Shown here: positions 1-64,000 of the stretch, piece by piece | How the letters are laid out: each line of letters opens with the position of its first letter | Numbering within the stretch: the stretch's first letter is position 1 | Origin: Desulfuromonadaceae bacterium | GTDB lineage: Bacteria > Desulfobacterota > Desulfuromonadia > Desulfuromonadales > Desulfuromonadaceae | Reading direction: 5' to 3' | Assembly (NCBI GenBank): GCA_034006915.1 | Contig: JAVERW010000004.1 | Span: 8,458 to 72,457, forward strand | Length of the DNA: 64,000 nt | Program-made: the position numbers and the translations under genes | The notes under the pieces: model-generated | Database searches by the model: none | What the model was told of the DNA's origin: nothing | What the model saw: only the letters and a program-made list of their open reading frames with translations

Positions 1-297
1 TATAAAGAGTTTGTCTATAATTTGGAAAATGGAGAGCTTTATCAGCTGTTGGCGGGAAGAAAAAATATTGCCTGGGACCTGGATGAAGAATCTTTCATGG
101 TATGGCCGGTTCTGCATAATTTTTCTAGTTTTGGAGTCGATGGTATAATTGCCGAATGTTTTGAAGGTGCTGGTGATATATACGATTGTGACGAAGATGG
201 AGAATCTATTATATCTGCAGAAGAATTGGATGGCTGGAGAAATCATTTAATTGATGGAGCCGATGCTGTAGCTGACCATATTTATTTTACAACGTAA
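1..297 (+). CDS. hypothetical protein, 5-prime truncated by window edge; possible SMI1/KNR4 (SUKH)-like immunity-type protein
   Basis: Frame 1 is open from nt 1 (YKEFVYNLENGELYQ...) to the stop at 295-297. The YKxF..L.NGE pattern resembles SUKH proteins, by eye only. Confidence 0.3.
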   Translation, partial: YKEFVYNLENGELYQLLAGRKNIAWDLDEESFMVWPVLHNFSSFGVDGIIAECFEGAGDIYDCDEDGESIISAEELDGWRNHLIDGADAVADHIYFTT

Positions 298-333
298 GTT
301 TGTTTCAATTAATATTTAATTTTTTTTGCAAAA

Positions 334-377
334 GAGATGCATCAGCTTTGTCAGAAGTACTAGGGCTGATGCATCTC
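334..377 (-). terminator. candidate intrinsic terminator downstream of umuC
   Basis: 13-bp perfect inverted repeat GAGATGCATCAGC (334-346) / GCTGATGCATCTC (365-377). Read on the minus strand, the hairpin is followed by CTTTTGC then an A-run. Confidence 0.35.
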
Positions 378-505
378 AAGTGAAAAGAAGATCTTGAGAA
401 ACAAAAATCCCGACGGATAATTCCTGTTTTCTGACCCTAGTAAGTTTTTATAGATAGTTGGATTTGGAGGCCGATAAAGCTCTGCCAGCCGAAAATTCCT
501 CCTAC

Positions 506-1765
506 TCACTCCACCACCGGAATATCCTCCCAGCGAGTGGTGTAGCGCGGTGAGAGCAGCTCGCGTTTCATAAACCACTCTTTTTCTTTGCGCTGGCTGC
601 CCAGATACACCTTGCCCAGACCGGAGTGGTTGATCTTATCCATGGCCTGCATCAGGTTCCGGCTTTTCTCCGTGTCCTGTTCATCGAAGAGGAGGTTTTT
701 CTGTACTTCATCTTCCGGACACAGGTCTGAGAGCATAACCCCGGCCTTGGCGTAGCGCTGATCATCCTTCCAGACATTCTCTAGGAGCTTGCCCGCTAGG
801 GCTACCATCTTCAGGGTGTCACTGGTAGCCTCAAAGAAACTGCCCTGAGAGCTGTTGCTGTAGTAGGGATGGTATTTATCAAAGGGGCTGGTGCGGATGA
901 ACACACACAGCGAGGAGGCTTTCTGTTTTCGGGATCTGAGCTTGGCTGCAGCCCGGGCGGTGAATTCACACACAGCCTCGCGCATGTGATCAAACTCGGT
1001 AATACGCTCTGCAAAGGAGCGTGAACACACCATCTGCTTTTGCGGTGGGGATATCTCTTCCAGGGGGATACAGGATGTACCGTTCAGCTCGTACACGGTG
1101 CGCTCCAGCACCACGGAGAACTTCTGGCGAATGGTTTTGGGTTTGGTCTGGGCCAGCTTCAGAGCAGTATCGATCTGCATGTTGTGCAGGCGCTTGGCGT
1201 GTCTGCGTCCCACTCCCCACACATCTTCCACCGGCATGATATTAAGAAGGCGCTTCTGTCTCTTTGGATCAGACAGATCCACCACTCCCTTAACGGCCGG
1301 GTAATGTTTGGCTCCCCAGTTGGCTGCCTTGGCAAGGGTCTTTGTCGGTCCAATGCCGACACACACCGGCATACGCAGATAGCGCATTACGGTATCTTTT
1401 ATTCTTCTTCCATACTCCTCTATATCCTGCATTCCGCTTAAGTCGAGAAATGCTTCATCAATGGAGTAGATCTCTACATGGGGCGAGAACTCCTCCAGTA
1501 CACTCATGACCCGGTTGGAAATATCCGCATACAGCTCATAGTTCGAGGAGAACGTGACAATGCCGTGCTGCTCTATGAGATGACGGATCTGGAAGACAGG
1601 GGTGCCCATCTTGATCCCCAGAGCCTTTACCTCCTGGGATCTGGCAACGACGCAGCCATCATTGTTCGACAGCACCACTACGCGTCTTCTTCTCAAATCC
1701 GGGCGAAAAAGTCTCTCACAGCTGACATAGAAGTTGTTGCAGTCCACCAGGGCAAAGACGGGCAT
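506..1765 (-). CDS. umuC: Y-family translesion DNA polymerase, UmuC type
   Basis: 419 aa. N-terminus MPVFALVDCNNFYVSCERLFRPDLRRRRVVVLSNNDGCVVARSQEVKALGIKMG is colinear with E. coli UmuC. SIDEAFLDL acidic motif present. Starts 12 nt after the lexA-like gene. Confidence 0.9.
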   Translation of the reverse strand: MPVFALVDCNNFYVSCERLFRPDLRRRRVVVLSNNDGCVVARSQEVKALGIKMGTPVFQIRHLIEQHGIVTFSSNYELYADISNRVMSVLEEFSPHVEIYSIDEAFLDLSGMQDIEEYGRRIKDTVMRYLRMPVCVGIGPTKTLAKAANWGAKHYPAVKGVVDLSDPKRQKRLLNIMPVEDVWGVGRRHAKRLHNMQIDTALKLAQTKPKTIRQKFSVVLERTVYELNGTSCIPLEEISPPQKQMVCSRSFAERITEFDHMREAVCEFTARAAAKLRSRKQKASSLCVFIRTSPFDKYHPYYSNSSQGSFFEATSDTLKMVALAGKLLENVWKDDQRYAKAGVMLSDLCPEDEVQKNLLFDEQDTEKSRNLMQAMDKINHSGLGKVYLGSQRKEKEWFMKRELLSPRYTTRWEDIPVVE

Positions 1766-1777
1766 ACAAAGACTACC

Positions 1778-2389
1778 CTACGCTGCACCCTGCAGGTGAC
1801 TCACCACGCCTACAACCGTACCTTGGACGACGACACGATCTGTAGTATAGAACTGGGGCAGGTAGTCCGAGTTCGCTGGCTGGAGGCGTATTTTACCATC
1901 CTTTTCGTGGAACAGGCGCTTCAAGGTCGTGGCTGTGTTATCCACCAGGGCTACAACCAATTCTCCATTCCGCAACTGTTTGGCGGGTTTGACCACCACC
2001 AGAGCACCATCAAGGATCCCATCTTCCTGCATGGAATCACCATTTGCCTTGAGCAGATAATGCTCCGGTCCCAGAAGCAGGTTGCCAAGGTCAATGTGTT
2101 CCTCGCCTTCGGATTCTTCCATAGGCAGGCCTGCACTGATGTAGCCGAGCAAAGGCAGGGAGGTAGTCGATGGCATCTGCTCAGCCGCATCCCCCAGCAC
2201 CAACAGTCCATCTTTGTTGCGCGCGAGAAATCCTCGGATAATCAGGGTCTGCACCATCTTGTGCACCCCGTTAATTGAGGACGAGCCAATTCCTGCAGCA
2301 ATGTCCCGGATGGACGGGCTGATGTTCTTCTGCTCTATAGATTCCGCTACAAAGCGAAACACCTTCTCCTGCTTGGTTGTCAAAGCCAT
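1778..2389 (-). CDS. lexA: LexA-family repressor (wHTH plus S24 self-cleaving peptidase)
   Basis: Start chosen at ATG 2389 (MALTTKQEKVF...) preceded by GGAGAG. Has an N-terminal LexA-like wHTH, an Ala-Gly site in LLGYISAGLP, a GDSM serine motif and a TLKRL lysine motif. About 203 aa, LexA length rather than UmuD length. Confidence 0.85.
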   Translation of the reverse strand: MALTTKQEKVFRFVAESIEQKNISPSIRDIAAGIGSSSINGVHKMVQTLIIRGFLARNKDGLLVLGDAAEQMPSTTSLPLLGYISAGLPMEESEGEEHIDLGNLLLGPEHYLLKANGDSMQEDGILDGALVVVKPAKQLRNGELVVALVDNTATTLKRLFHEKDGKIRLQPANSDYLPQFYTTDRVVVQGTVVGVVSHLQGAA

Positions 2390-2460
2390 ATTCTCTCCTT
2401 CTGTTGCCATGGTAAGGGGTAAACGCGAAGTGAAACGATAATGAAACGCTGACACTATAG

Positions 2461-2534
2461 GAACAGAAGTGGAACAGAGTCAAGCAGAGAAAGGCAGAAC
2501 GTGAAATGACTTGAGGGAGAAACCTCTGTTCCAC
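2461..2534. promoter_or_regulatory. candidate SOS operator region upstream of lexA-umuC
   Basis: GAAC-N7-GAAC direct repeat at 2461-2475, the form of the alphaproteobacterial LexA box GTTC-N7-GTTC. Also an 11-bp perfect inverted repeat GTGGAACAGAG (2469-2479) / CTCTGTTCCAC (2524-2534). Lies 70-145 nt upstream of the lexA start. Confidence 0.25.
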
Positions 2535-2654
2535 ATAGTTCATTACATATCAGTTTTATTATTAGAATTATTGCACTTAAGAGAGGGTTGGGTGTAGGTT
2601 TAAGATTTTTCAGATCATGGATTAACTGTGCATATAAAATAGAGAAACAATATC

Positions 2655-2849
2655 ATGCTTATAACCCTGAAAGACCTACCATCCAACGCCAGAGGATTTG
2701 CGCAGTACTGCATTGACAACTTTGAATTCAGAGATGTTGTAGAGATGGTTTATGCTGACAAGCACGAAGATCATTGTGCTCAGTTCGATATTACCCACGA
2801 GCAATGGCAGGATGCGGTGTATGTGGTGATTAAGCAGATGGGGAAATGA
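2655..2849 (+). CDS. small hypothetical protein (64 aa)
   Basis: ATG-initiated ORF in an otherwise empty intergenic region. No recognisable motif. Confidence 0.3.
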   Translation: MLITLKDLPSNARGFAQYCIDNFEFRDVVEMVYADKHEDHCAQFDITHEQWQDAVYVVIKQMGK

Positions 2850-2999
2850 GAGACGGTCTTGAATTGTGGTCAGTATTGAATGTTTTTAAAGTTATGCTTT
2901 TTTCTTTATTTCAATAAAATCAAGATTGTTAGTGAACGGTACTACGCTACGCACCACACCGGCAGCTTATCTAGGGCGTTATTCGATGGAGGGGAAAGG

Positions 3000-3419
3000 A
3001 TGAGCGAGAATCTCCTGATAGGAGTGAAGCACGAGCTTGAAGTAGCAAGCGAACTGACGGGGGCCGGTCTAGTGGTTTCACTTCCCTTGGTCGATATCGG
3101 GGTTGACCTACTTGCATCCCGCAAAGATTTCTCGAAGACAGTACCAGTTCAAGTGAAATACAAGGAAAAAGAACAGAATATCTTTTTCACAGGTAAAGAA
3201 ATAGCCGCATACAGCGCAAAGAACGTCTATATAGCTTATATCCTTGCCGACTCCAAATGGTACATGCCGTTCAGCGTGTTTCTTGACCACGCAGAGCAAC
3301 CAGCCAGCCGAAAGGATCAAGCTGGATACATAGTGCTGGCGAGAAAAAGTGCTGAGCTCGCTGAGTATTCTGGTGAAAAGGGCTTTGCGAGGATGGTCGA
3401 GTTCATAAATGGTCCATAA
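3000..3419 (+). CDS. PD-(D/E)xK nuclease-fold protein (Hjc/restriction-endonuclease-like)
   Basis: Start at ATG 3000 after GGAGGGG. Motif series GVKHELEVASEL ... PLVDIGVDLLA ... VQVKYK fits the E / D / (E/Q)xK core of this fold. Confidence 0.5.
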   Translation: MSENLLIGVKHELEVASELTGAGLVVSLPLVDIGVDLLASRKDFSKTVPVQVKYKEKEQNIFFTGKEIAAYSAKNVYIAYILADSKWYMPFSVFLDHAEQPASRKDQAGYIVLARKSAELAEYSGEKGFARMVEFINGP

Positions 3420-3527
3420 TAAGCCCATCAGCGCTGACAACCAAAAGCCACGCTCCTTAGTCGCTCTGCTTTGGGCTGCGGGTTATTGGTAGCGTGAGGT
3501 GGTACTGAGAGGTCGTACAATCCTGGC

Positions 3528-4367
3528 ATGTCGAAGAAATCCGAAATCCTCCGAAATCAGCGAGCCTGGGCAAAAAGCGTGGGTCTTAAGTCAGATGAAA
3601 AAGGTTATTTGCCAACCTATGAAGCGAACCTGTTTCAGTCGATGAATCCTGAAACAAAAACCTCGTTCGATCAGGGCAGTGGGGCGGAGCTGGTAGATAC
3701 TGCGAGATATCCAGCCAAGATGAGGGCTTTGCATTCCTCCTCGGCGCTGGCAGTTAATTTCTTTGATTGGTGGGTGGCGAACTCAAATGGCCCGCTCCTT
3801 GAAGCCTTGGGCATCCAGAGTCCCGCTGGTTGCCGGGTCAGATTTGAAGCGCAATATCCAACCGGGTTGCCCGGGAATCCGCCCAATCTTGATGTCACGC
3901 TTGGTCTCCCCGATGGAGAGATCATCGGCATAGAGAGTAAGTTCACCGAGTGGCTCACGCCGAAACCGAAGAGCAAGAATCAATTCAAGGGGAAGTACTT
4001 CCCTGAAGACCCCGGCGTCTGGAGCTTGGTATCATTGCCGAAGTGTCAGGCACTAGCGGAATAGATTAGGGACGGCTTAACTACCTTCCGGTATCTTGAT
4101 GTGGCGCAGCTTCTCAAACATGCGCTTGGTCTTGCAACCGGCGTCGGCACACACTTCCGCCTGTTCTACATATTTTTCGATGCCAACTGTCCCGAGGGCG
4201 AGGTGCATTGGCATGAAATCCGAGAATTTGCACTGGCCGTTGGTACGGAATTGAAGTTCCAAGCAATTTCATATCAATCGCTACTGGATCAATTTGAGTA
4301 TTCGGTTTCAGGTTCAGAGGCATACCGCCAGTATCTTAAGTCGAGGTATTTCGCAGGTGCCGCCTAA
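3528..4367 (+). pseudogene. PD-(D/E)xK nuclease-like gene interrupted by one in-frame TAG
   Basis: ORFs 3528-4064 and 4101-4367 are in the same frame, separated only by TAG 4062-4064. Translation continues ...QALAE*IRDGLTTFRYLDVAQLLKHALGL. Motifs: KMRALHSSSALAVNFF, PDGEIIGIESKF, DVAQLLKH. Confidence 0.5.
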
Positions 4368-4622
4368 ACAAGTGCATCCAGTCGGGTCAACCCACTAGCT
4401 ACGCTTGTGGGTTGGCCGTTTATGCGAGGCGTTAGCAAGTAAAGGAGAAATAACATGGGTTTTTTGACAGATTGACAAAAATAGGTGGTGAGCTTGTTCA
4501 GCAAGCGCAACAGAAGCAGGCACGTCAGATGAAGGAATACTCTCGTAAATCAAAGACTGAATGGAATACGGAACCGAAAATTGGCGGAAAAACGCTTCGA
4601 GAATGGGAGTTTAAATAAATTG

Positions 4623-4988
4623 CTAACAAGACGGGAGGTTATTCAGCCTCAGAATAACACCTTTTAACCCCAGGTCCTTGCACAGCTTCGTGCATCCGTA
4701 GGGAGACATGACACGAAGAACTTTCTTCTGCGTAACCAGATACCGCTTCCATTGCCCAGGCCGTTCAACCACACATAAAAACTGCTCTGTTTTTCCCCGA
4801 ATTTTATCAGGAACTGAAATCCCCTCTGGCAAAGCACCAGGGTAGTTACTAGGATTGGCGGCGATAGCCGCGTATTCCGGAGAATCGGGCAGGGGAGCCT
4901 GTATTTCTTCAAAGGTAAGCTTAAGATCCTGAATCTCCCGGATTAAAAGCTTTAATTCAGGTTCCTGGATAATATCTTCGCCCCTCAT
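4623..4988 (-). CDS. hypothetical protein (121 aa)
   Basis: ATG ORF downstream of the relaxase on the same strand, with a repeat-rich upstream region. No recognisable motif. Confidence 0.35.
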   Translation of the reverse strand: MRGEDIIQEPELKLLIREIQDLKLTFEEIQAPLPDSPEYAAIAANPSNYPGALPEGISVPDKIRGKTEQFLCVVERPGQWKRYLVTQKKVLRVMSPYGCTKLCKDLGLKGVILRLNNLPSC

Positions 4989-5265
4989 CCCCGCCTATTC
5001 CTCAAGTTATAGTAGCTAAAACCTTCTCACCTGCCGGATATGTGAACCGACAAAATGACATCATTTGGTTTCAAATGATGCAATGTAGTTTCACATTGCA
5101 TCAAATGATTTCATTTACAATAGTGCAGGGTAGTATCAAGTGCATTTAATATCAATATCAATCTATGGATACGCTTTGCCGAAACTTGAAAATATGAATT
5201 GATTGATTGTGATACAGCGCATCTGCCGGGTAACGTCTGTATGGCATATAGTCCATCCTGCCTCG

Positions 5266-8200
5266 TCACATCCCCGGAGAAGGAGAGTCATCCCATTCAG
5301 TTGATTCCTGCTCTTCGCTTAAATTTTCTGTCTGTTTAAACGGTTCAGATAACGGTTCAGATAACGGTTCAGATAACGGTTCAGATAACGGTTCAGATAA
5401 CGGTTCAGATAACGGTTCAGATAACGGTTCAGATAACGGTTCAGATAACGGTTCCGGTAATGGTTCCGGTAATGGTTCCGGTAATGGTTCCGGTAATGGT
5501 TCCGGTAATGGTTCCGGTAATGGTTCCGGTAATGGTTCCGGTAATGGTTCCGGTAATGGTTCCGGTAATGGTTCCGCCGCAGCTACTCTTTTCTGTGTAT
5601 GTGTCTGCACAGGCTGGATACCGTGACGTTGAACACTGTTTATCCTGGCATCAAAAATGGGTGTCTGACTGATTTTAACAAGGTCTGTAACTGCCTGAGT
5701 TGTTTGTCTGCTTAACTCCCTTTTGCCCTGCATTTTTGTAATCAGGGCTGCAAACTCTGCATCGATTTTATTCTGGCGCCGGTAGTGATTCGTAAAACGC
5801 GCCGGGCTTTTATCTCCTCCGAACTTAATGCTCTCCTGCGCTGACTGTTCCATCCAGCGATCCACAGCATCCAGCGCCTGCTGCTCCAGTTCGCTTAAGG
5901 CATTTATGCCGGGGCAATTTTGTCTGCACCGGCGGATCCCCGAATGAAACACCTCTCGGATCGAACTCAGGGCATCATTGACTTTATTGCGCTCAATCTT
6001 AGGCGCCTTGGAAAACATCCTATACTCACGCACCAGTGCTGCGCGCTTCTGCATGATCTCATCTTCAGCCCGATTACGCTTTTCTACAACTGCGCCGAGA
6101 TCCCGTACCCAGTCTGAGGCACCAACTTCCTTTTGTATCCCCGTATTAAACAGCCGCAGGGGACTATCCTTATGCGCCCACTGCGAAGCCCTGGTGAGCA
6201 TCTTGTCGCGGTTGTCGGTATAGACCATGACATTATTTTTATTCCGGGAGATCCCCACCAGAAACTCGTTTTTGCTCAAAATAGGAGAATCGGAAGGGGC
6301 GTGGTACATAACCAGGCGTTCAACAGACTGTCCCTGGCTTTTATAGGTCGAGAGCGCATAGCTGTAATCAAAGTACGGATAGCTTGTCACATTCCAGCGC
6401 ACATAGCGTTCGGTTCTTCTCCCTTCCTCATCCACCAGACACGCCAAGATATCTCCATCCTCACTGATCTCATCGATTACAGCCTGCGAGCCGTTAAATA
6501 CCTTCTGCGCTCCTTTGCTGACAGACCTGCCGTCTCTATCGGTAAACTGAACCTCGCGGGATTCATTTTTCAGGAACACAATCCGCTCCCCGCAGGCAAA
6601 CTCCTTCTCCTTCTCATGCCCACGCGCATTCGAGACAGTGAATGTTTCCCCTTCGGATGATAATATCCCGGCATCAAGCAGGTGCTCACGAATCAGGTCG
6701 TTGAACGTGTCCTTGCTCTTGTTGGTTCCGGTTATCAGCAGGGCAGGGGTGTTTGAATCCCTGAAATACTCCATATACTCAGCCACCACTTTCCGGGTGC
6801 GTTCATCTGCATTGGGGGTCGCAGAGACCGCCTCACTCTCCTGAAGGATTCCTACCGCCCTGTGTACATCATCGTGGCGGGTGATAGCCTCCACTGCTGC
6901 CAGCTCAGCAGCATTTCTCTGTCTGCGTATCTGCTGCAGCGTCCAGGTCTGCATCCCTTCATCCTGCCAGGTTTCAAACGGCTTGCCTGCAGACACCCCC
7001 GGCAACTGATTCCTGTCCCCAATCAGTACAATCCGGGCTCCGAACAACTTCGCCGCATGACATAACTCGTTGGCCTGAATAGAACCGAGCATAGATGCTT
7101 CATCCACCACAATAAGATCGCCGCGTTTAATACGGCCAATATGTGCAAGGCGCGCCAGGGTTCTGCTATTACCTTCTTCTCTGGCTCGCGCATAGTTGCG
7201 CACATCAATCAGAAACTGAGCCACGGTATTGCACTTCAAGCCCGTTTCATCACCCAGCTTCTTTGCCGCATCCCCGCTTACACAAAGACCTGTAATGCGC
7301 TCACGTCCCAGAGTCTGCGCCACAGCAAGCAGCATGGTGGTCTTACCCGTTCCCGGATCGCCCTGCACCCCGGTGATAAAATCACATGCCTTAAGAATCC
7401 CCAGCGCTGCATCTCTCTGTTCCCCTTCAAAAGAGAACGGAAACAGGTTCCTGGTTGCGTGCATTAGACGCGCTTCTACATCATCTTCATCTGCAGGGAG
7501 AAACAACTCCTTGCCCTGGCGCAGAAACTCCCGGTTCTGTGTTTCAGCGCGCAGGTGCTTTACCTGCACAAGCTGTTCATGCTGATAGTCACCTTCAAAG
7601 TTATCCTGACCGGGAAGGCGGATCAGTGCATATTTTTGTAAAAACCAGGGCAGGTGTTTCAGGACATCTGCATGGTTAACAACAGGGCAGGGGGTAGAGA
7701 TACTGTTGTGTTTAAGAGTCCCGGCATATTTAAGAACTGCCGCAACCATCTCCTTGCGCGTAGTAAGCGCACTTATGTCCAGATATTCATCCAGAGCGGC
7801 CCGGATAATCTCTTTTACTTTATTCTCCATGTCCGCATTGATCTCGATATTACCCATGGTATGTGTACCGCTGCTCGCTTCTTCCATGCATATCTTTACC
7901 CCCAGATCCTGAGCAGTTTCTCGCCACTCTAGACGCAGCAGTTCCGGGTCTATGTCTACTTTGCGTTTCCGGTTTTTAAGGCATGCATCCTGGCGCTGTT
8001 TTGCTGAGGCATCCTTGCGGCAAAGACCCCTGTCAGCAAGGTTGGCAGCGATCTCAGCGTAGCGTTTCGAGAACCCCTCAATCTGTGCGCGATCGATTGC
8101 CCCAACCTCGAAACCATCTTCGGTATTTCGGGTTCGGATTCCCCGCTGTTCCAGCTCTGATCTAAGCGCAGCTTTGTACACCAGATCAAAGTGCTTTTGA

Positions 8201-8724
8201 TTCCGATAGAAGTAGCGAAAATCCACTGCGCGCACCTGCTCTTCTCCGTCAATAATGCACGCATTGGCTATCAGACAATGACTGTGCAAGAGGGGATCAT
8301 TGGATCGACTAAGTGAGTGGAGAATGGGAAGGGCAATCATCCCCTTTGCCTGATAAGAATGGGTAACCCCGCGTTCCTTTTTTACCCCCCGAAAGAAGGC
8401 GTTATCTTCAATGTATTTGAGTACCGCATTGCACGCATTGCGGTGTGCACTTACCGCAGCATCACTGATCTGTTTATCCCCTACGGCAAACAAAATTGAA
8501 ACACTCTTGGGTGCGCTGAAGGTCAGGTCAAAGGCTTTCACTTCCCGGTCCTTAACCAAGTGCGAAAAAGCTTCGCGTTTGGACACATTCAGATGCTCAA
8601 AACCGAAGAGTTTATTCCCGTTTCCCAACACCTCAATAGTGTCCTGCTCCACAGGAAAATAGTAATCATCCCTGGCGTAATAACTCTCAATCCTGCCTGC
8701 CTTAACCGTGATCCCGCTGACCAT
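5266..8724 (-). CDS. MOBF-family conjugative relaxase/helicase (TrwC/TraI-like)
   Basis: 1152 aa. N-terminal relaxase motifs [30 protein letters not shown] (His triad) and [12 protein letters not shown] are colinear with R388 TrwC. Central RecD-like helicase has Walker [15 protein letters not shown] and Walker [10 protein letters not shown]-terminal PLPE/PLSE repeat tail. Confidence 0.92.
5342..5576 (-). repeat. perfect 12-bp tandem coding repeat inside the relaxase 3-prime end
   Basis: On the + strand: 9 units of GGTTCAGATAAC (5342-5449), then 10 units of GGTTCCGGTAAT (5450-5569) plus a partial unit. Encodes (PLPE)x10 followed by (PLSE)x9. Confidence 0.95.
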
Positions 8725-8790
8725 ATTTATCTCCCTATGTGGTGAAAAAACTGTACCCGTTCCAAAGCGCGTGAATACCGCAATCCTGCG

Positions 8791-9033
8791 TCACAGACAT
8801 TTCTGAAAGCCATAGCATTTCAGGTGTTTGCCATCTTTAGGAGCGCCCGCCGGGTTCAGATGTGTGGAGCAGGGCAAAGGTTCACAAAGTGGACCGCAGC
8901 CGTGCTCAATAAAGTGAGCGCAGGCGAACGCCATATCCATGCTCTTCTGTGTGGCATTCACCTCAATGTCTCGTTGGACAGCACTCTTTAAATTCTGCCT
9001 GCTTAACAAAAAGTGGTTTTTTCGTGTTGACAT
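8791..9033 (-). CDS. possible ribbon-helix-helix relaxosome accessory protein
   Basis: Small ORF directly upstream of the relaxase on the same strand. From MSTRKNHFLLSRQNLKSAVQRDIE the beta-strand/helix pattern is RHH-like. Weak, based on position. Confidence 0.25.
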   Translation of the reverse strand: MSTRKNHFLLSRQNLKSAVQRDIEVNATQKSMDMAFACAHFIEHGCGPLCEPLPCSTHLNPAGAPKDGKHLKCYGFQKCL

Positions 9034-9117
9034 TATCAATGCGTTGATCAAGAATATACACAGTCAATATTAAATATCAACGCACAAAAACAAATATAGA
9101 CGGGAGGGAAGGCGGTT
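9034..9117. promoter_or_regulatory. candidate oriT / divergent promoter region
   Basis: AT-rich gap between the divergent relaxase operon and the + strand array. 9-bp inverted repeat TGCGTTGAT (9040-9048) / ATCAACGCA (9076-9084). TTGACA at 9027-9032 with AAGAAT 17 nt downstream. No nic site recognised. Confidence 0.3.
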
Positions 9118-9495
9118 TTGAGAATAGACCAGGAGAGAATCGAAAGGACACTGAAGATGAGCAGAAAAAAGAGCATCGAGAGCAGAATCAAAAACAAGAC
9201 ACTCAAAGATATCCGCAACGAATTGAGATTTTTTGAAAAAGGAGTAATCGCAGATGCCACCCGCGCAGCAGGTGAGATAGGGGTGGCGATATTTAGGGAA
9301 GATCCAGAGCATCAGATCTTCCAGGATTATCCGCAATTCAGAGAAAAGATTTCAGAATTATCCGATGTGCTGGGGCGGATTAACGTCAAAATTAGCAAAC
9401 GAGAAAATGGCACTGATACGGGACAAAAAAACAATCCGGTAAGCACCAAAAAGGAAAATGACTTTGTGCGCGATATCCGGGACGAAGAACTTTAA
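9118..9495 (+). CDS. hypothetical basic protein, first gene of the + strand array (StbA-position)
   Basis: TTG start at 9118, or ATG 9157 (MSRKKSIESRIKNK...). Lys/Arg-rich N-terminus. No motif recognised. Confidence 0.35.
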   Translation: MRIDQERIERTLKMSRKKSIESRIKNKTLKDIRNELRFFEKGVIADATRAAGEIGVAIFREDPEHQIFQDYPQFREKISELSDVLGRINVKISKRENGTDTGQKNNPVSTKKENDFVRDIRDEEL

Positions 9496-9517
9496 AAAAA
9501 GTGAAAGGAGAAATGGC

Positions 9518-10180
9518 ATGCTCACAATGATACACGGAGATAAGGGCGGCGTAGGCAAGTCCATGGTGGCGCAGGTACTGCTGGATTATCGGATCGCAAG
9601 CAGTCAGGAACAAAGCACAATTCTGGTGGAATCTGATACCAGAAATCCGGACGTTTCCAGGCTGTTTGGCAAATATATCCAGGTTGAGGAAATCAACCTA
9701 AAAAGCCACGACGGGTGGATGGAACTGGCAGATCTGCTGGAGCAGAATCGCGACAAAAATGTGGTTGTTTCCCTTCCGGCCGGGGTTGGCAATCACATAG
9801 AAACCGAAGGGCAGTATCTGTCTGATTTGCTCGCAGATCTGGGGCATGAATTGAAGGTGTACTGGCCGATCAACCGTAACAAGGATTCAATAATTCTCCT
9901 GAAAGAATTTATGGAATCGCCCCTGGGCCAGAGAGCAGATCTTACTGTCGTATTGAACGGATTCTTCGGTAAGCAGGAGCAGTTTCAGCTCTGGAACAAA
10001 AGCAATACCCGCCAGCAACTTCTGGAACAATATAACGGCAGGGAGGTGTTTCTCCCCGAATTGCATCACCGGGTCGTGGATGTGATCCGCGAGCCGTATA
10101 CCATGTGCAAGGGCTTGCAATATTCCGTGCGCGTCGAGCTGGAGCGCTGGCTACGCAGGGCTTATCAGATTGTGTATTGA
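9518..10180 (+). CDS. ParA/MinD-like P-loop ATPase (plasmid StbB/TraL-like position)
   Basis: Start at ATG 9518 after GGAG. Deviant Walker A in MIHGDKGGVGKSMVAQ. Confidence 0.65.
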   Translation: MLTMIHGDKGGVGKSMVAQVLLDYRIASSQEQSTILVESDTRNPDVSRLFGKYIQVEEINLKSHDGWMELADLLEQNRDKNVVVSLPAGVGNHIETEGQYLSDLLADLGHELKVYWPINRNKDSIILLKEFMESPLGQRADLTVVLNGFFGKQEQFQLWNKSNTRQQLLEQYNGREVFLPELHHRVVDVIREPYTMCKGLQYSVRVELERWLRRAYQIVY

Positions 10181-10213
10181 GGAATGAGTTTTGGCTGTGA
10201 AACAGGAGGATAT

Positions 10214-10816
10214 ATGAGTAATCATGCAGTTGGATCAAGCAGGCAGGCAGAGATCGACATCTTCGACGAGCTTGATGATGTCGATTTTGAAGAAGAATAC
10301 GTGGATGAAACAGCGTACGTAGAAAACCATGCTTACATGTACAATAGCAATACCAGGACCCCGCTGCAAAAATTTGAAGACTGGATGGGGCGGGAACCAA
10401 CTGCCCAGGAGCGGGAGGTGTTCCACGATCTGCAGCGCAATTTTGACCTTGAAGATGATGATACTCTGTGGGTGATACTGGTGGGACTGGAGTACTATTT
10501 GACTTTGTACAAAGAGATTCCCGAACGCATCAGTGATCAGATATCAACAAATATCGCGGAGACTATTAGCAAGGTAAAAAAACTTGCAGAATCGGAAACC
10601 GATTCATTATTCGTCCACGCCCAAAACATATATCTGGATCTGGATAATTATCATCACAAACTGAAGATCAATGCCCAGAGATCGATTCGGAAAAGCGTTC
10701 AGGAGGAGATCCTGAGGTTGAGAAAAGAGTATCGCCGAAACTGCGTATCCTATATTGCAGTCGGTACGCTGTTCTTCACCATCGCCTGGGCAGGAGTTAA
10801 AGCAGGGTTGCTGTAA
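10214..10816 (+). CDS. hypothetical protein with very acidic N-terminus and C-terminal TM helix
   Basis: ATG 10214 after AGGAGG. Acidic run EIDIFDELDDVDFEEEYVDETAYVE. C-terminal hydrophobic segment YIAVGTLFFTIAWAGVKAGLL. Confidence 0.45.
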   Translation: MSNHAVGSSRQAEIDIFDELDDVDFEEEYVDETAYVENHAYMYNSNTRTPLQKFEDWMGREPTAQEREVFHDLQRNFDLEDDDTLWVILVGLEYYLTLYKEIPERISDQISTNIAETISKVKKLAESETDSLFVHAQNIYLDLDNYHHKLKINAQRSIRKSVQEEILRLRKEYRRNCVSYIAVGTLFFTIAWAGVKAGLL

Positions 10817-10846
10817 TGGTATTCAAAGGAGTATCACTTTAGAGCT

Positions 10847-11653
10847 ATGGCTATCTATTTCACCGCCGATGAGCATTTCGGCCATACAAAAATCATGCAG
10901 TATTGCAAGCGCCCCTTCGATTCCATCGAAGAGATGGACCAGACAATCATCGAGCGCCACAATGCCGTGGTACGCCCGAAAGATACCGTGTATCACTTAG
11001 GGGACTTTTCGTTCTGGAACCACGGAAAATACCTAAGCCGGCTCAAGGGCAAGCATATCCTCATCCTGGGTAACCACGACCGCCTTAAAAACACCAAGGA
11101 GGGTTGGCTGGAAGTCCATCAGGTAATGCGCCTAAAATGGCAGGGCAAGGTTCTGTGGCTCAGCCACTATCCCCATCTCGTATGGCCGCAGAGCCATTAT
11201 GGAAGTTGGCACTTGTTCGGGCATGTGCATGGTTCCATGCAAGGGGTAGGGCTGAGCATGGATGTAGGCGTGGATGCCAACGACTACAGACCCGTGAGCA
11301 TCGAGAAAGTTGCAGAGGTTATGAACCAGCGCGGAGCAACCGCGCAACAATTAAAAGATGCCGTTGACAAAGAATCTCTCAAGCCCTACGCGAAGAAATA
11401 TATCTGGTGGAAAACACCGGAAGAAGCGGTGGAGTACCCGCAGCGCGTAATAGCGCAGGTGATGAATATTGGTACTTTTGAGGATACCCAGGAGCTTGCC
11501 GACCTTGTGGGTAATGATGTGTTGCGCATGGTCATAGAACAAGCCGAGGTCGGACAATTCAATGGGACTTCCTGGTCTTATTGGCATTACCGCCTTGAAC
11601 TGTGCGAGATAGACCAGGTGCCGCCATTGCCTGAACGCAGAGGGTTAAGATGA
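10847..11653 (+). CDS. calcineurin-like metallophosphoesterase with C-terminal unnamed WWKTPEEA domain
   Basis: Motifs FTADEHFGH, HLGDF, LGNHD, GHVHG. The C-terminal ~85 aa (YAKKYIWWKTPEEAVEYPQRV...WSYWHYRL) recurs as ORF 16750-17058. Stop overlaps the next start (ATGA 11650-11653). Confidence 0.8.
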   Translation: MAIYFTADEHFGHTKIMQYCKRPFDSIEEMDQTIIERHNAVVRPKDTVYHLGDFSFWNHGKYLSRLKGKHILILGNHDRLKNTKEGWLEVHQVMRLKWQGKVLWLSHYPHLVWPQSHYGSWHLFGHVHGSMQGVGLSMDVGVDANDYRPVSIEKVAEVMNQRGATAQQLKDAVDKESLKPYAKKYIWWKTPEEAVEYPQRVIAQVMNIGTFEDTQELADLVGNDVLRMVIEQAEVGQFNGTSWSYWHYRLELCEIDQVPPLPERRGLR

Positions 11654-12402
11654 AACCAAAACATTTGAGTGACGCAGAACTAATAGAAGCAATTGAACAG
11701 CTTCTACATTCAGGCGGTAGCGCCTCAGAAGAAGAAATCAAGGAAAATGCCCTTGCCTACATCAAAGGTCAGAAGCATTTACTACCCGCAAGATTTTTTG
11801 TGCGGCAAAATCTGGACAAAAAAGCTTTTTTCATGGCAGGAGGCCCGGGTGCCGGCAAAAGTGAAACCGCAGTAAATATTGGCAGGGTGGAGAGAGTGGA
11901 TATTATTGGTACAGACGCGTTGAGAAAAATTTGTCCATTCTACAGCGGTGCAAACTCAAACCTGTTCCAAGGAGCTGCATCAAAGGGAGTGTCATACCTT
12001 CTTGATTTCGCCTTCAAGAATAAAGTGTCTTTCATTTTGGATGGCAACTTTTCTGACTACCGCCTGCAAAAAGAAAACGTCTCAAGAGCTGCCAGTTGTG
12101 GCTATAACATAGAGATCCTGTTTGTCCACAGAGATAAGCAAGTTGCCAGAGATTACACCCTTGCTCGTGAAAGAATCGAAGGCCGCGTAGTACCTGAAGA
12201 TGTGTTTGAGGCAAAACTTAAAGGGGCAATAAAAACAACAATGCGAATATTGGATGAATTCCCGGACATTGCTTTTCGCTTTTTCGACCTGGAATCAAGG
12301 CAAATCCTGAGAGGCGAAAAAGCGATACAGAAACTTCATTGCCTATCTGAGCAGAAGCCAGTACCTGAACGTAGAGTTTGGCCTGGAGGTGACAACCAAT
12401 GA
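11650..12402 (+). CDS. zeta-toxin-family P-loop kinase
   Basis: Walker A FFMAGGPGAGKSETA. Overall layout fits the zeta toxin/AAA_33 kinase family. ATGA overlaps with both neighbours. Confidence 0.7.
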   Translation: MKPKHLSDAELIEAIEQLLHSGGSASEEEIKENALAYIKGQKHLLPARFFVRQNLDKKAFFMAGGPGAGKSETAVNIGRVERVDIIGTDALRKICPFYSGANSNLFQGAASKGVSYLLDFAFKNKVSFILDGNFSDYRLQKENVSRAASCGYNIEILFVHRDKQVARDYTLARERIEGRVVPEDVFEAKLKGAIKTTMRILDEFPDIAFRFFDLESRQILRGEKAIQKLHCLSEQKPVPERRVWPGGDNQ

Positions 12403-13034
12403 AACCGAAAAGAATAATTCTTGTGCGCCACGGAGAGTCACAGGCTAACGCTGATCCGGACCATCACGAGTTTACCCCCGATTATGCTATGCACTTAACC
12501 GAGACAGGCAGGCAGCAGGCGCACATGACCGGGAAAACCATCCTTGATCTGGTAGGTAACGAAAGCGTGCGTGCCTATGTATCCCCCTGGTACCGCACCA
12601 GGCAGACCTTTGAGGAAATAGAGGATGTGCTCGGCGAACGTGTAGTCAGAACTCTGGAAGATCCCCGCATTAGAGAACAGGAGTGGGGACATCTGCGTAG
12701 CGCCGATGAAACACACGCGCTATCCAAAGAGCGGATTGCCTATAGCCCGTTTTACTACCGTCTACCCGATGGAGAATCAGGCGCGGATGTATATGATCGG
12801 GTCAGCACTTTTATGGAAACCCTGCACCGTGATTTTGAAAAAGAGGATTTCCCGGATAATGCACTGATTGTCACCCATGGCATGACCTTGAGGATCTTCC
12901 TTATGCGCTGGTTCCATTGGACCGTTGAGTATTTTGAGCGGGTGCAGAACCCCGGAAATGCTGAAGTGATTGTGATGGAGAGAGACCACCAGGGGCAATA
13001 CGAGGTGACTACACCCCTTCGATTGCGTGACTGA
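12399..13034 (+). CDS. histidine phosphatase superfamily protein (phosphoglycerate-mutase-like)
   Basis: IILVRHGESQAN (RHG catalytic motif) and a downstream THG (IVTHGMTL) motif. Confidence 0.8.
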   Translation: MKPKRIILVRHGESQANADPDHHEFTPDYAMHLTETGRQQAHMTGKTILDLVGNESVRAYVSPWYRTRQTFEEIEDVLGERVVRTLEDPRIREQEWGHLRSADETHALSKERIAYSPFYYRLPDGESGADVYDRVSTFMETLHRDFEKEDFPDNALIVTHGMTLRIFLMRWFHWTVEYFERVQNPGNAEVIVMERDHQGQYEVTTPLRLRD

Positions 13035-13137
13035 ATACATGTGTAATAACAGTGCCTTGACATAATAAACTAGAAACCTAAAACACGATAAACTAGTAAA
13101 TCTTTTCTCATCGTTCTATCAGCAGAAGGCTAGAAAC

Positions 13138-13956
13138 ATGAAAATCCTCCCCTATGCAGACCTGCACATAGAGTTCAGTGCCTCACTGGATACCGCCACG
13201 CCAACCACCCTCGAAGAACAGAACGCCATGAGTGCCGCCGGCCGCCAGGCCGATGTGGTTATCCTTGCCGGGGATACCTATACCAAAGGCCGGGGACCCG
13301 AAATTGCCTCTAAGATGTTCCCCGGCAAACAGGTTGTGATGGTGGCCGGGAATCACGAATATTACGGCCAGGGATACCCGGTACATACCTCCAGACTCAA
13401 ACACAAGGCAGAGGAACATGGCATCCACTTTCTGGAAAACCAGGCCGTTGAGATAGACGATGTGGTGTTCCTCGGCTGTTCTCTATGGACTGACTGCAAA
13501 CTCTGGGAAAGCGGCCCATATAAAGGACTATACGGATTCAAGGAAACCGTTGCCGATGTGTACAGTGCCATGAACGACTACCGCAAGATCTACTATAAAG
13601 ACCGGTTCGACAAAAGAGAGCTGGTACCGCAGGACTTTATCAAGGTTCATCTGGATTCAGTAAGGTGGCTGCGCGAGCAGTTCGAGAAATATCAGGAGCG
13701 CAAGGTGGTTGTGGTAACGCACCATGCCCCATCTATCCGCTCCGTTGCCGACACCTACCAGCAGAGCGTGTATTCAGCCGCGTATGCCTCACACTTAGAT
13801 GATCTGGTAGCAGAGTCGGGCGCAGCACTATGGATTCATGGACATTCGCATGGATTCTTCGACTATCACATAGGTAATACGCGGGTGGTCTGCAACTCCA
13901 GGGGCTACCCGTTTGAAACCACCGGATTCAAGACCGATATGCTGATTGAGGTATGA
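13138..13956 (+). CDS. calcineurin-like metallophosphoesterase (second copy, different subfamily)
   Basis: Motifs YADLHIEF, LAGDTY, AGNHEYY, VTHHAP, HGHSH. Confidence 0.8.
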   Translation: MKILPYADLHIEFSASLDTATPTTLEEQNAMSAAGRQADVVILAGDTYTKGRGPEIASKMFPGKQVVMVAGNHEYYGQGYPVHTSRLKHKAEEHGIHFLENQAVEIDDVVFLGCSLWTDCKLWESGPYKGLYGFKETVADVYSAMNDYRKIYYKDRFDKRELVPQDFIKVHLDSVRWLREQFEKYQERKVVVVTHHAPSIRSVADTYQQSVYSAAYASHLDDLVAESGAALWIHGHSHGFFDYHIGNTRVVCNSRGYPFETTGFKTDMLIEV

Positions 13957-14276
13957 GCGGAAAAGAAAGTAAACATCCCATGGACAAAGGGGAAATAAAG
14001 GAAATCCTCGCTGCCGATATGGCGTATTTGTCCAGGGAATACGGGGTTGAGAGGATAGGGCTGTTCGGTTCCTACGTCCGGAATGAGCAACGCCCGGATA
14101 GTGACATTGATTTGCTGGTGGAGTTTGCCAGCAACAGACCGATTGGCTTGTTCCGATTCGTTCATCTCAAAAACCATCTATCCGATTTACTCGGCACTAA
14201 AGTGGATCTGGTAACACCTGCAGCACTAAAGCCGATTATCGGGGAGCAGATTCTAAACGAAGTTGAGTATATATGA
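13953..14276 (+). CDS. MNT-type nucleotidyltransferase (NTP_transf_2, MntA-like)
   Basis: GLFGSYVRNEQRPDSDIDLLVEF (GS...DxD). ATGA overlap with the upstream phosphoesterase. No HEPN gene follows. Confidence 0.8.
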   Translation: MSGKESKHPMDKGEIKEILAADMAYLSREYGVERIGLFGSYVRNEQRPDSDIDLLVEFASNRPIGLFRFVHLKNHLSDLLGTKVDLVTPAALKPIIGEQILNEVEYI

Positions 14277-14403
14277 CCTGGAGCCGGAACCAGTTAATGT
14301 AAAATAAAATTTGCAGATTTAGACTTTTAGGAAAATTCATTTTACGTTATGCTGAATCCGAAAAGCAGACTGCGACCCTGAAAAGCTCCGGAGTATTCAA
14401 AGC

Positions 14404-15447
14404 ATGAAAATAAAACGGGTATTATTTGATCCCCACGAAAGGGAGGTAAACGCGCTCGGGAAAAGAATCAAGGAGGCCCGTTTACGCCGGCGTTTCTCCA
14501 TGAAAAGGGTGTGTGAAAACGCAGGAATCTCCCGACCCACCCTGAGCAAGATTGAGAATCCGAATGGGGACGCCTCGGTGTGTTTCGGGCACCTGGTTGA
14601 GGTCCTGCGCGTTTTAGGTCTGGCATCCGACCTGTCCCTGATTGCCAAAGAAGATAAGCTGGGCAGGAGTATTCAGGACAATGCCCTGCATCAAGCCAAA
14701 CGAGCGCCCCGCAAGAAGAACAAACACGTGCGACTCATAGCCATTGGCGACATCCACGGGCACAGAGAAAAGCTTGATAATCTCCTGCACCAGATACAGC
14801 CGCGCGAAGAGGACAGGTTCGTCTTTTTAGGCGACTACATAGATAGAGGTCCGGATAGCAGAGGCGTGATAGAGGATCTGATAGACTTCAGGCTTTTATA
14901 CCCCAAAACAATATTCCTGCGCGGCAACCACGAACAGCTCTTGATCGACACCCTGATCAGCTGCCGGGTCATTGAAGGAACACCACTTCACAAAATATCA
15001 CCAGAGTGGAGAAAGGACGTAAAATATGAAACCGATGCCATGCTGTTTGTGAAAAATGGTGGTGACAAAACCCTGAAAAACTACGATGCAGAGGTTGTCA
15101 GGGATGGCTTTAAACATACCCTGATCGGCACGTTACCCCAAAGTCACATAGATTTTTTGACAGACACAAAACTCTATTATGAATACGGGGATTTTCTTTT
15201 TGTCCACGCCAACACAGACCCCCTCAACCCCCTGGAAGAGAACGACCCTTTTGCATTTCTGTGGGATCGTCCCACTCAATACCGGGAAGGGAAAACCCTG
15301 ATTGCCGGACACACGCCAACCGAAGAAGGTTATACCCCGGATATTTCTTCGGGAGTTATAAGACTCGACACCGGTGCTGCCTATGGCGGACCCCTGAGCG
15401 CCATGGATATATTCTCGGGGCAGATGTGGCGCTCACAAAAGGGTTAA
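14404..15447 (+). CDS. XRE-family HTH fused to PPP-family Ser/Thr (PrpA/ApaH/lambda-like) phosphatase
   Basis: N-terminus LGKRIKEARLRRRFSMKRVCENAGISRPTLSKIEN (HTH_3-like). Then GDIHGH, GDYIDRGPDS and RGNHEQ PPP motifs. Confidence 0.8.
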   Translation: MKIKRVLFDPHEREVNALGKRIKEARLRRRFSMKRVCENAGISRPTLSKIENPNGDASVCFGHLVEVLRVLGLASDLSLIAKEDKLGRSIQDNALHQAKRAPRKKNKHVRLIAIGDIHGHREKLDNLLHQIQPREEDRFVFLGDYIDRGPDSRGVIEDLIDFRLLYPKTIFLRGNHEQLLIDTLISCRVIEGTPLHKISPEWRKDVKYETDAMLFVKNGGDKTLKNYDAEVVRDGFKHTLIGTLPQSHIDFLTDTKLYYEYGDFLFVHANTDPLNPLEENDPFAFLWDRPTQYREGKTLIAGHTPTEEGYTPDISSGVIRLDTGAAYGGPLSAMDIFSGQMWRSQKG

Positions 15448-15469
15448 ATGATCTTCTTTCCCCTTGTCC

Positions 15470-16201
15470 ATGAATCAAAGGGACACCGCCATGCGACTCA
15501 TAGCAATAGGTGACATCCACGGCCACAACGACAAACTGAAGTCCATCCTGGAGCAGATAGATCCGCAGCAGTCAGACCAGTTCGTTTTTCTGGGCGACTA
15601 TATAGATCGTGGGCCGGACAGCAAGGGCGTGATTGATACCCTCATTGAATTTAAGGCTGAATTTGGGCGTAGCGTATTACTGCGCGGAAATCACGAGCAA
15701 CTCATGCTCGATGCTCTGGAAGAGCACTGTCCACAGTACTTCCCTGAAGGTTTTCAACCCACCTGGAATCCCTCGGAGAGTGGCATATATAGGAATTGGG
15801 GCAACTTCGAGCTTTGGGCTCAGAACGGCGGCTGGAAGTGTCTTGAAAGCTACGGGGTCAAAAGAGAAGAACTGACCAATCTGCCTGGCTGCTGGGACTT
15901 CGTACCTTCCGAGCATATTGCCTTTATTGCGCAGACCGAACTTTATTACCGCCAGGGAGGTTTCCTGTTTGTCCATGCCGGAGCAGTTGAAACCCTGCCC
16001 CTCGATGAACAGATGGAAACGATTTTGTGGGAACGCCACGCTCCACCGGGGATAAACGAGATCCATGTTGTAGGTCATGAGCCCTGTCCCGACTCAGAAC
16101 CATACTTTGAAGAGATGCGCTACAATCTGGATACCGGAGCAGGGTATAACAGAAAACTCACTGCTTGCGATGTGCTTACGAAGAGATATTGGCAGGCATG
16201 A
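15470..16201 (+). CDS. PPP-family Ser/Thr phosphatase (paralog of the catalytic half of 14404-15447)
   Basis: ATG 15470 preferred over TTG 15464. Motifs IGDIHGH, LGDYIDRGPDS, LRGNHEQ, VGHEP. Confidence 0.8.
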   Translation: MNQRDTAMRLIAIGDIHGHNDKLKSILEQIDPQQSDQFVFLGDYIDRGPDSKGVIDTLIEFKAEFGRSVLLRGNHEQLMLDALEEHCPQYFPEGFQPTWNPSESGIYRNWGNFELWAQNGGWKCLESYGVKREELTNLPGCWDFVPSEHIAFIAQTELYYRQGGFLFVHAGAVETLPLDEQMETILWERHAPPGINEIHVVGHEPCPDSEPYFEEMRYNLDTGAGYNRKLTACDVLTKRYWQA

Positions 16202-16753
16202 AACAGGTTGAGAACCTTAGAGAATATATACTGTCCGGGCAGAATGTGGTTCTGTATGGAGAGAAGAGCGCAGAGAAAACGACTCTGGTGTCTGAGGCCC
16301 TTCGCCTCGTTTCGGATAGCCACGATGCGGTAGTTGTTGATCTCAGCAATGTACGGAAAGGCGATGAAGTTGTTTCCAGGATTTCAGGAGCCTTGAAACG
16401 CATCCCTGTGAGAAAGCGCCCCAAAGAGGCTGTGCGGCGCTTTTTTCTTTTTTCGTATGCTTTTGCCTGCCGGAGCAAAGCAGGATTGGCAGGATTCGAT
16501 GTATGAGGTATTCGCCCACATCGAAAGGGCACACCAGGAAAGCCCCCTGGTTGTTTTCCTTGACGAGTTCCAGGATGTGCTTAACTGTCAGGACAGCGAC
16601 CGCCTGCTTGCCCTGTTGAGATCCTACATCCAGCATCAGCCTGACATCCCCTATCTCTTTGCCGGAAGCACCAGGCACCAGATGTATGACATTTTTATAG
16701 GTTACAGCAGCCCCTTCTTCAAGTCTGTACTTCCGATGGATTCAGAGCTATGA
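16198..16753 (+). pseudogene. frameshifted and truncated AAA/Arch-type ATPase
   Basis: Frame 1 gives MKQVENLREYILSGQNVVLYGEKSAEKTTL, a degenerate Walker A. After the T-rich run at 16441-16453, frame 2 continues with a Walker B-like VVFLDEFQDV. The product is far shorter than intact family members. Confidence 0.5.
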
Positions 16754-17058
16754 CATGTATTTCAAAGGTAGACCCTGATTTTCTCAAGCACTACGCGAAG
16801 AAATATATGTGGTGGAAAACACCGGAAGAGGCAGTAGAATTCCCACGGCGTGTAATCTCGCAGGAGATGAACCTGGGCGTGCGGGAAGATATGGAGTCAT
16901 TGGCCGCAGCCGTAGGTGATGACGTTCTGCGCGAGGCAATATCAGAAGCCGAGATTGGCGAGTTTGATGAACGCCAATGGCACTACTGGCATATTCGCCT
17001 GAGGCTGTGTAGAAGAGATGAAGAACCGCCTCCCATGCCCGTGCGCCGGGTGGAATAG
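16750..17058 (+). CDS. stand-alone copy of the WWKTPEEA...YWH domain
   Basis: 102 aa. HYAKKYMWWKTPEEAVEFPRRVISQEMNLG...QWHYWHIRLRL aligns along its length with the C-terminus of ORF 10847-11653. Confidence 0.5.
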   Translation: MTCISKVDPDFLKHYAKKYMWWKTPEEAVEFPRRVISQEMNLGVREDMESLAAAVGDDVLREAISEAEIGEFDERQWHYWHIRLRLCRRDEEPPPMPVRRVE

Positions 17059-17060
17059 CC

Positions 17061-17335
17061 CTGCAGCTACCCGAGATATTAAAATATGAAAAGCGAAACC
17101 TTCTACCCGGAGATATTGATTTCAGCAAGAGCCTTATCAGAGCCTACCTAAATGTTACGCAGTCATTTGCCGCTGTAGCAGATCTGCTCCAGAAGGACGA
17201 GAAGAGTATTTGGCGCATGCTCAGTCCCAGCGGGAATCAGAGTCTGAAAAACTTTATTACCATTCTTTAAATGTGTAGAGTCGAAGAACATCTTAAGCTG
17301 AAGGTTCTCTATCGTTATTAAACTCATACCAACAG
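17061..17335 (+). pseudogene. remnant of an addiction-module antidote (HigA-family HTH) gene
   Basis: Frame 3 reads ...DIDFSKSLIRAYLNVTQSFAAVADLLQKDEKSIWRMLSPSGNQSLKNFITIL*, resembling the ...AYL...IA..tG.sR.slYr.LS..GNP....i..iL.. pattern. There is no canonical start. A trailing HLKLKV lies in another frame. Confidence 0.25.
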
Positions 17336-17479
17336 TTGAGTCCATAGTGCCCTGGCAGTAAACAGTTTTTTCGATGAGGCGATATTCACCACATATAGCC
17401 TTATATTGCAACTGATGACAATAGATGATGACACCCATTATGTTTTTTGTTAATGTCGTTGTTGCATTACATATAAAAT

Positions 17480-17677
17480 AATCGGAATTGTGGAAGACGG
17501 TGAAAATCCGTCGCGGACCCGCCACTGTGTTCGGCGTTCATACGTCGTCAGTCAGACACACGACCGATTCATTTGTTCGTCCCGTCTTCGTGGTTATGAG
17601 ACGGCAGAACCAGATACGTGGATTAAATACGGAATCCCCGCAACCTCTATTGTCTATTGGTTGCGGGGATTTTTTTA
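17480..17677 (+). promoter_or_regulatory. cobalamin riboswitch (compact aptamer) with terminator expression platform, leader of the cob operon
   Basis: Core GGAAGACGGTGAAAATCCGTCGCGGACCCGCCACTGTG and a B12-box-like AGTCAGACACACGACCG. P1 is AATCGG (17480-17485) / CCGATT (17564-17569). A terminator hairpin follows. Confidence 0.8.
17634..17677 (+). terminator. riboswitch-controlled intrinsic terminator
   Basis: 12-bp stem ATCCCCGCAACC (17634-17645) / GGTTGCGGGGAT (17659-17670) followed by a T-run, 23 nt before the cobC ATG. Confidence 0.8.
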
Positions 17678-17699
17678 TGTTTGTGAAAGATACAGCCGG

Positions 17700-18308
17700 A
17701 TGAATAAGCACATCACCCTGATCAGACATGGCGCCATCGCCGCAAAACTGGACGCACTCTACATCGGTCGCAGTGATGTCCCCCTGAGTGCCGCGGGTCT
17801 GAACCAGGCTGAAGAGTTGATACAAAGAATGTCACAATCTGCCGCGCCTGCCATTGACCGCGTCTGGTGCAGCCCGGCACAGCGTGCGCTCCAAACCGCG
17901 CATCCCTTGTGCGAACACCTTGGATGTGCAGTCAGTATCGATCCACAGCTGCATGAAATTGATTTTGGCGCATGGGAAGGTCTTACCTTCGCGCAGATAC
18001 TTGAAAAGGATCCGCGCAAGGTTGATCAATGGGCGGAATTTGCACCCGGATTTTCCTTTCCGGGAGGTGAGTCACTGGCGCATTTTCATCAGCGGGTTAA
18101 ATCTGTCGCTGCAGCTATCCATGACGAAAAATGCAGTCATCTGACCATTGTCAGCCATGGTGGAGTGCTGCGCGGACTGATCTGTGCTCTGCTTCACTGG
18201 CCACTGCACGATCATCTTAAATTCACCCTCAGGCGCGCCGGCTATGCCACCCTGGAAACAGATGGTCCCCACGCTGTCCTCACGGGATTGTACAACCATG
18301 GCAAATAA
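17700..18308 (+). CDS. cobC: alpha-ribazole phosphatase (histidine phosphatase family)
   Basis: Start at ATG 17700 (MNKHITLIRHGAI...); the longer tracked ORF would run through the riboswitch. RHG motif. First gene of the cobCUTS block. Confidence 0.8.
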   Translation: MNKHITLIRHGAIAAKLDALYIGRSDVPLSAAGLNQAEELIQRMSQSAAPAIDRVWCSPAQRALQTAHPLCEHLGCAVSIDPQLHEIDFGAWEGLTFAQILEKDPRKVDQWAEFAPGFSFPGGESLAHFHQRVKSVAAAIHDEKCSHLTIVSHGGVLRGLICALLHWPLHDHLKFTLRRAGYATLETDGPHAVLTGLYNHGK

Positions 18309-18894
18309 AAGCTTAAGCAACCATCTGCTGTACATAAGTGGCGGTGCACGCAGCGGCAAAAGCAGCTATGCCGAGAAGCGCGCCTTGTCCCTTGCGGGTC
18401 CACATACATATGTCGCCACCTGTCCTGTCCTTGATGATGAGATGGTTGCGCGCATTGAACTCCACCGTCAGCGCCGTGCCGGAGATGGTTGGCATACCGT
18501 TGAAGAGCCCACAAATTTGGCAGCAGCTCTGAGTACCATCCAGGACGGCGGTGTAGTCCTGGTGGACTGCATCACCCTGTGGATCAACAATCTGCTGTAT
18601 CAGGCGGATATAAACAGTAAATCACTGTCCGAAGACTGGATGCAGACCACCACAGAAAACCTCATTGATGCCGCCCGTCGTGGGAAACGCACTGTGATTT
18701 TCGTTTCCAACGAACTAGGCATGGGCATTGTCCCGGCAGATGCCCTCTCGCGCAATTACCGCGATCTAGTGGGGCGCTGCAACCAGGTTCTGGCCGCCCA
18801 TGCGGATGAAGCTGTTTTTATGGTTTCCGGGCTGCCTTTAACACTTAAAAAAGCCATAAAGGAAGACATATGCCCTCAGTTTCCAAGGTGTTAA
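18298..18894 (+). CDS. cobU: adenosylcobinamide kinase / adenosylcobinamide-phosphate guanylyltransferase
   Basis: Start at ATG 18298 (MANKSLSNHLLYISGGARSGKSSYAE), which carries the P-loop. Size and context fit CobU/CobP. Confidence 0.85.
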   Translation: MANKSLSNHLLYISGGARSGKSSYAEKRALSLAGPHTYVATCPVLDDEMVARIELHRQRRAGDGWHTVEEPTNLAAALSTIQDGGVVLVDCITLWINNLLYQADINSKSLSEDWMQTTTENLIDAARRGKRTVIFVSNELGMGIVPADALSRNYRDLVGRCNQVLAAHADEAVFMVSGLPLTLKKAIKEDICPQFPRC

Positions 18895-19958
18895 TCGACA
18901 CCACCCTACAAGCGATCACTCCGGCTGACAACGGGGTGCGCCAACAGGCGCGCGCCCGCCTTGAAGAACTTGCCATCCCTCACTGGTCTCTGGGTCAGTT
19001 GATGGATATAGCTGAAGACCTTGCCGCTCTGACCCGTTCCATGAAGCCAACGGTTAAGCGCAAGTCCATCGCGGTTATGGCTGGAGACCACGGCATTGTC
19101 GCCGCCGGGGTAAGCAGGTTTCCCCAGGCTGTGACCGTGGAGATGGTTCGCAATTTTCTTAACGGCAACGCGAGTATTAACGCCTTCGCCCGTCACGTCG
19201 GTGCAGATCTTGTGGTGGTCGACGCCGGAGTTGCCGGAGATCTGACGGAGTTGTATCAGCATAAAGGTCTATGGAACCGTAAAGTAGCTGAGGGCACGGC
19301 CGATTTTTCTCAGGGCCCGTCCATGAGCAGAGATCAGGCGATCCAGTCTATCGAAGTCGGCATTGAGATTGCCAATCATCTCGCGGATACCACGGATCTC
19401 TACGCTACCGGCGACATGGGTATCGGCAACACCAGCCCCTCCAGCGCCATCATCGCCACTCTGTGCGGCTGCGATATAGCTACAGCCACTGGCCGCGGCA
19501 CCGGCCTGGATGATGAGGCGCTGAATAATAAAATCGCCGTGCTCGACAGGGCCCTGGCCCTGAATCAGCCAGACCCCGATGACGGCCTTGACGTGCTCGC
19601 GAAGGTTGGGGGATTTGAGATCGGTGCCATTGCCGGGTTGATTCTTGGTGCCGCAGCACAGCGCAAGCCCGTGGTGATCGACGGCATCATCTCCACCGCC
19701 GCAGCGCTGGTAGCCGCCAGCATATCTCCGGCAAGCCGTGATTACATGATCGCCGGCCACTGTAGTGTGGAACCGGGGCACCGCATCGCTTTGGAACACC
19801 TGAAAAAGAAACCATTGCTTGACCTGCAGATGCGCCTCGGCGAAGGGACCGGCGCGGCCCTGGCCATGAACCTGGTCGAAGCGGCCGTAGCGGTGCTCAC
19901 CGAAATCGCTACCTTTGAGGAAGCCTGCGTATCCCAGGCCGGGAAAACCAACGAATAG
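18870..19958 (+). CDS. cobT: nicotinate-nucleotide--dimethylbenzimidazole phosphoribosyltransferase
   Basis: 362 aa. Contains the GDMGIGNTSPSSAI signature. AAGGAAG lies ahead of the ATG. Confidence 0.88.
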   Translation: MPSVSKVLIDTTLQAITPADNGVRQQARARLEELAIPHWSLGQLMDIAEDLAALTRSMKPTVKRKSIAVMAGDHGIVAAGVSRFPQAVTVEMVRNFLNGNASINAFARHVGADLVVVDAGVAGDLTELYQHKGLWNRKVAEGTADFSQGPSMSRDQAIQSIEVGIEIANHLADTTDLYATGDMGIGNTSPSSAIIATLCGCDIATATGRGTGLDDEALNNKIAVLDRALALNQPDPDDGLDVLAKVGGFEIGAIAGLILGAAAQRKPVVIDGIISTAAALVAASISPASRDYMIAGHCSVEPGHRIALEHLKKKPLLDLQMRLGEGTGAALAMNLVEAAVAVLTEIATFEEACVSQAGKTNE

Positions 19959-19970
19959 AGAGCATCAAGC

Positions 19971-20726
19971 ATGAAACCATTCTTTGCCGCCCTCAGCTTT
20001 CTCACCATTGTGCGTGTACCTTACGCCTGGTGCGAAGATGATGCCGCACTGTCCCGCAGCCTTAACTGGTATGCGGTGATCGGACTGCTCATCGGTCTGA
20101 CTATGGCACTGCTTGATCATGTACTTTGTGCATTGTTGCCTGGGACTCTGCTGCCCAGCGCCCTGCTGGTGGTAGCGCTGATCGGCGTCAGCGGTGGCCT
20201 ACATATAGACGGGGTAGCCGACAGCGCCGACGCCTTTATGAGCTCGCGTGATCGTGACACCATGTTGACTATCATGAAGGACAGCCGTGTCGGCGCCATG
20301 GGCGCGCTGACTAGTGCGGGTCTGCTACTGCTCAAATTTACCGCCCTCGCTTCGCTGGCCGGTGATGCCCGTTCGGCGGTGATCCTGCTCACCCCGCTGG
20401 CTGGACGTGTTGCTCTGGTGCTCCCCTTGGTCAATCAGCCCTACGCCCGTCCTGGAGGGCTGGCATCCATAACTCACGAGCAGGCCACACCACGCCATGC
20501 CTGGCTCGCTTCCTCACTGTTGGCAGTGACAGCCCTAGTGGCGCTGCACGGTAGCGGCCTTATCATCGCCGCCATGGTTTTAGTGGCCACGCTGCTGTTC
20601 GGCCGTTACTGCCGCGGCAAGATCGGCGGTTTTACCGGCGATACCCTCGGCGCCACCTGTGAATTGGCCGAACTGGTTACCATTATCGCGGCGTTGCTGG
20701 TACTCTCTCATGGAGGACTATCATGA
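19971..20726 (+). CDS. cobS: adenosylcobinamide-GDP ribazoletransferase (cobalamin synthase)
   Basis: 251-aa polytopic membrane protein with the GLHIDGVADSADAF motif. Confidence 0.88.
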   Translation: MKPFFAALSFLTIVRVPYAWCEDDAALSRSLNWYAVIGLLIGLTMALLDHVLCALLPGTLLPSALLVVALIGVSGGLHIDGVADSADAFMSSRDRDTMLTIMKDSRVGAMGALTSAGLLLLKFTALASLAGDARSAVILLTPLAGRVALVLPLVNQPYARPGGLASITHEQATPRHAWLASSLLAVTALVALHGSGLIIAAMVLVATLLFGRYCRGKIGGFTGDTLGATCELAELVTIIAALLVLSHGGLS

Positions 20727-23323
20727 CGCCGAATCAGCCCCGCCATCAGCACGGCGGCAACCTTACCGCCCTCAGTCAACGCAGTGGCCTGGAGGCCGAC
20801 GAACTGGTGGATTTTTCTGCCAACCTCAACCCGCTAGGGCCACCGGAGTGGCTGCGGCCACTGATCAGCGCCAACATCAGCGACCTCGCCCACTATCCTG
20901 ATCCGCACTGTACTGCGCTGACCCAAACGGTGGCTGAGCGTTTTGGCACCGACCCGGCCCAAGTACTGATCGGCAACGGAGCCAGCGAATTGCTCCATCT
21001 GCTGATACGCGGGCTGTCCAGGACACGCCTGGTGGTACCGGTGCCCAGCTATGCCGATTACGCTGAAGTGGCGCGTCTCTATGGCATGCACGTCGAGCCC
21101 GTTGCTTTAAATGAAAGCAACGGCTTTGCCCTGCAGATGGATCTCCTCGAAGCGTGTTTAGATGAAGACCATGTCGCCGATACCCTGGTGATCCTGGGTC
21201 AGCCAAACAACCCCACCGGAACACAGCTGGACGTGAATGATGTGCGCGGTTTAGCCCGGCGTCATCCGCAAACCTCGTTTCTCATCGACGAATCATTCCT
21301 CGATCTCAGCGATGCGCCTACCAGCCTCGGTCATGAGCGGCCGGATAACGTCATAGTCATGCAGTCGCTTACCAAAACCTATGCCATCCCCGGACTGCGC
21401 CTCGGCATGGCTCTCGGCGCTGCCGAACTCATGGCACACTGTCGTTGCCTGCAACCATTGTGGAGCGTCAATACCCTGGCACAAAAGGTGGGCCGGGCCG
21501 CTCTGGCTGATGACGAATACCGCCAACGCAGCCGCGCCTTTGTGCGTGACCAGCGCCAGGCGTTACATGAACTATTGGAGAAACTGCCGGCCATCACCGT
21601 GTTTCCCGGTAGCGCCAATTTCCTCCTCTGCCGCCTCGAGCATCCCCAGCTCAATGCCGTGCAGTTGACGGATAAGGCCCTGCGCCAGGGTATTGCCCTG
21701 CGTGCCTGCGATAACTTTGCCGGACTCGATGATCGCTTCTTCCGCGTTGCCGTGCGTCCAGCCGCGGAACAACTGCAGCTGGAACAGATGCTCAGCACTC
21801 TGCTTGCCCCGCGTCGGGCTATAGCAAAAAAATGCAAAACACCAGCTATCATGTTCCAGGGCACCGGCTCCAATGCCGGCAAAAGCGTGCTCACCGCCGC
21901 CCTGTGCCGTATCCTTCATCAGGATGGCTACGATGTGGCACCGTTCAAGGCGCAGAACATGTCGCTTAACTCCTTTGTCACATGTAGCGGCGGCGAGATG
22001 GGGCGCGCCCAGGTGATGCAGGCGCAGGCCTGCCGCCTCGACCCGGATGTACGCATGAACCCGGTACTGCTCAAACCCAACAGCGACACCGGATCGCAGA
22101 TCATCATCCACGGCAAAGCGGTCGGGTCACTGCATTTTCGTGCCTATGCCGAGCAGAAGCGCGATGTCTTCGAGCAGGTCAAGCGCAGCTACACCAGTCT
22201 GGCTGCGGAACACCAGGTGATAGTGCTCGAAGGTGCGGGGAGCCCGGCGGAGATCAATCTCAAATCCGGGGATATCGTCAACATGAACATGGCGCGCTAT
22301 GCCGAGGCGCCGGTACTTCTGGTGGGAGATATCGACCGCGGCGGCGTATTCGCCTCGTTCGTTGGCACCATGGAACTGCTCAACGAAACGGAGCGCAATC
22401 AGGTGGCCGGATTTGTCATCAACCGTTTTCGCGGCGACGCCTCCCTGCTCGGCAGCGCTTTCGACGCGACCTTGGGCCACACCGGGCGCCCGGTACTCGG
22501 GGTGGTTCCCTATCTGGAGCGTCTCGGCCTACCGGAGGAGGATTCGGTGTCATTCAAACAGGGAACGCTTCATGCTGCAGATGATCCGATCAGCGGCGAT
22601 TGCCTCGATATCGCCGTCATCGATCTGCCGCATATCTCCAACTTTACCGATGTCGACCCGCTGAGCATCGAGCCGGATGTGCGGGTGCGAATAGTCCGAC
22701 GTGCCGACCAGTTGGACCGCCCTGACGCGATAATAATCCCCGGCAGCAAGAATGTCGCTGCGGATATGCTCCATCTGCGCAGTTCCGGGATCGAGAATAA
22801 ATTGCACCAGCTCGCCGATGATGACCACTGTGAGATCATCGGCATCTGCGGCGGCTTCCAGATGCTCGGCACTACCCTGCGTGACCCCCACGCCATTGAA
22901 GGAACCAATACATCCATGGCGGGCCTTGGCCTTCTTCCCCTTGATACCTGTCTGGAACCGGACAAAACCACGGTGCAGACCCGCTGCCGTCATCTCCCTT
23001 CAGGACATGACCTGATCGGCTATGAGATCCACCACGGGCGCACCACAACGACCGGGATGCAGCCGGTGGCGCGCAATGCAAAGGGAGAGTTAATCGGCGG
23101 AGCCATGCGCGGGGGTCGTGTGTGGGGCACCTATCTGCACGGGATGTTCGATGCCGATCCGTTCCGGCGCTGGTTTATCGACAAATTGCGCCAGCGCCGC
23201 GGCTGGCTGTGTGATGGTCGCATCCGCGCCTGTTATGATCTGGAGCCTGCTTTTGATCGCCTTGCCGACACGGTACGCGCCGCCCTCGACATGGAAAGCA
23301 TATACCGGAGGATCGGTCTGTGA
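20723..23323 (+). CDS. cobD-cobQ: fusion of threonine-phosphate decarboxylase (Salmonella CobD type) and cobyric acid synthase (CobQ/CbiP)
   Basis: 866 aa. The N-terminal half HGGNLTALSQRSGLEADELVDFSANLNPLGPPEWL is a class I/II aminotransferase fold. The C-terminal half begins AIMFQGTGSNAGKSVLTAALCRIL...APFKAQNMSLNS and ends in a glutaminase domain (GICGGFQMLG). Confidence 0.85.
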   Translation: MTPNQPRHQHGGNLTALSQRSGLEADELVDFSANLNPLGPPEWLRPLISANISDLAHYPDPHCTALTQTVAERFGTDPAQVLIGNGASELLHLLIRGLSRTRLVVPVPSYADYAEVARLYGMHVEPVALNESNGFALQMDLLEACLDEDHVADTLVILGQPNNPTGTQLDVNDVRGLARRHPQTSFLIDESFLDLSDAPTSLGHERPDNVIVMQSLTKTYAIPGLRLGMALGAAELMAHCRCLQPLWSVNTLAQKVGRAALADDEYRQRSRAFVRDQRQALHELLEKLPAITVFPGSANFLLCRLEHPQLNAVQLTDKALRQGIALRACDNFAGLDDRFFRVAVRPAAEQLQLEQMLSTLLAPRRAIAKKCKTPAIMFQGTGSNAGKSVLTAALCRILHQDGYDVAPFKAQNMSLNSFVTCSGGEMGRAQVMQAQACRLDPDVRMNPVLLKPNSDTGSQIIIHGKAVGSLHFRAYAEQKRDVFEQVKRSYTSLAAEHQVIVLEGAGSPAEINLKSGDIVNMNMARYAEAPVLLVGDIDRGGVFASFVGTMELLNETERNQVAGFVINRFRGDASLLGSAFDATLGHTGRPVLGVVPYLERLGLPEEDSVSFKQGTLHAADDPISGDCLDIAVIDLPHISNFTDVDPLSIEPDVRVRIVRRADQLDRPDAIIIPGSKNVAADMLHLRSSGIENKLHQLADDDHCEIIGICGGFQMLGTTLRDPHAIEGTNTSMAGLGLLPLDTCLEPDKTTVQTRCRHLPSGHDLIGYEIHHGRTTTTGMQPVARNAKGELIGGAMRGGRVWGTYLHGMFDADPFRRWFIDKLRQRRGWLCDGRIRACYDLEPAFDRLADTVRAALDMESIYRRIGL

Positions 23324-24294
23324 TGCCGCTGTGGATACATATACTCGCTGCCCTGATCCTTGATGCCATGTGCGGCGATCCTCGGCGCTGGCCCCATCCG
23401 GTGCAGGCAATCGGGCACACTGCCCAGAGGCTGGAAGTCCCACTGCGGCGTCATTTGGACGATGATTTTCGCGCCGGGCTGGTCACGGTGGTGGTGATTG
23501 TCGGCGGTAGCGCCTTGGTCATAGCCGGGCTGATCCACGGAGCGGCAGCCATTCATCCGCTTCTCGGCGATGGGCTCGCGATCATTATCCTCTACACTAC
23601 CTTCGCAGGGCGCAGCCTCAGCGATCACGCCCGTGCCGTGCAGCAACCACTACTGCAGCGCGATCTGCCTGCGGCCCGCGTCCAGATTGCCCGTCTGGTG
23701 GGCCGCGATACGGACCAGCTGGGCGAAGCCGAGATCAGTCGCGCCACTGTAGAGAGTGTGGCCGAAAATACCGTGGACGGTGTCACAGCACCACTGCTGT
23801 TTGCCGTGGTTGGAGGGCCGGTGGCAGCCATGGTCTACAAGGCGATTAACACCCTAGATTCCACCTTCGGCTACAAGAACGAGCGCTATGTGCATTTCGG
23901 GCGTGCCGCCGCACGCCTCGACGACGCGGCCAATTTTATTCCGGCGCGTCTCACCGCGCTTATCTCCATTCCGGCGGCGGCTTTGGCGGGGCTTGATGCA
24001 CGCAATGCTTGGCGCATTTTTCGGCGCGACCGCCACAACCACCCAAGCCCCAATGGCGGACAGATTGAGTCCGCCTTTTCCGGGGCACTGCATGTGCGCC
24101 TCGGCGGCGAAAACCACTATTTCGGCCGTCCATCTTTTCGCCCTTATCTCGGCGATGCCGATCAGACGCTGAGCGCGTGGCACATCAGTGCAGCCCTGCG
24201 TCTGATGATCTGGACTACTGTCCTGATCACCGTGTTCGGCCTAGTCGGAAGATCTCTGTTTACAGCCTTTTGCAGCGGAAGTTTCACCCCATGA
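23320..24294 (+). CDS. cbiB: adenosylcobinamide-phosphate synthase
   Basis: Membrane protein. N-terminus ILAALILDAMCGDPRRWPHPVQAIG is typical of CbiB. Confidence 0.85.
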   Translation: MMPLWIHILAALILDAMCGDPRRWPHPVQAIGHTAQRLEVPLRRHLDDDFRAGLVTVVVIVGGSALVIAGLIHGAAAIHPLLGDGLAIIILYTTFAGRSLSDHARAVQQPLLQRDLPAARVQIARLVGRDTDQLGEAEISRATVESVAENTVDGVTAPLLFAVVGGPVAAMVYKAINTLDSTFGYKNERYVHFGRAAARLDDAANFIPARLTALISIPAAALAGLDARNAWRIFRRDRHNHPSPNGGQIESAFSGALHVRLGGENHYFGRPSFRPYLGDADQTLSAWHISAALRLMIWTTVLITVFGLVGRSLFTAFCSGSFTP

Positions 24295-25004
24295 CCTCAT
24301 CTCAAAATCCGCCATCCACAGCACGACCATTGGTCTACGATCTCTATGCTCAACCAGTCAGTGGCGTGGAGATCGAACGTCGCTCGTTTGCCGCCATCGA
24401 CGCCGAGGCCGATTGCAGCGGTTTCACTGACGCGCAATGGCAGGTTGTGCGCCGACTCATCCATACCACAGCAGATTTCAGTCTTGCCGAGCAGATTCGC
24501 TTCAGTGATGACGCTTTCAGCTCCTGCGCCGCAGCCTTGCAACGTGAGGACACGCTGTACGCCGACAGCAACATGATCCGCTCCGGGCTTTCGGTGGCGC
24601 GCCTGCAGCAGATTTCTCCCGGTTACGAGCGCGAGAGCATCCTGTGCCATGTTGCTGATGCCGATGTAGCCAGCCAGGCAAGAAATAGCGGCCTGCCGCG
24701 TTCACTCTTTGCCGTGCGCAAGGCCGCGCCCCACCTCGATGGTGGCATTATTCTCATCGGGAATGCTCCGGTGGCGCTCCTGGAGCTCAACCGCCTGATT
24801 CTGGAGGAGGGGGTGCGCCCGGCGCTGGTGATCGGCATGCCCGTGGGGTTCGTCCATGTGCAGGAAAGCAAGGAAGAACTCAAGAACACCGGAGTGCCCT
24901 ATATTGTGATTAATGGACGGCGTGGCGGAAGCCCGCTGGCTGTAGCCTGTCTGCACGCACTCTGCGCTCTGACGCAGAAACAGGATTATCCCCTGACTGT
25001 ATAA
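24291..25004 (+). CDS. cbiC: cobalt-precorrin-8 methylmutase
   Basis: Start at ATG 24291 (ATGA overlap with cbiB). RRLIHTTADFSL motif. Confidence 0.85.
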   Translation: MTSSQNPPSTARPLVYDLYAQPVSGVEIERRSFAAIDAEADCSGFTDAQWQVVRRLIHTTADFSLAEQIRFSDDAFSSCAAALQREDTLYADSNMIRSGLSVARLQQISPGYERESILCHVADADVASQARNSGLPRSLFAVRKAAPHLDGGIILIGNAPVALLELNRLILEEGVRPALVIGMPVGFVHVQESKEELKNTGVPYIVINGRRGGSPLAVACLHALCALTQKQDYPLTV

Positions 25005-25033
25005 AACCCGTTTTTTCTTAGATTGGAGGCATC

Positions 25034-25837
25034 ATGTCGAGCGCATCTGCCAACGCAACCAACAGCAAACAACGTCCGGTCATCGTCCTGGTCGCCTTCG
25101 GTACCTCGGTGGATGAAGCCCGTCAGGTATTTGATTTCATCGACACCCGCGCACGCCAGCGCTATCCCGACCACGAGATTGAATGGGCCTTCACCTCGCA
25201 ATTCATTATAAACAAACTCAAACGGCGCGGGATAGTCACCCGTACTGTCGCTGAAGTGATCGCCGGGCTACGGACGCGTGGGGTTAGGCAGGTTGCGATT
25301 CAAAGTCTGCATGTGGTACCGGGGCAGGAATATCACATCATCCCCGCTACCGACACCAGGGGGTTAGAAGTGGCTTTTGGTGCACCTCTGCTGACCAATG
25401 AGGCTGATATAGAGGTGACCATTGATGCCCTGGCCCCGGAAATTGATCCAGAAGCGGCCACGGTGGTTGTCGCCCACGGTAACAATAAACATCCCGAATT
25501 CAATGTCCAGGTGGAAACATTTGCCCATGCAATTGAAGAACGCTATCCCAACCTGAATGTTGCGAGTGTCGAAGGCACACCGGGAACCAGAGGGCTGGAA
25601 GCCATCAAAGCCAGGCAGCCGCGCCAGGTTCATTTTATCCCCCTGATGATCGTAGCCGGAGACCATATCCTGAATGATGTCCTCGGTGACGAAGAGGAGA
25701 GCTGGAAAAACATTATTCAGGCTCCGATGAACACATGCAGCCGATCTCTGGGTTGGAATCCGGCCATTCTGGAGATCTACTTTGAACATCTCGATCAGGC
25801 TTTGAACAGCCTGGAGGAAAAATCGGTACAGTCATGA
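25034..25837 (+). CDS. cbiK: sirohydrochlorin cobaltochelatase (anaerobic pathway)
   Basis: Colinear with Salmonella CbiK: VLVAFGTS..., AFTS..I..KL, AIQSLHVVPGQEY, PLMIVAGDHILND, SW. Confidence 0.85.
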   Translation: MSSASANATNSKQRPVIVLVAFGTSVDEARQVFDFIDTRARQRYPDHEIEWAFTSQFIINKLKRRGIVTRTVAEVIAGLRTRGVRQVAIQSLHVVPGQEYHIIPATDTRGLEVAFGAPLLTNEADIEVTIDALAPEIDPEAATVVVAHGNNKHPEFNVQVETFAHAIEERYPNLNVASVEGTPGTRGLEAIKARQPRQVHFIPLMIVAGDHILNDVLGDEEESWKNIIQAPMNTCSRSLGWNPAILEIYFEHLDQALNSLEEKSVQS

Positions 25838-26625
25838 CGAAGGCAGAAATATACAAGGCTGATGCAGGGGATAACATCACAGGCATGTCTCCCAGGGCAG
25901 GACACTTTTACGCCGTAGGTATTGGTCCAGGTTCTCCTGACCTTCTTACTATCCGTGCTGCAAAACTGGTGGAGAAATGTGATGTGATTCTGGCACCCCA
26001 GGCCAAAAACTCTGCCAAGAGTCTCGCCATTGAAGCGGTGCGACCATTTCTTAGCGATCAGGAAATTACCATACTTAACTACCCCATGGAGCGCAACGAG
26101 CGCAACACCCGCCAGCGCTGGCAGAACCTGGCTAACGATGTGGTAAATCATTGCGCTGCCGGTCAATCTGTAGTCCAGGTGACCCTCGGCGATCCACTGA
26201 TCTTTGCCACCAGCTCTTACCTGTTGCAGTCCCTTGCCGATCATATGCCCGCCGACCACCTGCACGTGGTGCCGGGGATCAGCGCTTTCCAGACCTCGGC
26301 CAGCCGCTTTGCCGAAGTGCTGACGCTGCAGGAGGACCGTCTAACCCTGATGTCTGCCACCAATCTCGACGCGGTAGACCAGGCCCTAGACCATTGCGAA
26401 ACCCTGGTGCTGTACAAAGCTGGCGGATGCATTGAAGCCCTGATGGCTCTGCTGCGTCGACGCAACCTGCTCAGCCAAGCACGCCTGGTGAGTTGCGGTG
26501 AGCAGGGGGATCACGAACTGCTGGTCAAGGATTTGAGTCAATGGCCCATGAAACCATTGAGCTACATGACCACGCTGATAGTCAGGATAGGGCAACGCGG
26601 CTGGCAGGAGGATGCCACGGCATGA
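25834..26625 (+). CDS. cbiL: cobalt-factor-II (precorrin-2) C20-methyltransferase, copy 1
   Basis: TP-methylase fold; FYAVGIGPGSPDLLTIRAAKLVEKCDVILAP is CbiL/CobI-like. Confidence 0.7.
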   Translation: MTKAEIYKADAGDNITGMSPRAGHFYAVGIGPGSPDLLTIRAAKLVEKCDVILAPQAKNSAKSLAIEAVRPFLSDQEITILNYPMERNERNTRQRWQNLANDVVNHCAAGQSVVQVTLGDPLIFATSSYLLQSLADHMPADHLHVVPGISAFQTSASRFAEVLTLQEDRLTLMSATNLDAVDQALDHCETLVLYKAGGCIEALMALLRRRNLLSQARLVSCGEQGDHELLVKDLSQWPMKPLSYMTTLIVRIGQRGWQEDATA

Positions 26626-27707
26626 ACGCGGGGTTGAGGCATGGCATCACCACCGGTACTTGCGCTGCTTTGGCCGCCAAGGCCGCGGCGCTGTTGCTGT
26701 TTCGCCATCAACGGGTGGAGCAGGTGGAGATTGCGCTGCCGGACCACAGCCGTCTGACGTGGGCTGTGGAGTCACTGAAACGCTGCGATGCCGGCGCCGA
26801 AGCGAGCATCATCAAGGATGCCGGGGACGATCCCGATGTAACGCACGGTGCCCGGATTCGCGTGAGGGTCACTCCATCTCGTGGCACAGATGTCAACTTT
26901 CGCGCTGGATCAGGCGTTGGCATTGTCACCCAGCCCGGCCTGGCTCTGAGTGTAGGCGAAGCAGCCATCAACCCGGTGCCGCGCGCCATGATCACCGCAG
27001 CTATTCGCGAAGTTACCAACCACGGCATCATGGTCACCGTGACCGTGGACGGCGGCGAAGAATTGGCGGCAAAAACCTTTAACCCCAAACTCGGTATTGA
27101 GGGTGGTATTTCCATCATTGGTACCAGCGGTCGGGTGCGTCCATTCAGCGCTTCGGCCCTGCAGGAGTCGCTCAAATGTGCCCTGGATATCTGCATCGCC
27201 AGCCACACCACTGCCCCTGTGTTTGTGCCGGGTAACATGGGACGCACCGCCGCTCTACATGCCTTCCAGCTCAAAAGCCGACAGGTGGTGGAAGTGAGCA
27301 ATGAGTGGGGTTACATGCTGGAACTGGCGCAAGAGCAGGCGTTTGAGAAGCTGTTGCTGCTCGGCCACCCCGGCAAGCTGGCCAAACTGGCCATGGGGCA
27401 GTGGAATACTCACTCCAGCCAGTCACCGAGTGCCGTACCCTTTGTCGCTGCCCTGGCGTCTCAGATGATAAAACAAAACATTTCCGACAGCACCACTGTC
27501 GAAGGACTGTTTATGCAACATCTCACTTCAACACAACGCCATAGGGTCGCGAATCGTCTTGCCGAGGCTATTCAACACAAAACCGCCGAGACGTTTCCCG
27601 CCTCCTGGCAAGGGCAGGTGGTGCTGATCAATCTCAAGGGTGAGATCCTCGGCAGCGCCGGTGATTTGCACCCCTGGCTGCCTCATCCCGAGGAGGACTC
27701 GCTATGA
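26622..27707 (+). CDS. cbiD: cobalt-precorrin-5B C1-methyltransferase
   Basis: Start at ATG 26622 (MNAGLRHGITTGTCAALAAKAA...), the typical CbiD N-terminus. Confidence 0.85.
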   Translation: MNAGLRHGITTGTCAALAAKAAALLLFRHQRVEQVEIALPDHSRLTWAVESLKRCDAGAEASIIKDAGDDPDVTHGARIRVRVTPSRGTDVNFRAGSGVGIVTQPGLALSVGEAAINPVPRAMITAAIREVTNHGIMVTVTVDGGEELAAKTFNPKLGIEGGISIIGTSGRVRPFSASALQESLKCALDICIASHTTAPVFVPGNMGRTAALHAFQLKSRQVVEVSNEWGYMLELAQEQAFEKLLLLGHPGKLAKLAMGQWNTHSSQSPSAVPFVAALASQMIKQNISDSTTVEGLFMQHLTSTQRHRVANRLAEAIQHKTAETFPASWQGQVVLINLKGEILGSAGDLHPWLPHPEEDSL

Positions 27708-28336
27708 CGTCTCCCATTACCATTGCCGGGTGTGGGCCAGGTCATCCCGACTACCTTACAACGGCGGTGCATAACGCCGTGAATTCCGCCGAAGTACTGG
27801 TCGGCGCACGCCATCTGCTGTCACTGTTTCCCGCCGACAACGCCGTGCGTCTGACCGTTGATACCGATATTGCGGCCGTACTCGCAGAGATGGAAAACTA
27901 CCGCGATCGGTATATGGTGGTGCTCGTCTCGGGCGACAGCGGTTTGTTCAGTCTGGCACGCCGTGTCCAACAGCACTTCGGGCATGAACATTGCCGCATG
28001 ATCCCCGGCATAAGCTCAGTGCAGGTGACCTGCGCCCGGTTGGGCATCGACTGGCACGACCTGCGTATTATCAGCGCCCACGGTCGAACCCCTGAAGCAA
28101 CCATTGATGAACTGCAAGCCTGGCGCAAGATCGTCATCCTCGCCGGAACCAGCGCTGCCAACGAATGGGCCGCCGACCTGCTGGAGCAGTTGGGAGAAAA
28201 GTATCGAGCCACCGTGTGTGAGAACCTCACCTTGCCCGAAGAGAAGATTCAGACTTGTGATGCCAGGACATTACGTCAAAAAACCTTGGCATCGCGCACT
28301 ATCATTGTTCTGCTCCATCAGGAGGTGACGGCATGA
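27704..28336 (+). CDS. cbiE: cobalt-precorrin-7 C5-methyltransferase (CbiE only, no CbiT domain)
   Basis: 210 aa TP-methylase. ITIAGCGPGHPDYLTTAVHNAVNSAEVLVGARHLL. Too short for a CbiET fusion. Confidence 0.75.
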   Translation: MTSPITIAGCGPGHPDYLTTAVHNAVNSAEVLVGARHLLSLFPADNAVRLTVDTDIAAVLAEMENYRDRYMVVLVSGDSGLFSLARRVQQHFGHEHCRMIPGISSVQVTCARLGIDWHDLRIISAHGRTPEATIDELQAWRKIVILAGTSAANEWAADLLEQLGEKYRATVCENLTLPEEKIQTCDARTLRQKTLASRTIIVLLHQEVTA

Positions 28337-29064
28337 CCCAGCCGCAACAGGGAACGTTTTACGGAGTTGGCGTCGGCCCCGGCGACCCGGAGCTGCTTAC
28401 CCTCAAGGCGGTGCGCGTGTTGCGCCACAGTGACGCCATCTACGTGCCGGTGTCGCGGCTAAGCCGCCAGAACCATGTCGCCGATATCGCCGCCGCCTAT
28501 GCGAGCGCAGAGTGCGAAGTGGTACGGGTGAGCTTCTCTCTGGGCGGTCACACTGTCACACGTCAGCAGCACTGGCATGAGACCGCGCAGGAGATTGCCG
28601 GCCGCTTGCAGGTCGGGCAGGATGTGACCCTGGTCACCCTGGGTGATGCACTGCTCTACTCCACCCACATCTACCTGCTGCGCGCCCTGTATGCGGTTTT
28701 TCCAAAGGCCAAAGTGGAAACCGTGCCGGGCATCAGCGCTGTAAGTACCGCCGCCGCTCTCACCCAATACCCGCTCGGTGAAGGGGAGCAACCGCTGAGC
28801 ATTATCCCGGCAGCCAATGATGTGAAAAAGCTTCGCGACTTGATAACATCCGGCAGCGGCGTGGCCATCATGAAAATCGGCCACCGCCTGCCGCAACTGA
28901 TCAAATTGCTCGACCAGTGCCACGCCCTGGAGCGCAGCGTGTTTGTCGCCCGCGCCGGGTTGCCGGAGCAACGAATAGAGCTGGATTTAGTCCAACTCTG
29001 CAATGCGCCAGCGGATATCGGGAATTTGGCGGTGATTCTGGTAGCACCGAAGTGCGATAGGTAA
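28333..29064 (+). CDS. second CbiL/CobI-like TP-methylase
   Basis: FYGVGVGPGDPELLTLKAVRVLRHSDAIYVPVSR, again the C20-methyltransferase pattern. The exact step is uncertain. Confidence 0.6.
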   Translation: MTQPQQGTFYGVGVGPGDPELLTLKAVRVLRHSDAIYVPVSRLSRQNHVADIAAAYASAECEVVRVSFSLGGHTVTRQQHWHETAQEIAGRLQVGQDVTLVTLGDALLYSTHIYLLRALYAVFPKAKVETVPGISAVSTAAALTQYPLGEGEQPLSIIPAANDVKKLRDLITSGSGVAIMKIGHRLPQLIKLLDQCHALERSVFVARAGLPEQRIELDLVQLCNAPADIGNLAVILVAPKCDR

Positions 29065-29118
29065 GAATCAATAAAATGGAGAAGCAGAAATTAATAACTT
29101 TAACGATAGGGTTTTATT

Positions 29119-29916
29119 ATGAAAGTCATATTCGTCGGTGCCGGCCCTGGTGACCCCGACCTGCTCACCGTCAAGGCCAGACGCCTGCTGCGCCAGTGCC
29201 ACATCTGCGTGTATGCAGGGTCTCTGGTCAGTCCAGAGGTGGTGGATCTGGTCCCGGAGAACGCCGAGCTGCACGACTCCGCCGCCATGACCCTGGAGCA
29301 GATCGAGGCGGTGTTCGTCAGCGCTCAGCAGCAGGACATTGACGTCATCCGCTTGCACACCGGGGATCCGGCCATATACGGTGCGATCCGCGAGCAGATG
29401 AACATCCTTGACCGTCTCGGCATTGACTACGAGGTGGTACCGGGCATCAGCTCCTTTCAGGCTTCGGCCGCCGTGCTCAAGACTGAGCTGACCGCGCCGG
29501 AGATCGCCCAGACCATAATCCTCAGCCGCACATCGGGGCGCACACCCATGCCTGCAAAGCAGGATTTGGCTGAACTGGCAGGCACTGAATCGACTTTGTG
29601 CCTGTTCCTGTCGGTGCACAAGCTGGGCACGGTGGTTGGCGAACTGATACCCTATTACGGCGTCGATTGCCCCATCGGTGTGGTCTTCCGCGCCAGTTGG
29701 CCTGACGAGGTGGTAATTCAGGGAACCCTGGCGGATATCGCGCCCAAGGTGGCTGCAGCAGGTATTACCAAAACGGCCATGATCGTAGTCGGTCCCGCGA
29801 TTGGATCAGACCGGGCACATGACATCCCGGTGTCCAAACTGTATCACCGCCACTTCAGCCACGGCTATCGCAACGCCGAAGCCAACGATGAGAGCAGCGA
29901 CGGAGCAGATTCATGA
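29119..29916 (+). CDS. cbiF: cobalt-precorrin-4 C11-methyltransferase
   Basis: MKVIFVGAGPGDPDLLTVKARRLLRQCHICVYAGSLV is typical of CbiF/CobM. Confidence 0.85.
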   Translation: MKVIFVGAGPGDPDLLTVKARRLLRQCHICVYAGSLVSPEVVDLVPENAELHDSAAMTLEQIEAVFVSAQQQDIDVIRLHTGDPAIYGAIREQMNILDRLGIDYEVVPGISSFQASAAVLKTELTAPEIAQTIILSRTSGRTPMPAKQDLAELAGTESTLCLFLSVHKLGTVVGELIPYYGVDCPIGVVFRASWPDEVVIQGTLADIAPKVAAAGITKTAMIVVGPAIGSDRAHDIPVSKLYHRHFSHGYRNAEANDESSDGADS

Positions 29917-30692
29917 CTACGGCCGTGATCACCTTTTCACCGCAAGGTCTCAAGGTGATGCAACTGATTGGCCTCCATATAGAGGTAGACCAATATCTGC
30001 ACCAGTCCATTGCTGCTCCACCTGGCGTGACATCGTTTGAACGGGTTGTCGAGCTTACTGACGAGATTTTCAACCGCTATGCTGGTCTGGTTTATGTGGC
30101 GCCATGCGGTGTGGCGATACGCGCCATTGCTCCGCTTGTCGACAGCAAGCTGCGTGACCCGGCCGTAGTGTGTCTTGATGTCGGTGCGCGTCACGCAATG
30201 AGCGTATTGAGTGGCCATGAGGGTGGCGCTAATGATCTGGCCATCTCCGTTGCCAATATTACCGGCGCTGAACCGGTAATCTCCACTACCACCGAGGCAG
30301 TCAAAGACCTGATAATCGGCATCGGCTGTCGCAAAGGTAAAAGCGCTGCGGATATCTGTAGCGCCGTCACCACGAGTCTGTCCGGCCTTGATATGCCGCT
30401 TGAGAGAGTGCGCTTTCTCGCCACCGCAGATGTCAAGGCCCAGGAGGCCGGGGTGCTGAAGGCAGCCACCCGTCTCAACATCCCCTTACGTGTGATCGAT
30501 TCCGATCTGATCCGCCAAAGTACGCGGCCGTTCGGTCATTCGGAGTTTGTCGCCAGTCACGTACAACTGCCCGCGGTGAGTGAACCCGCGGCCCTGCTCG
30601 CAGGACGGAGGACGTCATTACTACTTCAGAAAACCGCCTTCAAAGGCATCACCATTGCGATCGCACGGGAAAACTGTTTCTCGTTGGTTTAG
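29913..30692 (+). CDS. cbiG: cobalt-precorrin-5A hydrolase
   Basis: CbiG_N (SGHEGGANDLA) and CbiG_C (IGIGCRKGKSAADI) signatures. TAG stop at 30690-30692 lies inside the cbiH N-terminal coding region. Confidence 0.8.
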   Translation: MTTAVITFSPQGLKVMQLIGLHIEVDQYLHQSIAAPPGVTSFERVVELTDEIFNRYAGLVYVAPCGVAIRAIAPLVDSKLRDPAVVCLDVGARHAMSVLSGHEGGANDLAISVANITGAEPVISTTTEAVKDLIIGIGCRKGKSAADICSAVTTSLSGLDMPLERVRFLATADVKAQEAGVLKAATRLNIPLRVIDSDLIRQSTRPFGHSEFVASHVQLPAVSEPAALLAGRRTSLLLQKTAFKGITIAIARENCFSLV

Positions 30693-31405
30693 GCCCCGGC
30701 AGCATTGCCGACCGCACCGCCCGTGCCACTCAAGCTATCTGTGCCAGTGAAGTGATCGTTGGCTATGGGCCCTATGTGGACAGCATCGACGATCTGATCA
30801 CAGATCAGCAGGTGATCATCTCAGGAATGATGAAAGAGGTCGAACGCTGCCGATCTGCACTGGATGAAGCGAACGCAGGAAAAAACGTGGTGTTGATCTC
30901 ATCAGGGGATGCAGGTATGTACGGCATGGCCGGACTGGCTATGGAGATGGCCGCGGCTGCCGGCTACCACATACCCGTGGAGGTGATCCCCGGGGTCACT
31001 GCGGCGAACTCGGCTGCGGCTTTACTCGGCGCACCACTGATGCTCGACAGCGCCACCATCAGCCTTAGTGATCTGCTGGTGCCGTGGGAGATGATTGTCA
31101 CCCGCCTTGAAGCCGTGGCTGCCGCCGATCTGGTGGTGTCACTATACAATCCGCGCAGCAAGAAGCGGGTGATGCAGCTTGAAGAAGCGACGCGCATTTT
31201 CCGCGCCCGGCGTTCCGGCACCACGCCCGTTGGCATCGCCACAGCCGTGGGCAGCACCGAAGAGCAGGTGGTGCTCACCGACCTCGACCATCTGCTGGAT
31301 CAGGAGGTGGGGATGCGTTCGGTGGTTATCATCGGCAATTCCACCACCTGTGTGTTGGACGGGCGCATGGTCACGCCTCGCGGCTATTACCGCGGAAAGG
31401 CGTAA
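30665..31405 (+). CDS. cbiH: cobalt-factor-III (precorrin-3B) C17-methyltransferase; no canonical start codon
   Basis: Frame 2 is open from 30584 and encodes (T)GKLFLVGLGPGSIADRTARATQAICASEVIVGYGPY. The first ATG/GTG/TTG is GTG 30752, which would delete the GxGxG SAM motif. ACG 30665 or CTG 30674 would serve as the start, or a -1 shift from cbiG. Confidence 0.7.
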   Translation, partial: TGKLFLVGLGPGSIADRTARATQAICASEVIVGYGPYVDSIDDLITDQQVIISGMMKEVERCRSALDEANAGKNVVLISSGDAGMYGMAGLAMEMAAAAGYHIPVEVIPGVTAANSAAALLGAPLMLDSATISLSDLLVPWEMIVTRLEAVAAADLVVSLYNPRSKKRVMQLEEATRIFRARRSGTTPVGIATAVGSTEEQVVLTDLDHLLDQEVGMRSVVIIGNSTTCVLDGRMVTPRGYYRGKA

Positions 31406-31408
31406 AAC

Positions 31409-32212
31409 ATGAATGGTGGACCACAGATTCTGCTCCTCGGCGGTACCAGCGAAACCGCACCTCTGGCCGTCAAACTGGCCACGGCGGGCTATCAGGTGCT
31501 GGTATCTACAGCTACGGATGCCGGTCTCGACGTAGGTGAGCATCCCGCTATACGCCGTCGTTGTGGGCGCCTGAACCAGGATCAGATCTTCGCGCTGATC
31601 CAACAGGAGCAGATGGCGGCTGTCATTGACGCTACTCATCCATATGCCCACGATGTCCATCAGGCGGCACGTGTTGCGGCCGAGTACAGTCACTGCCCCT
31701 ATTTACGTTACCAGCGCCCGGCTTTGTTGGATGTGTTTGGCGAATGTTTAACAGCACTAGATCACGACGAGGCCGCTAGGTTGGCCTGCGCCGACGGTCG
31801 ACCGGTGCTGCTCACTACCGGCTCGCGTCATCTCTCACCCTATGTAGCACAGGCTAATCGAAACCAGGTTGCTCTGTTTGCAAGGATGCTCGATCATCCC
31901 GAGACTGTGGCTGCCTGCGCGCAGGCCGGATTGCCCGAAGCGGGGCGCATCTTCGATCGCGGGCCATTCAGCCTAGAGCAAAACCGCGCACTGATCCGCC
32001 GGCACAACATCGGTGTGCTGGTCACCAAAGACAGCGGCCACGCCGGAGGCGTGGTGGAAAAGCTCGAAGCTGCCCGCCTGGAACAGTGTCGGGTCATCGT
32101 GGTGCAACGCCCTGACGAAACAATGGATAATACTTTTTACGCCATGGACCAGCTGGTTGCAGCGCTGCTACAGGGTTGCAACCAGCTGTCAAATACAGGA
32201 GAAACAATGTGA
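31409..32212 (+). CDS. cbiJ: cobalt-precorrin-6A reductase
   Basis: ILLLGGTSETAPLAVKLATAGYQVLVSTAT; CobK/CbiJ pattern and size. Confidence 0.8.
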   Translation: MNGGPQILLLGGTSETAPLAVKLATAGYQVLVSTATDAGLDVGEHPAIRRRCGRLNQDQIFALIQQEQMAAVIDATHPYAHDVHQAARVAAEYSHCPYLRYQRPALLDVFGECLTALDHDEAARLACADGRPVLLTTGSRHLSPYVAQANRNQVALFARMLDHPETVAACAQAGLPEAGRIFDRGPFSLEQNRALIRRHNIGVLVTKDSGHAGGVVEKLEAARLEQCRVIVVQRPDETMDNTFYAMDQLVAALLQGCNQLSNTGETM

Positions 32213-33555
32213 ACGAAACCACACGGGTTTATCTGGTAGGTGCAGGTCCCGGTGATAGCGGCCTGATCACGGTAAAAGGCAAGCGCTGCCTGCAGAGCGC
32301 CGATGTGGTGCTCTACGACCGCCTGTGCAATCCAGTGCTGCTTGAGGACGTGCCCCCGACTGCCGAACAGATCTACGTTGGCAAAAATATGGGGCATCAC
32401 GCTCTACCCCAGGAGCATATTAATGCATTGCTGGTGGAGAAAGCGCGTGAGGGTAGGGTGGTAGTGCGCCTCAAGGGCGGCGATCCGTTTGTATTCGGTC
32501 GTGGTGGCGAGGAGATTGACACCCTTGCCGAGGCGGGCATTCCTTTTGAAGTAGTGCCCGGCGTCACTGCCGGATTCGCCGCCGGAGCCTACGCGGGTAT
32601 TCCCCTGACCCATCGCGACTTTACCACCAGCGTAACCCTGGTCACCGGCCATCTCAACACCCGCAAAGACCACCAGCGCGATATCGACTGGACCACTCTT
32701 GGGAGGGGTCATGGAACCCTGGTGTTTTACATGGGTCTGACGAACATCGCCACCATCTGTGCCGAATTGATTCACCATGGCCGCGCTGAAGACACTCCGG
32801 TGGCTGTGGTCAGTCATGCCTCAACCCCCCAACAGCGTACCCTCATAGCCACCCTGGCTGATGCGCCGCAGCAGGTGGAACAGCAAGGCGTCACTACCCC
32901 AGCGGTAATACTGGTCGGCGATGTGGTGCGCCTGCATGAGCGGCTTGACTGGTTTCAGCGCAGCTTGACTATGGGCGAAGAATCACCAGAGAATACAAAA
33001 CCTGAAGTGGCTGAAGCAACAGAGGAAACTGAAAGCACCCGAAACAACATCCTCATCTTCACCGGCAACGGCAAGGGCAAATCCACCGCCGCCTTCGGCA
33101 TGGCATTACGTGCCATCGGTCACGGTCAGCGGGTGCGCGTTCTCCAGTTCATGAAGAACGCCACCGATGTCGGTGAGCTGACGGCGTTGGAACGACTTGG
33201 CGTGCCTGTTGAGCAATGCGGCCTCGGTTTTGTACCCAAGCCGGATCATCCTCTTTTTGCGGATCATTGCAAAGCTGCCGAGCGGGGGCTGGATCGCGCC
33301 GAATCCGCTATCTTCAGCGGCAAATATGACCTGATTATTCTTGACGAACTCTGCGGCACTGTGGCAAAGGGGCTAATAAGTGAGGATAGAGTAACCGATC
33401 TGTTATACCGTCCCCCGGCGGGTGTAAATCTGGTCCTTACCGGTCGCTATGCATCTGATGCATTGATTGAAGCAGCAGATACAGTCAGTGAAATACAGCC
33501 AGTAAAGCACGCCCTAAAGCAGGGGATACCGGCGCGCAAAGGGGTTGAATTTTGA
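32209..33555 (+). CDS. cobA-cobO: fusion of uroporphyrinogen-III C-methyltransferase (SUMT) and cob(I)yrinic acid a,c-diamide adenosyltransferase (CobO/BtuR)
   Basis: GTG 32209, 7 nt after AGGAG. N-terminus [33 protein letters not shown] (SUMT). An acidic linker follows, then [36 protein letters not shown]...LIILDEL (CobA_CobO_BtuR P-loop). Confidence 0.8.
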
Positions 33556-34943
33556 GAAACTGTCCACGTCTGGTAATTGCCGGCAGCCACAGCGGGGTGG
33601 GCAAATCCTCCCTGACCCTGGCCCTGGTGGCGGCCCTACGCCAACGCGGCCTTAAGGTACAGACCTTCAAAGTCGGACCCGACTATCTTGACCCCGGCCA
33701 TCTCTCCCGTGTGTCGGGGCGCCCGTGTTACAATCTTGATGGCTGGATGTGCGGCCACGACTACGTAACGCGCCTGTTTGCCGAGCGCAGTGCCTCTGCC
33801 GACATCGCCATAATTGAAGGGGTGATGGGCCTATACGATGGCAGCAGCGCAACCAGTCTCGACGGCAGCACTGCCCAGATCGCCGCCTGGCTTCAGGCTC
33901 CTGTAGCCCTGGTGATCAACAGCCACGGCATGGCCCGCAGCCTCGCCGCCATGGTGCATGGCTATGCCAGCTTCGAAACAAGCATCACCCTGGGAGGTGT
34001 AATCGCCAATTTCTGCGGCTCCGAATCCCACGCCACGTTGCTGGACAAAGCGCTACAGGCCGCCAACCTGCCACCACTGCTCGGTGCGATGCGTCGCAAT
34101 GCACTGCCGGATATGCCCAGCCGCCACCTCGGTCTGATTCCCGCCACAGAAACACAGTGGAGTGACAGCATAATCCGCCGACTCGCCACAGCCGCTGAAG
34201 AATATCTCAACATCGATCTTCTGCTGCAACAGGCACAAAACGCACCAGTACTGCCCTACATAGCGCCATTACCCCCGATCAAGACCATCGCCGACGGCAC
34301 AGTGCGTCTGGCGATTGCCCGTGATGCAGCCTTTCAATTTTACTATCAGGATCTATTTGATGCGCTGGAGAATAGCGGCGTTGAGTTCCGGTTTTTCTCT
34401 CCCCTGAATGAGACAGAACTCCCCGCCGAATGTAACGGTCTCTATCTCGGCGGGGGGTATCCGGAAGAACATTCCGAACAGCTGTCAACTAATCACTCCA
34501 TGCTTAACAGCATTAGCGACTTCTGCAACAGTGGACACCCAGTGTATGCCGAGTGCGGTGGGTTGATCTATCTCAGCCAGGGATTGCAGGAAAAAGAGAG
34601 AAGCTGGCCCTTTGTCGGCATACTGCCATGCTGGACCCGAATGCGCTCACGCCGCAAACGTCTTGGATATATAGACGTGACGTTACAGCGTTCCACTTTA
34701 CTCGGTGTTAAGGACACTCAAGTACGTGGACATGAGTTTCATTATTCTGAACTCTGCACTGATCCACTGCAGAAACCCGAGTGGAGCACGGCTTATCAGG
34801 TGCGAATCAACCGGGATGGATCCTTCCATGCCGAGGGATATTGCTATGGAAATGTTTTGGCAAGCTATATCCATCTACATCTGGCCTCAAACTCCCACGT
34901 GTTGGATAGTTTTGTTTCTGCCTTACAAAGATCGCGCAGCTAG
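33552..34943 (+). CDS. cbiA: cobyrinic acid a,c-diamide synthase
   Basis: LVIAGSHSGVGKSSLTLALVAALRQRGLKVQTFKVGPDYLDPGH plus a C-terminal glutaminase domain (YAECGGLIYL). Confidence 0.88.
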   Translation: MRNCPRLVIAGSHSGVGKSSLTLALVAALRQRGLKVQTFKVGPDYLDPGHLSRVSGRPCYNLDGWMCGHDYVTRLFAERSASADIAIIEGVMGLYDGSSATSLDGSTAQIAAWLQAPVALVINSHGMARSLAAMVHGYASFETSITLGGVIANFCGSESHATLLDKALQAANLPPLLGAMRRNALPDMPSRHLGLIPATETQWSDSIIRRLATAAEEYLNIDLLLQQAQNAPVLPYIAPLPPIKTIADGTVRLAIARDAAFQFYYQDLFDALENSGVEFRFFSPLNETELPAECNGLYLGGGYPEEHSEQLSTNHSMLNSISDFCNSGHPVYAECGGLIYLSQGLQEKERSWPFVGILPCWTRMRSRRKRLGYIDVTLQRSTLLGVKDTQVRGHEFHYSELCTDPLQKPEWSTAYQVRINRDGSFHAEGYCYGNVLASYIHLHLASNSHVLDSFVSALQRSRS

Positions 34944-35239
34944 TAACGTTTTACGTTATTAACAAGATGCATCCTTGTTGAGACATGATCATTTCGTTCA
35001 GGTGTAAGGATACCGAGAAGTTGGTAAACATGTGGCGCGTCCGGAGCTTTGTTCACTTTGAGCGTGCTGCCTTGAGGAACAGTTGAAGAATATTCGTCTG
35101 TGGAACTCTGTGCCAGAAATCGAGCACAGTGTATAAAGCTTTTGCGGCAATCAGGGGTACAAAAATAAGTTGCAAACGCAGGGACGAATGGATTATACCT
35201 GTCCTCAGTAACAATGCGGCTTTTGCGGCTGCTGCACAT
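34940..35239 (-). CDS. hypothetical ORF (99 aa), doubtful
   Basis: The only ORF in the 340-bp gap between cbiA and the second riboswitch. No motif or RBS recognised. Confidence 0.15.
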   Translation of the reverse strand: MCSSRKSRIVTEDRYNPFVPAFATYFCTPDCRKSFIHCARFLAQSSTDEYSSTVPQGSTLKVNKAPDAPHVYQLLGILTPERNDHVSTRMHLVNNVKRY

Positions 35240-35281
35240 AATCGGAGCCGGGCTGCCCGGCCACCTAAAACTTAATAATCC

Positions 35282-35451
35282 ACCACGACAGTGTTCAGCC
35301 CTTGCGGTTGATTAAAAGGGAATCCCGTGCAAATCGGGAACGGACCCACCGCTGTAACCGGGTACGACAGGTGCACAATGCCACTGAACTTAGGTTCGGG
35401 AAGGCGCACCTGAAGGATGATCCGGAAGTCAGAAGACCTGCTCTCGTGGTT
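35282..35451 (+). promoter_or_regulatory. cobalamin riboswitch, classical long form, leader of btuB
   Basis: AAAAGGGAATCCCGTGCAAATCGGGAACGGACCCACCGCTGTAACCGGG, GCCACTG...GGGAAGGCG module, and B12 box AGTCAGAAGACCTGC. P1 is ACCACGA (35283-35289) / TCGTGGT (35444-35450). Confidence 0.88.
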
Positions 35452-35516
35452 TTGCAGTCATTTATACCGAAGGGGATGATTCGGTCGACATGCGCAAGGT
35501 CCAGGGTCACAATGGG

Positions 35517-35546
35517 AGCCCGTAGCCGTTTGGTTACGGGCTTTTT
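35517..35546 (+). terminator. intrinsic terminator in the btuB leader (riboswitch expression platform)
   Basis: Stem AGCCCGTAGCC (35517-35527) / GGTTACGGGCT (35532-35542, one G-U pair), followed by TTTT. Confidence 0.65.
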
Positions 35547-35626
35547 GCTGTCCACCACGCCTTAATTTGTCTGAAGCCACCCCGATGTTGTCTTGTTGTT
35601 GCGCACTTAATGCGGGAGCTTTCAGT

Positions 35627-37762
35627 ATGGTAAAATACCCTAATTTCAATTATATCCTTTTTGTGTGCCTGAGCGTTATGGCAATGGCCCTTCCGGGGGC
35701 TTCTGTCGCCAGCACTTCTGTAGATCCTGCACATACAGTTCTCGATGACACCGTGGTCACGGCTACCCGTGCGGAAAAGTCCTCTTTTGCGACCCCGGTG
35801 ACCATCAGCGTGGTGAACAAAAAACAGATGGAGGAACAGAACTCTGTCACCTTCACCGATCTGATCAATGGAGTCGCTGGTGTCACCCTGAGCGGTGCCG
35901 GGCCGTGGGAGACCACGCCGACCATTCGCGGCATGGGCACCAATCGGGTGCTGGTGCTCTTTGACGGGGACCGTGAGACCAATCTGTGGGCGGGGCGCGC
36001 ACCACTGACTCCGTTTATTGACAGCAGCGATATCGAGCGGATCGAAGTGGTCAAGGGCCCTTCCTCAGTGCTCTACGGCAGCGACGCTCTCGGCGGGGTA
36101 GTCAACATTATCACCAAAGAGGTGGTACTGGCAGACAGCAACACCTGGCAGATGCAGCACCGCATCGGCACGCGCTATTCCTCTGTGGATGAGGGTCTGG
36201 TCGGCAACTACACCCTTAACGCCGGTGGTCACGGCTTCGGCATACGCCTCAAGGTGGCGGCTGAGGATCATGACGACTACGAAGTGGGCGATGGCGATGA
36301 TCTGCCCCATACCCAGTTTGAGAACAAGACCCTCAATCTGAAAACCCTCTACAACATCAACGACCATCATAGCGTCAGAGCCGAACTGCGCATCAACGAT
36401 ATCAACGACATGGGTGTGGCACAGAAAGATCCGGATGCTCCGGAATCTCACTTTACCCTGTACAACACCCGCACCTACAAACTCGGCTATGACGGCACTG
36501 ATCTGGGCATGGTGCAGCATCTGAAAACCCGCATGTTTCATGTAGATCAGAAACGGCGCTTTGTGGGTGATTTCCCCAACACGGCCAAGCAGGTTCACAA
36601 TCTTAAACAGAACACCATCGACACCACGGCCACGGGCGGTTCGCTGCAGGCGACCTTTGCACCGGGGCAGCATCAGCAGTGGATCACCGGACTGGAGATC
36701 GTCCACGAAACTACGGACTCCGCCGAAAGCCAGCAGATTTTCAGTACCACCAATGAGGCGCTGAAAAAACTACTTACTTTCCAGCCCGTGCCCGACGGCG
36801 AGCGCGACCACCTGGGGGTGTTTACCCAGAATGAGATCAGAGTAAATGAGCGCTGGAACCTGACCCTCGGCGGGCGTTACGATTACTTTGCCGCCGATGC
36901 GGATAATGTCACCATGAGCCAGAGCAGTTACAGCGCTGACGGCGTCAAGACTGCCCAGTCAGTCAATGAATTTTCCCGCGAGACGAATCAGGCCGTAACT
37001 TTCAGTCTTGGTTCCCTCTACGCGTTGAGCAACACCCTGCACCTGAGCACCAATCTGGGCACGGCGTTCCGTGCTCCGGATCTGTTTGAACGCTATTCAA
37101 CCCGGGGCGGTGGCAGCCAGGTGATCATAGGCAATCCGGATCTCGACGCCGAATACACCTACAACGCCGACCTGGGGCTCAAATATCAGTCAAGCCTTGC
37201 CCGTGGATATGTAAGCGTGTTCTACAACCGTATCGATAATTACATTGACTTGGTAAAACAGGACAGCTCGTTTCTTGGTTCCATTCCAACCTATGCTTAC
37301 GTCAATGTGGAGGATGCAGAACTTTACGGTTTTGATGCAGAGGCCACCATCCACCTTAGCCCGCGTCTCGATCTGGAGGGCGCCATCGCCTGGGTAGAAG
37401 GCAAGAACCGCGATACCCGTGAGCATATCAGCGCCATCGCCCCGCTCAACGGGCGTATCGGCCTGCGCTACGCCGCACCTTTGGTAAATGGGATGAGCTA
37501 CACCCTGCGCGCCCAGACCACCTTGTATGATCGTCAGCGCAATGTATCCGCAAGCGAAGAGGAGACTCCCGGCTACGCCACTGTTGATCTCCATGCCGGA
37601 TTCAATCTCGGTGCCCGGGGTATGTTTGAGGAGATAGATCTGAATGTGAGTCTTAAAAACCTTTTTGACCGGGGCTATCGCAGCCATCTGCGCTCGAGCC
37701 AGAAAACCTGGCTTTACGAACCGGGGCGCAATCTGGTAGTGGGTCTGAAATGTCTCTTTTAG
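35627..37762 (+). CDS. btuB: TonB-dependent outer-membrane receptor (cobalamin/BtuB-like by context)
   Basis: ATG 35627 after GGGAG. Signal peptide, plug motif DDTVVTATRAEKS, and a C-terminal ...VVGLKCLF ending in aromatic Phe. Preceded by a B12 riboswitch. Confidence 0.85.
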   Translation: MVKYPNFNYILFVCLSVMAMALPGASVASTSVDPAHTVLDDTVVTATRAEKSSFATPVTISVVNKKQMEEQNSVTFTDLINGVAGVTLSGAGPWETTPTIRGMGTNRVLVLFDGDRETNLWAGRAPLTPFIDSSDIERIEVVKGPSSVLYGSDALGGVVNIITKEVVLADSNTWQMQHRIGTRYSSVDEGLVGNYTLNAGGHGFGIRLKVAAEDHDDYEVGDGDDLPHTQFENKTLNLKTLYNINDHHSVRAELRINDINDMGVAQKDPDAPESHFTLYNTRTYKLGYDGTDLGMVQHLKTRMFHVDQKRRFVGDFPNTAKQVHNLKQNTIDTTATGGSLQATFAPGQHQQWITGLEIVHETTDSAESQQIFSTTNEALKKLLTFQPVPDGERDHLGVFTQNEIRVNERWNLTLGGRYDYFAADADNVTMSQSSYSADGVKTAQSVNEFSRETNQAVTFSLGSLYALSNTLHLSTNLGTAFRAPDLFERYSTRGGGSQVIIGNPDLDAEYTYNADLGLKYQSSLARGYVSVFYNRIDNYIDLVKQDSSFLGSIPTYAYVNVEDAELYGFDAEATIHLSPRLDLEGAIAWVEGKNRDTREHISAIAPLNGRIGLRYAAPLVNGMSYTLRAQTTLYDRQRNVSASEEETPGYATVDLHAGFNLGARGMFEEIDLNVSLKNLFDRGYRSHLRSSQKTWLYEPGRNLVVGLKCLF

Positions 37763-38898
37763 CGGATAAGACTTTGATTATAGATATACGCCATCTCGCC
37801 ATATTCCTTATGGTCGGACTGTTATTGGGACTAATCACATGTTCGTTCGCCTGTGCAGAGACAGATCCGGGTGGCTCGCGCATGGTAACCGACCTGGCCG
37901 GACGTGAAGTTGAAATATCGACTCCGGCCAAACGTCTGGTGGGAATCCATTCTGCCTTAAGTCTGCTGTGTTACATGGATCTGGCCCCGAAGGTGGTGGG
38001 GGTGGAGCATGAGGAGAAAGACCCGCGCCAGTGGGTGGGAGGCACCGGGCGTTCCTATCGCCTCGCCAATCCGCATCTCGGTGAGCTGCCCTCCATCGGC
38101 ACACGGCGTCAGATAGATGCCGAGGCCCTGGTGGCGCTCCAACCCGATGTGATCTTTATGGGCTGGGGTTCGCCGCGTGCCGCCGAACGACTGCAACAGC
38201 AGACCGGGATTCCGGTACTGATGGTGCACAACGGTAATCTCACCGAACAGCGCCATCTGTTTGAGCAATCCCTCGATCTGATCGCTTCGGTGTGTGAACG
38301 CTGCGGGCGTGCTGCGGAGATCAAAACATTTATTGACAACACCCTGAAGGATCTGCGTCAGCGCGTGGAAGAAGCCACAGGGTCCCCCACGGTGTACATC
38401 GGCGGACTCAACTTTCGCGTTGCCCACGGTCTGCTGGGTACCAGTCGTAATTATCCGCCTTTTGATCTACTGCAGGCCGACAATATCGCTGAACACATCT
38501 CCCCGCCGGACAACCTGGTGAAAGGGCGCTTTTCCATTGATGCAGAAAGTTTGATCAAAGCCGATCCTGAAGTAATATTCATTTGTGCCAGCGGTGAGGA
38601 CATGGTGCGTGATGACCTGAAGCATCCGGCTTTTGCCGCCTTGGGTGGGGTGCGCCGCAAGCAACTGTACCGTATTATCCCTCACTACTACGCACCCAGC
38701 CCCGATACAGTGCTGGCGGAGACCTATTACATAGGGACAGTTCTGTATCCCGAGGTCTTTGACGATGTGGATATTGCAGCTACGGCCGATCGCCTTTACC
38801 GCTTTTTCGTCGGCACGCCTCTCTACGCGCAGATGTCCGAAACTTTTGGACCTTTTGGCGCTCTAAATACAAACGATGCGGATGGCCCGTCGTCATGA
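37750..38898 (+). CDS. btuF: ABC transporter periplasmic binding protein (BtuF/FepB class)
   Basis: N-terminal hydrophobic signal. Peripla_BP_2-like LVGIHSALSLLCYMDLAPKVVGV...ALQPDVIFMGWG. Sits directly upstream of the FecCD permease. Confidence 0.7.
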   Translation: MSLLADKTLIIDIRHLAIFLMVGLLLGLITCSFACAETDPGGSRMVTDLAGREVEISTPAKRLVGIHSALSLLCYMDLAPKVVGVEHEEKDPRQWVGGTGRSYRLANPHLGELPSIGTRRQIDAEALVALQPDVIFMGWGSPRAAERLQQQTGIPVLMVHNGNLTEQRHLFEQSLDLIASVCERCGRAAEIKTFIDNTLKDLRQRVEEATGSPTVYIGGLNFRVAHGLLGTSRNYPPFDLLQADNIAEHISPPDNLVKGRFSIDAESLIKADPEVIFICASGEDMVRDDLKHPAFAALGGVRRKQLYRIIPHYYAPSPDTVLAETYYIGTVLYPEVFDDVDIAATADRLYRFFVGTPLYAQMSETFGPFGALNTNDADGPSS

Positions 38899-39920
38899 GT
38901 GTGCGCCGGACCTATTATCAACGTCAGCGCCGCCTTACTGCAGGCTGGGTTCTAACCCTGCTGGCTCTAGGGGTGCTCACTTTGTTCGCTCTGAGTAGCG
39001 GAGCGATGGATATCGACTGGGGAGGAATATTCTCCGGTACAGATCATGGCCTCAGCGCCTCTCAGCGGGTATTGGTGCATATTAGACTGCCACGCGCCTG
39101 TAGCGCCATCCTCGGCGGCGCGGCCCTGGCTACGGCAGGGCTCATCCTACAGGTATTGCTTAACAATCCACTGGCCTCTCCCTCCACCCTTGGCATCTCC
39201 CAAGGTGCATCCTTTGGCGCGGCGTGCGGTATCTGGCTGCTGTCCTCCTCTGCGGATCTGTCCGCAACCCCCTGGCTGGTAACTGGTCTGGCCTTTGCCG
39301 GAGCCATGACCACCACTTTGCTGATTCTTGCTTTGAGTCTGTGGCGCAATTGTGGGCGTGAGACCATTATTCTCGCCGGAGTGGCGTTGAGCGCCTTGTT
39401 TGTCGCCGCTACCACCCTGCTGCAGTACCTGGCTGACGATACCCAGCTAGCTGCCATTGTCCACTGGAGTTTTGGCGATGTCGGGCGCGCCGGCTGGAAG
39501 GATATCCGGATACTTTCCGGGATTACCTTTGTCGGCCTGGTAGCATTGTGGAGTCAGCGCCGTGCGTTCAATGCCCTAATGTGCGGGCATGACACTGCCA
39601 CCACCCTCGGCTTGCATGTTACCCGTCTGCGCCTGGGCGGTGTTGCATTGGTGGCTCTAATGACCGCCACCACCGTCACCATCCTTGGGGTTATCAGTTT
39701 CATCGGTTTGGTTGCCCCCCATCTAGTGCGTCTCCTCGTCGGGGACAGTGTAGTGGCGCGCCTGCCGTTATGCGCTCTGTGTGGCGCTATTTTACTCCTG
39801 CTCGCCGATCTAAGCGGGCGCACCCTAATGGCACCGCTAACCTTCCCCGCCGGGGTGGTGACCGCGTTTCTCGGCGCGCCGCTGTTTCTTGCGCTGTTGT
39901 TTTCCCGGGAGCAGCCATGA
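38895..39920 (+). CDS. btuC: FecCD-family ABC permease (BtuC-like)
   Basis: 341 aa, polytopic. RLPRACSAILGGAALATAGLILQVLLNNPLASPSTLGIS is the FecCD signature region. Confidence 0.85.
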   Translation: MSVRRTYYQRQRRLTAGWVLTLLALGVLTLFALSSGAMDIDWGGIFSGTDHGLSASQRVLVHIRLPRACSAILGGAALATAGLILQVLLNNPLASPSTLGISQGASFGAACGIWLLSSSADLSATPWLVTGLAFAGAMTTTLLILALSLWRNCGRETIILAGVALSALFVAATTLLQYLADDTQLAAIVHWSFGDVGRAGWKDIRILSGITFVGLVALWSQRRAFNALMCGHDTATTLGLHVTRLRLGGVALVALMTATTVTILGVISFIGLVAPHLVRLLVGDSVVARLPLCALCGAILLLLADLSGRTLMAPLTFPAGVVTAFLGAPLFLALLFSREQP

Positions 39921-40708
39921 ACCTGACCCTGAAGCAACTCAGTTTTGCCTATCGCGGCTCTCCGCAGCTCCTCCACGCGCTCGACACCTCTTTGGCCGAT
40001 GGTGAGCTTACCGCTCTACTCGGAGTCAACGGGTCGGGTAAATCCACCCTGCTCAAGCTGATAGCCGGCATCCTTAAACCCGGGCGCGGCGACATCGTTC
40101 TTGGCGCCCCGTTAAAGCGCTCCCTTAGGCAGCTTGGCCCCAGGCACATCGCACGCTACTGTGCCTATGTCGCCCAGAACACCCATCCCTCGGTTTTGTC
40201 AGTATTTGACTACGTACTCCTTGGACGTCTGCCTCATCAGCACGGTTTTTCGGCCAGAGCGTCGTCGTACGATCTGGATGTGGTGGAACAGAGCCTGGAA
40301 CACATGGAACTCACCTCTCTGGCTGACAGATCCATGACCAGGCTTAGTGGAGGTCAGATTCAGATGGCAGTGCTTGCCCGCGCTCTGGCCCAGCAACCCG
40401 CCATCCTCCTTCTCGACGAACCCACCAGCAACCTCGATCCCAGACATCAGGTTCTGCTGATGGATAAACTCCGTGGTGCCAGCCAGGAGCATGGCACCAC
40501 GGTGATTTTCAGTATGCACGATGTCAATCTCGCCCTGCAGTGGGCTGACCAGGTACTGCTGCTCCACAAAGGGGAGCTGTTGCGGCACATTCCAACCGAT
40601 CAGCTGTCCACGACCGACCTCTCAACCCTGTTTGACCTCAGTTACCAGGAACATGATACAGAAAAAGGGCAGCGCTGGTTCAGGCCCAGAATAGATCAAG
40701 GTATCTAA
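39917..40708 (+). CDS. btuD: ABC transporter ATP-binding protein (BtuD/FecE-like)
   Basis: ATG 39917 (ATGA overlap). Walker A GVNGSGKSTLLK, signature LSGGQ, Walker B LLLDEPT. Confidence 0.88.
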   Translation: MNLTLKQLSFAYRGSPQLLHALDTSLADGELTALLGVNGSGKSTLLKLIAGILKPGRGDIVLGAPLKRSLRQLGPRHIARYCAYVAQNTHPSVLSVFDYVLLGRLPHQHGFSARASSYDLDVVEQSLEHMELTSLADRSMTRLSGGQIQMAVLARALAQQPAILLLDEPTSNLDPRHQVLLMDKLRGASQEHGTTVIFSMHDVNLALQWADQVLLLHKGELLRHIPTDQLSTTDLSTLFDLSYQEHDTEKGQRWFRPRIDQGI

Positions 40709-40921
40709 GCTTGGTCATGAGCCTTTTCAGCATGGTGGCATCTACGTTTCTGAATCAGTGCGACTGGGGGCTTTACGTATATGTTTGTAAGCAGAGTGCT
40801 TGCAAAGGCATAAATTAGCTTATAATGGCAGTAAATAGAGATCTTAGGATATTATCCCCCCCCTTTTATTATGTAAAATAGATAACTTGCAAAAAAATTA
40901 GTTTGTCGCTAATATTGACGT

Positions 40922-42136
40922 ATGGACATTTTTTCAATACATCCGCTGATGCCGGAAAACACAAAGACTCTTCAGGACCTCGCATTGACTGTAGCTACCA
41001 GGTCCGGAGAGATTGCGGGTAAGCTCCATCCTAAAACCAGCCTCGCTGTTGAGGATTTGTTGCGCATTGTAAACAGCTACTACTCCAATTTGATTGAGGG
41101 CAATAGTACCCATCCCAGCGACATAGAACGCGCAACTCGTGGTGACCTGGACACCGATCCTGCGAATAGAGAACTGCAACTTGAAAGCAAGGCCCATATA
41201 TACTGCCAAAAAAAGATAGATGGATGCATAAAAGAGAATACCCCTCTGAATGTTACCACTCCGGATTTTCTGCGCTGGATCCATAAAACCTTCTACGACC
41301 GGATGCCGGATGCTATGCAGTATGTTACGCATAGCGAAACGCAGGAGAGGTTGTTTGTTTATGGGGGTAAATTCAGAGAGCGCAGTGTAAAGGTCGGACG
41401 TCACGTTCCTCCTGAGAGTTCCCTGGTTCCAGGTCTGCTGGATATTTTTGCCAAAGAATACGGCGGCAGGGTTCATGGAGCCAATAAGATTATCGCTGCT
41501 GCTGCAGCCCACCATAGACTGATGTGGGTGCATCCGTTTCTTGACGGCAATGGCAGGGTCGCAAGGTTGTTTACTGACGCCTATTTCAAAACCATCCCGC
41601 TACCGGGATACGGCATCTGGAATGTAAGTCGCGGCCTGGCTCGTGATCGGGATAACTACAAGTCAATGCTGGCTGTCGCGGATAAAACACGCCAGGGAAA
41701 TTATGATGGGCGCGGATATCTGTCCTCTAGACATCTTACCGAGTTCTGCGAATACTTCCTTGATATCTGCGTTGACCAGATAAACTACATGTCCGGATTG
41801 CTCGACCTGGATGGACTTCTCAAACGCGTAGATTCTTACGTTAACTTACGCAATAAGCACATTATTCCCGATCCCTTGCCCCAACGCTACCAGGGCTTAA
41901 AAAAAGAGGCTGCACCCATCATAAAAGAGGTAATCCTGCAGGGCGAATTGGGCAGGGGAGAGGCTGCAGCATATTCGGGTTTAAAAAGAGCCGGACGGGA
42001 TATCCTCAAGCAGTTGGTTGACGAAAAGATTCTTATATCGGATATGCCCAAAAGTCCTGTGCGGTTCGGCCTGCCAACCAGCATGGCTGTATGGATTTTT
42101 CCGGAATTGTATCCGAATAAAGAGATTGCGAAGTAA
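40922..42136 (+). CDS. Fic-family protein (AMPylase-type Fic motif)
   Basis: HHRLMWVHPFLDGNGRVARLF matches HxFx(D/E)GNGRxxR. 404 aa. Confidence 0.85.
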   Translation: MDIFSIHPLMPENTKTLQDLALTVATRSGEIAGKLHPKTSLAVEDLLRIVNSYYSNLIEGNSTHPSDIERATRGDLDTDPANRELQLESKAHIYCQKKIDGCIKENTPLNVTTPDFLRWIHKTFYDRMPDAMQYVTHSETQERLFVYGGKFRERSVKVGRHVPPESSLVPGLLDIFAKEYGGRVHGANKIIAAAAAHHRLMWVHPFLDGNGRVARLFTDAYFKTIPLPGYGIWNVSRGLARDRDNYKSMLAVADKTRQGNYDGRGYLSSRHLTEFCEYFLDICVDQINYMSGLLDLDGLLKRVDSYVNLRNKHIIPDPLPQRYQGLKKEAAPIIKEVILQGELGRGEAAAYSGLKRAGRDILKQLVDEKILISDMPKSPVRFGLPTSMAVWIFPELYPNKEIAK

Positions 42137-42256
42137 ACTTGATTTCTCAAAAGCTACGGTCAAATGATAGGGAGTAAAACATAGGGTATTACCCTCTCAA
42201 AAGGTTGTCCCCATTGTTTTGATAGGCTTTTATCAAAAAGTTAAGGAGTTTATGCA

Positions 42257-42751
42257 ATGATTGTCGGTTATGCCAGGGTATCCACCACCTTGAGACTCAG
42301 ATTGAGCAGCTAGGGCAAAGAAGGAACGCCCGGAACTCGAAGCCACATTCGATTTTATACGCGACGGTGATTCCGTGGTTTGCTACAAGCTGGATCGCAT
42401 TGCCCGGAGTACCAGACACCCGTTGGAGATAGTGGAGCATCTGGAAGAGTAGGGCGTTGCCTTAGGGGTTTGAATATTAATCTTACGCGGGAACACCCAC
42501 CGGAAAGTTGATGCTAACCATGCTTGCTGGTATTGCACAGTTCGAGCGGGGAATGATGCTGGAGCGCCAGGCTGAAGGGATCGCCATGGCTAAAAGGGCG
42601 GGGCGATTCAATGGGTCATTCAGTTATCAAGAACAAGACCGAACAGATTTACCAGATGTTGCAGCAGGGGAGACCGAAGGCGCAAATTGCCAGAGAGTTT
42701 AAGATAGGTGTTGCTTCTGTATATAGGGTTTTAAAATCTCGGAGCATTTAG
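42257..42751 (+). pseudogene. decayed serine recombinase (resolvase/invertase family)
   Basis: MIVGYARVSTT then a deletion and stop. Other frames give PELEATFDFIRDGDSVVCYKLDRIARSTRH, TGKLMLTMLAGIAQFERGMMLERQAEGIAMAKRAG and KAQIAREFKIGVASVYRVL. At least three frame changes plus internal stops. Confidence 0.8.
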
Positions 42752-42825
42752 GCGAAATACCCAGGATTATTTAAGGTCACTCTATTGTTTTAGAGGAGAA
42801 GGATGCAGAAAGTAGATTTGTCTTG

Positions 42826-42887
42826 TTGACTTAACAGTCATCCCTTGTTATGCTTGCGCAGCAAGCATAACAAGGGATGACTGTTAA
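42826..42887 (+). promoter_or_regulatory. promoter P1 embedded in a 27-bp-arm perfect palindrome (candidate AbiEi operator 1)
   Basis: TTGACT (42826-42831), 17 nt spacer, TATGCT (42849-42854). Palindrome arms 42831-42857 and 42861-42887 with loop GCA. Confidence 0.55.
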
Positions 42888-42920
42888 AGTGGTGTTGTGA
42901 TCTGTAAGTCTTAAGAGTGT

Positions 42921-42980
42921 TTGACAAGTGTGATTACTTGCTTTATGCTTGCGTAGCAAGCATAAAGCAAGTAATCACAC
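42921..42980 (+). promoter_or_regulatory. promoter P2 embedded in a 25-bp-arm perfect palindrome (candidate AbiEi operator 2)
   Basis: TTGACA (42921-42926), 17 nt spacer, TATGCT (42944-42949). Palindrome arms 42928-42952 and 42956-42980 with loop GTA. Shares the core TTATGCTTGC-N3-GCAAGCATAA with operator 1. Confidence 0.55.
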
Positions 42981-42999
42981 TTATGAAGCATTTATCACT

Positions 43000-43950
43000 A
43001 TGCCTTTATCAAAAACTCTCCATCCTTACTGGGAAATCTACCTCAAGGAACTCTTTGAGCAGTTATCAAAGCCCTCCGCCGAGATCCCTTCAACAAGATG
43101 CTTAACCAGGAAAACGTTTACATCTCTACATGGTAAGATTATTAAAAACCTATCTTTGCCATCTACGTTCCCAAGTGGTTTACAATGCCTGAGACTCTTA
43201 TCGTCCATGGGACTAGCCTCTGAAATAGATATAGACAAACATGAGGGATCGGCACCTTCAAAAGAATTCTATCTATTGGGAGTTAGCTCTTCTAGTAGCC
43301 CGTATGTTGATCCTGTAGAGATACTTCAAGCATACAAGCCCGATGGCGTTATTTGTTTTTTTAGTGCTCTATCATACTACGAGCTAACAACTCAATTTCC
43401 AACACACCACCACATCGCAATAATTACTGATCGAATGCCAGCGGCTAAATCAGAAAAGTCCGCCTGCCAATTTCGCGCGAAAAAAAAGAGCCCAATAAAA
43501 CTAGGATCTATAGCTTTCCATTATCAAGAAACTCCTTTTTATACAGTAACTAGGAGTAGAAGCACAATCCCAAGCATCAAAAACAGAAGACTCAACCCAA
43601 AAACAAATATTAAAATGACATCAAAGGAGCAGACCTTACTCGACACACTTCACTACCCTCTTCATTGTGGTGGACCTGAGGTTATTTTGGAAGCATGGGA
43701 TACACTTTTGAAAAATTTAGACGAAGGGAATTTCGTGAAGATTATTAAGCAAATCAATTCGTCGCACCTTACAAGAAGGTTAGGAGCATTGTTTGATTAT
43801 TTAGGATATCATCCCCAAATTGAATTATGTGAAATTCTAGAGGAATCCAAACAGAGAGCCCAGAGTTCCTCAGAAATCAGTGGGATTCCACTATTTCGAG
43901 GAATTCAATATTCTAACACCAATACAGACTGGAAAGTATTTACAAGTTAA
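43000..43950 (+). CDS. abiEi: AbiEi-like antitoxin/transcriptional regulator (type IV TA)
   Basis: ATG 43000 chosen just after the operator. Sits immediately upstream (8 nt) of an AbiEii gene. The segment ICFFSALSYYELTTQFPTHHHIA resembles the conserved AbiEi core. Confidence 0.6.
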   Translation: MPLSKTLHPYWEIYLKELFEQLSKPSAEIPSTRCLTRKTFTSLHGKIIKNLSLPSTFPSGLQCLRLLSSMGLASEIDIDKHEGSAPSKEFYLLGVSSSSSPYVDPVEILQAYKPDGVICFFSALSYYELTTQFPTHHHIAIITDRMPAAKSEKSACQFRAKKKSPIKLGSIAFHYQETPFYTVTRSRSTIPSIKNRRLNPKTNIKMTSKEQTLLDTLHYPLHCGGPEVILEAWDTLLKNLDEGNFVKIIKQINSSHLTRRLGALFDYLGYHPQIELCEILEESKQRAQSSSEISGIPLFRGIQYSNTNTDWKVFTS

Positions 43951-43958
43951 GGACCTCA

Positions 43959-44846
43959 ATGAATAAAAGTCAGTTAAATTTTTGGAAAAAAAACGCTCTA
44001 CTGCACGTTTTATCAGCACTAGCTGAAAACAACGAGATCAGGGAGATCTTGATTTTTAAAGGAGCCCTTATCCTAAATCGGCACCTTGACACTGAAAGAA
44101 TGTCTCTTGATATTGATAGCAACCTTGATATCGATTTCAGTCTTCAACTTCCAGAACGTGAGAGTCAAAAACAATTTCTAGAAGAACACATTCCTGTCGC
44201 CATCGAACGCTATTTTGAAAAGCAAGATCCGGTTAGATATCAACTTAAAAATTTAAGAATAGATTTAAGTCCTCCTAGCGATCACCCAAGAGGGTGGGAT
44301 GCGTTTTGTGTCAAAGTCACCCTTGATGATTATGAAAATGAAGGAATCAGAGGTTTGCCAGCTCTGACAATTGATGTCGCGGCACCTGAAGTTCTCAGTG
44401 ATGCATCTGTTCAAAAAATGGACTGGAATTCTTCCAGTATTAGAGCATATACACTAGAAAGAATTGCCGGAGAGAAGTCTAGAGCCTTTTTGAGCACACT
44501 CCCAACCTACAGAAGCAAAATGAAAAAACCAGGTGAGGCTATTAGAACAAAAGACCTCTATGACCTTGCACGGATATTAAAAGCTGTCCCTATACATGAC
44601 AAAGGGTTTTGGCAAATAGCAGGAAAGGAATTTCGACTGGCATGTAAATCCCGCTTTATAGATTGTCATGGAATTGATTCTTTTAAAGAAAGCTGGGGAT
44701 CAACTAAAGAAGCCTTTGAAAGCGATAAAATCATCCCACCAGATATTAGATTTGAAATTATCGAAAATACACTCGACGAGATAATTAGCTTTTGGATTGA
44801 AGAAGGGATCATTCCTTTTGAATTTCCCCTTCAAGATGAAAAATAG
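43959..44846 (+). CDS. abiEii: AbiEii/AbiGii-family nucleotidyltransferase toxin
   Basis: ILIFKGALILNRHL...ERMSLDIDSNLDIDF fits the FKGGTAL...S.D(I/L)DF NTase motif. 295 aa. Confidence 0.75.
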   Translation: MNKSQLNFWKKNALLHVLSALAENNEIREILIFKGALILNRHLDTERMSLDIDSNLDIDFSLQLPERESQKQFLEEHIPVAIERYFEKQDPVRYQLKNLRIDLSPPSDHPRGWDAFCVKVTLDDYENEGIRGLPALTIDVAAPEVLSDASVQKMDWNSSSIRAYTLERIAGEKSRAFLSTLPTYRSKMKKPGEAIRTKDLYDLARILKAVPIHDKGFWQIAGKEFRLACKSRFIDCHGIDSFKESWGSTKEAFESDKIIPPDIRFEIIENTLDEIISFWIEEGIIPFEFPLQDEK

Positions 44847-45058
44847 ATGAATATCTCAAAAAGCTTATAAGCGTTGGCGCTAGTCACGTTAAAATAAAAC
44901 AGTAACTTATCACTCGCACCTACTTAGCCTTTAGGGAGGGTGCCCCTTGGCCTAGATATGGTGAGAAATTTTATCTTTTGAAGAGGTCTTGCTGGACTTC
45001 AACACTACCCAAACCCCGAGTATAACTATTAAGGGCTGATTCCTCAGTCTATCAAAAC

Positions 45059-45099
45059 CCACGACTTGAGCTGCCATGTATGGCTAGATCAAGTCGTGG
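45059..45099 (-). terminator. intrinsic terminator of minus-strand gene 45113-45616
   Basis: 11-bp perfect stem CCACGACTTGA (45059-45069) / TCAAGTCGTGG (45089-45099), followed on the minus strand by GTTTTGAT. Confidence 0.5.
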
Positions 45100-45112
45100 A
45101 TTAATTGATTGT

Positions 45113-45616
45113 TTAATTTCCACTGTCTAAAATATCATAATCGAAAATAAGATCGTCGTCATAGCTCCACGAGTCCATTTTTTCTAAGATTTCTATGGCC
45201 TCTTGAAGAAGGTTGTCTGGATAGACACCTTTGTAATATTCTTCAATTTCATCTCTAACATTGATTTTCTGATATGAGCATTTAGTCTCAGTAGCTGGGG
45301 GATAAGCTCCCCTTTCAAACGTGTTGTTAAGATAAGTTGTTAAATCGTGTATTACATAATCTTTCGCTGTATGAGGAAGAACCCTAGCTATTCCAGAATT
45401 AATTTTATTGCGTAATTTATTGTACTGTGGATCGCCAAAGAACATTCCATCAAGTTTTTTGTGTAATAAAGACCAGCTGGCAAAGCCAGTTAAAGATGCA
45501 ATCTGATCTAAATAAAAAGTATGGCTACGCTGCTTCGTTATGCGTTTTTCTAGTTTTGCGGCTCGTTTTAGGTTCTTGATAAAGGTTTCTGGGGGAAGTA
45601 CGTAGGGAATGATCAT
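45113..45616 (-). CDS. hypothetical protein (167 aa), AT-rich, opposite orientation within the defence island
   Basis: ATG ORF with its own terminator. No recognisable catalytic motif. Confidence 0.45.
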   Translation of the reverse strand: MIIPYVLPPETFIKNLKRAAKLEKRITKQRSHTFYLDQIASLTGFASWSLLHKKLDGMFFGDPQYNKLRNKINSGIARVLPHTAKDYVIHDLTTYLNNTFERGAYPPATETKCSYQKINVRDEIEEYYKGVYPDNLLQEAIEILEKMDSWSYDDDLIFDYDILDSGN

Positions 45617-46367
45617 ATTTACTCCTTAGCCTCTAGTTTGAGATTTTGGCTGATCCGCTAGCAACAAAATACAGAGAGCTGGGTAAAATATGACAAGAAG
45701 GTGTGCCGGGCTGCTTAATAGCTTCGCGATGCGGATCTGCTAGCGTGCCTTGACGCTTTCTAAATAATCACATGTTTATATATTTCATGTCAATCAGTTT
45801 GTTAGATGTCACACAGGAGGGACAGCATTGAATGCCCCGTGCGTTTGCTTGATTTTTAAGCTCATTTTATTTATTCGTTGCAATATGTGTGAAAGTGGAG
45901 TGCAAGTCCCTATTTTGCAGATGTAAAGTGAACTTGCATTAGTCACCATGTTAGTGTGGCTAATCAAGCAAGCGGGATTGTTGTTGGCTTGTGTGGCGCC
46001 CTGTTGATTGTTGGTAGAATGTAATTCAAATATTGAGCGATGATTCCAAAGACTGTCTGATTTAAAGTCTCTTGCTTACATGCTCAAAAAAACAGCAATC
46101 CGCACAATCCCACTTCCTATCTACACAATTCAGTCTACTCAAGCGAGTATTCCACAGATACCAGTGGAAAACAGAATGCCCTCAAGCTATGGTCAAGCGT
46201 GAATCCTGATCGGCATTATCTTTAACATCTAAACCTGAAGACTTGTTTTTGGGCATGTCGCCTATGAATGATTCTTTGATTTTTCTTAATAAAATCTGTA
46301 TATTTACTATATTGTTTTTATTCGCTGGGTGATGCATATGAGCAGGAGGAATCTTTCCATATGCTGA

Positions 46368-46412
46368 AACCACTGTGCCAGGCAGATACCGGCCCAGTGG
46401 TTTTCTCTTTTT
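46368..46412 (+). terminator. orphan + strand intrinsic terminator 25 nt upstream of hsdM1
   Basis: Stem AACCACTG (46368-46375) / CAGTGGTT (46395-46402), then TTCTCTTTTT. No annotated + strand gene lies upstream within 1.5 kb. Confidence 0.45.
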
Positions 46413-46436
46413 AGACTATGTGATTGGTCAGAATAA

Positions 46437-47918
46437 ATGTTGTCAAAGAAATTGAATTTATCCCAGTTAGAGCAATACCTTTCAAAAGCAGCCTGGATTC
46501 TAAAGGGTCCAGTCGATGCATCAGATTTCAAGGTCTACATATTCCCGCTTTTGTTCTTCAAGCGAATCTCTGATGTTTACGACGAAGAATATCGCATAGC
46601 GCTAGAAGAGTCCGGCGGCGATGTCGAGTATGCCTCTCTTCCGGAGATGCACCGCTTCGAGATCCCGGAAGGCTGTCACTGGAATGATGTGCGAGAGAAA
46701 ACCGTCAACGTCGGCCAAGGGATTGAAGCTGCTCTGCGTGGCATTGAGCAAGCCAATCAGGAACATCTTTACGGTATTTTCGGTGATGCGCAGTGGAGCA
46801 ACAAAAACAAGCTCCCCGATCGGTTGTTGGTCGATCTGATCGAGCACTTCTCTCAATACACCCTGGGAAACGAAAATGTCGATCCCGACATGCTCGGCAA
46901 CGCATACGAATACCTCATCAAACACTTTGCTGATTTAACCAATAAAAAAGCGGGTGAATTCTATACGCCTCGGACGGTAGTGCATCTTCTCGGTCTGATT
47001 CTCGATCCGCATGAGGGAGAAACAATTTACGACCCGGCGTGCGGTACCGGTGGGATGCTGCTTGAGTGTGTCGATCACCTTAAGGACAACAAAGAAGACT
47101 ATAGGACGCTCAAACTATTTGGACAGGAGAAGAACCTGACCTCCAGCTCCATTGCCCGGATGAACATTTTCCTGCATGGCATTGAGGATTTTCAAATTGT
47201 ACGTGGAGATACCCTGCGTAATCCGGCCTTTTTTGAGGCCGACGGCTTGAAGACCTTCGATTGTGTCATTGCAAATCCACCATTCTCTCTGAAAAACTGG
47301 GGAGCCGATTACTGGGCCAATGATCCTTATGGGCGCAACATTGCCGGTGTGCCACCCAAGGGCAACGGTGATATGGCCTGGGTACAGCACATGGTTAAGT
47401 CGATGAACAGCACGGGTCGAATGGCAGTTGTGTTGCCGCACGGCGCACTGTTCCGTAAGGGTGCCGAAGGGAAGATCCGCCAAGCACTTCTGGAGATGGA
47501 CCTGCTCGAAGCAGTCATTGGACTGGGCCCCAATGTGTTTTACGGAACGCAGCTCTCAGCATGCATCATGGTCTTTAAGCAGAACAAGGAGCCGGAGAAA
47601 AAGCAGAAGGTTCTTTTTATTGATGCTACTGAGCAGATCAGGGTGGGACGGGCACAGAACTTTCTTGAGCCGGAGCATGTGCAGCAGATTTACACTTGGT
47701 ATCGCGATTATATCGATGTCGAGAATTACGTTAAAGTCGCTGGTGTAGACGAGCTGAAAGAGAACGATTACAACCTCAATATTCCTCTCTACGTTGAAAA
47801 GATTATCGAAGACAACCTGCCAACAGTCGAGGAAGCCTTGGCTGACCTGAAAGAGGCTTGGGACGAGAGCCTGAAAGCCGAAGAGAAGTTCAAGGAAGTG
47901 CTTGCGAGGTTTATGTAA
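46437..47918 (+). CDS. hsdM: type I R-M N6-adenine DNA methyltransferase subunit, copy 1
   Basis: HsdM_N region (FIFPLLFFKRISDVYDEEY), GEFYTPRTVV, DPACGTGGML, IANPPFS. Confidence 0.9.
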   Translation: MLSKKLNLSQLEQYLSKAAWILKGPVDASDFKVYIFPLLFFKRISDVYDEEYRIALEESGGDVEYASLPEMHRFEIPEGCHWNDVREKTVNVGQGIEAALRGIEQANQEHLYGIFGDAQWSNKNKLPDRLLVDLIEHFSQYTLGNENVDPDMLGNAYEYLIKHFADLTNKKAGEFYTPRTVVHLLGLILDPHEGETIYDPACGTGGMLLECVDHLKDNKEDYRTLKLFGQEKNLTSSSIARMNIFLHGIEDFQIVRGDTLRNPAFFEADGLKTFDCVIANPPFSLKNWGADYWANDPYGRNIAGVPPKGNGDMAWVQHMVKSMNSTGRMAVVLPHGALFRKGAEGKIRQALLEMDLLEAVIGLGPNVFYGTQLSACIMVFKQNKEPEKKQKVLFIDATEQIRVGRAQNFLEPEHVQQIYTWYRDYIDVENYVKVAGVDELKENDYNLNIPLYVEKIIEDNLPTVEEALADLKEAWDESLKAEEKFKEVLARFM

Positions 47919-48940
47919 TGGACAAAAAAGATTTAACTGTGTCGGCTGTCGACCGGCAAAATATCCTCAACAATCCATATGCTCTGCGGGAAATTGAAAA
48001 GGCGGCGCATATTAAAGGGATTCCTTTTGAGGGCCGGTCCGTTGTGCTCAAGGAACAGGTGGCGGAATTCTTTGAGGTCACGCCGCGAACAATAGATAAT
48101 TACATCGAGAAAAACGGAGATGAACTGCGCCAAAACGGGTACGAGGTTTTACGCGGTAAACGATTGAAAGATTTGAAGTTATCCGTTGCGGAAAATGTTG
48201 GTAACGAAATAGATTTCGTTACCAAAACTACCGTGCTAGGTGTGTTTGATTTTCGGGCATTTTTAAACCTTGCCATGCTAATGACGGAGAGCGAGCAGGC
48301 TCGCCTGCTGCGCAAGGCGATTCTGGATATTGTCCTCGACACCATTAACCAGCGCACTGGTGGCGGGACCAAATATATCAACCAGCGTGACGAGGAGTTT
48401 CTGGTTTCCTATTTTGAAGAGGAAAACTACCGCAAGGAATTTACCGATGCCCTGCGCGACTGTGTCGATATGGGAAAATTCAAGTATCCGCTTTATACGA
48501 ATAAGATCTATGAGAGCATCTTTAACGAAAATGCGAAAGAATATCGCAAGATTCTCCGCCTGCACGAAAAAGACAAGGTGCGCGATACATTCTACTCCGA
48601 AATCCTGGATCTAGTTTCATCCTACGAATATGGATTCGGACAAGAGATTCGTGCTGCCTACGAAAAAAGGGGACGCAAGCTGAGTTCATGGGAGGTAGAC
48701 GATTTATTTAAGGCTTTCGAGGACATGCCGCACTGGAAACCGATGGTTGAAAAAGCCCGCAACAAGATGGCCAGCCGGGATCTCGCCTTCCGGGATGCCC
48801 TGCATCATCAACTAAAGGAATATATAACTCCTGTTCACCGTGAAGACTTCGAGCGTTTCCTTGGTGAAAAGAGCAAGGAACTCGCGGAGCGGATAGAAGA
48901 TGCAAAGGATGTAATGAAACGGCTGAAGGAGCGCTCATAG
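47918..48940 (+). CDS. ORF6N/RhuM-like DNA-binding domain protein in the antitoxin position of Doc
   Basis: ATG 47918 overlaps the hsdM1 stop. FEGRSVVLKEQVAEFFEVTPRTIDNYIEKNGDEL resembles ORF6N/RhuM-type N-terminal domains. Its stop overlaps the doc GTG by 1 nt. Confidence 0.5.
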   Translation: MDKKDLTVSAVDRQNILNNPYALREIEKAAHIKGIPFEGRSVVLKEQVAEFFEVTPRTIDNYIEKNGDELRQNGYEVLRGKRLKDLKLSVAENVGNEIDFVTKTTVLGVFDFRAFLNLAMLMTESEQARLLRKAILDIVLDTINQRTGGGTKYINQRDEEFLVSYFEEENYRKEFTDALRDCVDMGKFKYPLYTNKIYESIFNENAKEYRKILRLHEKDKVRDTFYSEILDLVSSYEYGFGQEIRAAYEKRGRKLSSWEVDDLFKAFEDMPHWKPMVEKARNKMASRDLAFRDALHHQLKEYITPVHREDFERFLGEKSKELAERIEDAKDVMKRLKERS

Positions 48941-49383
48941 TGGCCGCCATAGTTTACATTACGCTGGATCAGGCCATTGAAATCCACCGCAAAACGGTGG
49001 AGGTGAGTGGTGGCGGTGCGATGGGCGCCCTTAATCTGGGCCAACTCGAAAGCGTCTTGGAAAACATTCAAAACGATTTGTATTATCCCACCATTGAAGA
49101 CAAACTGACACACCTGTTCTTCGGCTCGAATAAATTTCATTGCTTTGAAGACGGAAACAAGCGGATTGCACTTTCATTGGGTGCACAGTTTCTGCTGCTG
49201 AACGGCTATGTGTTTGCCGCCACGCGGTTCATGCGTGAGATGGAAAATGTCAGCTATCATGTCGCTGCAGGCCTGATATCTAAAGAGTTGCTCCGAACGA
49301 TAGTTGATGAATTGATTAACGAAGACGAACTAAGCGAATCCACTAAGCTCGCCATTGTGAGCGCACTGATCTCTGAGGAATGA
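48940..49383 (+). CDS. doc: Doc (death-on-curing) Fic-fold toxin
   Basis: 147 aa. ITLDQAIEIHRKTVEVSGG and the Doc-type Fic motif HCFEDGNKRIAL. Confidence 0.8.
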   Translation: MAAIVYITLDQAIEIHRKTVEVSGGGAMGALNLGQLESVLENIQNDLYYPTIEDKLTHLFFGSNKFHCFEDGNKRIALSLGAQFLLLNGYVFAATRFMREMENVSYHVAAGLISKELLRTIVDELINEDELSESTKLAIVSALISEE

Positions 49384-49399
49384 TTTTTTAGAGGAAACA

Positions 49400-50860
49400 A
49401 TGAACCAACAAGAACTTGAAAAATACCTCTGGGGTGCGGCTACGGCTTTGCGCGGCACTATTGATGCCGGAGACTATAAACAGTTCATTTTTCCGCTCCT
49501 CTTTTTTAAGCGTATCTCTGATGTTTATGATGAGGAGTATCAAAACGCTCTGGCCGAAAGTGGTGGCGATGTTGAATACGCTGAGTTTGCTGAGAACCAT
49601 CATTTCCAGATCCCTGAAGGGGCGCATTGGAATGATGTTCGAGAAACTACCGTCAATGTCGGGATGGCTTTGCAGGATGCCATGCGCGAGATCGAAAAAG
49701 CCAACCCTGAAACCCTGCACGGTATCTTTGGCGATGCCAGTTGGACCAACAAGGATCGCCTATCCGATGAGATCCTCATCAGCCTGATTGAGCATTTCAG
49801 TCAGCACAAACTGACCCTTGCCAATGTGCCTGATGATCAGCTCGGCAACGCCTACGAATACCTGATCAAAGAGTTCGCCGACGATAGCGGTCACACTGCT
49901 GCGGAATTTTACACCAACCGTACCGTGGTCAAGCTGATGACTATGATCATGGACCCGCAACCGGGGGAGAGCGTCTACGATCCTACCTGTGGTTCTGGTG
50001 GTTTGCTGCTGAACTGTGCGTTGTACCTGAAAGAAGATGGGAAGGAATACCGTACCCTCAAGCTCTACGGACAGGAGATCAACCTGATTACCTCGGCCAT
50101 TGCCCGTATGAACATGTTTATGCACGGTATTGAGGAGTTCAGCATTGTGCGGGGCGATACTTTGGTGCAACCAGCCTTTCTGGAAAACGATGAGCTGAAG
50201 AAATTCAACATCATCCTTGCGAACCCTCCCTATTCGATCAGAGCATGGGACCGTAAGAGTTTTGAAAATGATCCTTATGGGCGCAACATCTGGGGGACGC
50301 CTCCGCAAGGATGTGCGGACTACGCCTTTCAGCAGCACATGCAGATGAGCCTCGATGACGAGAATGGTCGGGCTATTTCCCTTTGGCCGCACGGTATTCT
50401 CTTTCGTGACTCAGAAGCGTCCATGCGCCGCAAAATGATAGAGGCCGACCTGGTTGAGTGTGTCATTGGGCTGGGGCCGAACCTCTTTTACAACTCACCG
50501 ATGGAAGCCTGTTTGCTGATTACTCGGACGAAGAAGGATGAAGCAAAACAAGGGAAGGTGCTGATTATCAACGCAGTTAAAGAAGTACGGCAGGATAAGA
50601 ATATCGCCTTTTTGGAAGAGGGGCACATCGATCGGATTCTCTATGCCTATCAGAAATTTGAGGATCAGGATGGGTTCTGCAGGGTGGTACCGGTTGAGGA
50701 GATATTGAGCAACAACGCCAGCTTGAATATGGCACTGTATGTCAGCAATGTCGATGTCGGTGCTGAACGTATCTCTCTCAATGAAGCGATCACCAAGTGG
50801 GAAGCCTCTTCGATCGATTTGAAAGAGAGTATGACTGATCTGTTCAAGGTCTTGGGCTAG
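49400..50860 (+). CDS. hsdM: type I R-M N6-adenine DNA methyltransferase subunit, copy 2
   Basis: Same motif series as copy 1 (FIFPLLFFKRISDVYDEEY, AEFYTNRTVV, DPTCGSGGLL, LANPPYS). Directly followed by hsdS and hsdR. Confidence 0.9.
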   Translation: MNQQELEKYLWGAATALRGTIDAGDYKQFIFPLLFFKRISDVYDEEYQNALAESGGDVEYAEFAENHHFQIPEGAHWNDVRETTVNVGMALQDAMREIEKANPETLHGIFGDASWTNKDRLSDEILISLIEHFSQHKLTLANVPDDQLGNAYEYLIKEFADDSGHTAAEFYTNRTVVKLMTMIMDPQPGESVYDPTCGSGGLLLNCALYLKEDGKEYRTLKLYGQEINLITSAIARMNMFMHGIEEFSIVRGDTLVQPAFLENDELKKFNIILANPPYSIRAWDRKSFENDPYGRNIWGTPPQGCADYAFQQHMQMSLDDENGRAISLWPHGILFRDSEASMRRKMIEADLVECVIGLGPNLFYNSPMEACLLITRTKKDEAKQGKVLIINAVKEVRQDKNIAFLEEGHIDRILYAYQKFEDQDGFCRVVPVEEILSNNASLNMALYVSNVDVGAERISLNEAITKWEASSIDLKESMTDLFKVLG

Positions 50861-50862
50861 AT

Positions 50863-51975
50863 ATGAAGATGGATAGAATTGATTTGAATAATCTCGATAA
50901 ATCGACCTGGACGACTTACCGTTTTGACCAGATTGCATCAAGTATTTCAGAGCGCGTTGATCCGACCAATACCGACTTAAAGCACTACATCGGGTTGGAG
51001 CACATCGACTCGGAGAATATTCACATTACCCGCATGGGCGCACCTACTGAGGTCAGCGGACAGAAGCTAAGGTGCTATCCCGGAGATGTAATCTTCGGTC
51101 GTCGCAGAGCGTATCAGCGGAAAGCTGCTGTGTGTGAGGTGGATGGATTCTGTTCTGCTCATTCATTGGTATTGCGCGCAAATCCCGAAATTATCGATCC
51201 GAAACTCTTTCCGTTCTTTCTCCACTCCGACACCTTTATGCATAGGGCGGTAGACATTTCCGTAGGGTCATTATCGCCAACGATCAATTGGGGAGCACTC
51301 AAAAAACAAGAATTTCTTCTTCCACCCAAAGAGCAGCAAGTACAGTTAGTTGGAATTCTTTGGGGCATGGATGAAGTGGTTGCGAAGGATAGACAATTAT
51401 TAAATTCCATCACAAAAGCCAATAGTATAGTTATTACAAACGAAATTAAGAACTTGCAGACTAATTATGAAAACACAGCTCTGTGTGAACTCGTAGAGTT
51501 ACGCACTGGGAAGCTAGACTCAAATGCTGCAATAGAAAACGGCAAATTCCATTTTTTTACATGTGCACCGGAAACATTAAGAATTGACACTTATTCTTTT
51601 GACTGTGAGGCAATTCTGTTAGCAGGAAACAATGCTGCGGGTGTTTATCCCTTAAAGCATTATAAAGGTAAGTTTGATGCGTATCAGAGAACTTATGTAA
51701 TAACAATCAAAGATGATGTTGGACTTAACTACCGATATCTGTTGGAGGTAATACGGTCTCAACTTGGCTTACTTCAAAGGCATTCTGTAGGTAGCTCAAC
51801 AAAATTTCTTACAATGGGCGTCCTGAAAAAAATGAAGATACCTGTTCCAACAGAAACAGATCAAAAGATAATGGTGAAAAAAGTTGAAGCTTTTTCCAAC
51901 TCTATAAGCAAGACAAACACCGCCTTGAGCGCTGGTATCTCTATGCAAAAATCCCTAATCAATCAGGTATTCTAA
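50863..51975 (+). CDS. hsdS: type I R-M specificity subunit
   Basis: 370 aa between hsdM and hsdR. Two-TRD layout with central and C-terminal conserved helices (Methylase_S-like). Confidence 0.8.
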   Translation: MKMDRIDLNNLDKSTWTTYRFDQIASSISERVDPTNTDLKHYIGLEHIDSENIHITRMGAPTEVSGQKLRCYPGDVIFGRRRAYQRKAAVCEVDGFCSAHSLVLRANPEIIDPKLFPFFLHSDTFMHRAVDISVGSLSPTINWGALKKQEFLLPPKEQQVQLVGILWGMDEVVAKDRQLLNSITKANSIVITNEIKNLQTNYENTALCELVELRTGKLDSNAAIENGKFHFFTCAPETLRIDTYSFDCEAILLAGNNAAGVYPLKHYKGKFDAYQRTYVITIKDDVGLNYRYLLEVIRSQLGLLQRHSVGSSTKFLTMGVLKKMKIPVPTETDQKIMVKKVEAFSNSISKTNTALSAGISMQKSLINQVF

Positions 51976-51976
51976 G

Positions 51977-54943
51977 ATGACCTTCACCGAACTCAACAGC
52001 GTAGAGCACTTCATCGTTCGCGAACTTACGGGTGTCAATCTCAACAAGGAAGGCACAGCCGAGTTAAAAGCTGGCTTCGGTTCCTCCTGGCAGTACAAGC
52101 CACCCCAAGAGCTGAAACGGGGCGTCAACGAAGTGCTCGAAGAGAGTGAAGTGCAGGCCGCGCTGATTCGTCTCAACCCGGAGATTGCCGCCAAGCCGGA
52201 ACGGGCCGATGAAGTCATCTACAAGCTCCGCGCTATTCTGATTTCGGTTAACCAAGTCGGGCTGGTCAAGGCCAACGAAGAGTTCTTCTTGTGGCTCACC
52301 GGCGAGAAGACCATGCCCTTCGGCGAGAATAACCGTCACGTCCCCATCAAGCTCATCGACTTTGAAAATCTCAGCAACAACACCTACACCGTCACCAACC
52401 AATTCCGCATCCATCACCGTGAAACCAAAATTCCTGATGTCGTTCTGTTGATCAACGGAATCCCGGTGGTGGTCGGTGAAGCCAAGACCCCGATTCGGCC
52501 TTCGGTGAGTTGGCTCGATGGTGCCCATGAAATCAACGCGATCTACGAAAATGCCGTGCCGCAACTCTTTGTGCCCAACATCCTGTCTTTCGCTACTGAA
52601 GGGAGGCAATTATATTACGGTGCTATCCGTTGTCCGCTAGAGTTCTGGTCCCCCTTGCGGAAAGAGGAAGACAATAATCAGGTTGCCAGAGCGCTGGGGC
52701 TGTCGGAAGTTGGTGCCGAGCTGAATGATCTCCTCAACCCGGCCCGATTGCTCGACATCATGCGCAACTTCTCCCTCTTTACCACCAATAAGAAGAAGCA
52801 GCGCACCAAGGTGATTCCACGCTTCCAGCAGTACGAGGGGGCCAATAAGATCGTTGCTCGGGTAAAAGAGGGACGCATCAAAAAGGGGTTGATCTGGCAC
52901 TTTCAGGGGTCAGGAAAATCGCTGCTCATGGTTTTTGCAGCGCAGAAGCTGCGTCGCGCGCCGGAGCTGAAAAGCCCGACTGTAATCGTACTGGTTGATC
53001 GCGTTGATCTCGACACCCAGATCAGTGGCACCTTCAATGCCGCCGATGTGCCAAATGTGGAAAGCACCGAGAGCATCAGCGAACTGCAAACCATGCTGGA
53101 GCGTGACACCCGTAAAATCATCATCTCAATGATTCACAAGTTCCGCGACGCCAAGCCGAACATGAATACCCGCGATAACATCATCGTCCTGGTCGATGAA
53201 GCCCACCGTACCCAGGAGGGTGATCTGGGGCGCCAGATGCGGGCTGCGCTGCCGAATGCGTTTCTGTTTGGTCTGACCGGTACGCCAGTGAACAAGGCCG
53301 ATAAGAATACCTTCTGGGCCTTTGGTTCCGAGGATGATCAGGGCGGCTATATGTCGCGCTATACCTTCCACGATTCGATCCGTGACGAGGCAACCCTGCC
53401 ACTGCACTTTGAGCCGCGCCTGGTTGATGTGCATGTCGATACGGAATCGCTCGATAAAGCGTTTGCTGAATTCAAAGATAGTGCTGCTCTTTCCGACGAA
53501 GAGGCTGATGCACTGAACAAGAAGTCAGCAAAAATGTCAGCGTTTTTGAAATCACCTGAGCGTGTTGAGAAGATTGTTGAGGACATTGCTACTCACTTTA
53601 AGGAGAAGGTTGCCCCGCACGGATTCAAGGCGATGATTGTCACGCCGGATCGTCATGCCTGTGTGCAATACAAGGAAGAGCTGGATAAGCATTTTCCGGA
53701 AGAGGCGAGCAAGGTTGTCATTTCGACTTCAGCTAACGATGATCTCGAATTCAAGCAAAAGTGGAGCGTTGATAAAAGCCAACAGGAGAAAGTGGTCGAT
53801 GAGTTCAACGATGCGAAGTCGGATCTGAAGTTCATCATCGTCACGGCTAAACTGCTGACCGGCTTCGATGCACCTATCCTGCAGACCATGTATCTCGACA
53901 AATCACTCAAGGATCATACCCTGTTGCAGGCAATCTGTCGCACCAACCGCCTCTATCCGCAAAAGTCCTTCGGTCGGATTGTCGATTACTTCGGCATTTT
54001 CGATGACGCCGCCAAGGCCCTTGAGTTCGACGAGAAGACGATTCAGCAGGTGATCACCAACCTCTCTGAGCTGCGCGATAAGCTCCCACAGGCGATGGCC
54101 GATGTGCTGGCCCACTTCCCTGATGTTGATCGCTCTCTGGACGGATTTGAAGGGTTAGAAGCTGCCCAGAACGCCATTAATACCAACGATAAGAAAGATG
54201 CCTTCGCTCGTGACTTCAAGTATCTCGCCAAGCTCTGGGAATCACTGTCACCAGACAATATCCTGAATATTTATAATCAGGACTATAAGTGGTTGGCGCA
54301 GGTCTATGAGTCGGTTAAACCCGCATCCGATAACATTGGCAAGCTGCTGTGGATGACTCTCGGGGCGCAGACGACACAACTGATCCACGAGAATATCCAT
54401 GTCGGAGATGTGCATACGCTTGATGAGTTTGTGTTGGATGCGGATGTGGTCGAGGAGATCTTCAATAACCCTGACCCGAAGAAAGTCAAGCAGCTCGAAA
54501 AGGCACTGATCAAACGATTCAAAAAACGCGCAGGAAATCCGAAGTTTAAATCCCTGAGTGAACGGTTGGAGGAGTTACGTGACAGAGCCGAGAAGGGTTT
54601 GATCTCCTCAATCGAGTTCGTCAAGGAACTCTGCATGCTGGCCAAGGAGACAGTGCAGGCTGAGAAGGAGTTTGAGGAAGAGATTCAGGAAAAGTCTCCA
54701 CAGGCAGCGCTTACCGAACTTTTTCTGGAGCTTAAAACCGATCAGACCCCTGCGGTTGTAGAGCGGATTGTTGCGGACATCGATTCGATTGTTCGGATCG
54801 TGCGTTTCCCCGGATGGCAGCAATCGACCCAGGGTGAGCGCGAAGTGCAGAAATCGCTGAGGAAGGCATTATTGAAGTACCAGTTGCATAAAGACCAGGT
54901 ACTGTTTGATCGGGCTTATGCGTATATAAAAGAATATTACTGA
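51977..54943 (+). CDS. hsdR: type I restriction enzyme R subunit
   Basis: 988 aa. N-terminal PD-(D/E)xK (DVVLLINGIPVVVGEAKTP), helicase motif I FQGSGKS and DEAH box VLVDEAHRTQ. Confidence 0.92.
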   Translation: MTFTELNSVEHFIVRELTGVNLNKEGTAELKAGFGSSWQYKPPQELKRGVNEVLEESEVQAALIRLNPEIAAKPERADEVIYKLRAILISVNQVGLVKANEEFFLWLTGEKTMPFGENNRHVPIKLIDFENLSNNTYTVTNQFRIHHRETKIPDVVLLINGIPVVVGEAKTPIRPSVSWLDGAHEINAIYENAVPQLFVPNILSFATEGRQLYYGAIRCPLEFWSPLRKEEDNNQVARALGLSEVGAELNDLLNPARLLDIMRNFSLFTTNKKKQRTKVIPRFQQYEGANKIVARVKEGRIKKGLIWHFQGSGKSLLMVFAAQKLRRAPELKSPTVIVLVDRVDLDTQISGTFNAADVPNVESTESISELQTMLERDTRKIIISMIHKFRDAKPNMNTRDNIIVLVDEAHRTQEGDLGRQMRAALPNAFLFGLTGTPVNKADKNTFWAFGSEDDQGGYMSRYTFHDSIRDEATLPLHFEPRLVDVHVDTESLDKAFAEFKDSAALSDEEADALNKKSAKMSAFLKSPERVEKIVEDIATHFKEKVAPHGFKAMIVTPDRHACVQYKEELDKHFPEEASKVVISTSANDDLEFKQKWSVDKSQQEKVVDEFNDAKSDLKFIIVTAKLLTGFDAPILQTMYLDKSLKDHTLLQAICRTNRLYPQKSFGRIVDYFGIFDDAAKALEFDEKTIQQVITNLSELRDKLPQAMADVLAHFPDVDRSLDGFEGLEAAQNAINTNDKKDAFARDFKYLAKLWESLSPDNILNIYNQDYKWLAQVYESVKPASDNIGKLLWMTLGAQTTQLIHENIHVGDVHTLDEFVLDADVVEEIFNNPDPKKVKQLEKALIKRFKKRAGNPKFKSLSERLEELRDRAEKGLISSIEFVKELCMLAKETVQAEKEFEEEIQEKSPQAALTELFLELKTDQTPAVVERIVADIDSIVRIVRFPGWQQSTQGEREVQKSLRKALLKYQLHKDQVLFDRAYAYIKEYY

Positions 54944-54964
54944 TTCACTTATAAGGGGTACGAG

Positions 54965-56434
54965 TTGGGAAAATACGGTCTTAGTAAATCATTGATCCTA
55001 AAGGGCATGCAATGCCCGAAAGCGCTTTATCTCCAGAAGAACCCGCCAGACTTTGAATTTCCGCCACAGCCTGATCTTGAAGCCAGGTTCCGTGCCGGTC
55101 ATGAAGTCGGCATTCTCGCCCAGCAACTCTTCCCCGGCGGTACCGAAGTCCCCTTTGATGGGCTGTCGATTCCTGAACAGGTTGAGCAAACCCGGCAACT
55201 GATCGAATCGGGCGCCAAAGTTATATACGAAGCCTCGTTCGAGTACGATGGCATTTTCGTCAAGGTCGATATCCTGGTAAAGGACGGCGACGCCTGGCAA
55301 ATCCATGAAGTGAAAATGTCGACCTCGGTCAAGGAGGTCAACCTCAATGACGTGGCAATCCAGTTCTATGTGCTCGGTCAGTGCGGGCTGCTTATTTCGG
55401 GCGCGTACTTGGTGCATATCAATAACCAGTATGTACGGCAGGGGGAGATTGATGTGCAGCAGCTCTTTGCCAGTCAGGACGTGCTGGAAGAAGCTGTTAC
55501 GCGTCAGGCCGGTCTGCAGCAACTGATCGATGATCTGCGCGTCAGCTTGCAGGGTGACGAACCGCAGATTGATATCGGTCCGCATTGCAGCGATCCGTAC
55601 GACTGTGATTTTGCCCCATACTGCTGGCAGCATATCCCGGAGAACTCGATCTTTGATCTGCGTGGCAACGGGGTGAAGAAATGGAGCCTCTACGAGCAGG
55701 GCATTATCCGCTTCGATCAGATTCCCCTGGAGATGCTAAACAAGAACCAGCGCCACCAGGTTGAGGCTACTTTGAATCAGCAGAATTGCATTGACCCGCA
55801 GTCGGTGACAGCTTTTCTGGATACCCTCTGGTATCCGCTCTATCACCTCGATTTCGAAACCTTCAATGCTGCAATCCCCAAGTTTGACGGAACCCGCCCT
55901 TATCAGCAGGTGCCGTTCCAGTTTTCACTGCATGTTCAGCAGGAGGCCGGTGCCGAGCCGGAGCATTACGAATATCTCGCGGCGCCGGACGTTGACCCTC
56001 GGCGTGAACTGATTGAGCAGTTACTTGCTCTGATCCCTGAGGATGGTTGCGTCCTGACCTATAACCAGACGTTTGAGAAGGGGGTACTGCGAAACCTGGC
56101 GGAGTTGTTCCCCGATCTGGCTGATGCGATCAATAATCGTGTGGAGAATGTGCGTGACCTGATGGTGCCGTTCCGCAGGCGAGATGTTTACCGCTGGCAA
56201 ATGCGTGGCTCCTATTCGATCAAAGAAGTGCTTCCGGCGATGGTTCCTGAGCTTTCTTATTCAGGGATGGAGGTTGCCGACGGTATGGCGGCGATGCAGG
56301 CGTATCATGATATGTGTGCGTTGGGGCCTGGGGCGGAGCTGGAGCGATTGCGGGCGGCGATGCTGGAGTATTGTCAGTTGGATACGTTGGCTATGGTGAG
56401 GATATTGGGGGAGTTGGAGTATGTAATTAAGTAG
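54965..56434 (+). CDS. DUF2779-family protein (Cas4/RecB-like PD-(D/E)xK nuclease with Cys cluster)
   Basis: TTG start. N-terminus LSKSLILKGMQCPKALYLQK, EVKMS, Cys cluster HCSDPYDCDFAPYCW, C-terminal LEYCQLDTLAMVRI. Confidence 0.7.
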   Translation: MGKYGLSKSLILKGMQCPKALYLQKNPPDFEFPPQPDLEARFRAGHEVGILAQQLFPGGTEVPFDGLSIPEQVEQTRQLIESGAKVIYEASFEYDGIFVKVDILVKDGDAWQIHEVKMSTSVKEVNLNDVAIQFYVLGQCGLLISGAYLVHINNQYVRQGEIDVQQLFASQDVLEEAVTRQAGLQQLIDDLRVSLQGDEPQIDIGPHCSDPYDCDFAPYCWQHIPENSIFDLRGNGVKKWSLYEQGIIRFDQIPLEMLNKNQRHQVEATLNQQNCIDPQSVTAFLDTLWYPLYHLDFETFNAAIPKFDGTRPYQQVPFQFSLHVQQEAGAEPEHYEYLAAPDVDPRRELIEQLLALIPEDGCVLTYNQTFEKGVLRNLAELFPDLADAINNRVENVRDLMVPFRRRDVYRWQMRGSYSIKEVLPAMVPELSYSGMEVADGMAAMQAYHDMCALGPGAELERLRAAMLEYCQLDTLAMVRILGELEYVIK

Positions 56435-56498
56435 GGTGTCACCCGAATTCAAGTAGGGCGGCCCCGAATACCAAGATTATAGGTTGACGGAGGAAGTT

Positions 56499-58016
56499 AT
56501 GAGAATCGAAGAAGCTGTTGAATGTATGTCAAAGATCAACCTTCACCGTATCCTTGACAGCTATACCAAGGACACCCTCAAGCCAGATGAAGAGACCTCT
56601 CGCAGACGTATCATGTCCGACCGCGATCTCCTTCAAAACGCTGAAAACATTTCAAAAAGAATGCAGTTCTCTGGTGTTTCTTTTGACACAAAAGCGTTGG
56701 CCTTTTTTCTGGTCGAGACGCTTTTGGGTGCTGACCGATGCCAGCTTGATGAGCAAACAATTATTTCAAGCATTACCGACTATGAGAAAAAAATTATAGA
56801 TGAAGCCTCTCATCCCGATATTTTCAAATACAAAAACACTGATGCGGTGAATATCTACAAAACCGTGCTGGAAGTTGCGCTTGAAGATGATGTTATCAGT
56901 GACGATGAGAAACGTCTTCTTGGTAAGCTGAGAGCACATGTAGGCTTGTCACTTAACGACCACCACTTGATCCAAGCTAGTCTGAAAAAATTCCCTAAAT
57001 CCGGAAACGAAATCCATACAGAAAAAGAAATTAAAAATGGATTGACCGATTTACAGAGGCGTGGTGTCGTTTTTTACTGCAACCAATGTAACGGTGGCCC
57101 CGTCTATATGATTCCTGAAGAAATTGTTCCTGGGGTGAAACTAGTCGTTGGGCTTGAGTTATCCAAAGACGCTTATGCTCTTCTACTGGATAAGCTGACA
57201 GTAAATGCCCTTTGGCAAATTCTCGAAACAAATGGTTTGCCGACTTCCGGAAAAAAGGGCGAAAGAATTCAGAGGGTTCAAGGAGCAGACATCCAGCCGA
57301 GTTGTGCTTTAAACGCACTATCAAATGATGAGTTGTACGAACTGTGCAAGAAGCTTCCTGGTGTCAATGTCAGTGGTAGTAAGGCAACGCGAATCAGCAA
57401 TATCATTAGCCACTTTGACAAGCTACGGGTTGTGGCGTGTGACGAAACGTCTGACAGTCGAGAAAAATACTACGAGTATTATGTTGAACTTGCCACCCGT
57501 GACAGGGAAAACTTGCTCACCAATAAGGTGATCAGCAAAGACAAGGATATGGACTTAGCTTTTGAAGAGGGCACACGGTACCTTTTTGAGAAGAAGTTAG
57601 GTCTGATCCTTGAGCCGATGACAGGCAGCGAACATGCAGATGGAGTTTTGAAGCTCCCTAAATCGAAAGAATTGTTCATGTGGGATACAAAGAGCAAAGA
57701 GACCATGTATGAGTTCCCAAATGATCACTTCAATCAATTCAGGCGATATATCTTGAATTCTACTGAACGAGTAAATTGTTTCATGGTGATTGCTCCGAAA
57801 ATTTCGGACAAGGCCGATGAAAATGCGTACCGGCTTAAAACGCAATCTAGCTCGGATACCGATGTGTCTCTCATAAGTGCTGATGATCTCAAGTGGGTTG
57901 CTGGAAATTGGAGTTCATATTCGACTAACGGCAAGTTTTCTCTCGATGTTTTCAATTTTACGGGGGTGCTTGATCGTGGGAGTTTGAAGAAGAGGATGAA
58001 GATCTTTTTGAAGTAG
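56499..58016 (+). CDS. orphan multidomain nuclease: TerB-like motif, two SAP-like motifs, FokI-like PD-(D/E)xK cleavage domain
   Basis: ATG 56499 after GGAGGAAG. SAP-like LTVNALWQILETNGLPTSGKKGERIQRV and LSNDELYELCKKLPGVNVSGSKATRISNIISHF. The C-terminus YYEYYVELATRDRENLL...ADGVL...FMWDTKSK...NQFRRYILNS is colinear with the FokI cleavage domain (YIELIEIARN...PDGAI...VIVDTKAY...EMQRYVEEN). Confidence 0.6.
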   Translation: MRIEEAVECMSKINLHRILDSYTKDTLKPDEETSRRRIMSDRDLLQNAENISKRMQFSGVSFDTKALAFFLVETLLGADRCQLDEQTIISSITDYEKKIIDEASHPDIFKYKNTDAVNIYKTVLEVALEDDVISDDEKRLLGKLRAHVGLSLNDHHLIQASLKKFPKSGNEIHTEKEIKNGLTDLQRRGVVFYCNQCNGGPVYMIPEEIVPGVKLVVGLELSKDAYALLLDKLTVNALWQILETNGLPTSGKKGERIQRVQGADIQPSCALNALSNDELYELCKKLPGVNVSGSKATRISNIISHFDKLRVVACDETSDSREKYYEYYVELATRDRENLLTNKVISKDKDMDLAFEEGTRYLFEKKLGLILEPMTGSEHADGVLKLPKSKELFMWDTKSKETMYEFPNDHFNQFRRYILNSTERVNCFMVIAPKISDKADENAYRLKTQSSSDTDVSLISADDLKWVAGNWSSYSTNGKFSLDVFNFTGVLDRGSLKKRMKIFLK

Positions 58017-58130
58017 ACAGCGTCGGGGTCGGGACAGTTCCGTGGGGCAGTTTCACGGAAGCGTCCTCAAACCCGAATTACTCATAATGCTAATTAATTG
58101 ATGTGTGCCCGGGATTCCCGGACAAACGTT

Positions 58131-58327
58131 TGGAGAATGTGCGTGATCTTATGGTGCGGTTTCGCAGGTGGGATGGAGATCGCTGAAGGCATTGCAGCGA
58201 TGCAGGCTTATCATGATATGTGTGCGTTGGTGCCTGGCGCGAAGTTGGATTGATTGCGGACGGCTATGCTGGAGTATTGTCGGTTGGATTCGTTGGCAAT
58301 GGTTAGGATTTGGGGGGAGTTGATGTG
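58131..58327 (+). repeat. diverged, internally deleted duplicate of the DUF2779 gene 3-prime end
   Basis: Aligns by eye to 56142-56180 and 56266-56427, for example GCGATGCAGGCNTATCATGATATGTGTGCGTTGG and ATGCTGGAGTATTGTC. About 85 nt of the original is missing between the two blocks. Confidence 0.8.
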
Positions 58328-58421
58328 ACTATGAGAACAGCACGCGATCTTGCGATGAATAAATACATATAAATAATTGCTATTTTAAAAAGCCTGCACT
58401 CCAAAAATCGAGGGTAACTAG

Positions 58422-59807
58422 ATGAGCAAAGACATTCAGATTCTAAAATCTCGAGATGACAAAAATCCAGTGATGTTTCAATCTTCCGAAGAGGTAGATT
58501 TGTTTACCCTTGTTGAAGGTCTTGATTGTTCATGGATAAAGCAAGACCAACAGTTTGGCCCTGAAAAGTTGAGGCCACGTATTGAGCCTTGGCTGACGGC
58601 GCTATTTCAATCCGAACATCTTGCATTGCTGGCTGGATCAGGGCTTTCTCACGCAGTTCATCAAGTCGCAACAGGCTCTCTTCTTCCTGGGATGTCCAAG
58701 GTATCCTTCAGCAGCTACAACGCAGAAATAGAAACTAAAGCTAAAGAATCTGCTGAAGAATTAGGAAGAGCAGAAGGGAATATTGAGGATCAAATTCGCG
58801 TGGTAAATGAACTGTTACGTGGACTTGACATACTGGCAGCAAATAATGCTGATTTCAAGAAACCGTTTGAGGCTTTGGATGGTGAACTAAATACAATTCT
58901 TAGTGAATTTGCGACATCAATTCTCCAAGGTGAAAATGGATTAATTACTGCTAGCGAGGAAAAACGTGAAGATGCTTTTAACTACTTAGTTAGTTTCTTG
59001 ATGAGTTTTTCTAGTCGTACAGGAACACGTGACCGACTTCAAATCTTTACGACCAATTATGACCGTTTTATTGAGGCGGGCGCAGATATTGCTGGACTTC
59101 ATCTTCTTGATCGTTTTGTTGGTTCTTTGACACCAATCTTTCGATCCTCACGGTTGGATGTTGATATGCACTATAATCCACCGGGAATCCGTGGTGAACC
59201 TCGATATCTTGAAGGAGTAGCGAGATTCACAAAACTACATGGGTCCCTGGATTGGGTCAGCTCAGAATCTCAGATTAGACGGTTTGGGCTTCCCTTCGGA
59301 GCAGATAAAGTTGAACCGTACCTAGGTGCCCCTGGTCTTTACGGGGCAAAGTCGTTGGATCTAATGATTTACCCAAACGCAGCTAAAGATCGAGAAACTT
59401 CTGCATACCCATACGTTGAATTGTTCAGAGATTTTGCCGCAACTGTTTGTCGTCCCAATAGCACACTGGTCTTGTTTGGATATAGCTTCGGTGATGAGCA
59501 CATTAATCGAGTTATTGAAGATATGTTAACTATCCCTTCAACACACTTGGTTGTTTTTTCGCATAGTGATCCTCTTGGGAGAATTATGAGTACCTACAAA
59601 AAACTTGGACGCCATGCGCAGATTACTTTGATGATTGGGACTCACTTGGGTGACCTTAGAACAGTTGTAGACAACTACCTACCGAAACCGGCTATTGATC
59701 GAACGACATTTAAAATGGGCGAGTTACTAAAGGCGAGATGGGGTACAGGTCAAGCTGATACACCTGAAGCCAGCAAAGAAGTGGATGCGGGGTGGTCTGA
59801 TGAGTAA
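58422..59807 (+). CDS. SIR2-like (SIR2_2 family) protein of a Sir2-HerA defence pair
   Basis: LALLAGSGLSHAV, IFTTNYDRFIE, KLHGSLDW, LVLFGYSFGDEHINRVI. Overlaps the herA start by 8 nt. Confidence 0.75.
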   Translation: MSKDIQILKSRDDKNPVMFQSSEEVDLFTLVEGLDCSWIKQDQQFGPEKLRPRIEPWLTALFQSEHLALLAGSGLSHAVHQVATGSLLPGMSKVSFSSYNAEIETKAKESAEELGRAEGNIEDQIRVVNELLRGLDILAANNADFKKPFEALDGELNTILSEFATSILQGENGLITASEEKREDAFNYLVSFLMSFSSRTGTRDRLQIFTTNYDRFIEAGADIAGLHLLDRFVGSLTPIFRSSRLDVDMHYNPPGIRGEPRYLEGVARFTKLHGSLDWVSSESQIRRFGLPFGADKVEPYLGAPGLYGAKSLDLMIYPNAAKDRETSAYPYVELFRDFAATVCRPNSTLVLFGYSFGDEHINRVIEDMLTIPSTHLVVFSHSDPLGRIMSTYKKLGRHAQITLMIGTHLGDLRTVVDNYLPKPAIDRTTFKMGELLKARWGTGQADTPEASKEVDAGWSDE

Positions 59808-62049
59808 AACCCTCTTCGAACATGCTGGAACATTGCGTATTGGTTCTGTGGACTTTGTATCACCAGATGAAATCAAAGTTTTACTTGATATTGAGGCCCC
59901 TGACTCAGTCGCACTAAACACTGGTGGGCCCATGCCCTTCCCAAGGGTAAATAGTTACGTTTTGATCCCAGTTGATGATGGCTACCTTGTTGGCCAAATC
60001 GAATGGCTCACCGTGGAACGATCTTCTTTCCCTAAACGTCGTGGCATGCAAGATTTTGGAGTTATAGATATGCCATATCCACTACGGCGTATGAGCCTGA
60101 ATCCACTTGGAACACTCAGGAAGAGATCGAACAGGACCGAAAAATATGTATTTCGTCGTGGTGCAGATGCGTTTCCGTCTATTGGTTCAGGAGTCCTGCT
60201 TCCAACAGATACACAGCTGCGTTCTATAGTCGAATCCGGTGATAGACGTAGAGTTAAGCTTGGGACAAGCCCTTTAGCGGGGCACGCTGAAGTTTGTGTG
60301 GACCCGGATCGTATTTTCGGTCGGCATCTTGCGGTGCTTGGGAATACTGGAAGCGGTAAATCATGTACAGTTTCGGGTTTGATCCATTGGTCGCTAGAAC
60401 AAGCACAAGCGTTCAGTGGGAAAACACCCAATGCACGTTTTATAGTCCTAGACCCCAATGGAGAATACGCGAATGCTTTTGGTGATACTGCTAGAATCTT
60501 TCAAGTTAACTCGGAGACGAATCCACTCAAAGTTCCGTTATGGTTTTGGAATAGTGCTGAGTGGTGCGCTTTTACACATGCAAGCGCTAGAGCTCAAGTA
60601 CCTCTGATTAAGCGGGCTCTTCGTTCGATGCGAAACGAAGAATTTGAAGTCAGTGACAATATTGATATTGCAGCTAAACGGTTTCTGGGGATCATTCTTC
60701 AATCCATTATCTCTAGTAAAAATTCTGGAGAGCCATTCTATAAGGAGTTTCCTGATGCCAAAAACTTCATGGACCGCTTGTCTCTTTGGAGTACAAGCGT
60801 TGGTGAATACGATGAAATAATAGATTTTGATTTAAGCGAATTACGCAGAACACTCGATGAGTCGGTTGCTGCGCACAAAGTCAAGCAGCCTAATGGTTGG
60901 ATTAATTATTCAGTCTTTTTGGCTAGTGAAGTTGACGCGTTGATCGATTGTCTACGAACCACCTACGAGGGCCTCGGAGGAAGTCCCAACGATTTATTGC
61001 CTAAAAATGAAGATGTACCAGTAAAGTTTCCTGGAAACATCTTCGTTGATTTTCTCGAAGGTCTTGCTCAAGAAACAGGCAACGAACAATATGTAGAATT
61101 TCTGCTCGCGCGTATAAGAACCATGCTGGCAGATACTAGGATGAGTTCTGTTATCAGTGATGATGAGGACATTACGCTAGAAAGTTGGTTGATGCAATAT
61201 ATTGGAGGTAGTACAGGTGAAGGTGGATGCGTTTCTGTTATAGATCTCTCCCTAGTTCCAGCAGAGATAATCCACCTAGTTACATCAGTGATTTCGAGAA
61301 TGTGCTTTGAGTCATTGCAACGTTATCGAAAGTTGAAAGCGAAAACGCTGCCCACTGTTTTGGTTATGGAGGAAGCACACACATTCATCAAAAAGTATCG
61401 TGAAAATTCAGAAGATCAAAACGTTTCAGCTATCTGCTGCCAAGTCTTTGAGAAGATAGCCCGTGAGGGCCGTAAATTTGGACTTGGGCTAGTTCTCTCA
61501 TCTCAACGACCTTCCGAGTTGTCACCTACTGTACTCTCTCAGTGCAATACGTTCCTCTTGCATAGAATTAGCAACGATAGAGACCAAGAATTAGTCCACA
61601 AGTTGGTTCCCGACAATCTCAGAGGTCTTCTCAGAGAGCTTCCATCTTTGCCTTCACAAAATGCTATTCTGCTAGGTTGGGCTTCCGAACTACCGGTTCT
61701 GGTAAGAATGAATGATTTGCCGAAATCTCATCAGCCTCATTCGGCAGATCCAGACTATTGGGATGTCTGGGTAGGTCAGGACGAAGATGGCAGTATGGTC
61801 AAACGAGATGTTAATTGGAAGGAAATATCTTCTGAATGGCAGAATAAAATGCTTACTGAAGAGCAATGTATTCACTGTGAAGATTTCCTTACAGAGCAAG
61901 AAAGCGAGTTTTGCAATACCGGTGGTGTAGAGTGTTGTGATTGTATTTGCACTAAGTGTTTAAAGGCTTATGTGAATTGCTCGGGTTGCGGATGCAAAAC
62001 TCAAAATGAAGACATTTGTGATGTTTGCAGAGATCATATAGAAGATTAA
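59800..62049 (+). CDS. herA: HerA/DUF87-type ATPase of a Sir2-HerA pair, with C-terminal Cys-rich extension
   Basis: ATG 59800. N-terminal barrel-like GTLRIGSVDFVSPDEIKVLLD, Walker A LAVLGNTGSGKSCTVSGL, Walker B VLVMEEAHTF. The last 60 aa contain 13 Cys. Confidence 0.8.
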   Translation: MSKTLFEHAGTLRIGSVDFVSPDEIKVLLDIEAPDSVALNTGGPMPFPRVNSYVLIPVDDGYLVGQIEWLTVERSSFPKRRGMQDFGVIDMPYPLRRMSLNPLGTLRKRSNRTEKYVFRRGADAFPSIGSGVLLPTDTQLRSIVESGDRRRVKLGTSPLAGHAEVCVDPDRIFGRHLAVLGNTGSGKSCTVSGLIHWSLEQAQAFSGKTPNARFIVLDPNGEYANAFGDTARIFQVNSETNPLKVPLWFWNSAEWCAFTHASARAQVPLIKRALRSMRNEEFEVSDNIDIAAKRFLGIILQSIISSKNSGEPFYKEFPDAKNFMDRLSLWSTSVGEYDEIIDFDLSELRRTLDESVAAHKVKQPNGWINYSVFLASEVDALIDCLRTTYEGLGGSPNDLLPKNEDVPVKFPGNIFVDFLEGLAQETGNEQYVEFLLARIRTMLADTRMSSVISDDEDITLESWLMQYIGGSTGEGGCVSVIDLSLVPAEIIHLVTSVISRMCFESLQRYRKLKAKTLPTVLVMEEAHTFIKKYRENSEDQNVSAICCQVFEKIAREGRKFGLGLVLSSQRPSELSPTVLSQCNTFLLHRISNDRDQELVHKLVPDNLRGLLRELPSLPSQNAILLGWASELPVLVRMNDLPKSHQPHSADPDYWDVWVGQDEDGSMVKRDVNWKEISSEWQNKMLTEEQCIHCEDFLTEQESEFCNTGGVECCDCICTKCLKAYVNCSGCGCKTQNEDICDVCRDHIED

Positions 62050-62072
62050 TTACAAACTGACTATTCAAAATC

Positions 62073-63320
62073 ATGCGTATTATACATACATCTGACATCC
62101 ACCTTGGAAAAACCTATCGCAACTCTTCTGGCGAGGTGGTGCGCTACATCGATTTTTTTGCATGTCTTTCCGGTATTGTCGATGATGCAATTCAGGGGAA
62201 AGTCAAAGCAGTCCTGATCGGCGGTGATCTGTTCCACGTCGGTCAGATTCTGCCGAAAACCTTCGCTAGAACGATTGAAACCCTACAACCCCTTAAAGAC
62301 GCAAACATCCCCTGCATTGCCATTGAGGGCAACCACGACTGGATTCATCGTCGTGACAACATCTCGTGGATGGAAGCGCTATCTCAGATGGGTTACATCA
62401 AGCTGTTGCGCCCCTCTCGAACTGAAGACGGCGGCTACCGCTTCGATCCCTTCGACGAAGAGACCGGTATGGGTGGCCATGTCGAAATCGATGGCGTCAA
62501 TATCTATGGCCTTGGCTATATCGGTGCCCAGGCTGGCAGTCATGTCGAACGCATCTGTGAAGCGGTCACCACGGAGAACAACCTGCTGCTCTTCCACGTT
62601 GGTATTTGGAGTTACTCGCCGGTCGAGATCGGCAACATGAAGCTCGAAGAGGCGCATCCATTGGCCGATAAATTCGGCTATGTCGCCCTCGGTCACGGTC
62701 ACAAACCCTACGTCATCGAATCCCCGGAGAAAAAACCCTACGCCTTTAATCCCGGTTCCCCGGAACGGGTCAACTTCGGTGAAGAGAAGTACGACAAGGG
62801 CTACTACCTCGTCACCTATGAAAATGGTGAATTCAGCCCGGAATTCAGGAATACTTCACCGCGTCCGATGTTTGTAGAAACGATTGATCTGAGTGGTGCC
62901 GAAAATGCCGATCAGGCCCTCAACATGTTTCGTGAGCAAGTTGTTGCCAAGGTTGAAAGCTCGAGTGATGAGCGTCAACCACTGCTGGAACTGAAGCTAG
63001 TAGGTCGCGTTGGCTTCCATCCTTTTGAGCTGGGTCGTGAACGCCTGAAGGCTGTTCTTGAGGATCTGCTCAATCCTCTGCATGTCGAGATCAAAAACCA
63101 TCTCTCACTGGTCAGCAGCACCGACGAAGGGGATGGGGTCAAGAAAAGCCTGGAGGAGATCGAGCAGGAGGTCCTGCGTGACCTGATCAAAACCGGCAGC
63201 GACTACCAGGGACGTGAAGTTGAATTGATCCGCCTCTCCATCACACTGAAGAATGCCGTACAAAAGGGTGATGTCGATGGAGATGAACTGCTTGACCTTC
63301 TGAACGCGGAGGGGAATTGA
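62073..63320 (+). CDS. sbcD: SbcD/Mre11-family nuclease
   Basis: MRIIHTSDIHLGK, GGDLFH, IEGNHD, GHGH metallophosphoesterase motifs. Starts 23 nt after the herA stop. Confidence 0.8.
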   Translation: MRIIHTSDIHLGKTYRNSSGEVVRYIDFFACLSGIVDDAIQGKVKAVLIGGDLFHVGQILPKTFARTIETLQPLKDANIPCIAIEGNHDWIHRRDNISWMEALSQMGYIKLLRPSRTEDGGYRFDPFDEETGMGGHVEIDGVNIYGLGYIGAQAGSHVERICEAVTTENNLLLFHVGIWSYSPVEIGNMKLEEAHPLADKFGYVALGHGHKPYVIESPEKKPYAFNPGSPERVNFGEEKYDKGYYLVTYENGEFSPEFRNTSPRPMFVETIDLSGAENADQALNMFREQVVAKVESSSDERQPLLELKLVGRVGFHPFELGRERLKAVLEDLLNPLHVEIKNHLSLVSSTDEGDGVKKSLEEIEQEVLRDLIKTGSDYQGREVELIRLSITLKNAVQKGDVDGDELLDLLNAEGN

Positions 63321-64000
63321 TGCAGATCCTTTCCATCCATCTCAAAAACATCAAGTCACACCGAGACGCCGAACTGACGTTCTCTCCCGGCATCAACGTC
63401 CTGTCCGGTCCGAATGGTGTCGGCAAGAGCACGATTTTTGAAGCGATCGGCTACGCCATGTTTGGCGTGGATGCGCAGAACTTTGTCGGAAATGTTGAGC
63501 GTTTCATCTCAATCGGCTACAAGCGCGGCGAGATAGCTGTGGTCTTTGAAGTGGCTGACAGTGAGCGCTTTAAAGTCAGTCGCACCGTCGGTACGCCTTC
63601 CAAATGGCTTCTGGCCAAAGAGGCTGGGGGCACGTTTGAGGTTGAAGAACACAAGGACAGCAAAGAAACCGAGGCACGCCTAAAGGAGTTGCTCGGGCTG
63701 AATTCTGGTCGGTCACTCGCCGAACAGTTCGAACTCGTGATCGGTCCCTTCCAGCATGAATTCCTCGGTCCTTTTGTTATCAAGCAGCCCTCCAAACGCC
63801 GTGACAAGTTTGACGAGATTCTTGGAATCGACACCTGGCGCAAGACCTTTACCCAGACCAAGGTGCTGGCCAGCGCTATCAAGGCGAAGGTGGACTCTCT
63901 TGAAAGTGCGATTGGTCCTCTTCAGGATCAGGTGGCCGAACTACCGGCGAAGAAGGTAGAGTACAAAACAGCAAAGAAGGATCTTGATCAGGCTGAGGGC
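63320..64000 (+). CDS. sbcC: SbcC/Rad50-family ATPase, 3-prime truncated by window edge
   Basis: ATG 63320 overlaps the sbcD TGA. MQILSIHLKNIKSHRDAELTFSPGINVLSGPNGVGKSTIFEAIGYAMFG (Walker A). The frame stays open to nt 64000. Not in the ORF track because no stop is reached. Confidence 0.8.
   Translation, partial: MQILSIHLKNIKSHRDAELTFSPGINVLSGPNGVGKSTIFEAIGYAMFGVDAQNFVGNVERFISIGYKRGEIAVVFEVADSERFKVSRTVGTPSKWLLAKEAGGTFEVEEHKDSKETEARLKELLGLNSGRSLAEQFELVIGPFQHEFLGPFVIKQPSKRRDKFDEILGIDTWRKTFTQTKVLASAIKAKVDSLESAIGPLQDQVAELPAKKVEYKTAKKDLDQAEG

Follow-up and report, generated by a model that had tools for sequence, protein, structure and literature searches.

Phosphoesterase-rich cargo beside a candidate oriT in a putatively mobilizable island of a Desulfuromonadaceae bacterium

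Introduction

A survey of leading regions found them enriched for toxin-antitoxin genes and orphan antitoxins, and metallophosphoesterase and PPP families are missing from the enriched families in its supplement (PMC11541004). In RP4, the leading region opens with traKLM and the relaxase operon trails; genes oriented like those of the array described here are only weakly induced upon entry (PMC7314908). The IR2-to-nic strand of R388 likewise reads away from trwABC and toward stbABC. A mycobacteriophage metallophosphoesterase was shown to be required for evading host defences (PMC12287305).

We analysed a block of genes at 9118–17058 in a window of 64,000 nucleotides, the whole stretch of DNA under study (Table 1). 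The block is tentatively read as the cargo arm on the right-hand side of a mobilizable element that has integrated and has a TrwC-type relaxase and a candidate oriT, and its array as a counter-toxin or counter-defence cassette that would serve the element. The probability that we assign to this reading as a whole is about 0.4.

Table 1. Features of the block and its surroundings (positions in the window)
Feature	Position	Strand	Evidence or remark
TrwC-type (MOBF) relaxase-helicase	5266..8724	-	Pfam TrwC 4e-48, AAA_30 2e-41
Candidate oriT core	8845..8940	+	conserved non-coding block in relaxase/mobC spacer
Promoter-like TTGACA-17-AAGAAT and inverted repeat	9027..9084	+	sigma-70-like match, repeat overlap
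Small MobC/TraK-position protein	9118..9495 (alternative start 9157)	+	position kept in sibling elements
MobD/TraL-like ParA-type P-loop protein	9518..10180	+	weak NCBIfam TraL match
MobE/TraM-position protein	10214..10816	+	3' of MobD-like gene in 29 other loci
MPE1: metallophosphoesterase of phage type (up to residue ~170) with 98-aa C-dom as in-frame fusion	10847..11653	+	PHROG 547, 4e-53
Zeta-toxin-type P-loop kinase	11650..12402	+	Pfam Zeta_toxin 7e-24
Histidine phosphatase (branch 1)	12399..13034	+	Pfam His_Phos_1 2e-32; PHROG 12933
MPE2: PHROG 1649-type metallophosphoesterase	13138..13956	+	PHROG 1649, 3e-50
Solitary MntA-like minimal nucleotidyltransferase (antitoxin family)	13953..14276	+	NTP_transf_2 8e-15
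HipB-like HTH (residues 1-~105) fused to PPP phosphatase	14404..15447	+	Pfam HTH_31 and Metallophos; PHROG 246 NinI-like 1.5e-40
PPP-family phosphatase (lambda NinI-like)	15464..16201 (alternative start 15491)	+	Metallophos 1.5e-19; PHROG 246, 2.6e-42
P-loop (AAA_16/AAA_22-like) pseudogene	16198..16753	+	7-bp frameshifting insertion near 16447-16453
Stand-alone C-dom protein, 98-102-aa family	16750..17058	+	own gene family, no toxin partner here
Island right edge	17059..17442		between array end and cobalamin riboswitch

Relaxase, candidate oriT and accessory module

The initial annotation placed all genes of the block on the + strand, divergent from a TrwC-type relaxase. Both statements agree with the present data: the ORF list and a separate set of gene calls for the source contig put every credible gene between 9118 and 17058 on that strand, and the Pfam matches of the relaxase are joined by TrwC of R388 as its nearest solved structure (E 1.5e-30). 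Near the part encoding the protein C-terminus, the relaxase gene contains a 12-nt tandem repeat (5339–5576, PEPL/SEPL). The spacer at 8725–9117, said to hold one small doubtful ORF and to be the only plausible oriT position, is indeed nearly empty, but the ORF list gives two short overlapping ORFs there, and nothing else. As a site for oriT it has gained support, since the conserved block with a covarying hairpin is found only there in the family.

This block consists, in order, of a conserved GGTTCAGATGTGTGG, an interrupted hairpin (~8867–8907) and AAAGNGAGCGNANGCGANCGCC. It is kept among elements whose MobD proteins are just 49–62% identical, and in sibling loci GGTTCAGATGTGTGG and AAAGNGAGCGNANGCGANCGCC occur only in the relaxase/mobC spacer, with unchanged orientation. 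Compensatory changes are seen at 11 of the 23 predicted pairs of the hairpin, and the DNA fold has an energy of -20.2 kcal/mol (z = -2.1). Conservation extends to both sides of the hairpin, but not to the 8–10 nt directly 3' of it on the + strand. Taken as sequence, the block at 8845–8940 is a good candidate for the oriT.

The promoter-like site at 9027 is the top sigma-70-like match within 8600–17600, and an 18-nt inverted repeat lies over it (arms 9040–9057 and 9067–9084), although such sites are no more numerous than in shuffles. These features are suggestive of a promoter/operator of a mobCDE-array unit. The phosphatase genes extend the mobCDE-like module without a change of strand, neighbours being separated by short gaps or overlapping by 4 nt. 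Such an arrangement would fit a single long transcription unit that begins at the promoter-like site (9027–9055).

The first three genes (9118–10816) form a MobC/MobD/MobE-like (TraK/L/M-like) relaxosome accessory module. The initial annotation had treated 9118–17058 as one cassette, but these three genes are not cargo. MobD homologues occur in 296 plasmid records, many of them labelled 'protein mobD', and in ~25 other loci the MobD-like gene is divergent from a TrwC relaxase. The MobC-position protein has no family match in Pfam, NCBIfam or PHROG, and the MobE-position protein has no family match either.

Island edge and surroundings

The low-GC island that contains the block ends at ~17.1 kb, shortly before the cobalamin operon of the host and its riboswitch (Rfam RF00174, 17443–17581). 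GC climbs from ~0.49 to ~0.59 at this edge, and blastn similarity to the relative L084 ends at 17117; a search for an att repeat at the edge found none. The visible 26 kb of the element contain no T4SS or integrase, and its mobility is presumed. It is a chromosomal, putatively mobilizable island known from metagenomes only. Its left arm includes AbiE and HepT/MntA, and siblings have BREX, SMODS, R-M and a NERD-kinase; defence systems are found in both arms of the element and in its siblings.

The phosphoesterase core

The array encodes four metallophosphoesterases, two of which are PPP-type, and one histidine phosphatase. All four metallophosphoesterases match PF00149 or PF12850; the proteins at 10847 and 13138 belong to Metallophos, those at 14404 and 15464 are PPP-type, and that at 12399 is assigned to His_Phos_1. 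The catalytic motifs are intact, with GDIHG / GDYIDRG / GNHE readable in the translations of the PPP-type proteins. The clustering of these enzymes is not chance, because the remaining 56 kb of the window has no metallophosphoesterase ORF.

MPE1 matches PDB 1xm7 (1.6e-14) and ends in C-dom, an antitoxin-position domain encoded by ~11363–11650, whereas C-dom is lacking from the enzyme in the relatives L084 and L168. The PPP protein at 15464 also matches PPP phosphatases of the PDB. Homologues of MPE1 are present in 1,713 phage records and those of PPP in 608; for MPE2, 193 phage records are joined by at least 509 viral-contig stretches. The phages are mostly large virulent ones, the identity to their proteins is 25–43%, and in 11 of 80 viral loci, near-duplicates included, MPE1 lies next to MPE2. 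On plasmids, MPE2 homologues reside mostly on non-mobilizable megaplasmids, next to Abi, R-M and umuDC genes.

Comparison with the loci of other elements, of the kind that the initial annotation had advised, showed that MPE1, MPE2 and PPP recur in siblings: L166 has MPE2 and PPP, and L168 has all three. MPE2 turned out to be the most conserved cargo gene within the element family, its L166 and L168 orthologues being 54–57% identical, a divergence close to that of the backbone MobD (49–52%). The orthologues of the 15464 PPP protein match with 2e-69 (L166) and 1e-80 (L168). In MobD loci at a greater distance, roughly 150 in number, the array is missing. Values of dN/dS range from 0.06 to 0.20 across MPE1, the histidine phosphatase (0.06–0.11), MPE2 (0.09–0.11), the MntA-like gene (0.08–0.09) and the two halves of HTH::PPP (0.18–0.20 for HTH, 0.08–0.10 for PPP), as compared to 0.07–0.26 in the backbone. 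MPE1, MPE2 and PPP form a first layer of phage type, inherited with the backbone and under purifying selection.

Toxin-antitoxin-type parts

A second layer is made of lineage-specific pieces of toxin-antitoxin modules: C-dom with the zeta kinase, the MntA-like gene, HTH::PPP, the histidine phosphatase, the dead P-loop gene and a second C-dom. The AF2 model of the zeta kinase (pLDDT 87.6) has zeta, PezT and AvrRxo1 as its top fold matches, polynucleotide kinase being the 38th. Together with C-dom, the kinase forms a 1,060-bp indel unit (11339–12398) that is inserted in frame behind MPE1 and is missing in the 87–91%-identical L084. Homologues of the kinase stand in unrelated gene contexts. Its stop is overlapped by the start of the histidine phosphatase gene by 4 nt.

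The MntA-like protein scores 53.2 bits against NCBIfam MntA_antitoxin (cut-off 60) and matches PADLOC PDC-S09 (3e-30). Its gene has no HepT/HEPN partner, as the next one, 127 bp on, is not HEPN. Across 94 residues, the N-terminus of the 14404 protein shares 41% identity with an HTH protein encoded directly upstream of HipA in the locus L234. At full length, HTH::PPP matches only its own cluster among 1.84 billion representatives. Both this fusion and MPE1::C-dom may have arisen by chance through deletion.

Alignment with the intact 182-aa gene product of L253 reveals the frameshift in the P-loop gene, which gene calls for the source contig split. The stand-alone C-dom protein is 60% identical to the C-dom of MPE1. 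This family of ~98-aa proteins has no Pfam domain, and the AF2 model of the stand-alone protein (pLDDT 90.6) found no PDB fold match; in two unrelated contexts, members are encoded directly upstream of a short AbiEii nucleotidyltransferase with a 4-nt overlap. For the stand-alone copy, dN/dS is ~0.58 vs. L253. No toxin partners of MntA, HipB or the second C-dom are present in the array; in L084 and L253, HigBA comes next after the array.

The enzyme content reported earlier needs modest revision. The zeta-like kinase (11650) and the MNT nucleotidyltransferase (13953) were recognised correctly. The count of five phosphohydrolases stands, but their three unrelated folds reduce to two, since PPP enzymes have the calcineurin-like metallophosphoesterase fold. 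The ATPase is decayed as described, yet the decay covers 16198–16753, and 16750–17058 belongs to a separate gene family rather than being its C-terminus.

Role of the array and competing explanations

The array is probably on the leading side, and so the first to enter the recipient, because R388 and RP4 share the architecture. The genes point away from the candidate oriT, opposite to classical early-expressed anti-defence genes, and therefore cannot be transcribed from an incoming T-strand. The leading position that was claimed at the outset is thus probable by analogy, with an orientation that differs from that of the anti-defence genes in the survey. In the model that we propose, the + strand would, by analogy with R388 and RP4, be nicked to the right of the relaxase gene, with the array arm entering the recipient first. 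Since the genes would be sense on the presumed transferred strand, they would be expressed only after complementary-strand synthesis, and their products would then serve the element. The phosphoesterases could strip off marks, either phosphate or nucleotidyl groups, or break down nucleotide messengers; the antitoxin-type parts could neutralise resident abortive systems of toxin type (HEPN, HipA-like kinase and AbiEii-like classes); and the C-dom/zeta pair would add addiction. In this way, the array may help the element to survive in new hosts.

From the phage homologues, the inheritance in siblings and the low dN/dS, we infer that MPE1, MPE2 and PPP serve the element and not the host. The suggestion of an establishment or anti-defence cassette keeps its footing in this phage-like, sibling-conserved and constrained core and in the orphan antitoxin parts, although the array matches no known anti-defence family in PADLOC or NCBIfam.

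The main rival, a live one though rather unlikely, is ordinary defence or addiction cargo, i.e., a patch of toxin-antitoxin and defence-island genes that would keep the island stable, shield the host from phages and rival elements, or both, with the adjacency to oriT having no functional meaning. PADLOC lists the defence candidates PDC-S09 and PDC-S10 (1e-11) in the array, NCBIfam gives weak matches to 'anti-phage phosphoesterase' and HalB, and toxin-antitoxin-type parts are plentiful (the zeta fold with C-dom, MntA, HipB), but MntA, HipB and the second C-dom lack toxin partners, and the single toxin-type gene left is missing from close relatives. HigBA 3' of the array in L084 and L253, the defence genes of the left arm and of siblings, the Abi, R-M and umuDC neighbours of plasmid MPE2 homologues, and the orientation, which rules out early T-strand expression, are likewise in line with such cargo. 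The core trio, however, was inherited with the mobilization backbone and is typical of large virulent phages, which as a rule have no host-protecting immunity.

A toolkit for nucleic-acid end processing or nucleotide metabolism, which would act on the element's own DNA or repair RNA, is improbable. In one variant, the kinase and phosphoesterases would heal 5'-OH and 2',3'-cyclic-phosphate ends in a Pnkp-like manner: both PPP proteins match bacterial Pnkp in its phosphatase part (9e-12 and 7e-8), but at 44 vs. 750 bits this is far under the family cut-off. They also match a phage 'RNA ligase' PHROG, whereas the array has no ligase, and its P-loop kinase is far closer to zeta, PezT and AvrRxo1 than to polynucleotide kinase and is dispensable in relatives. 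The other variant, nuclease or phosphodiesterase action on host or incoming DNA, is favoured by a weak match of MPE1 to PdeM, a ligase-associated endonuclease, and by the phosphodiesterase activity and host DNA damage reported for a phage metallophosphoesterase (PMC12287305).

A decaying junkyard of accidental fusions and remnants, with no coordinated function, on the margin of an island that is itself defunct is the least probable explanation: the frameshifted P-loop gene, the relaxed constraint on the stand-alone C-dom, modules gained and lost between close relatives, lineage-specific fusions and the lack of a visible T4SS or integrase would suit it, but dN/dS across array genes is as low as in the relaxase and MobD, the catalytic motifs are intact and the candidate oriT block is conserved.

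Comparison with known systems

As in the leading-region anti-defence islands (PMC11541004), an accessory run starts beside oriT on the side opposite to the relaxase, with toxin-antitoxin and orphan antitoxin-type genes and phage-shared homologues. In contrast to those islands, the array has no Acr, Ard, Psi, SSB or methyltransferase genes, which agrees with the initial view that it is unlike the classical Ard/Psi/Ssb sets. It is dominated by phosphoesterases outside the enriched families, its sense orientation on the presumed T-strand excludes early ssDNA-templated expression, and it belongs to a chromosomal island.

The phosphoesterases resemble those of phages, with strong profile matches to PHROG 547, PHROG 1649 and the NinI-like PHROG 246 (lambda phosphatase family) and intact motifs, but two of the array enzymes are fused to antitoxin-type domains. 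Gp48 of the mycobacteriophage A10ZJ24 has experimental counter-defence support (PMC12287305); its link to the array is at the family level. The zeta-fold kinase, MntA-like nucleotidyltransferase and HipB-like HTH recall epsilon/zeta (PezAT), MntA/HepT and HipBA, and the 98-aa family elsewhere takes the antitoxin slot before short AbiEii, which recalls AbiE. Unlike those systems, the array has no complete cognate pair (epsilon/PezA, HepT, HipA and AbiEii are absent), and its antitoxin-type parts are solitary or hydrolase-fused.

With R388 (trwABC/oriT/stbABC) and RP4 (traJ-traI/oriT/traKLM), the locus shares a relaxase gene on one strand and, divergent from it across a spacer with a hairpin-bearing oriT (a candidate here), an operon of three accessory genes, the second of which encodes a ParA-like P-loop protein; pTF-FC2-type mobA-E is the counterpart of the RP4 leader arrangement. 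It differs from R388 in that the relaxase gene is not preceded by TrwA- or TrwB-like genes, the likeness of MobD to StbB is confined to the P-loop and no similarity to StbA is seen. In R388 (ssb and others) and RP4 (kfr/kor) the accessory operon is followed by genes facing oriT, whereas in the present locus the divergent operon continues for another 6 kb with phosphatase and toxin-antitoxin genes.

The Array and Its Mobilization Backbone

The gene array beyond the relaxase is most firmly described as an apparent cargo arm beside the putative oriT of a TrwC/MobCDE-type mobilizable island, in which a heritable trio of phage-type phosphoesterases is combined with shuffled toxin-antitoxin parts. 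The ORF list and independent gene calls agree that all credible genes from 9118 to 17058 lie on the + strand, and the gene families assigned in the initial annotation hold in Pfam, NCBIfam, and PHROG scans. Its account of the island content stands for the phosphohydrolases, the kinase, and the nucleotidyltransferase; the first three genes, however, appear to form a relaxosome-accessory module, the two outer members being assigned to it by position.

The relaxase is indeed of the TrwC type. In addition to the helicase domain, its translation contains the Tyr pairs and the His triad of the MOBF family (YY..DDYY and H..NDPLLHSH), and among solved structures the relaxase comes closest to TrwC of R388 (1.5e-30). 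The C-terminal region carries a tandem repeat whose copy number varies by assembly: the protein has 1152 aa in the window, 1092 aa in contig k141_508516, and 1105 aa in the close relative L084. A 121-aa gene downstream of the relaxase is kept beside it in L084 and in the sibling element L168, and may be a further backbone gene. The middle accessory gene encodes a ParA-like P-loop protein, the plasmid homologues of which carry the annotation 'protein mobD'; its match to TraL is weak. Its identification as StbB was rejected since the similarity is confined to the P-loop, and that of the 9118 product as StbA was rejected as the two share no similarity. The two small proteins flanking MobD resemble no family in the Pfam, NCBIfam, and PHROG scans. 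In the sibling elements L164 (5273-6871) and L166 (11394-12953), a 519-532-aa AAA (AAA_5-like) protein directly follows mobE, where the window has the metallophosphoesterase MPE1.

The relaxase/mobC spacer had been proposed as the only plausible position of oriT, and an alignment of this spacer from six related elements, with MobD 49-95% identical to that of the window, supports the proposal. It reveals one strongly conserved block comprising GGTTCAGATGTGTGG, then an interrupted hairpin, and then AAAGNGAGCGNANGCGANCGCC. Both flanking sequences occur exclusively in that spacer and in a single orientation among the 170 loci searched. The hairpin has a DNA fold of -20.2 kcal/mol, and compensatory changes in 11 of its 23 predicted pairs preserve the pairing. 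The block therefore looks like an oriT candidate.

Features of the window discussed in the text (window positions)
Feature	Position	Strand	Match or remark
LexA-like gene, UmuC-type polymerase, REase-ARP protein	506-4064		island left arm
121-aa gene	4623-4988	-	no family match
TrwC-type (MOBF) relaxase	5266-8724	-	TrwC domain PF08751 4e-48, helicase AAA_30 2e-41
Tandem repeat in relaxase gene	5339-5576		12 nt, 19.8 copies, encodes PEPL/SEPL repeats
oriT candidate block	8845-8940		
Promoter-like site before mobC	9027-9055		overlapped by 18-nt inverted repeat
mobC/mobD/mobE-like module	9118-10816	+	putative relaxosome-accessory module
MPE1, metallophosphoesterase	10847-11653	+	PHROG 547, 4e-53
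Indel relative to L084	11339-12398		1,060 bp
C-terminal domain of MPE1	11363-11650	+	C-dom family
Zeta kinase	11650-12402	+	PF06414 7e-24
Histidine phosphatase	12399-13034	+	His_Phos_1
MPE2, metallophosphoesterase	13138-13956	+	PHROG 1649, 3e-50
MNT nucleotidyltransferase	13953-14276	+	MntA-like
HTH::PPP fusion	14404-15447	+	C-terminal part, PHROG 246 'NinI-like', ~1e-41
PPP phosphatase	15464-16201	+	PHROG 246 'NinI-like', ~1e-41
P-loop pseudogene	16198-16753	+	7-bp insertion
Stand-alone C-dom	16750-17058	+	C-dom family
Cobalamin riboswitch	17443-17581		39.9 bits, directly right of island edge
Second cobalamin riboswitch	35272-35459		
Separate defence island	40900-55000		host side

Phage-Type Phosphoesterases

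The catalytic motifs of all five phosphohydrolases are intact in the translations, and the clustering is real, since the four metallophosphoesterases find no other match in the remaining 56 kb of the window. The three unrelated phosphatase folds of the initial annotation reduce to two because the PPP phosphatases belong to the calcineurin-like metallophosphoesterase fold. The 14404 and 15464 products both contain GDIHGH, GDYIDRGPDS, and RGNHE, belong to PF00149, and match PPP enzymes in the PDB. A first layer of the array is made up of three phage-type metallophosphoesterases, namely MPE1, MPE2, and PPP. Their homologues in phage records number 1,713, 193, and 608, respectively, and come mostly from large virulent phages (jumbo, rV5-like, Twort/K-like, A511-like, and T5-like Vibrio phages). 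Homologues of MPE1 and MPE2 lie side by side in 11 of 80 viral-contig loci. A sequence search of MPE2 against solved structures gave no match. The known anti-defence enzymes that degrade signals, Acb1, Apyc1, and AcrIII-1, have the 2H phosphoesterase, MBL, and DUF1874 ring-nuclease folds, respectively; no domain of these types was found, the phosphohydrolases matching only Metallophos and His_Phos_1 in Pfam.

The initial annotation proposed a survey for like arrays beside oriT or the relaxase in other elements. In L168 (MobD 49% identical), orthologues of MPE2, PPP, and MPE1 follow mobE at 4-7 kb on the same strand, and L166 (MobD 52%) encodes orthologues of MPE2 and PPP on the opposite strand, at a distance of 8-10 kb. 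L164 (MobD 62%) has no orthologue of the three within 10 kb. The idea that the array accompanies MobD everywhere was rejected, since about 150 more distant MobD loci, from genomes and metagenomes, lack it, with L030 and L143 as isolated weak exceptions. The identity of MPE2 between the window and the siblings (54-57%) tracks the divergence of the backbone, which suggests that the phosphoesterases have been inherited together with the element.

On an IMG/VR 'viral' contig (L234, 4492-15553), an AAA_14/DUF4143 ATPase gene is accompanied by MPE1- and MPE2-like genes next to each other, by HipB and HipA, and by a 1198-aa RecD-like helicase. The contig resembles an island more than a phage and connects MPE1-/MPE2-like phosphoesterases with HipBA.

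Toxin-Antitoxin Parts

The last gene of the array encodes a protein with 60% identity to the C-terminal domain of MPE1. Both belong to a family, here called C-dom, of stand-alone proteins of about 98 aa with the signature WWKTP...YWHYRL...PPMPVRR and no Pfam domain. In two unrelated chromosomal contexts (L251, 7001-7297; L256, 5001-5297), the C-dom gene lies directly upstream of a gene for a short AbiEii nucleotidyltransferase (226-230 aa), with a 4-nt overlap. Judged by gene order, this is an antitoxin slot, and C-dom may be an undescribed antitoxin family. The predicted structure is all-helical and confident (pLDDT 90.6), and nothing among the solved structures matches it. The identification of C-dom as a known AbiEi domain or as part of the decayed ATPase was rejected in view of its stand-alone occurrence and the lack of a Pfam or fold match. 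The ATPase was rightly called decayed: an intact 182-aa homologue lacks the 7-bp insertion that has disabled it. The C-dom gene after it is, though, a gene of its own.

L084 is 87-91% identical to the window in DNA sequence, from which it differs by an indel that covers the C-terminal domain of MPE1 and the zeta kinase. MPE1 of L084 stops at 166 aa and overlaps the start of the histidine phosphatase. The simplest reading is that a cassette of a small antitoxin-position gene and a zeta-type toxin was inserted in frame behind MPE1. The kinase has an intact Walker A motif, and its structural model best matches zeta, PezT, and AvrRxo1 (Foldseek top hits 1gvn, 3q8x, and 2p5t, TM about 0.6); a sequence search against solved structures gave no match. 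No epsilon/PezA antitoxin is present directly upstream; the C-dom fused to MPE1 is found there instead. Homologues of the kinase have HicAB/R-M genes or CRISPR-Cas as neighbours or belong to a Sulfurimonas island, and conservation of the array around the kinase was rejected.

The MNT protein is MntA-like with intact GS/DxD motifs and scores 53.2 bits against the MntA model, below the cut-off of 60. It has no HepT/HEPN gene next to it: a 127-bp gap is followed by the HTH::PPP gene. The N-terminal 105 residues of the fusion protein align along their whole length, with 41% identity, to the HTH protein immediately upstream of HipA in L234. Pfam finds no HipA kinase in the array, the HipB-type HTH being fused to a PPP phosphatase instead. 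Among 1.84 billion representative proteins, this HTH was found joined to the PPP domain only in the query's own cluster. The close relatives L084 and L253 are devoid of the second PPP gene, and both have HigBA after the array. Like leading-region islands, the array holds toxin-antitoxin and orphan-antitoxin genes: MntA-like without HepT, HipB-like without HipA, C-dom without AbiEii, and the zeta kinase.

Island Setting and Transfer Direction

The source of the window is a metagenome contig, and proteins identical to those of the window occur on ENA ERZ27247324 k141_508516 (84 kb). The GC content is ~0.47-0.50 from position 1 to about 17.1 kb and 0.56-0.61 from about 18 kb, and a cobalamin riboswitch just beyond the array heads a cob operon (CobC-like, CobU, CobT, and CobS). 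The GC shift and the position of this operon place the array at the right end of a foreign island that sits immediately upstream of the operon. The window holds a second cobalamin riboswitch, and the island may have inserted into the leader of the cobC/U/T/S operon. No tRNA was found at the right edge, and no repeat of more than 14 nt is shared by this edge and the left 17 kb. The contig reaches 8.6 kb to the left of the window with an IS21 IstB, an AP endonuclease, and AbiEii/AbiEi and HepT/MntA-type pairs; this stretch contains neither a T4SS nor an integrase, and the left island boundary lies off the contig. A search for near-identical DNA on plasmids found none. Since no more than a relaxase and an oriT candidate can be seen, the element would be mobilizable rather than self-transmissible.

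The left arm of the island includes a LexA-like gene (DNA-binding and S24 peptidase domains) with a UmuC-type Y-family polymerase, as well as a protein with a 'REase-ARP' nuclease domain; in the 2024 survey, umuDC-like operons flank leading-region islands (PMC11541004). The arms of sibling elements hold conflict-type cargo that differs between them: two DUF488 genes and DuOB in L084 (1576-4963), BREX PglZ/BrxL and SMODS in L166 (1-5507), SNF2, EcoRII-N, HATPase, and HNH in L168 (1-3993), and a type I R-M system with a NERD-kinase in L254 (3394-9996). On the host side of the window, a second low-GC stretch (down to 0.39) with Fic, an AbiEi/AbiEii pair, and a type I R-M system (two HsdM genes and HsdR) is a defence island separate from the mobilizable one.

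Comparison with the nic sites of R388 and F gives weak similarities on either side of the hairpin, GAGCGTAT vs. GTGCGTAT on the right and ATGTGT|GG vs. GGGTGT|GG on the left. Assignment of the nick site by such likeness was set aside as suggestive only, all three candidate placements being possible. In two of the three the array is leading. By analogy with R388 and RP4, in which this side of the matching layout is transferred first, the array probably lies on the leading side of oriT. The genes within the array are separated by gaps of 16-127 bp or overlap by 4 nt, a promoter-like site precedes mobC, and no convincing terminator was found within the array. A single long transcription unit running on from mobCDE is plausible.

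Possible Function of the Array

We tentatively favour a role of the array in serving the element by counter-toxin or counter-defence action, with a probability of roughly 0.4. The core enzyme families are typical of virulent phages, and the core phosphoesterases travel with the mobilization backbone. The toxin-antitoxin parts kept under selection are mostly antitoxin halves, and leading regions are known for their orphan antitoxins (PMC11541004). Furthermore, a phage metallophosphoesterase has been linked by experiment to the evasion of host defences (PMC12287305). The phosphoesterases could strip phosphate or nucleotidyl marks and destroy nucleotide signals, and the antitoxin-type parts could neutralise HEPN, HipA-like, or AbiEii-like toxins.

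Ordinary defence or addiction cargo, the main rival reading, is somewhat unlikely. It draws on PADLOC and NCBIfam matches to defence candidates, on the defence-rich arms of the window element and its siblings, and on the orientation of the genes away from oriT; set against it are the phage-type core and the antitoxin halves on which the counter-toxin or counter-defence reading relies. A role in end healing or nucleic-acid processing is rather improbable. The array contains no ligase or Hen1 of Pnkp-type RNA repair (Pfam, NCBIfam), and its kinase is zeta-like rather than PNK-like, a polynucleotide kinase being disfavoured by the fold search. The Pnkp match, which comes from the PPP proteins, scores 44 bits against a cut-off of 750.

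Plain decay has the smallest chance. The dN/dS ratios computed against L084 and L253 are 0.06-0.11 for MPE1, the histidine phosphatase, MPE2, MNT, and the PPP domain, and 0.18-0.20 for the HipB-like HTH, with 0.07-0.26 for the relaxase, MobC, MobD, and MobE as a backbone reference. For the stand-alone C-dom copy the ratio is about 0.58, a relaxed value based on few substitutions, and the P-loop gene is dead. The array is mostly under selection, with its right end eroding.

A further reading, quite doubtful, regards the two lineage-specific fusions as 'targeted erasers': an antitoxin-type domain would bring the protein to a resident toxin, whose covalent mark the hydrolase joined to it would then undo. 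For the HipB-like HTH the target would be a HipA-class kinase, with the fused PPP taking off the Ser/Thr phosphate. Similarly, the 98-aa AbiEii-partner domain would be directed at an AbiEii/MenT-class nucleotidyltransferase, with the fused metallophosphoesterase taking off the added nucleotide. Delivered first in mobilization together with the lone MntA and the free phosphoesterases, they would make up an enzymatic anti-abortive-infection kit of a sort not described for conjugative elements. The 98-aa protein, with its confident predicted fold and no solved relative, and the HipB::PPP fusion are testable reagents.

Comparison with Known Leading Regions

Anti-defence islands in leading regions are already known. 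What appears new, and has so far been seen in just a few metagenome contigs, is that such an array on a chromosomal mobilizable island faces outward, is dominated by phosphoesterases, and includes hydrolases to which antitoxin-type domains are fused. Its content is, as initially proposed, unlike the classical Ard/Psi/Ssb sets: profile scans found no Acr, Ard/KlcA, PsiA/B, SSB, or methyltransferase in the ten ORFs of 9118-16201 (Pfam, NCBIfam, PHROG, PADLOC) or in the three ORFs of 16165-17058 (Pfam). Metallophosphoesterase and PPP families were not found among the enriched leading-region families of the 2024 survey, the main text of which does not mention phosphatases, phosphoesterases, or kinases and the supplement of which has stray annotations only (PMC11541004). 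If the array aids establishment, the leading-region anti-defence idea would extend to hydrolytic enzymes as well as inhibitor proteins, to chromosomal mobilizable islands as well as plasmids, and to genes whose expression does not use the incoming single strand. A role would also be suggested for three phosphoesterase families that abound in large virulent phages but have almost no assigned function. If the array is ordinary defence or addiction cargo, it cautions that proximity to oriT alone does not mark anti-defence genes.

The orientation of the anti-defence, SSB, methyltransferase, and toxin-antitoxin genes in the 2024 survey makes the incoming T-strand their template (PMC11541004). The genes of 9118-17058 do not have this orientation of leading-region islands (Samuel et al. 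2024). Since they point away from oriT, their expression must wait for complementary-strand synthesis, and in RP4 the genes oriented away from oriT are only weakly induced on entry (PMC7314908). In the latter plasmid, the leading region begins with traK-L-M, while traJ-A trail (PMC7314908). R388 shares the layout of the window: trwC-B-A occupy one strand, IR2 and nic lie on the other strand and read away from them, and stbA-B-C come next after oriT, followed by genes such as ssb that face it. Whereas the classical leading-region genes of R388 and RP4 face oriT, all genes of the array and its accessory module point away from it, as stbABC and traKLM do.

Follow-up and report, generated by a model that had tools for sequence, protein, structure and literature searches.

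A zeta-fold kinase gene between an antitoxin-type fusion and a histidine phosphatase in a mobile cargo block of a Desulfuromonadaceae bacterium

The epsilon/zeta and PezAT systems contain kinase toxins that phosphorylate UDP-N-acetylglucosamine (UNAG) at the 3' position. AvrRxo1, of the same zeta-fold superfamily but with a nucleotide-cofactor substrate, is an NAD 3'-kinase toxin with a protein antidote, Arc1. P-loop kinases also occur together with phosphatases. PFK-2/FBPase-2 is a bifunctional enzyme in which a P-loop kinase is fused to a His_Phos_1 phosphatase and one metabolite is served by both, and the Pnkp enzymes of T4 and Clostridium thermocellum combine a P-loop kinase with a metallophosphoesterase. 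In the AbiE/MenAT systems, toxins of the AbiEii/DUF1814 type are neutralized via antitoxin-induced auto-phosphorylation (PMC11375011). Here, these systems are compared with three adjoining genes in the window, which is the whole 64,000-nucleotide stretch of Desulfuromonadaceae DNA that was analyzed.

The three genes lie on the + strand and comprise ORF1 (10847-11653, 268 aa), ORF2 (11650-12402, 250 aa) and ORF3 (12399-13034, 211 aa), joined by ATGA overlaps at 11650-11653 (ORF1/ORF2) and 12399-12402 (ORF2/ORF3). Shine-Dalgarno-like sequences, GAGGG for ORF2 and GGAGGTG for ORF3, were found 5-7 nt 5' of the starts, within the preceding ORF. Profile searches matched a metallophosphoesterase, a Zeta_toxin kinase and a His_Phos_1 phosphatase, and all three proteins have intact catalytic motifs and are under purifying selection. 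The coordinates, gene order, ATGA joins and three folds described in an initial annotation, together with the zeta-toxin P-loop GGPGAGKSETA in ORF2, were recovered exactly. That annotation had also proposed co-translation in fixed stoichiometry. Co-directional 4-base overlaps are common across the window, with at least 12 pairs (including those at 13953, 16750, 20723, 23320, 25834, 27704, 28333, 29913, 33552 and 38895), so the overlaps in the triad indicate operon membership and probable coupling, and the claim of a special stoichiometry falls away. Scans for tRNAs, promoters and terminators gave nothing exceeding background.

The kinase encoded by ORF2 (11650..12402, + strand; Zeta_toxin 6.8e-24, AAA_33) has a zeta/PezT-type P-loop fold and belongs to a clade without the usual small partner. 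It carries a Walker A motif (G64-K70), the catalytic D89, and R92, D131, R146, R173 and R179. G64-K70 and D89 are invariant across the clade, and D89 aligns to the Asp of the PezT 'IDGDSFR' motif. The catalytic Asp of zeta (Asp67) and PezT (Asp66) is present in ORF2 within a D-x-x-R motif, and ORF2 shares this residue, the Walker A motif and its fold with epsilon/zeta and PezAT. A PDB search with the single ORF2 sequence gave no match and a profile was required; the kinase profile placed PezT first (9.9e-7) and the polynucleotide kinase Pnkp1 second (9.4e-6). With the ORF2 model (pLDDT 88), the best Foldseek matches were zeta, PezT, Neisseria zeta_1 and AvrRxo1 (1gvn, 2p5t and 3q8x on top; E 2e-8 to 5e-6), which groups ORF2 structurally with these toxin kinases and bears out its earlier description as a zeta relative. 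Query-normalized TM-scores were 0.58-0.65 to zeta toxins vs. ~0.45 to polynucleotide kinases (CthPnk). The window resembles the T4 and C. thermocellum Pnkp enzymes in its combination of a P-loop kinase with a metallophosphoesterase, to which it adds a second phosphatase, but its proteins are separate and ORF2 is structurally nearer the zeta toxins. AvrRxo1 matches at E ~5e-6, although its identity to ORF2 is 12-14% and the window contains no Arc1-like partner.

Zeta contacts UNAG through Thr118, Arg120 and Thr121 (PMC3062530). The zeta G-T118-x-R120 motif corresponds to G-N133-F-S135 in ORF2, in which S135 is clade-invariant, and a profile alignment, which includes no ligand structure, pairs the PezT 'EGTLRT' with 'DGNFSD' of ORF2 (N133, S135, D136). 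By alignment, ORF2 is thus predicted to keep the catalytic Asp but, unlike zeta, to have Asn133 and Ser135 in place of Thr118 and Arg120, two of the zeta contacts to UNAG.

Relatives of the kinase are usually accompanied by a small protein. A profile of this ~60-aa partner matched 112 of 160 kinase-relative loci, in 100 of them immediately downstream, and found no match in the window or in the nearest clade (L016-L021). The ORF2 clade has lost the downstream partner of the wider kinase family. Kinases of the partnered family are 31-45% identical to ORF2 and share the same invariant residues including S135; the window differs in having a histidine phosphatase in the partner slot, and its kinase clade has an extra N-terminal helix of ~20 residues. 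The nearest relatives of ORF2 are solitary genes in complete genomes, so this clade may be non-toxic or self-inhibiting. Self-inhibition in cis through the N-terminal helix of this clade, comparable to EzeT, was considered and set aside as no more than a correlation of partner loss with the N-terminal extension. The dN/dS of ORF2 is 0.34 vs. 0.06-0.13 for its neighbors, a value that is based on only 20 substitutions and hints at weaker constraint. The two-gene module of zeta-like kinase and ~60-aa protein is widespread in genomes and prophages and is under-described.

In ORF1, a metallophosphoesterase of phage/plasmid type is fused to an antitoxin-type domain of ~98 aa (residues ~171-268). The N-terminal domain (10847..11356, + strand) is assigned to the aq_1665/phrog_547 type by profile matches and signature motifs: residues 1-~170 matched Metallophos_2 (weakly), the phrog_547 phosphoesterase (3.8e-53) and PDB 1xm7 (aq_1665; 1.6e-14), and the full set of phosphoesterase motifs is present (D8-x-H10, G52-D53, G75-N76-H77-D78, H107 and G125-H126-x-H128). 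The C-terminal domain (11357..11653, + strand) overlaps the kinase start and retains 22/22 invariant residues of its family. Compared with the metagenome contig L096, dN/dS is 0.06 for the N-terminal and 0.08 for the C-terminal domain. The statement in the initial annotation that no small antitoxin is present is thereby contradicted, as a separate antitoxin-type domain stands directly ahead of the kinase. The window, like epsilon/zeta and PezAT, encodes a small helical domain directly 5' of the kinase, but this domain shares no relationship with epsilon or PezA and forms part of an enzyme fusion, and the gene after the kinase encodes a phosphatase. Both epsilon and PezA have PDB entries, yet the confident model of the 98-aa domain (pLDDT 92.8) found no fold match there at E<1. 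Pfam and NCBIfam gave no match of the domain to epsilon or PezA, and the AbiEi families of Pfam and the MenA structures in the PDB showed no relationship to it either. A full-length fusion of the ORF1 type was seen only in the relative P0138 (97% identical, 19 contigs), and the remaining relatives of the phosphoesterase are stand-alone proteins of 160-220 aa. Among these relatives, the fusion is unique to the lineage of the window.

The 98-aa family itself is very large, with at least 837 matches at 60-70% identity and 1098 representatives after clustering at 50%, and it is normally encoded on its own, by a gene whose end runs into the start of an AbiEii toxin gene. An AbiEii-profile match lies directly 3' of the 98-aa gene in 66 of 79 metagenome loci, and the two often share 4 bp. 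In longer members, an HTH_3, MarR or 'addiction module antidote' domain stands at the N-terminus, the classic two-domain antitoxin layout. The position upstream of AbiEii and the HTH-fused members together support reading this as an antitoxin-type domain in antitoxin position. In AbiE/MenAT terms, the family of the ORF1 C-terminus occupies the position of the AbiEii antitoxin with the same 4-bp overlap, but the window and block have no AbiEii gene and a kinase takes the place of the toxin. None of the 79 loci found through the 98-aa family had a kinase downstream, and no family members were found in IMG/VR viral contigs. This highly conserved family, with its AbiEii partner and no match among solved PDB structures, is under-described.

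The triad was found only in near-identical copies of a single mobile block. Neither an ORF1-type phosphoesterase nor an ORF3 relative occurred within 4-6 kb of kinase relatives (0/80 genome loci, 0/80 viral loci), and no zeta-like kinase was found near ORF3 relatives in 33 viral loci. With all three ORFs as protein queries, PLSDB plasmids returned stand-alone relatives only, and neither the fusion nor the triad. The two hydrolases do meet elsewhere: an ORF1-type phosphoesterase and an ORF3-type phosphatase are neighbors in the phage contig L106, and in 4/33 viral loci the distance between them is no more than 4 kb. The phosphoesterases resembling the ORF1 N-terminal domain, ORF4 and ORF7 (51-63% identical) occur together in L102 and L103, without kinase, phosphatase or 98-aa domain. 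The kinase looks like a late arrival between an older phosphoesterase and phosphatase.

The junctions point to the same history. The left copy of a junction repeat (GCCATTGCCTGAACGCAGAG ... ATGAAACCAAAA; 11623..11661, + strand) spans the end of the 98-aa domain and the kinase start, and the right copy (GCCAGTACCTGAACGTAGAG ... ATGAAACCGAAA; 12357..12410, + strand) spans the kinase tail and the start of ORF3. The direct repeats at the two junctions are collinear, covering 20 nt (85%) and 12 nt (92%), and the junction-to-junction local alignment score of 16, against a background of 7.5 ± 1.4, was reached by 0/2352 windows. The repeat is short. The C-terminal tail of the kinase (residues 239-250) is disordered and retains a remnant of the tail seen in the 98-aa family, with 'EQKPVPERR' resembling 'DQVPPLPERR', and 'MKPK' at the kinase start is native in homologues of ORF3 and not in those of the kinase. 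A tblastn search of 9000-17600 for more relics of the 98-aa gene found none besides the kinase tail. Between the two lineages, dS is 0.06-0.10 for the 98-aa domain and kinase vs. 0.28-0.40 for the flanking genes. The flanking repeat and the lower divergence of this segment make the kinase look like a late insertion, and insertion at an existing junction between 98-aa domain and histidine phosphatase would mean that translational coupling was inherited on both sides. The landing site probably supplied the coupling to the phosphatase, which would then not have evolved for stoichiometry. The triad is a recently assembled mosaic in a mobile block, not a co-evolved three-enzyme system, and we consider the mosaic and insertion history outlined here to be quite probable.

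The block is a conserved mobile cargo of ~6.3 kb (10844..17117, + strand), found with ~92.5% nucleotide identity on different backbones in metagenome contigs L096-L101. Downstream of the triad it contains, all on the + strand, a second metallophosphoesterase (ORF4, 13138..13956; phrog_1649, partial PADLOC PDC-S10 match) with an ATGA overlap with ORF5; an MntA-like minimal nucleotidyltransferase of antitoxin type with no HepT/HEPN partner adjoining (ORF5, 13953..14276); an HTH and lambda-phosphatase/NinI-like metallophosphoesterase (ORF6, 14404-15447); a NinI-like metallophosphoesterase (ORF7, 15464-16201); an ATPase-type gene remnant split in two ORFs (16165..16753), assigned via its intact 182-aa counterpart in L096 (weak ATPase_2/AAA_16); and, at the block end, a second, stand-alone 98-aa antitoxin-type gene (16750..17058) that is 60% identical to the ORF1 C-terminus and has no toxin gene after it. 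The block thus collects phage-type phosphoesterases and orphan antitoxin-type genes, the latter being three without toxins, and it adjoins relaxase and partition-like genes. The AbiEii profile had no match in the window or in L096-L101. A location in a plasmid leading region was considered and is unsupported, as the position of the block relative to the relaxase varies between backbones. A near-identity search of 9000-17500 against plasmids gave no match, and PADLOC gave no match for ORF1 or the kinase and only negligible ones for ORF3.

Our best explanation, tentative for history and mechanism taken together, is a mosaic conflict operon specific to this lineage, with the kinase more likely restrained by the antitoxin-type domain than by phosphatase reversal. 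One mRNA with coupled translation would yield all three proteins. The kinase would phosphorylate a nucleotide-type metabolite other than UNAG and might arrest growth as an effector or serve the block as an addiction function. It would most likely be restrained by protein contact with the ORF1 antitoxin-type domain; domain and kinase follow the gene order of the 98-aa/AbiEii modules and show their 4-bp overlap. Both hydrolases would have been resident for longer and may, as a secondary role, remove the kinase product. Taken on its own, we find restraint through the ORF1 domain somewhat doubtful. Against the conflict-operon explanation, the 98-aa family looks AbiEii-specific, it is not obvious why a binder that evolved against a Pol-beta-fold toxin should neutralize a P-loop kinase, and landing of the kinase at the junction would make the adjacency of the domain possibly accidental. 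If the domain does restrain the kinase, one neutralizing domain would be re-used across nucleotidyltransferase and P-loop kinase folds, and an antitoxin domain would be tethered to an enzyme.

Such a domain is a likelier restraint for the kinase than reversal by a phosphatase, which was the model of the initial annotation, a toxin/antidote pair or futile cycle: the kinase would phosphorylate an essential nucleotide-type metabolite, the co-translated phosphatase or phosphoesterase, or both, would remove the phosphate, and survival would need the phosphatase. ORF3 (12399..13034, + strand) is a branch 1 histidine phosphatase (His_Phos_1 2.4e-32) with R10-H11-G12, R66, E93 and H160 intact and a dN/dS of 0.125. 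It fills the downstream 4-bp-overlap slot in which 100 of the more distant kinase relatives keep the small partner, and the intact, selected active sites of all three proteins also fit that model. So does the order of kinase then histidine phosphatase, which is that of PFK-2/FBPase-2; the ORF2 model is weakly similar in structure to PFKFB3 kinase domains (E ~2e-5), but the genes in the window are separate, their pairing is not conserved and there is no specific homology. Phosphatase-like loss of the zeta_1 product has been seen in vitro (PMC5923241). Order, overlaps and folds stand, while a conserved triad, the absence of an antitoxin and the fixed stoichiometry do not. The families did not come together outside one near-identical block (0/160 kinase-relative loci, 0/33 ORF3-relative loci), an outcome that the initial annotation had itself listed as refuting its proposal; ORF3 has its relatives in phages that lack such kinases, the closest kinases stand alone, and the ORF2/ORF3 junction looks secondary, with a disordered, relic-derived kinase tail. 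ORF3 or ORF1 may reverse the action of the kinase, but comparative genomics gives no backing to a dedicated kinase-versus-phosphatase system. We regard this model as unlikely.

A comparably low probability is given to a counter-defense or RNA/nucleotide end-processing set that would help the mobile element to establish itself. Its orphan antitoxin-type domains would neutralize host RNA-targeting toxins (98-aa vs. AbiEii; MntA-like vs. HepT), and the kinase and hydrolases would heal 5'-OH, 3'-phosphate or 2',3'-cyclic-phosphate RNA ends or degrade nucleotide signals. The closest relatives of ORF3 are in large phage contigs, and ORF3-type phosphatases head phage RNA-repair operons, a role in which this family is under-described. 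In L275, the operon comprises the phosphatase, an RNA ligase, cREC_REC and a CthPnkp-like polynucleotide kinase (1.8e-16); L278 is similar, and an RNA ligase (L106/L286) or Tpt1 (L108/L288) was found near other such phosphatases. GenBank phages held only stand-alone ORF3 relatives, and the context in the Xanthomonas jumbo phage RTH11 was uninformative. Jumbo phages are described as encoding RNA repair and calcineurin-like enzymes degrading signals (PMC7824862). The second place of Pnkp1 among the kinase profile matches, the three toxin-less antitoxin-type genes and the adjoining relaxase and partition-like genes also agree with this reading. However, a PHA02142-type profile built from the phage loci found no RNA ligase of that type in the window, healing without sealing would be unproductive and would block RtcB, and the kinase fold is nearer the zeta toxins by TM-score. 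The relaxase arrangement differs among backbones, and ORF4 and ORF5 resemble PADLOC defense candidates, so the block could be defense rather than counter-defense.

Improbable to a similar degree is that the genes are incidental neighbors, independent cargo whose overlaps and fusion are by-products of accretion with no functional interaction. Their separate histories without conserved association and the ubiquity of 4-base overlaps in the window would suit this, as would decay in the 3' part of the block, where the window has the ATPase-type gene in two pieces and L096 a truncated second 98-aa copy. On the other hand, the in-frame fusion and both overlaps persist, under strong purifying selection, across 19 contigs and in two lineages that differ by ~7%, and an antitoxin-type domain exactly at the start of a toxin-family gene is an unlikely coincidence. 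That the whole 6.3-kb block is a counter-defense island against RNA-targeting abortive-infection toxins is highly unlikely; each toxin-less antitoxin-type module would be fused or coupled to an enzyme (phosphoesterase-98-aa, phosphoesterase-MntA, ATPase-type-98-aa), ORF1 would dock its phosphoesterase onto a host AbiEii/MenT-type toxin controlled by active-site phosphorylation, as the first antitoxin domain used as a targeting module, and the kinase and histidine phosphatase would reset phosphorylation of the toxin or of damaged RNA ends.

We do not claim membership of the 98-aa family in DUF6922, as the profile links were weak (Pfam E 0.15 to 6e-4; hhalign E 0.004, probability 8%) and a jackhmmer search started from the DUF6922 ORF of locus L041 gave no connection to the family. 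With this weak tie to DUF6922, L041 may be a second case of a related domain ahead of a zeta-like kinase. In L041, a DUF6922 ORF, a zeta-like kinase and a 61-aa partner occur together, and similar sequence is repeated just 5' and 3' of this trio.

The triad comprises three genes on the + strand. ORF1 (10847–11653, 268 aa) has a metallophosphoesterase at its N-terminus (phrog_547 at 3.8e-53; PDB 1xm7/aq_1665 at 1.6e-14), ORF2 (11650–12402, 250 aa) is a zeta-like kinase (Zeta_toxin at 6.8e-24 plus AAA_33), and ORF3 (12399–13034, 211 aa) is a histidine phosphatase (His_Phos_1 at 2.4e-32). Folds were assigned with Pfam, NCBIfam, and PHROGs, which agreed with the domain calls of the initial annotation; its coordinates for the three ORFs and its ATGA overlaps, at 11650 and 12399, were also confirmed. 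Reading of the sequence, with alignment for ORF2 and ORF3, showed that all signature residues were kept in the phosphoesterase (D8-x-H10, GD53, GNHD78, H107, GH126-x-H128), the kinase (GxxGxGK70, D89, R92, D131, R146, R173, R179), and the phosphatase (R10-H11-G12, R66, E93, H160). Shine-Dalgarno-like sequences were read 5–7 nt ahead of both internal starts, which makes translational coupling of the triad plausible. The overlaps had also been taken as a special stoichiometric device. At least 12 co-directional gene pairs in the window share four-base overlaps, which signify operon organization instead.

ORF1 is a two-domain protein. Its second domain (residues ~171–268) shares 60% identity with the stand-alone 102-aa ORF at 16750–17058. 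It is a member of a very large ~98-aa protein family without a significant Pfam match; at least 837 matches were found at 60–70% identity, and clustering at 50% leaves 1098 representatives. An AbiEii-family nucleotidyltransferase toxin was the next gene after the 98-aa member in all contexts inspected individually and in 66 of 79 metagenome loci, often with a 4-bp overlap; the other loci were mostly contigs that end early. HTH_3, HTH_31, MarR, or "addiction module antidote" domains occur at the N-termini of longer family members, and a DNA-binding domain followed by a neutralizing domain is the standard antitoxin layout. The predicted model of the domain has five helices (pLDDT 92.8) and matched no PDB fold; profile comparisons gave a weak link to DUF6922. 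In ORF1, all 22 invariant residues of the family are kept, and the dN/dS of the domain is 0.08. Because the C-terminus of ORF1 falls in a family of AbiEii partners with HTH-fused members, we consider it an antitoxin-type domain that occupies the place of an antitoxin and overlaps the start of the kinase gene; the initial annotation, which noted the lack of an epsilon-like small antitoxin, missed it. The fusion was found only in this lineage: the sole full-length relative is the protein P0138 (97% identical, on 19 contigs), and all other phosphoesterase relatives stand alone. Conservation of the family (P0019–P0137, P0258–P0407) is unusually high for an antitoxin-type protein, at 60–70% identity between members from Gammaproteobacteria, Betaproteobacteria, and Actinobacteria, and numerous aromatic residues do not vary (WWKTP, YWHYRL). 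A search of IMG/VR viral contigs found none of its members.

The predicted model of the kinase (pLDDT 88) best matched the structures of zeta, PezT, Neisseria zeta_1, and AvrRxo1 (E 2e-8 to 5e-6, query-normalised TM-score 0.52–0.65), followed by PFKFB3 kinase domains, PSTK, and polynucleotide kinases (~1e-4, TM-score ~0.45). Its sequence profile matched PezT at 1e-6 and the polynucleotide kinase Pnkp1 at 9e-6, and in the profile alignment its catalytic Asp lines up with PezT Asp66. Zeta contacts UDP-N-acetylglucosamine (UNAG) via Thr118 and Arg120 (PMC3062530). Since the same alignment places Asn133 and Ser135 at these positions, the latter invariant in the clade, ORF2 is filed here as a zeta-fold kinase and not as a UNAG-kinase zeta toxin.

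Relatives of the kinase were surveyed in 160 loci (80 genomes and 80 viral contigs). A conserved ORF of ~60 aa was present in 112 of these, immediately downstream of the kinase in 100. The two genes overlap by 4 bp or are separated by ≤10 nt, and they form a widespread module that occurs in candidate-phyla-radiation (CPR) bacteria, in Gammaproteobacteria and Firmicutes, and in prophages (L022–L095, L109–L158). The small partner (~50–64 aa, motif FSDFf..aS..EKKkvf..v..kA..eQr.l) has no Pfam match. In the clade nearest to the window kinase (40–48% identity; Thiomicrorhabdus, Sulfurimonas, Helicobacter cetorum, and others), which has an additional N-terminal helix, the partner is absent and no neighbour is conserved at all. 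Upstream of two close relatives of the window kinase lie ORFs unrelated to each other, one for an AbiEii-like nucleotidyltransferase and one for a HipA_C-like kinase fragment (L017:5194–5988, L020:45–821), which both end in "...LADGDSGLKLK" 15 nt ahead of the kinase start; this common tail suggests a shared cassette boundary. In another locus (L041:5556–7130), a zeta-like kinase is grouped with a DUF6922 ORF and a partner of 61 aa, and the group is flanked closely on both sides by similar repeated sequence; translations are near-identical between the ORF at 5512 and that at 7076, as they are between 5347–5562 and 6818–7126. With a repeat on both sides, this unit resembles an inserted cassette of three genes.

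Several observations bear on how the triad was assembled. Without the kinase, ORF1-type phosphoesterases and ORF3-type phosphatases are associated in viral loci, being ≤4 kb apart in 4 of 33 and adjoining in the phage contig L106. The nearest stand-alone ORF1-type phosphoesterases (61–63% identity) belong to a conserved set of three metallophosphoesterases on metagenome contigs (L102:2689–5546, L103:2502–5534) that are 51–63% identical to ORF4, ORF7 (both further block genes), and the N-terminal part of ORF1; TnpV and DUF6915 genes are interspersed, and the set is without a kinase, a histidine phosphatase, or a 98-aa domain. The two junctions of the kinase have collinear direct repeats in common, of 20 nt (85%) and 12 nt (92%). 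Local alignment of one junction to the other scored 16 against a background of 7.5 ± 1.4, with 0 of 2352 windows reaching 16, and the repeats are also kept in L096, a metagenome copy of the ~6.3-kb mobile block that holds the triad. At its disordered end the kinase reads "EQKPVPERR", a copy of the tail "DQVPPLPERR" of the 98-aa family, and the kinase start MKPK matches ORF3 and its phage homologues, not kinase homologues. Compared with L096, the window shows a synonymous divergence of 0.10 in the 98-aa domain and 0.06 in the kinase, as against 0.28–0.40 in the phosphoesterase, ORF3, ORF4, and ORF5; nucleotide identity is 96–99% over ~11300–12450 and 85–93% in the flanks. Together, the kinase-free hydrolase associations, junction repeats, tail and start relics, and low divergence of the kinase segment indicate that the kinase was a late arrival, apparently at a site where the 98-aa domain already adjoined the histidine phosphatase, or via collapse of a second 98-aa copy. 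They also indicate that it inherited coupling signals at both ends.

The mechanism of the triad, as opposed to its anatomy and history, we infer to be that of a toxin/antidote-like conflict operon. Its effector would be the partner-less zeta-fold kinase, acting on a substrate other than UNAG. The most likely restraint on the kinase would be the antitoxin-type domain of ORF1, because that domain takes the place of an antitoxin, with its coding sequence overlapping the kinase gene by 4 bp, and because a DUF6922 ORF likewise precedes a zeta-like kinase in L041. A role of the block or triad in counter-defence or end-processing is unlikely. It is favoured by three antitoxin-type genes without toxins in the block, by an RNA ligase nearby in L106 and Tpt1 in L108, and by phage RNA-repair operons in which an ORF3-type phosphatase comes first, followed by a PHA02142-type RNA ligase, cREC_REC, and a CthPnkp-like polynucleotide kinase (L275:4001–6567, L278:3986–7400). 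Against it, a profile for phage-type RNA ligase found no relative in the window. A jumbo-phage survey (PMC7824862) does not mention a histidine phosphatase in an RNA-repair role.

Enzymatic reversal of the kinase product by the hydrolases, as initially proposed, is also doubtful. Comparative data favour it on a single count: ORF3 lies where the absent ~60-aa partner would be. The co-occurrence put forward as its test was not found, with relatives of the ORF1 phosphoesterase or ORF3 in 0 of the 160 kinase-relative loci and a zeta-like kinase in 0 of the 33 viral loci of ORF3 relatives, and this reading overlooks the antitoxin-type domain. Likewise, a kinase lay downstream of a 98-aa member in 0 of 79 loci, protein searches of PLSDB plasmids found neither fusion nor triad, and among the data searched the triad was confined to a block ~92.5% identical in nucleotide sequence to window 10844–17117. 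Two findings weigh against restraint of the kinase by the antitoxin-type domain: AbiEii is otherwise the only partner of the 98-aa family, and the nearest kinases persist alone in complete genomes. The adjacency of domain and kinase may be accidental, and mere co-residence of all three genes is an improbable explanation.

The triad belongs among toxin/antitoxin-like mobile-element cargo. Block copies in metagenome contigs lie in differing backbones, one adjoining an ISL3 transposase and a type I restriction system and another a MobA/MobL relaxase, with a KfrA-like gene immediately upstream of the block in each. Downstream of the triad, ORF4 and ORF5 (13138–14276, joined by an ATGA overlap) encode a metallophosphoesterase (partial PADLOC PDC-S10) and an MntA-like minimal nucleotidyltransferase (PDC-S09 at 3e-30; NCBIfam MntA antitoxin slightly under the cut-off) with no HepT/HEPN partner next to it. 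This is a second pairing of an enzyme with an antitoxin-type protein within the block. HTH-fused and plain NinI/lambda-phosphatase-like phosphoesterases are also carried, and a ~150-nt intergenic indel relative to L096 lies at 14276–14404, upstream of the HTH-phosphoesterase gene. No AbiEii gene was found in the block, and no HEPN/HepT-type gene was seen among its annotated genes. Its 3' end (16165–17058) holds the remnant of an ATPase-type gene, split into two ORFs in the window vs. one 182-aa ORF in L096 (with weak ATPase_2/AAA_16 matches there), and the second 98-aa gene, intact in the window and cut to 63 aa in L096; decay appears to differ between the two lineages.

From ~17.5 kb onward the window is chromosomal, with CobC, CobU, and CobT (cobalamin operon from 17490) and a rise in GC from ~0.49 to ~0.59 (~0.47–0.52 over 1–17500), so the block probably lies at the end of an integrated mobilisable island. 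The low-GC segment encodes UmuC (506–1765, − strand) and a REase-ARP nuclease domain (3528–4064). A TrwC-type relaxase/helicase (5266–8724, − strand, 1152 aa) and a Walker-A KGGVGKS gene without a Pfam match (9458–10180) lie between these and the block. No tRNA genes were found in the whole window. Close to the relaxase C-terminus (~5360–5610), a long tandem repeat runs as (EPLP)n and then (EPLS)n in the peptide sequence.

Follow-up and report, generated by a model that had tools for sequence, protein, structure and literature searches.

A displaced piece of a DUF2779 gene was found in the window (the whole stretch of 64,000 nt analysed in this work) at positions 58124–58333 (210 nt), where it forms a ∼86 % identical copy of codons 391–405 plus 433–487 of the intact DUF2779 gene upstream. 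The nature of its differences points to a diverged DUF2779 allele of which recombination left this piece as a scar, and speaks against a decayed tandem duplicate, and comparison with the metagenome contig L132 suggests that two scars are joined in it. The interval that contains it, between DUF2779 and the sbcDC gene pair, is a variable-cargo hotspot (features in Table 1). Displacement with one-sided homology, recombinase-free and with a history of two events, is probably the best explanation. The locus represents a clear but ordinary case of defence-island turnover and no new kind of system.

Table 1. Features of the DUF2779–sbcDC interval and its flanks in window coordinates.
Feature	Position	Strand	Remarks
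hsdR, type I R-M operon	51977–54943	+	upstream neighbour of DUF2779; Pfam HSDR_N, SWI2_SNF2, T1R_D3-like
Intact DUF2779 gene, left anchor	54965–56434	+	Pfam PF11074 (9.4e-46); Cas4 match weak
Intact-gene segment repeated in relic	56135–56423	+	56135–56179 and 56264–56423
Spacer, DUF2779 to FokI-like gene	56435–56498	+	two CCCGAATW motifs (56442–56449, 56463–56470)
FokI-like single-gene cargo, 505 aa	56499–58016	+	TerB-like, SAP and FokI cleavage domains; Pfam SAP
Spacer, FokI-like gene to relic	58017–58123	+	small hairpin and third CCCGAATT motif (58072–58079); common to window and L132
Relic block 1	58124–58169	+	DUF2779 codons ∼391–405; orthologous to start of L132 relic (older scar)
GGGATG microhomology	58170–58175	+	block 1/block 2 junction, site of the "83-nt gap"
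Relic block 2	58170–58333	+	DUF2779 codons 433–487, other allele; own divergent tail
AT-rich spacer ahead of SIR2	58334–58421	+	promoter-like site 58350–58377
SIR2–HerA defence pair, second cargo	58422–62049	+	SIR2 58422–59807; HerA 59785–62049
Mre11/Rad50-like sbcD and sbcC, right anchor	62073–64000	+	sbcD 62073–63320; sbcC 63317 onward; Pfam Metallophos, AAA_23

The copy of the DUF2779 3′ end, first proposed in a sequence-only reading of this DNA, is real, since local alignment and a repeat search agreed on it: 58124–58168 matches 56135–56179 at 39 of 45 positions, and 58170–58322 matches 56264–56416 at 131 of 153 (86 %; blastn E-value of the 153-nt block 1.7e-45), with weak similarity on to 58333. 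The particulars of that reading were recovered as well. The coding strings that it quoted (AAMQAYHDMCAL and MLEYCRLDSLAMV) are present in the relic, a single gene lies between the relic and the intact DUF2779 end, and the segment that it gave as ∼85 nt missing in between amounts to ∼83 nt (56180–56262 of the intact gene) without a counterpart in the relic. The relic has no start codon, changes frame between its blocks and carries an in-frame TGA (58251–58253); the longest exact stretch that it has in common with the intact copy is 22 nt, within a conserved coding motif. An assembly artefact was ruled out, as L123 and L125, two further assemblies, show exactly the same arrangement, and L124, which stems from a separate run, matches it at 99.5 % with no difference at all in the relic. 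The intact gene is full length by comparison with its homologues (85 % aa identity to G042, 84 % to Desulfuromusa kysingii), and its 3′ end is its best-conserved part. Its product is predicted to combine a Cas4-like PD-(D/E)XK domain with a DEDD exonuclease domain, a reading taken from PMC3985635 and PMC13621843.

The differences between the window relic and its intact neighbour fall at third codon positions in 19 of 30 cases (16 of 28 on the A1 alignment, p=0.018), as do 31 of 52 in the L132 relic (p=0.0003) and 28 of 48 in the L084 relic. A pool-state test was applied to sites that vary among six functional alleles, and differences at which the relic bears a state of those alleles were counted. 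Such states account for 18 of 35 differences in the window relic and 33 of 53 in the L132 relic, compared with 7.4±2.3 and 10.4±2.8 expected under random decay; the observed value was reached in none of 20,000 simulations for window and L132 alike. Over the relic columns, the intact end is 85.6 % identical to D. kysingii versus 82.7 % to its own relic. Private changes in the relic (6 %) are not above those of functional alleles (3–7 %), and changes seen in the window relic alone show a weak third-position bias (3/3/7). Because the differences lie at third positions and at allele-variable sites, the relic appears to have been displaced from a diverged functional allele, and the earlier proposal of a recombination that left the old DUF2779 end behind is upheld by the same two signals. 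Among genome and metagenome contigs, the search for a donor of block 2 gave no allele above 87 % identity; loci on genome contigs reach at most 85 %, and the closest sequence (87 % nt) was obtained in a metagenome scan with the relic peptide as query, which also yielded contig L132.

Contig L132 carries the DUF2779 gene (93.5 % nt identity), the FokI-like gene, the spacer and the left junction of the relic as they are found in the window. Its relic is ungapped and derives from another allele, its further cargo differs, and its sbcD is divergent (84 % nt, compared with 93.5 % for DUF2779). The comparison of the two relics is a mosaic. Block 1 has the left junction and three derived bases in common with the L132 relic, all three ahead of the GGGATG junction, and its seven differences are nearly all private to one relic. 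Block 2, with 33 of the 40 differences between the relics, is 86 % identical to the intact end of the neighbouring gene, 87 % to that of L132 and 80 % to block 2 of the L132 relic. Over both blocks, 23 of the 40 differences are functional-allele states, compared with 8.9 expected. In the functional alleles, as in the ungapped L132 relic, the segment missing from the window relic is bordered by GGGATG on either side. Since the L132 relic is ungapped, comes from another allele and is accompanied by a different cargo and a divergent sbcD, the window relic gives the impression of two scars that were joined at the GGGATG microhomology. The gap is most likely the junction of these scars, the larger block being tied to the SIR2–HerA/sbcD side. 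A plain microhomology deletion inside one relic could also have produced the gap, but would by itself leave the difference in block 2 unexplained.

The relic would thus be what remains of the 3′ end of another DUF2779 allele, once functional, which was displaced when DNA of a related lineage recombined in with homology on one side only, that is, by homology-facilitated illegitimate recombination ("C-terminal displacement"). In a first event, an incoming segment that ended shortly past a complete DUF2779 gene would have been joined illegitimately at resident codon ∼391, leaving codons 391–487 as the relic, a state that L132 would have kept ungapped; the FokI-like gene would have come with this segment or later. 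In a second event, another donor fragment, with its homology anchor in or beyond sbcDC and carrying the final 55 codons of the donor's DUF2779 together with SIR2–HerA and sbcD, would have been joined by its left end within the old relic at GGGATG, with replacement of the remaining relic and the former cargo. We infer the order and direction of these events and the route of donor DNA uptake; the direction of the second event rests on the position of the three common derived bases, and the lineage that changed could be that of the window or that of L132. The organism encodes ComEC and DprA, both near-universal in bacteria. The junction data comprise breakpoints from codon 348 to 434 and GGGATG at the internal junction, from which the junctions can be reconstructed only approximately.

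C-terminal or sequential displacement has been described for Rhs, CDI and T6SS effector–immunity loci (Jackson et al. 2009; Kirchberger et al. 2017, PMC5361080). These resemble the present locus, as it is interpreted here, in having a conserved upstream anchor, an incoming module homologous on one side only, an old 3′ end pushed downstream as an orphan fragment, successive events that stack scars, and no recombinase, homology-facilitated illegitimate recombination being the proposed mechanism. Both the 3′ fragment retained downstream and the different alleles that characterise displacement were found here. In contrast to those loci, the anchor is a stand-alone nuclease gene with a functionally invariant 3′ end, no immunity gene is linked to the orphan fragment to account for its persistence, whole defence or metabolic genes take the place of toxin tips as cargo, and the site is closed on its far side by a second conserved anchor (sbcDC).

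At least eight different contents of the interval were counted among 18 loci. Near-empty sites, with DUF2779 followed by sbcD, are present in L043, G013 and G016 (gaps of 58–180 nt), and a gap of 490 nt separates the two genes in G019. A different SIR2–HerA type occupies the interval in five loci (L024, L041, L051, L068, L071) and other cargos in seven (L042, L045, L070, L072, L076, L036, L132). Cargo kinds in the Desulfuromonadales-type loci are the FokI-like nuclease, two SIR2–HerA types, Shedu, AAA_13, Fic, toxin–antitoxin pairs and metabolic genes. With empty sites and at least eight other cargos before the next conserved genes, DUF2779 is a flanking anchor of a cargo hotspot, as had been suspected. 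The empty sites that had been envisaged were also found, although they join DUF2779 to sbcD instead of sir2-herA: the far anchor is the Mre11/Rad50-like sbcDC pair, and SIR2–HerA is itself cargo. The sbcDC genes are kept downstream of DUF2779 in 17 other loci (69–90 % aa identity); among NCBIfam models, those of Mre11 and Rad50 match them best, always below cut-off, and sbcC measures 812 aa in L123. Five contigs besides the window carry relics of the DUF2779 3′ end with differing breakpoints, the relics starting at codon ∼348–434 in L057, L084, L113 and L134. A displaced 3′ fragment downstream of intact DUF2779 and cargo is present in the window, L132, L057, L084 and L134. Relics of the 5′ end occur in L042 and L073; one IS200-like gene was noted in L042.

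Hotspots bounded by conserved genes are known as the core defence hotspots of Pseudomonas aeruginosa, the pangenome integration hotspots of E. coli and the minimal mobile elements of Neisseria. In these, as here, a given pair of genes flanks, in many genomes, an interval that is empty or filled with different defence systems, and exchange can be explained by homologous recombination in the flanks; the same two flanks with both empty and differently filled states were observed in our loci. In contrast to those hotspots, the flanks are patchily distributed accessory genes within a species-specific island, some cargos are metabolic, and partial copies of a flank document one-sided events. DUF2779 with Mre11/Rad50-like sbcDC is an anchor pair not described before. 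With this pair as a guide, Desulfuromonadales and related metagenomes can be searched for cargo; the candidates for new defence genes include the FokI/SAP nuclease as well as ORFs without annotation.

The nuclease gene had been regarded as an orphan; it belongs to a widespread family, mobile as a single gene, of 505-aa proteins with TerB, SAP and FokI cleavage domains. Its homologues carry PF09254 (FokI_cleav_dom), PF02037 and PF05099 and occur in unrelated contexts (L119, L120, L121); homology to the nearest of these (L119) begins at 56485, the ribosome-binding site. The motif CCCGAATW has seven matches in the window, three of which lie in the two spacers around the gene. In L132 the gene is 99 % identical at the aa level and 98 % at the nt level. 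As its third-position divergence from L132 is 5 %, compared with 14 % for DUF2779, the gene may be a later addition, slotted in after the scar had formed. Of the suggestion that the nuclease was gained by recombination at the DUF2779 end, the recombination scar is retained; the arrival of the FokI-like gene may or may not have produced it.

A different role for this gene, in which it inserted itself with duplication of ∼290 bp of target and the copies diverged later, is unlikely. [quoted passage not shown] 2000; Furuta et al. 2010, PMC2853133), and the configuration defined there recurs here: a lone restriction-type nuclease gene without a mobility gene between direct repeats whose length far exceeds that of transposon target duplications, with one copy only of the repeated sequence at empty sites, in genomes without the insert. 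The repeats exceed 30 bp and the insert is shorter than 20 kb (45 nt and 153 nt around the 1.5-kb FokI-like gene), and a true near-identical case was found in L073 (175 nt at 98.9 % around a HigB/HTH-M78 cassette). However, the window repeats are 86 % identical instead of nearly so and differ at sites where functional alleles differ, from which we take them to be two alleles, not one duplicated target. The intact 3′ end is no nearer to the relic than to orthologues of other genera, the larger block goes with the neighbouring SIR2–HerA/sbcD segment and not with the FokI-like gene, homology of the latter stops at its ribosome-binding site, well inside the spacer, and there is no cognate methyltransferase.

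The SIR2–HerA pair was recognised by PADLOC (SIR2 1.3e-157, HerA 1.2e-255). A search of 233 genomes of the order gave no close homologue, and identity to the SIR2–HerA pairs that follow DUF2779 in relatives is only 24–34 % aa. Homologues of the window type (80 % aa) stand in other contexts, mostly within type I R-M operons; the close ones follow hsdS or a ResIII nuclease, and none has DUF2779 upstream. The HerA tail (61780–62049) was considered as a relic of another HerA, gave no match and is a Cys-rich extension. That cassettes travel with a piece of the anchor gene, DUF2779 3′ fragments serving as portable homology arms, is decidedly unlikely. If true, this would be a recombinase-free, integron-like exchange in which each scar is a landing pad for the next swap, and capture at this locus might even be favoured by the end-processing nucleases that flank it (Cas4-like/DEDD DUF2779 and the Mre11/Rad50-like pair).

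An in-situ tandem duplication of the DUF2779 3′ end (partial, or full and mostly lost), followed by neutral decay while cargo accumulated between the copies, is very improbable. The neighbour is the nearest sequence to the relic by a small margin, the branching around the relics is an unresolved polytomy in a maximum-likelihood tree of 45 3′ ends, the AU test (p=0.63) does not reject a grouping of the window relic with the intact copies, so that phylogeny by itself would still allow an old duplication in place, and a frameshift and stop are to be expected of a decaying copy. Against this, the third-position and allele-pool differences far exceed random decay, private changes stay within the range of functional alleles, and the window and L132 relics are different alleles with one junction in common. 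Two complete tandem DUF2779 genes, the arrangement named beforehand as pointing to simple duplication, were absent from all ∼115 loci examined.

Still less credit can be given to the retention of the fragment by selection as a functional element (promoter, 5′ UTR or homology arm for the downstream operon). Fragments of like extent, from codon ∼348–434 to the end, do recur in the five further contigs, and in the window and L132 the relic stands directly upstream of the next cargo. Yet no promoter was found inside the relic, the sole promoter-like site lying downstream of it, and the relics contain frameshifts, stops and private changes. Moreover, 3′ fragments are the most easily recognised because this end of the gene is so well conserved. 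The AT-rich spacer after the relic was matched in none of the related loci.

Integrative islands whose target is a tRNA gene or the end of a protein-coding gene supply a surrogate end and are flanked by attL and attR. A site-specific integrative element with the DUF2779 3′ end as its target, carrying a surrogate for that end, would fit the geometry (intact gene end, cargo, displaced native end), but is highly improbable, as the cargo between intact gene and relic holds no integrase in six loci, the relic breakpoints range from codon 348 to 434 instead of marking a fixed point with an identical att core, no exact core longer than 22 nt is shared, and divergence of the intact gene does not change at codon 391. 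Pfam scans of the window, L057, L084, L132, L134, L042 and L073 revealed no integrase or site-specific recombinase in the cargo. A cassette with a surrogate 3′ end was likewise dropped because no divergence step is seen at codon 391 relative to L041, L042, L024 and L132.

Read as one-sided displacement, the locus would provide a base-level, dated record of a defence island rebuilt without mobile-element machinery, with two one-sided events within 210 nt. Third-position bias and pool-state excess together constitute a simple test of displaced alleles versus decayed duplicates, which can be used on other gene-end relics. On the other side of DUF2779, the last 141 nt of hsdR form a relic upstream of the gene in D. 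kysingii (L041 9028–9168; 86.5 % nt, 98 % aa), and in L132 hsdR is reduced to its last 14 nt.

The 3′ end of the DUF2779 gene is present twice in the window, as the sequence-only reading had proposed; the exact alignment of the two segments agrees with a repeat search of the window, in which the identical two repeat families were recovered, and the copy is real. Translated in the DUF2779 frame, the relic reads LENVRDLMVRFRR and, past a frame change, GMEIAEGIAAMQAYHDMCALVPGAKLD and LRTAMLEYCRLDSLAMVRIWGELM, each followed by a stop; it is a dead fragment. Since the source genome was assembled from a metagenome (169 contigs), an assembly artefact needed to be excluded. The locus is contained in SRR32610021, SRR8449815, ERZ27247324 and the sample of Ga0182239. 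Two other assemblies contain the same 11.6 kb at 100% identity, and a third, from a different run, contains it at 99.5% with zero differences within the relic; an artefact was rejected because the arrangement recurs in these three assemblies, one of them from a separate run.

Features at the DUF2779 relic (window positions)
Feature	Position	Detail	Source
hsdM, hsdS, hsdR		ahead of DUF2779	Pfam
DUF2779	54965-56434		Pfam
Segment of DUF2779 without counterpart in the relic	56180-56262	ca. 83 nt	
SAP-domain protein (FokI-like gene)	56499-58016		Pfam
CCCGAATW copies	56442-56449, 56463-56470, 58072-58079	short spacers flanking the FokI-like gene	
Relic, first part	58124-58168	39/45 matching 56135-56179	local alignment
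Relic, second part	58170-58322	131/153 matching 56264-56416; weak similarity on to 58333	local alignment
SIR2_2	58422-59807		Pfam
HerA	59785-62049		Pfam
HerA C-terminal tail	61820-62049	final ca. 60-75 residues, Cys-rich, zinc-ribbon-like	
Metallophosphoesterase (sbcD-like)	62073-63320		Pfam
AAA_23/SMC-type ATPase (sbcC-like)	63317 onward		Pfam

DUF2779 proteins are uncharacterised and combine a Cas4-like PD-(D/E)XK domain with a predicted DEDD 3′-5′ exonuclease domain (PMC3985635, PMC13621843); the weak Cas4 matches of the window protein agree with this published reading. The sbcDC pair is Mre11/Rad50-like, with scores under every NCBIfam cut-off. Strong PADLOC model matches were obtained for the SIR2-HerA pair, for which no close relative was found among 233 genomes of the order; homologues at 77-81% lie at other locations, typically within type I R-M operons. 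On two contigs from other phyla (L127 and L153), close homologues of the window SIR2-HerA type (76-81% aa) sit between hsdS and hsdR of such operons, on L153 beside a patatin and a CD-NTase-like gene. The Cys-rich tail of the window HerA has no equivalent in L126 and L127, whose HerA proteins are 81-82% identical to it and stop near residue 700.

That the relic is a displaced, diverged functional allele is well supported by these sequences, and its origin by duplication and subsequent decay is unlikely, when codon positions, allele-pool states, private changes, distances and tree are taken together. Differences between relic and neighbouring gene fall mainly at third codon positions: the counts at positions 1/2/3 were 7/4/19 for the window by local alignment, 8/4/16 (p 0.018) in the A1 alignment, 11/10/31 (p 0.0003) for the metagenome contig L132 and 10/10/28 for contig L084. 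In an allele-pool test, every relic-neighbour difference was classed against six functional alleles, and random decay of the neighbour's sequence was simulated. Sites with both states among functional alleles accounted for 18 of 35 differences in the window relic (7.4±2.3 expected) and 33 of 53 in the L132 relic (10.4±2.8 expected), counts reached in 0 of 20,000 simulations for either. This excess and the third-position bias both argue against duplication and decay, as does the intact gene end, which over the relic columns matches Desulfuromusa kysingii better (85.6%) than it does its own relic (82.7%). Private changes affect ca. 6% of relic sites, not above the 3-7% of functional alleles, with a higher non-synonymous share than in those alleles; a recently silenced allele would show this pattern. 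The weak point of the displacement case is the tree of 3′ ends, in which the relics fall into an unresolved polytomy; in favour of duplication, a relic-plus-intact clade was left unrejected by the AU test. No donor allele was found in the genome and metagenome contigs. ComEC and DprA are encoded in the genome, which says little about the route of DNA entry.

Contig L132 (7999 nt) aligns to the window from the final 14 nt of hsdR into the first part of the relic, with DUF2779, the FokI-like gene and the spacer in between; the spacer and left relic junction are the same in both. DUF2779 differs by 6.6% (69 of 97 differences at third positions) and the FokI-like gene by 2.0% (26 of 30), with a 446-nt identical tract (56478-56923) in the region of the latter. 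The L132 relic is ungapped with one frameshift; its block 2, the part from window 58170 on, is 80% identical to that of the window, the cargo past it is an AAA_13 gene, and sbcD is 84% identical. Within block 1, which comprises the initial 46 nt, three derived bases are common to both relics and the remaining differences are private to one of them. Block 2 holds 33 of the 40 differences between the relics, and 23 of the 40 are functional-allele states (8.9±2.5 expected). The shared derived bases all lie ahead of the 83-nt jump in the window relic, and GGGATG is present at each edge of the missing piece. The simplest reading is that the window scar is composite and that L132 retains the older scar (codons 391-487). 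A donor fragment comprising the DUF2779 codons from 433 on together with SIR2-HerA and sbcD would have entered the window lineage, anchored on the sbcDC side, and its left end would have been joined within the old relic at the GGGATG microhomology. Less likely is a change in the L132 lineage instead, since a crossover would then be needed precisely where block 1 ends.

The nuclease between DUF2779 and the relic had been called an orphan; it is a member of a widespread family of ca. 505 aa with a FokI cleavage domain (PF09254) and SAP, sometimes also TerB. Its close homologues are found in unrelated neighbourhoods and nucleotide homology to them starts just 14 nt ahead of the start codon, so the gene is a single-gene cassette, with a homology unit of its own from 56485 to at least 58052. 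The sequence-only reading attributed the scar to the arrival of this gene. A recombination scar is upheld; the gene itself may have come with the event behind the first scar, or later. It could have been slotted in between the intact DUF2779 end and a relic already there, because it is less diverged from L132 than DUF2779 is, its homology unit is confined and the spacers carry CCCGAATW. The three spacer copies are among seven matches to this motif in the 64-kb window, and the two upstream copies lie inside a degenerate 22-nt tandem repeat; they may be left over from the intergenic site that was originally the target or may mark a cassette boundary.

The organism belongs to the Desulfuromonadales, and D. 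kysingii is its closest named relative at the locus. Eight other species of the genus have neither DUF2779 nor this sbcD; homology to them ends at about 40.7 kb of the window, which makes the entire region from 40700 to 64000 and beyond, anchors included, a species-specific island. It also carries Fic, AbiE, a type I R-M operon with two hsdM genes, and PDC-M59. In 17 other loci, from elsewhere in the Desulfuromonadales and from a small number of Desulfobulbales and Desulfatiglandales, the same sbcDC (69-90% aa) comes after DUF2779. The anchors are directly adjacent (gap 58-180 nt) in L043, G013 and G016 and 490 nt apart in G019. Elsewhere they enclose a different SIR2-HerA, 24-34% aa to that of the window (G042, D. 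kysingii, L051, L068, L071); Shedu, Fic, an IS200-like gene and an HDOD regulator (L042); Shedu (L072); AAA_13 (L132); an aminotransferase and an alcohol dehydrogenase (L045); pyruvate and glycerate kinases (L070); or MBL-fold, SodC and Vgb-lyase-like proteins (L036, L076). Such near-empty and variously filled sites bear out the earlier proposal of DUF2779 as a hotspot anchor, with the correction that its partner in empty sites is sbcD, not sir2-herA; the interval is a general variable site rich in defence genes. In L063 and L102, DUF2779 is followed by the second SIR2-HerA type, the one that differs from that of the window, with no sbcD-like gene within ca. 7 kb past the pair, and the repeated adjacency of DUF2779 and SIR2-HerA might go beyond hotspot coincidence. 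On L033 (genome G014), the sbcD-like gene after DUF2779 is cut to its first 39 codons (8898-9014), a 5′ relic of the right anchor, and is followed by unrelated genes for a HATPase_c_2 protein and an MFS transporter.

Gene-end relics recur at other loci. Fragments of the 3′ end past an intact DUF2779, with intervening cargo, were found in L057, L084 (5.9 kb of cargo), L134 (a DUF6036/HEPN pair and two other genes) and L132, and L113 has kept the 3′ fragment alone. A 5′ fragment lies upstream of the gene in L042, around a ParE/Phd pair and an AlkA-like gene, and in L073, around a HigB/HTH-M78 pair. Relic breakpoints span about codons 348-434, and no integrase was found in the cargos of these loci. 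Relic-neighbour identity ranges from 77% (L057) to 98.9% (L073), which fits donors at differing evolutionary distances. The L073 copies form a 175-nt direct repeat (7983-8157 and 10017-10191) bracketing the HigB-like/HTH-Peptidase_M78 cassette, which looks like a recent insertion of the 'long target duplication' type at the other end of DUF2779. In D. kysingii (L041), a 141-nt relic of an hsdR 3′ end (9028-9168; 86.5% nt and 98% aa identity to window 54803-54943) lies ca. 830 nt ahead of DUF2779, where an hsdR gene itself is absent; the same type of scar therefore also occurs on the other flank of DUF2779.

The DUF2779 scar probably works like the C-terminal or sequential displacement known from Rhs, CDI and T6SS loci; the mechanism proposed there is homology-facilitated illegitimate recombination (PMC5361080). 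There is also a likeness to the 'insertion with long target duplication' described for R-M genes (PMC2853133), but near-identical repeats, one of its defining features, are lacking in the window; L073 may be a true case. The DUF2779-sbcDC site is also in line with the general view of defence hotspots as sites flanked by conserved genes. Modestly new are the pairing of DUF2779 with an Mre11/Rad50-like pair as anchors that are accessory genes themselves, anchor-end relics that recur from genome to genome, and a scar in two layers.

Two further observations concern the R-M genes. Positions 577-912 of L132 correspond to window 46260-46592 and 905-4137 to window 54930-58175; the first 52 codons of hsdM1 are fused straight to the last 14 nt of hsdR, and L132 thus lacks the 8.3 kb that extend from codon 52 of hsdM1 to the hsdR end. 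Up to 8 nt at this junction belong to both alignments, an overlap suggestive of the loss of the entire R-M block by microhomology deletion. Between the window and L124, the assembly with 99.5% identity over 11.6 kb, 50 of 58 differences are clustered in hsdR (52432-54163), which points to a recent recombination tract within the population.
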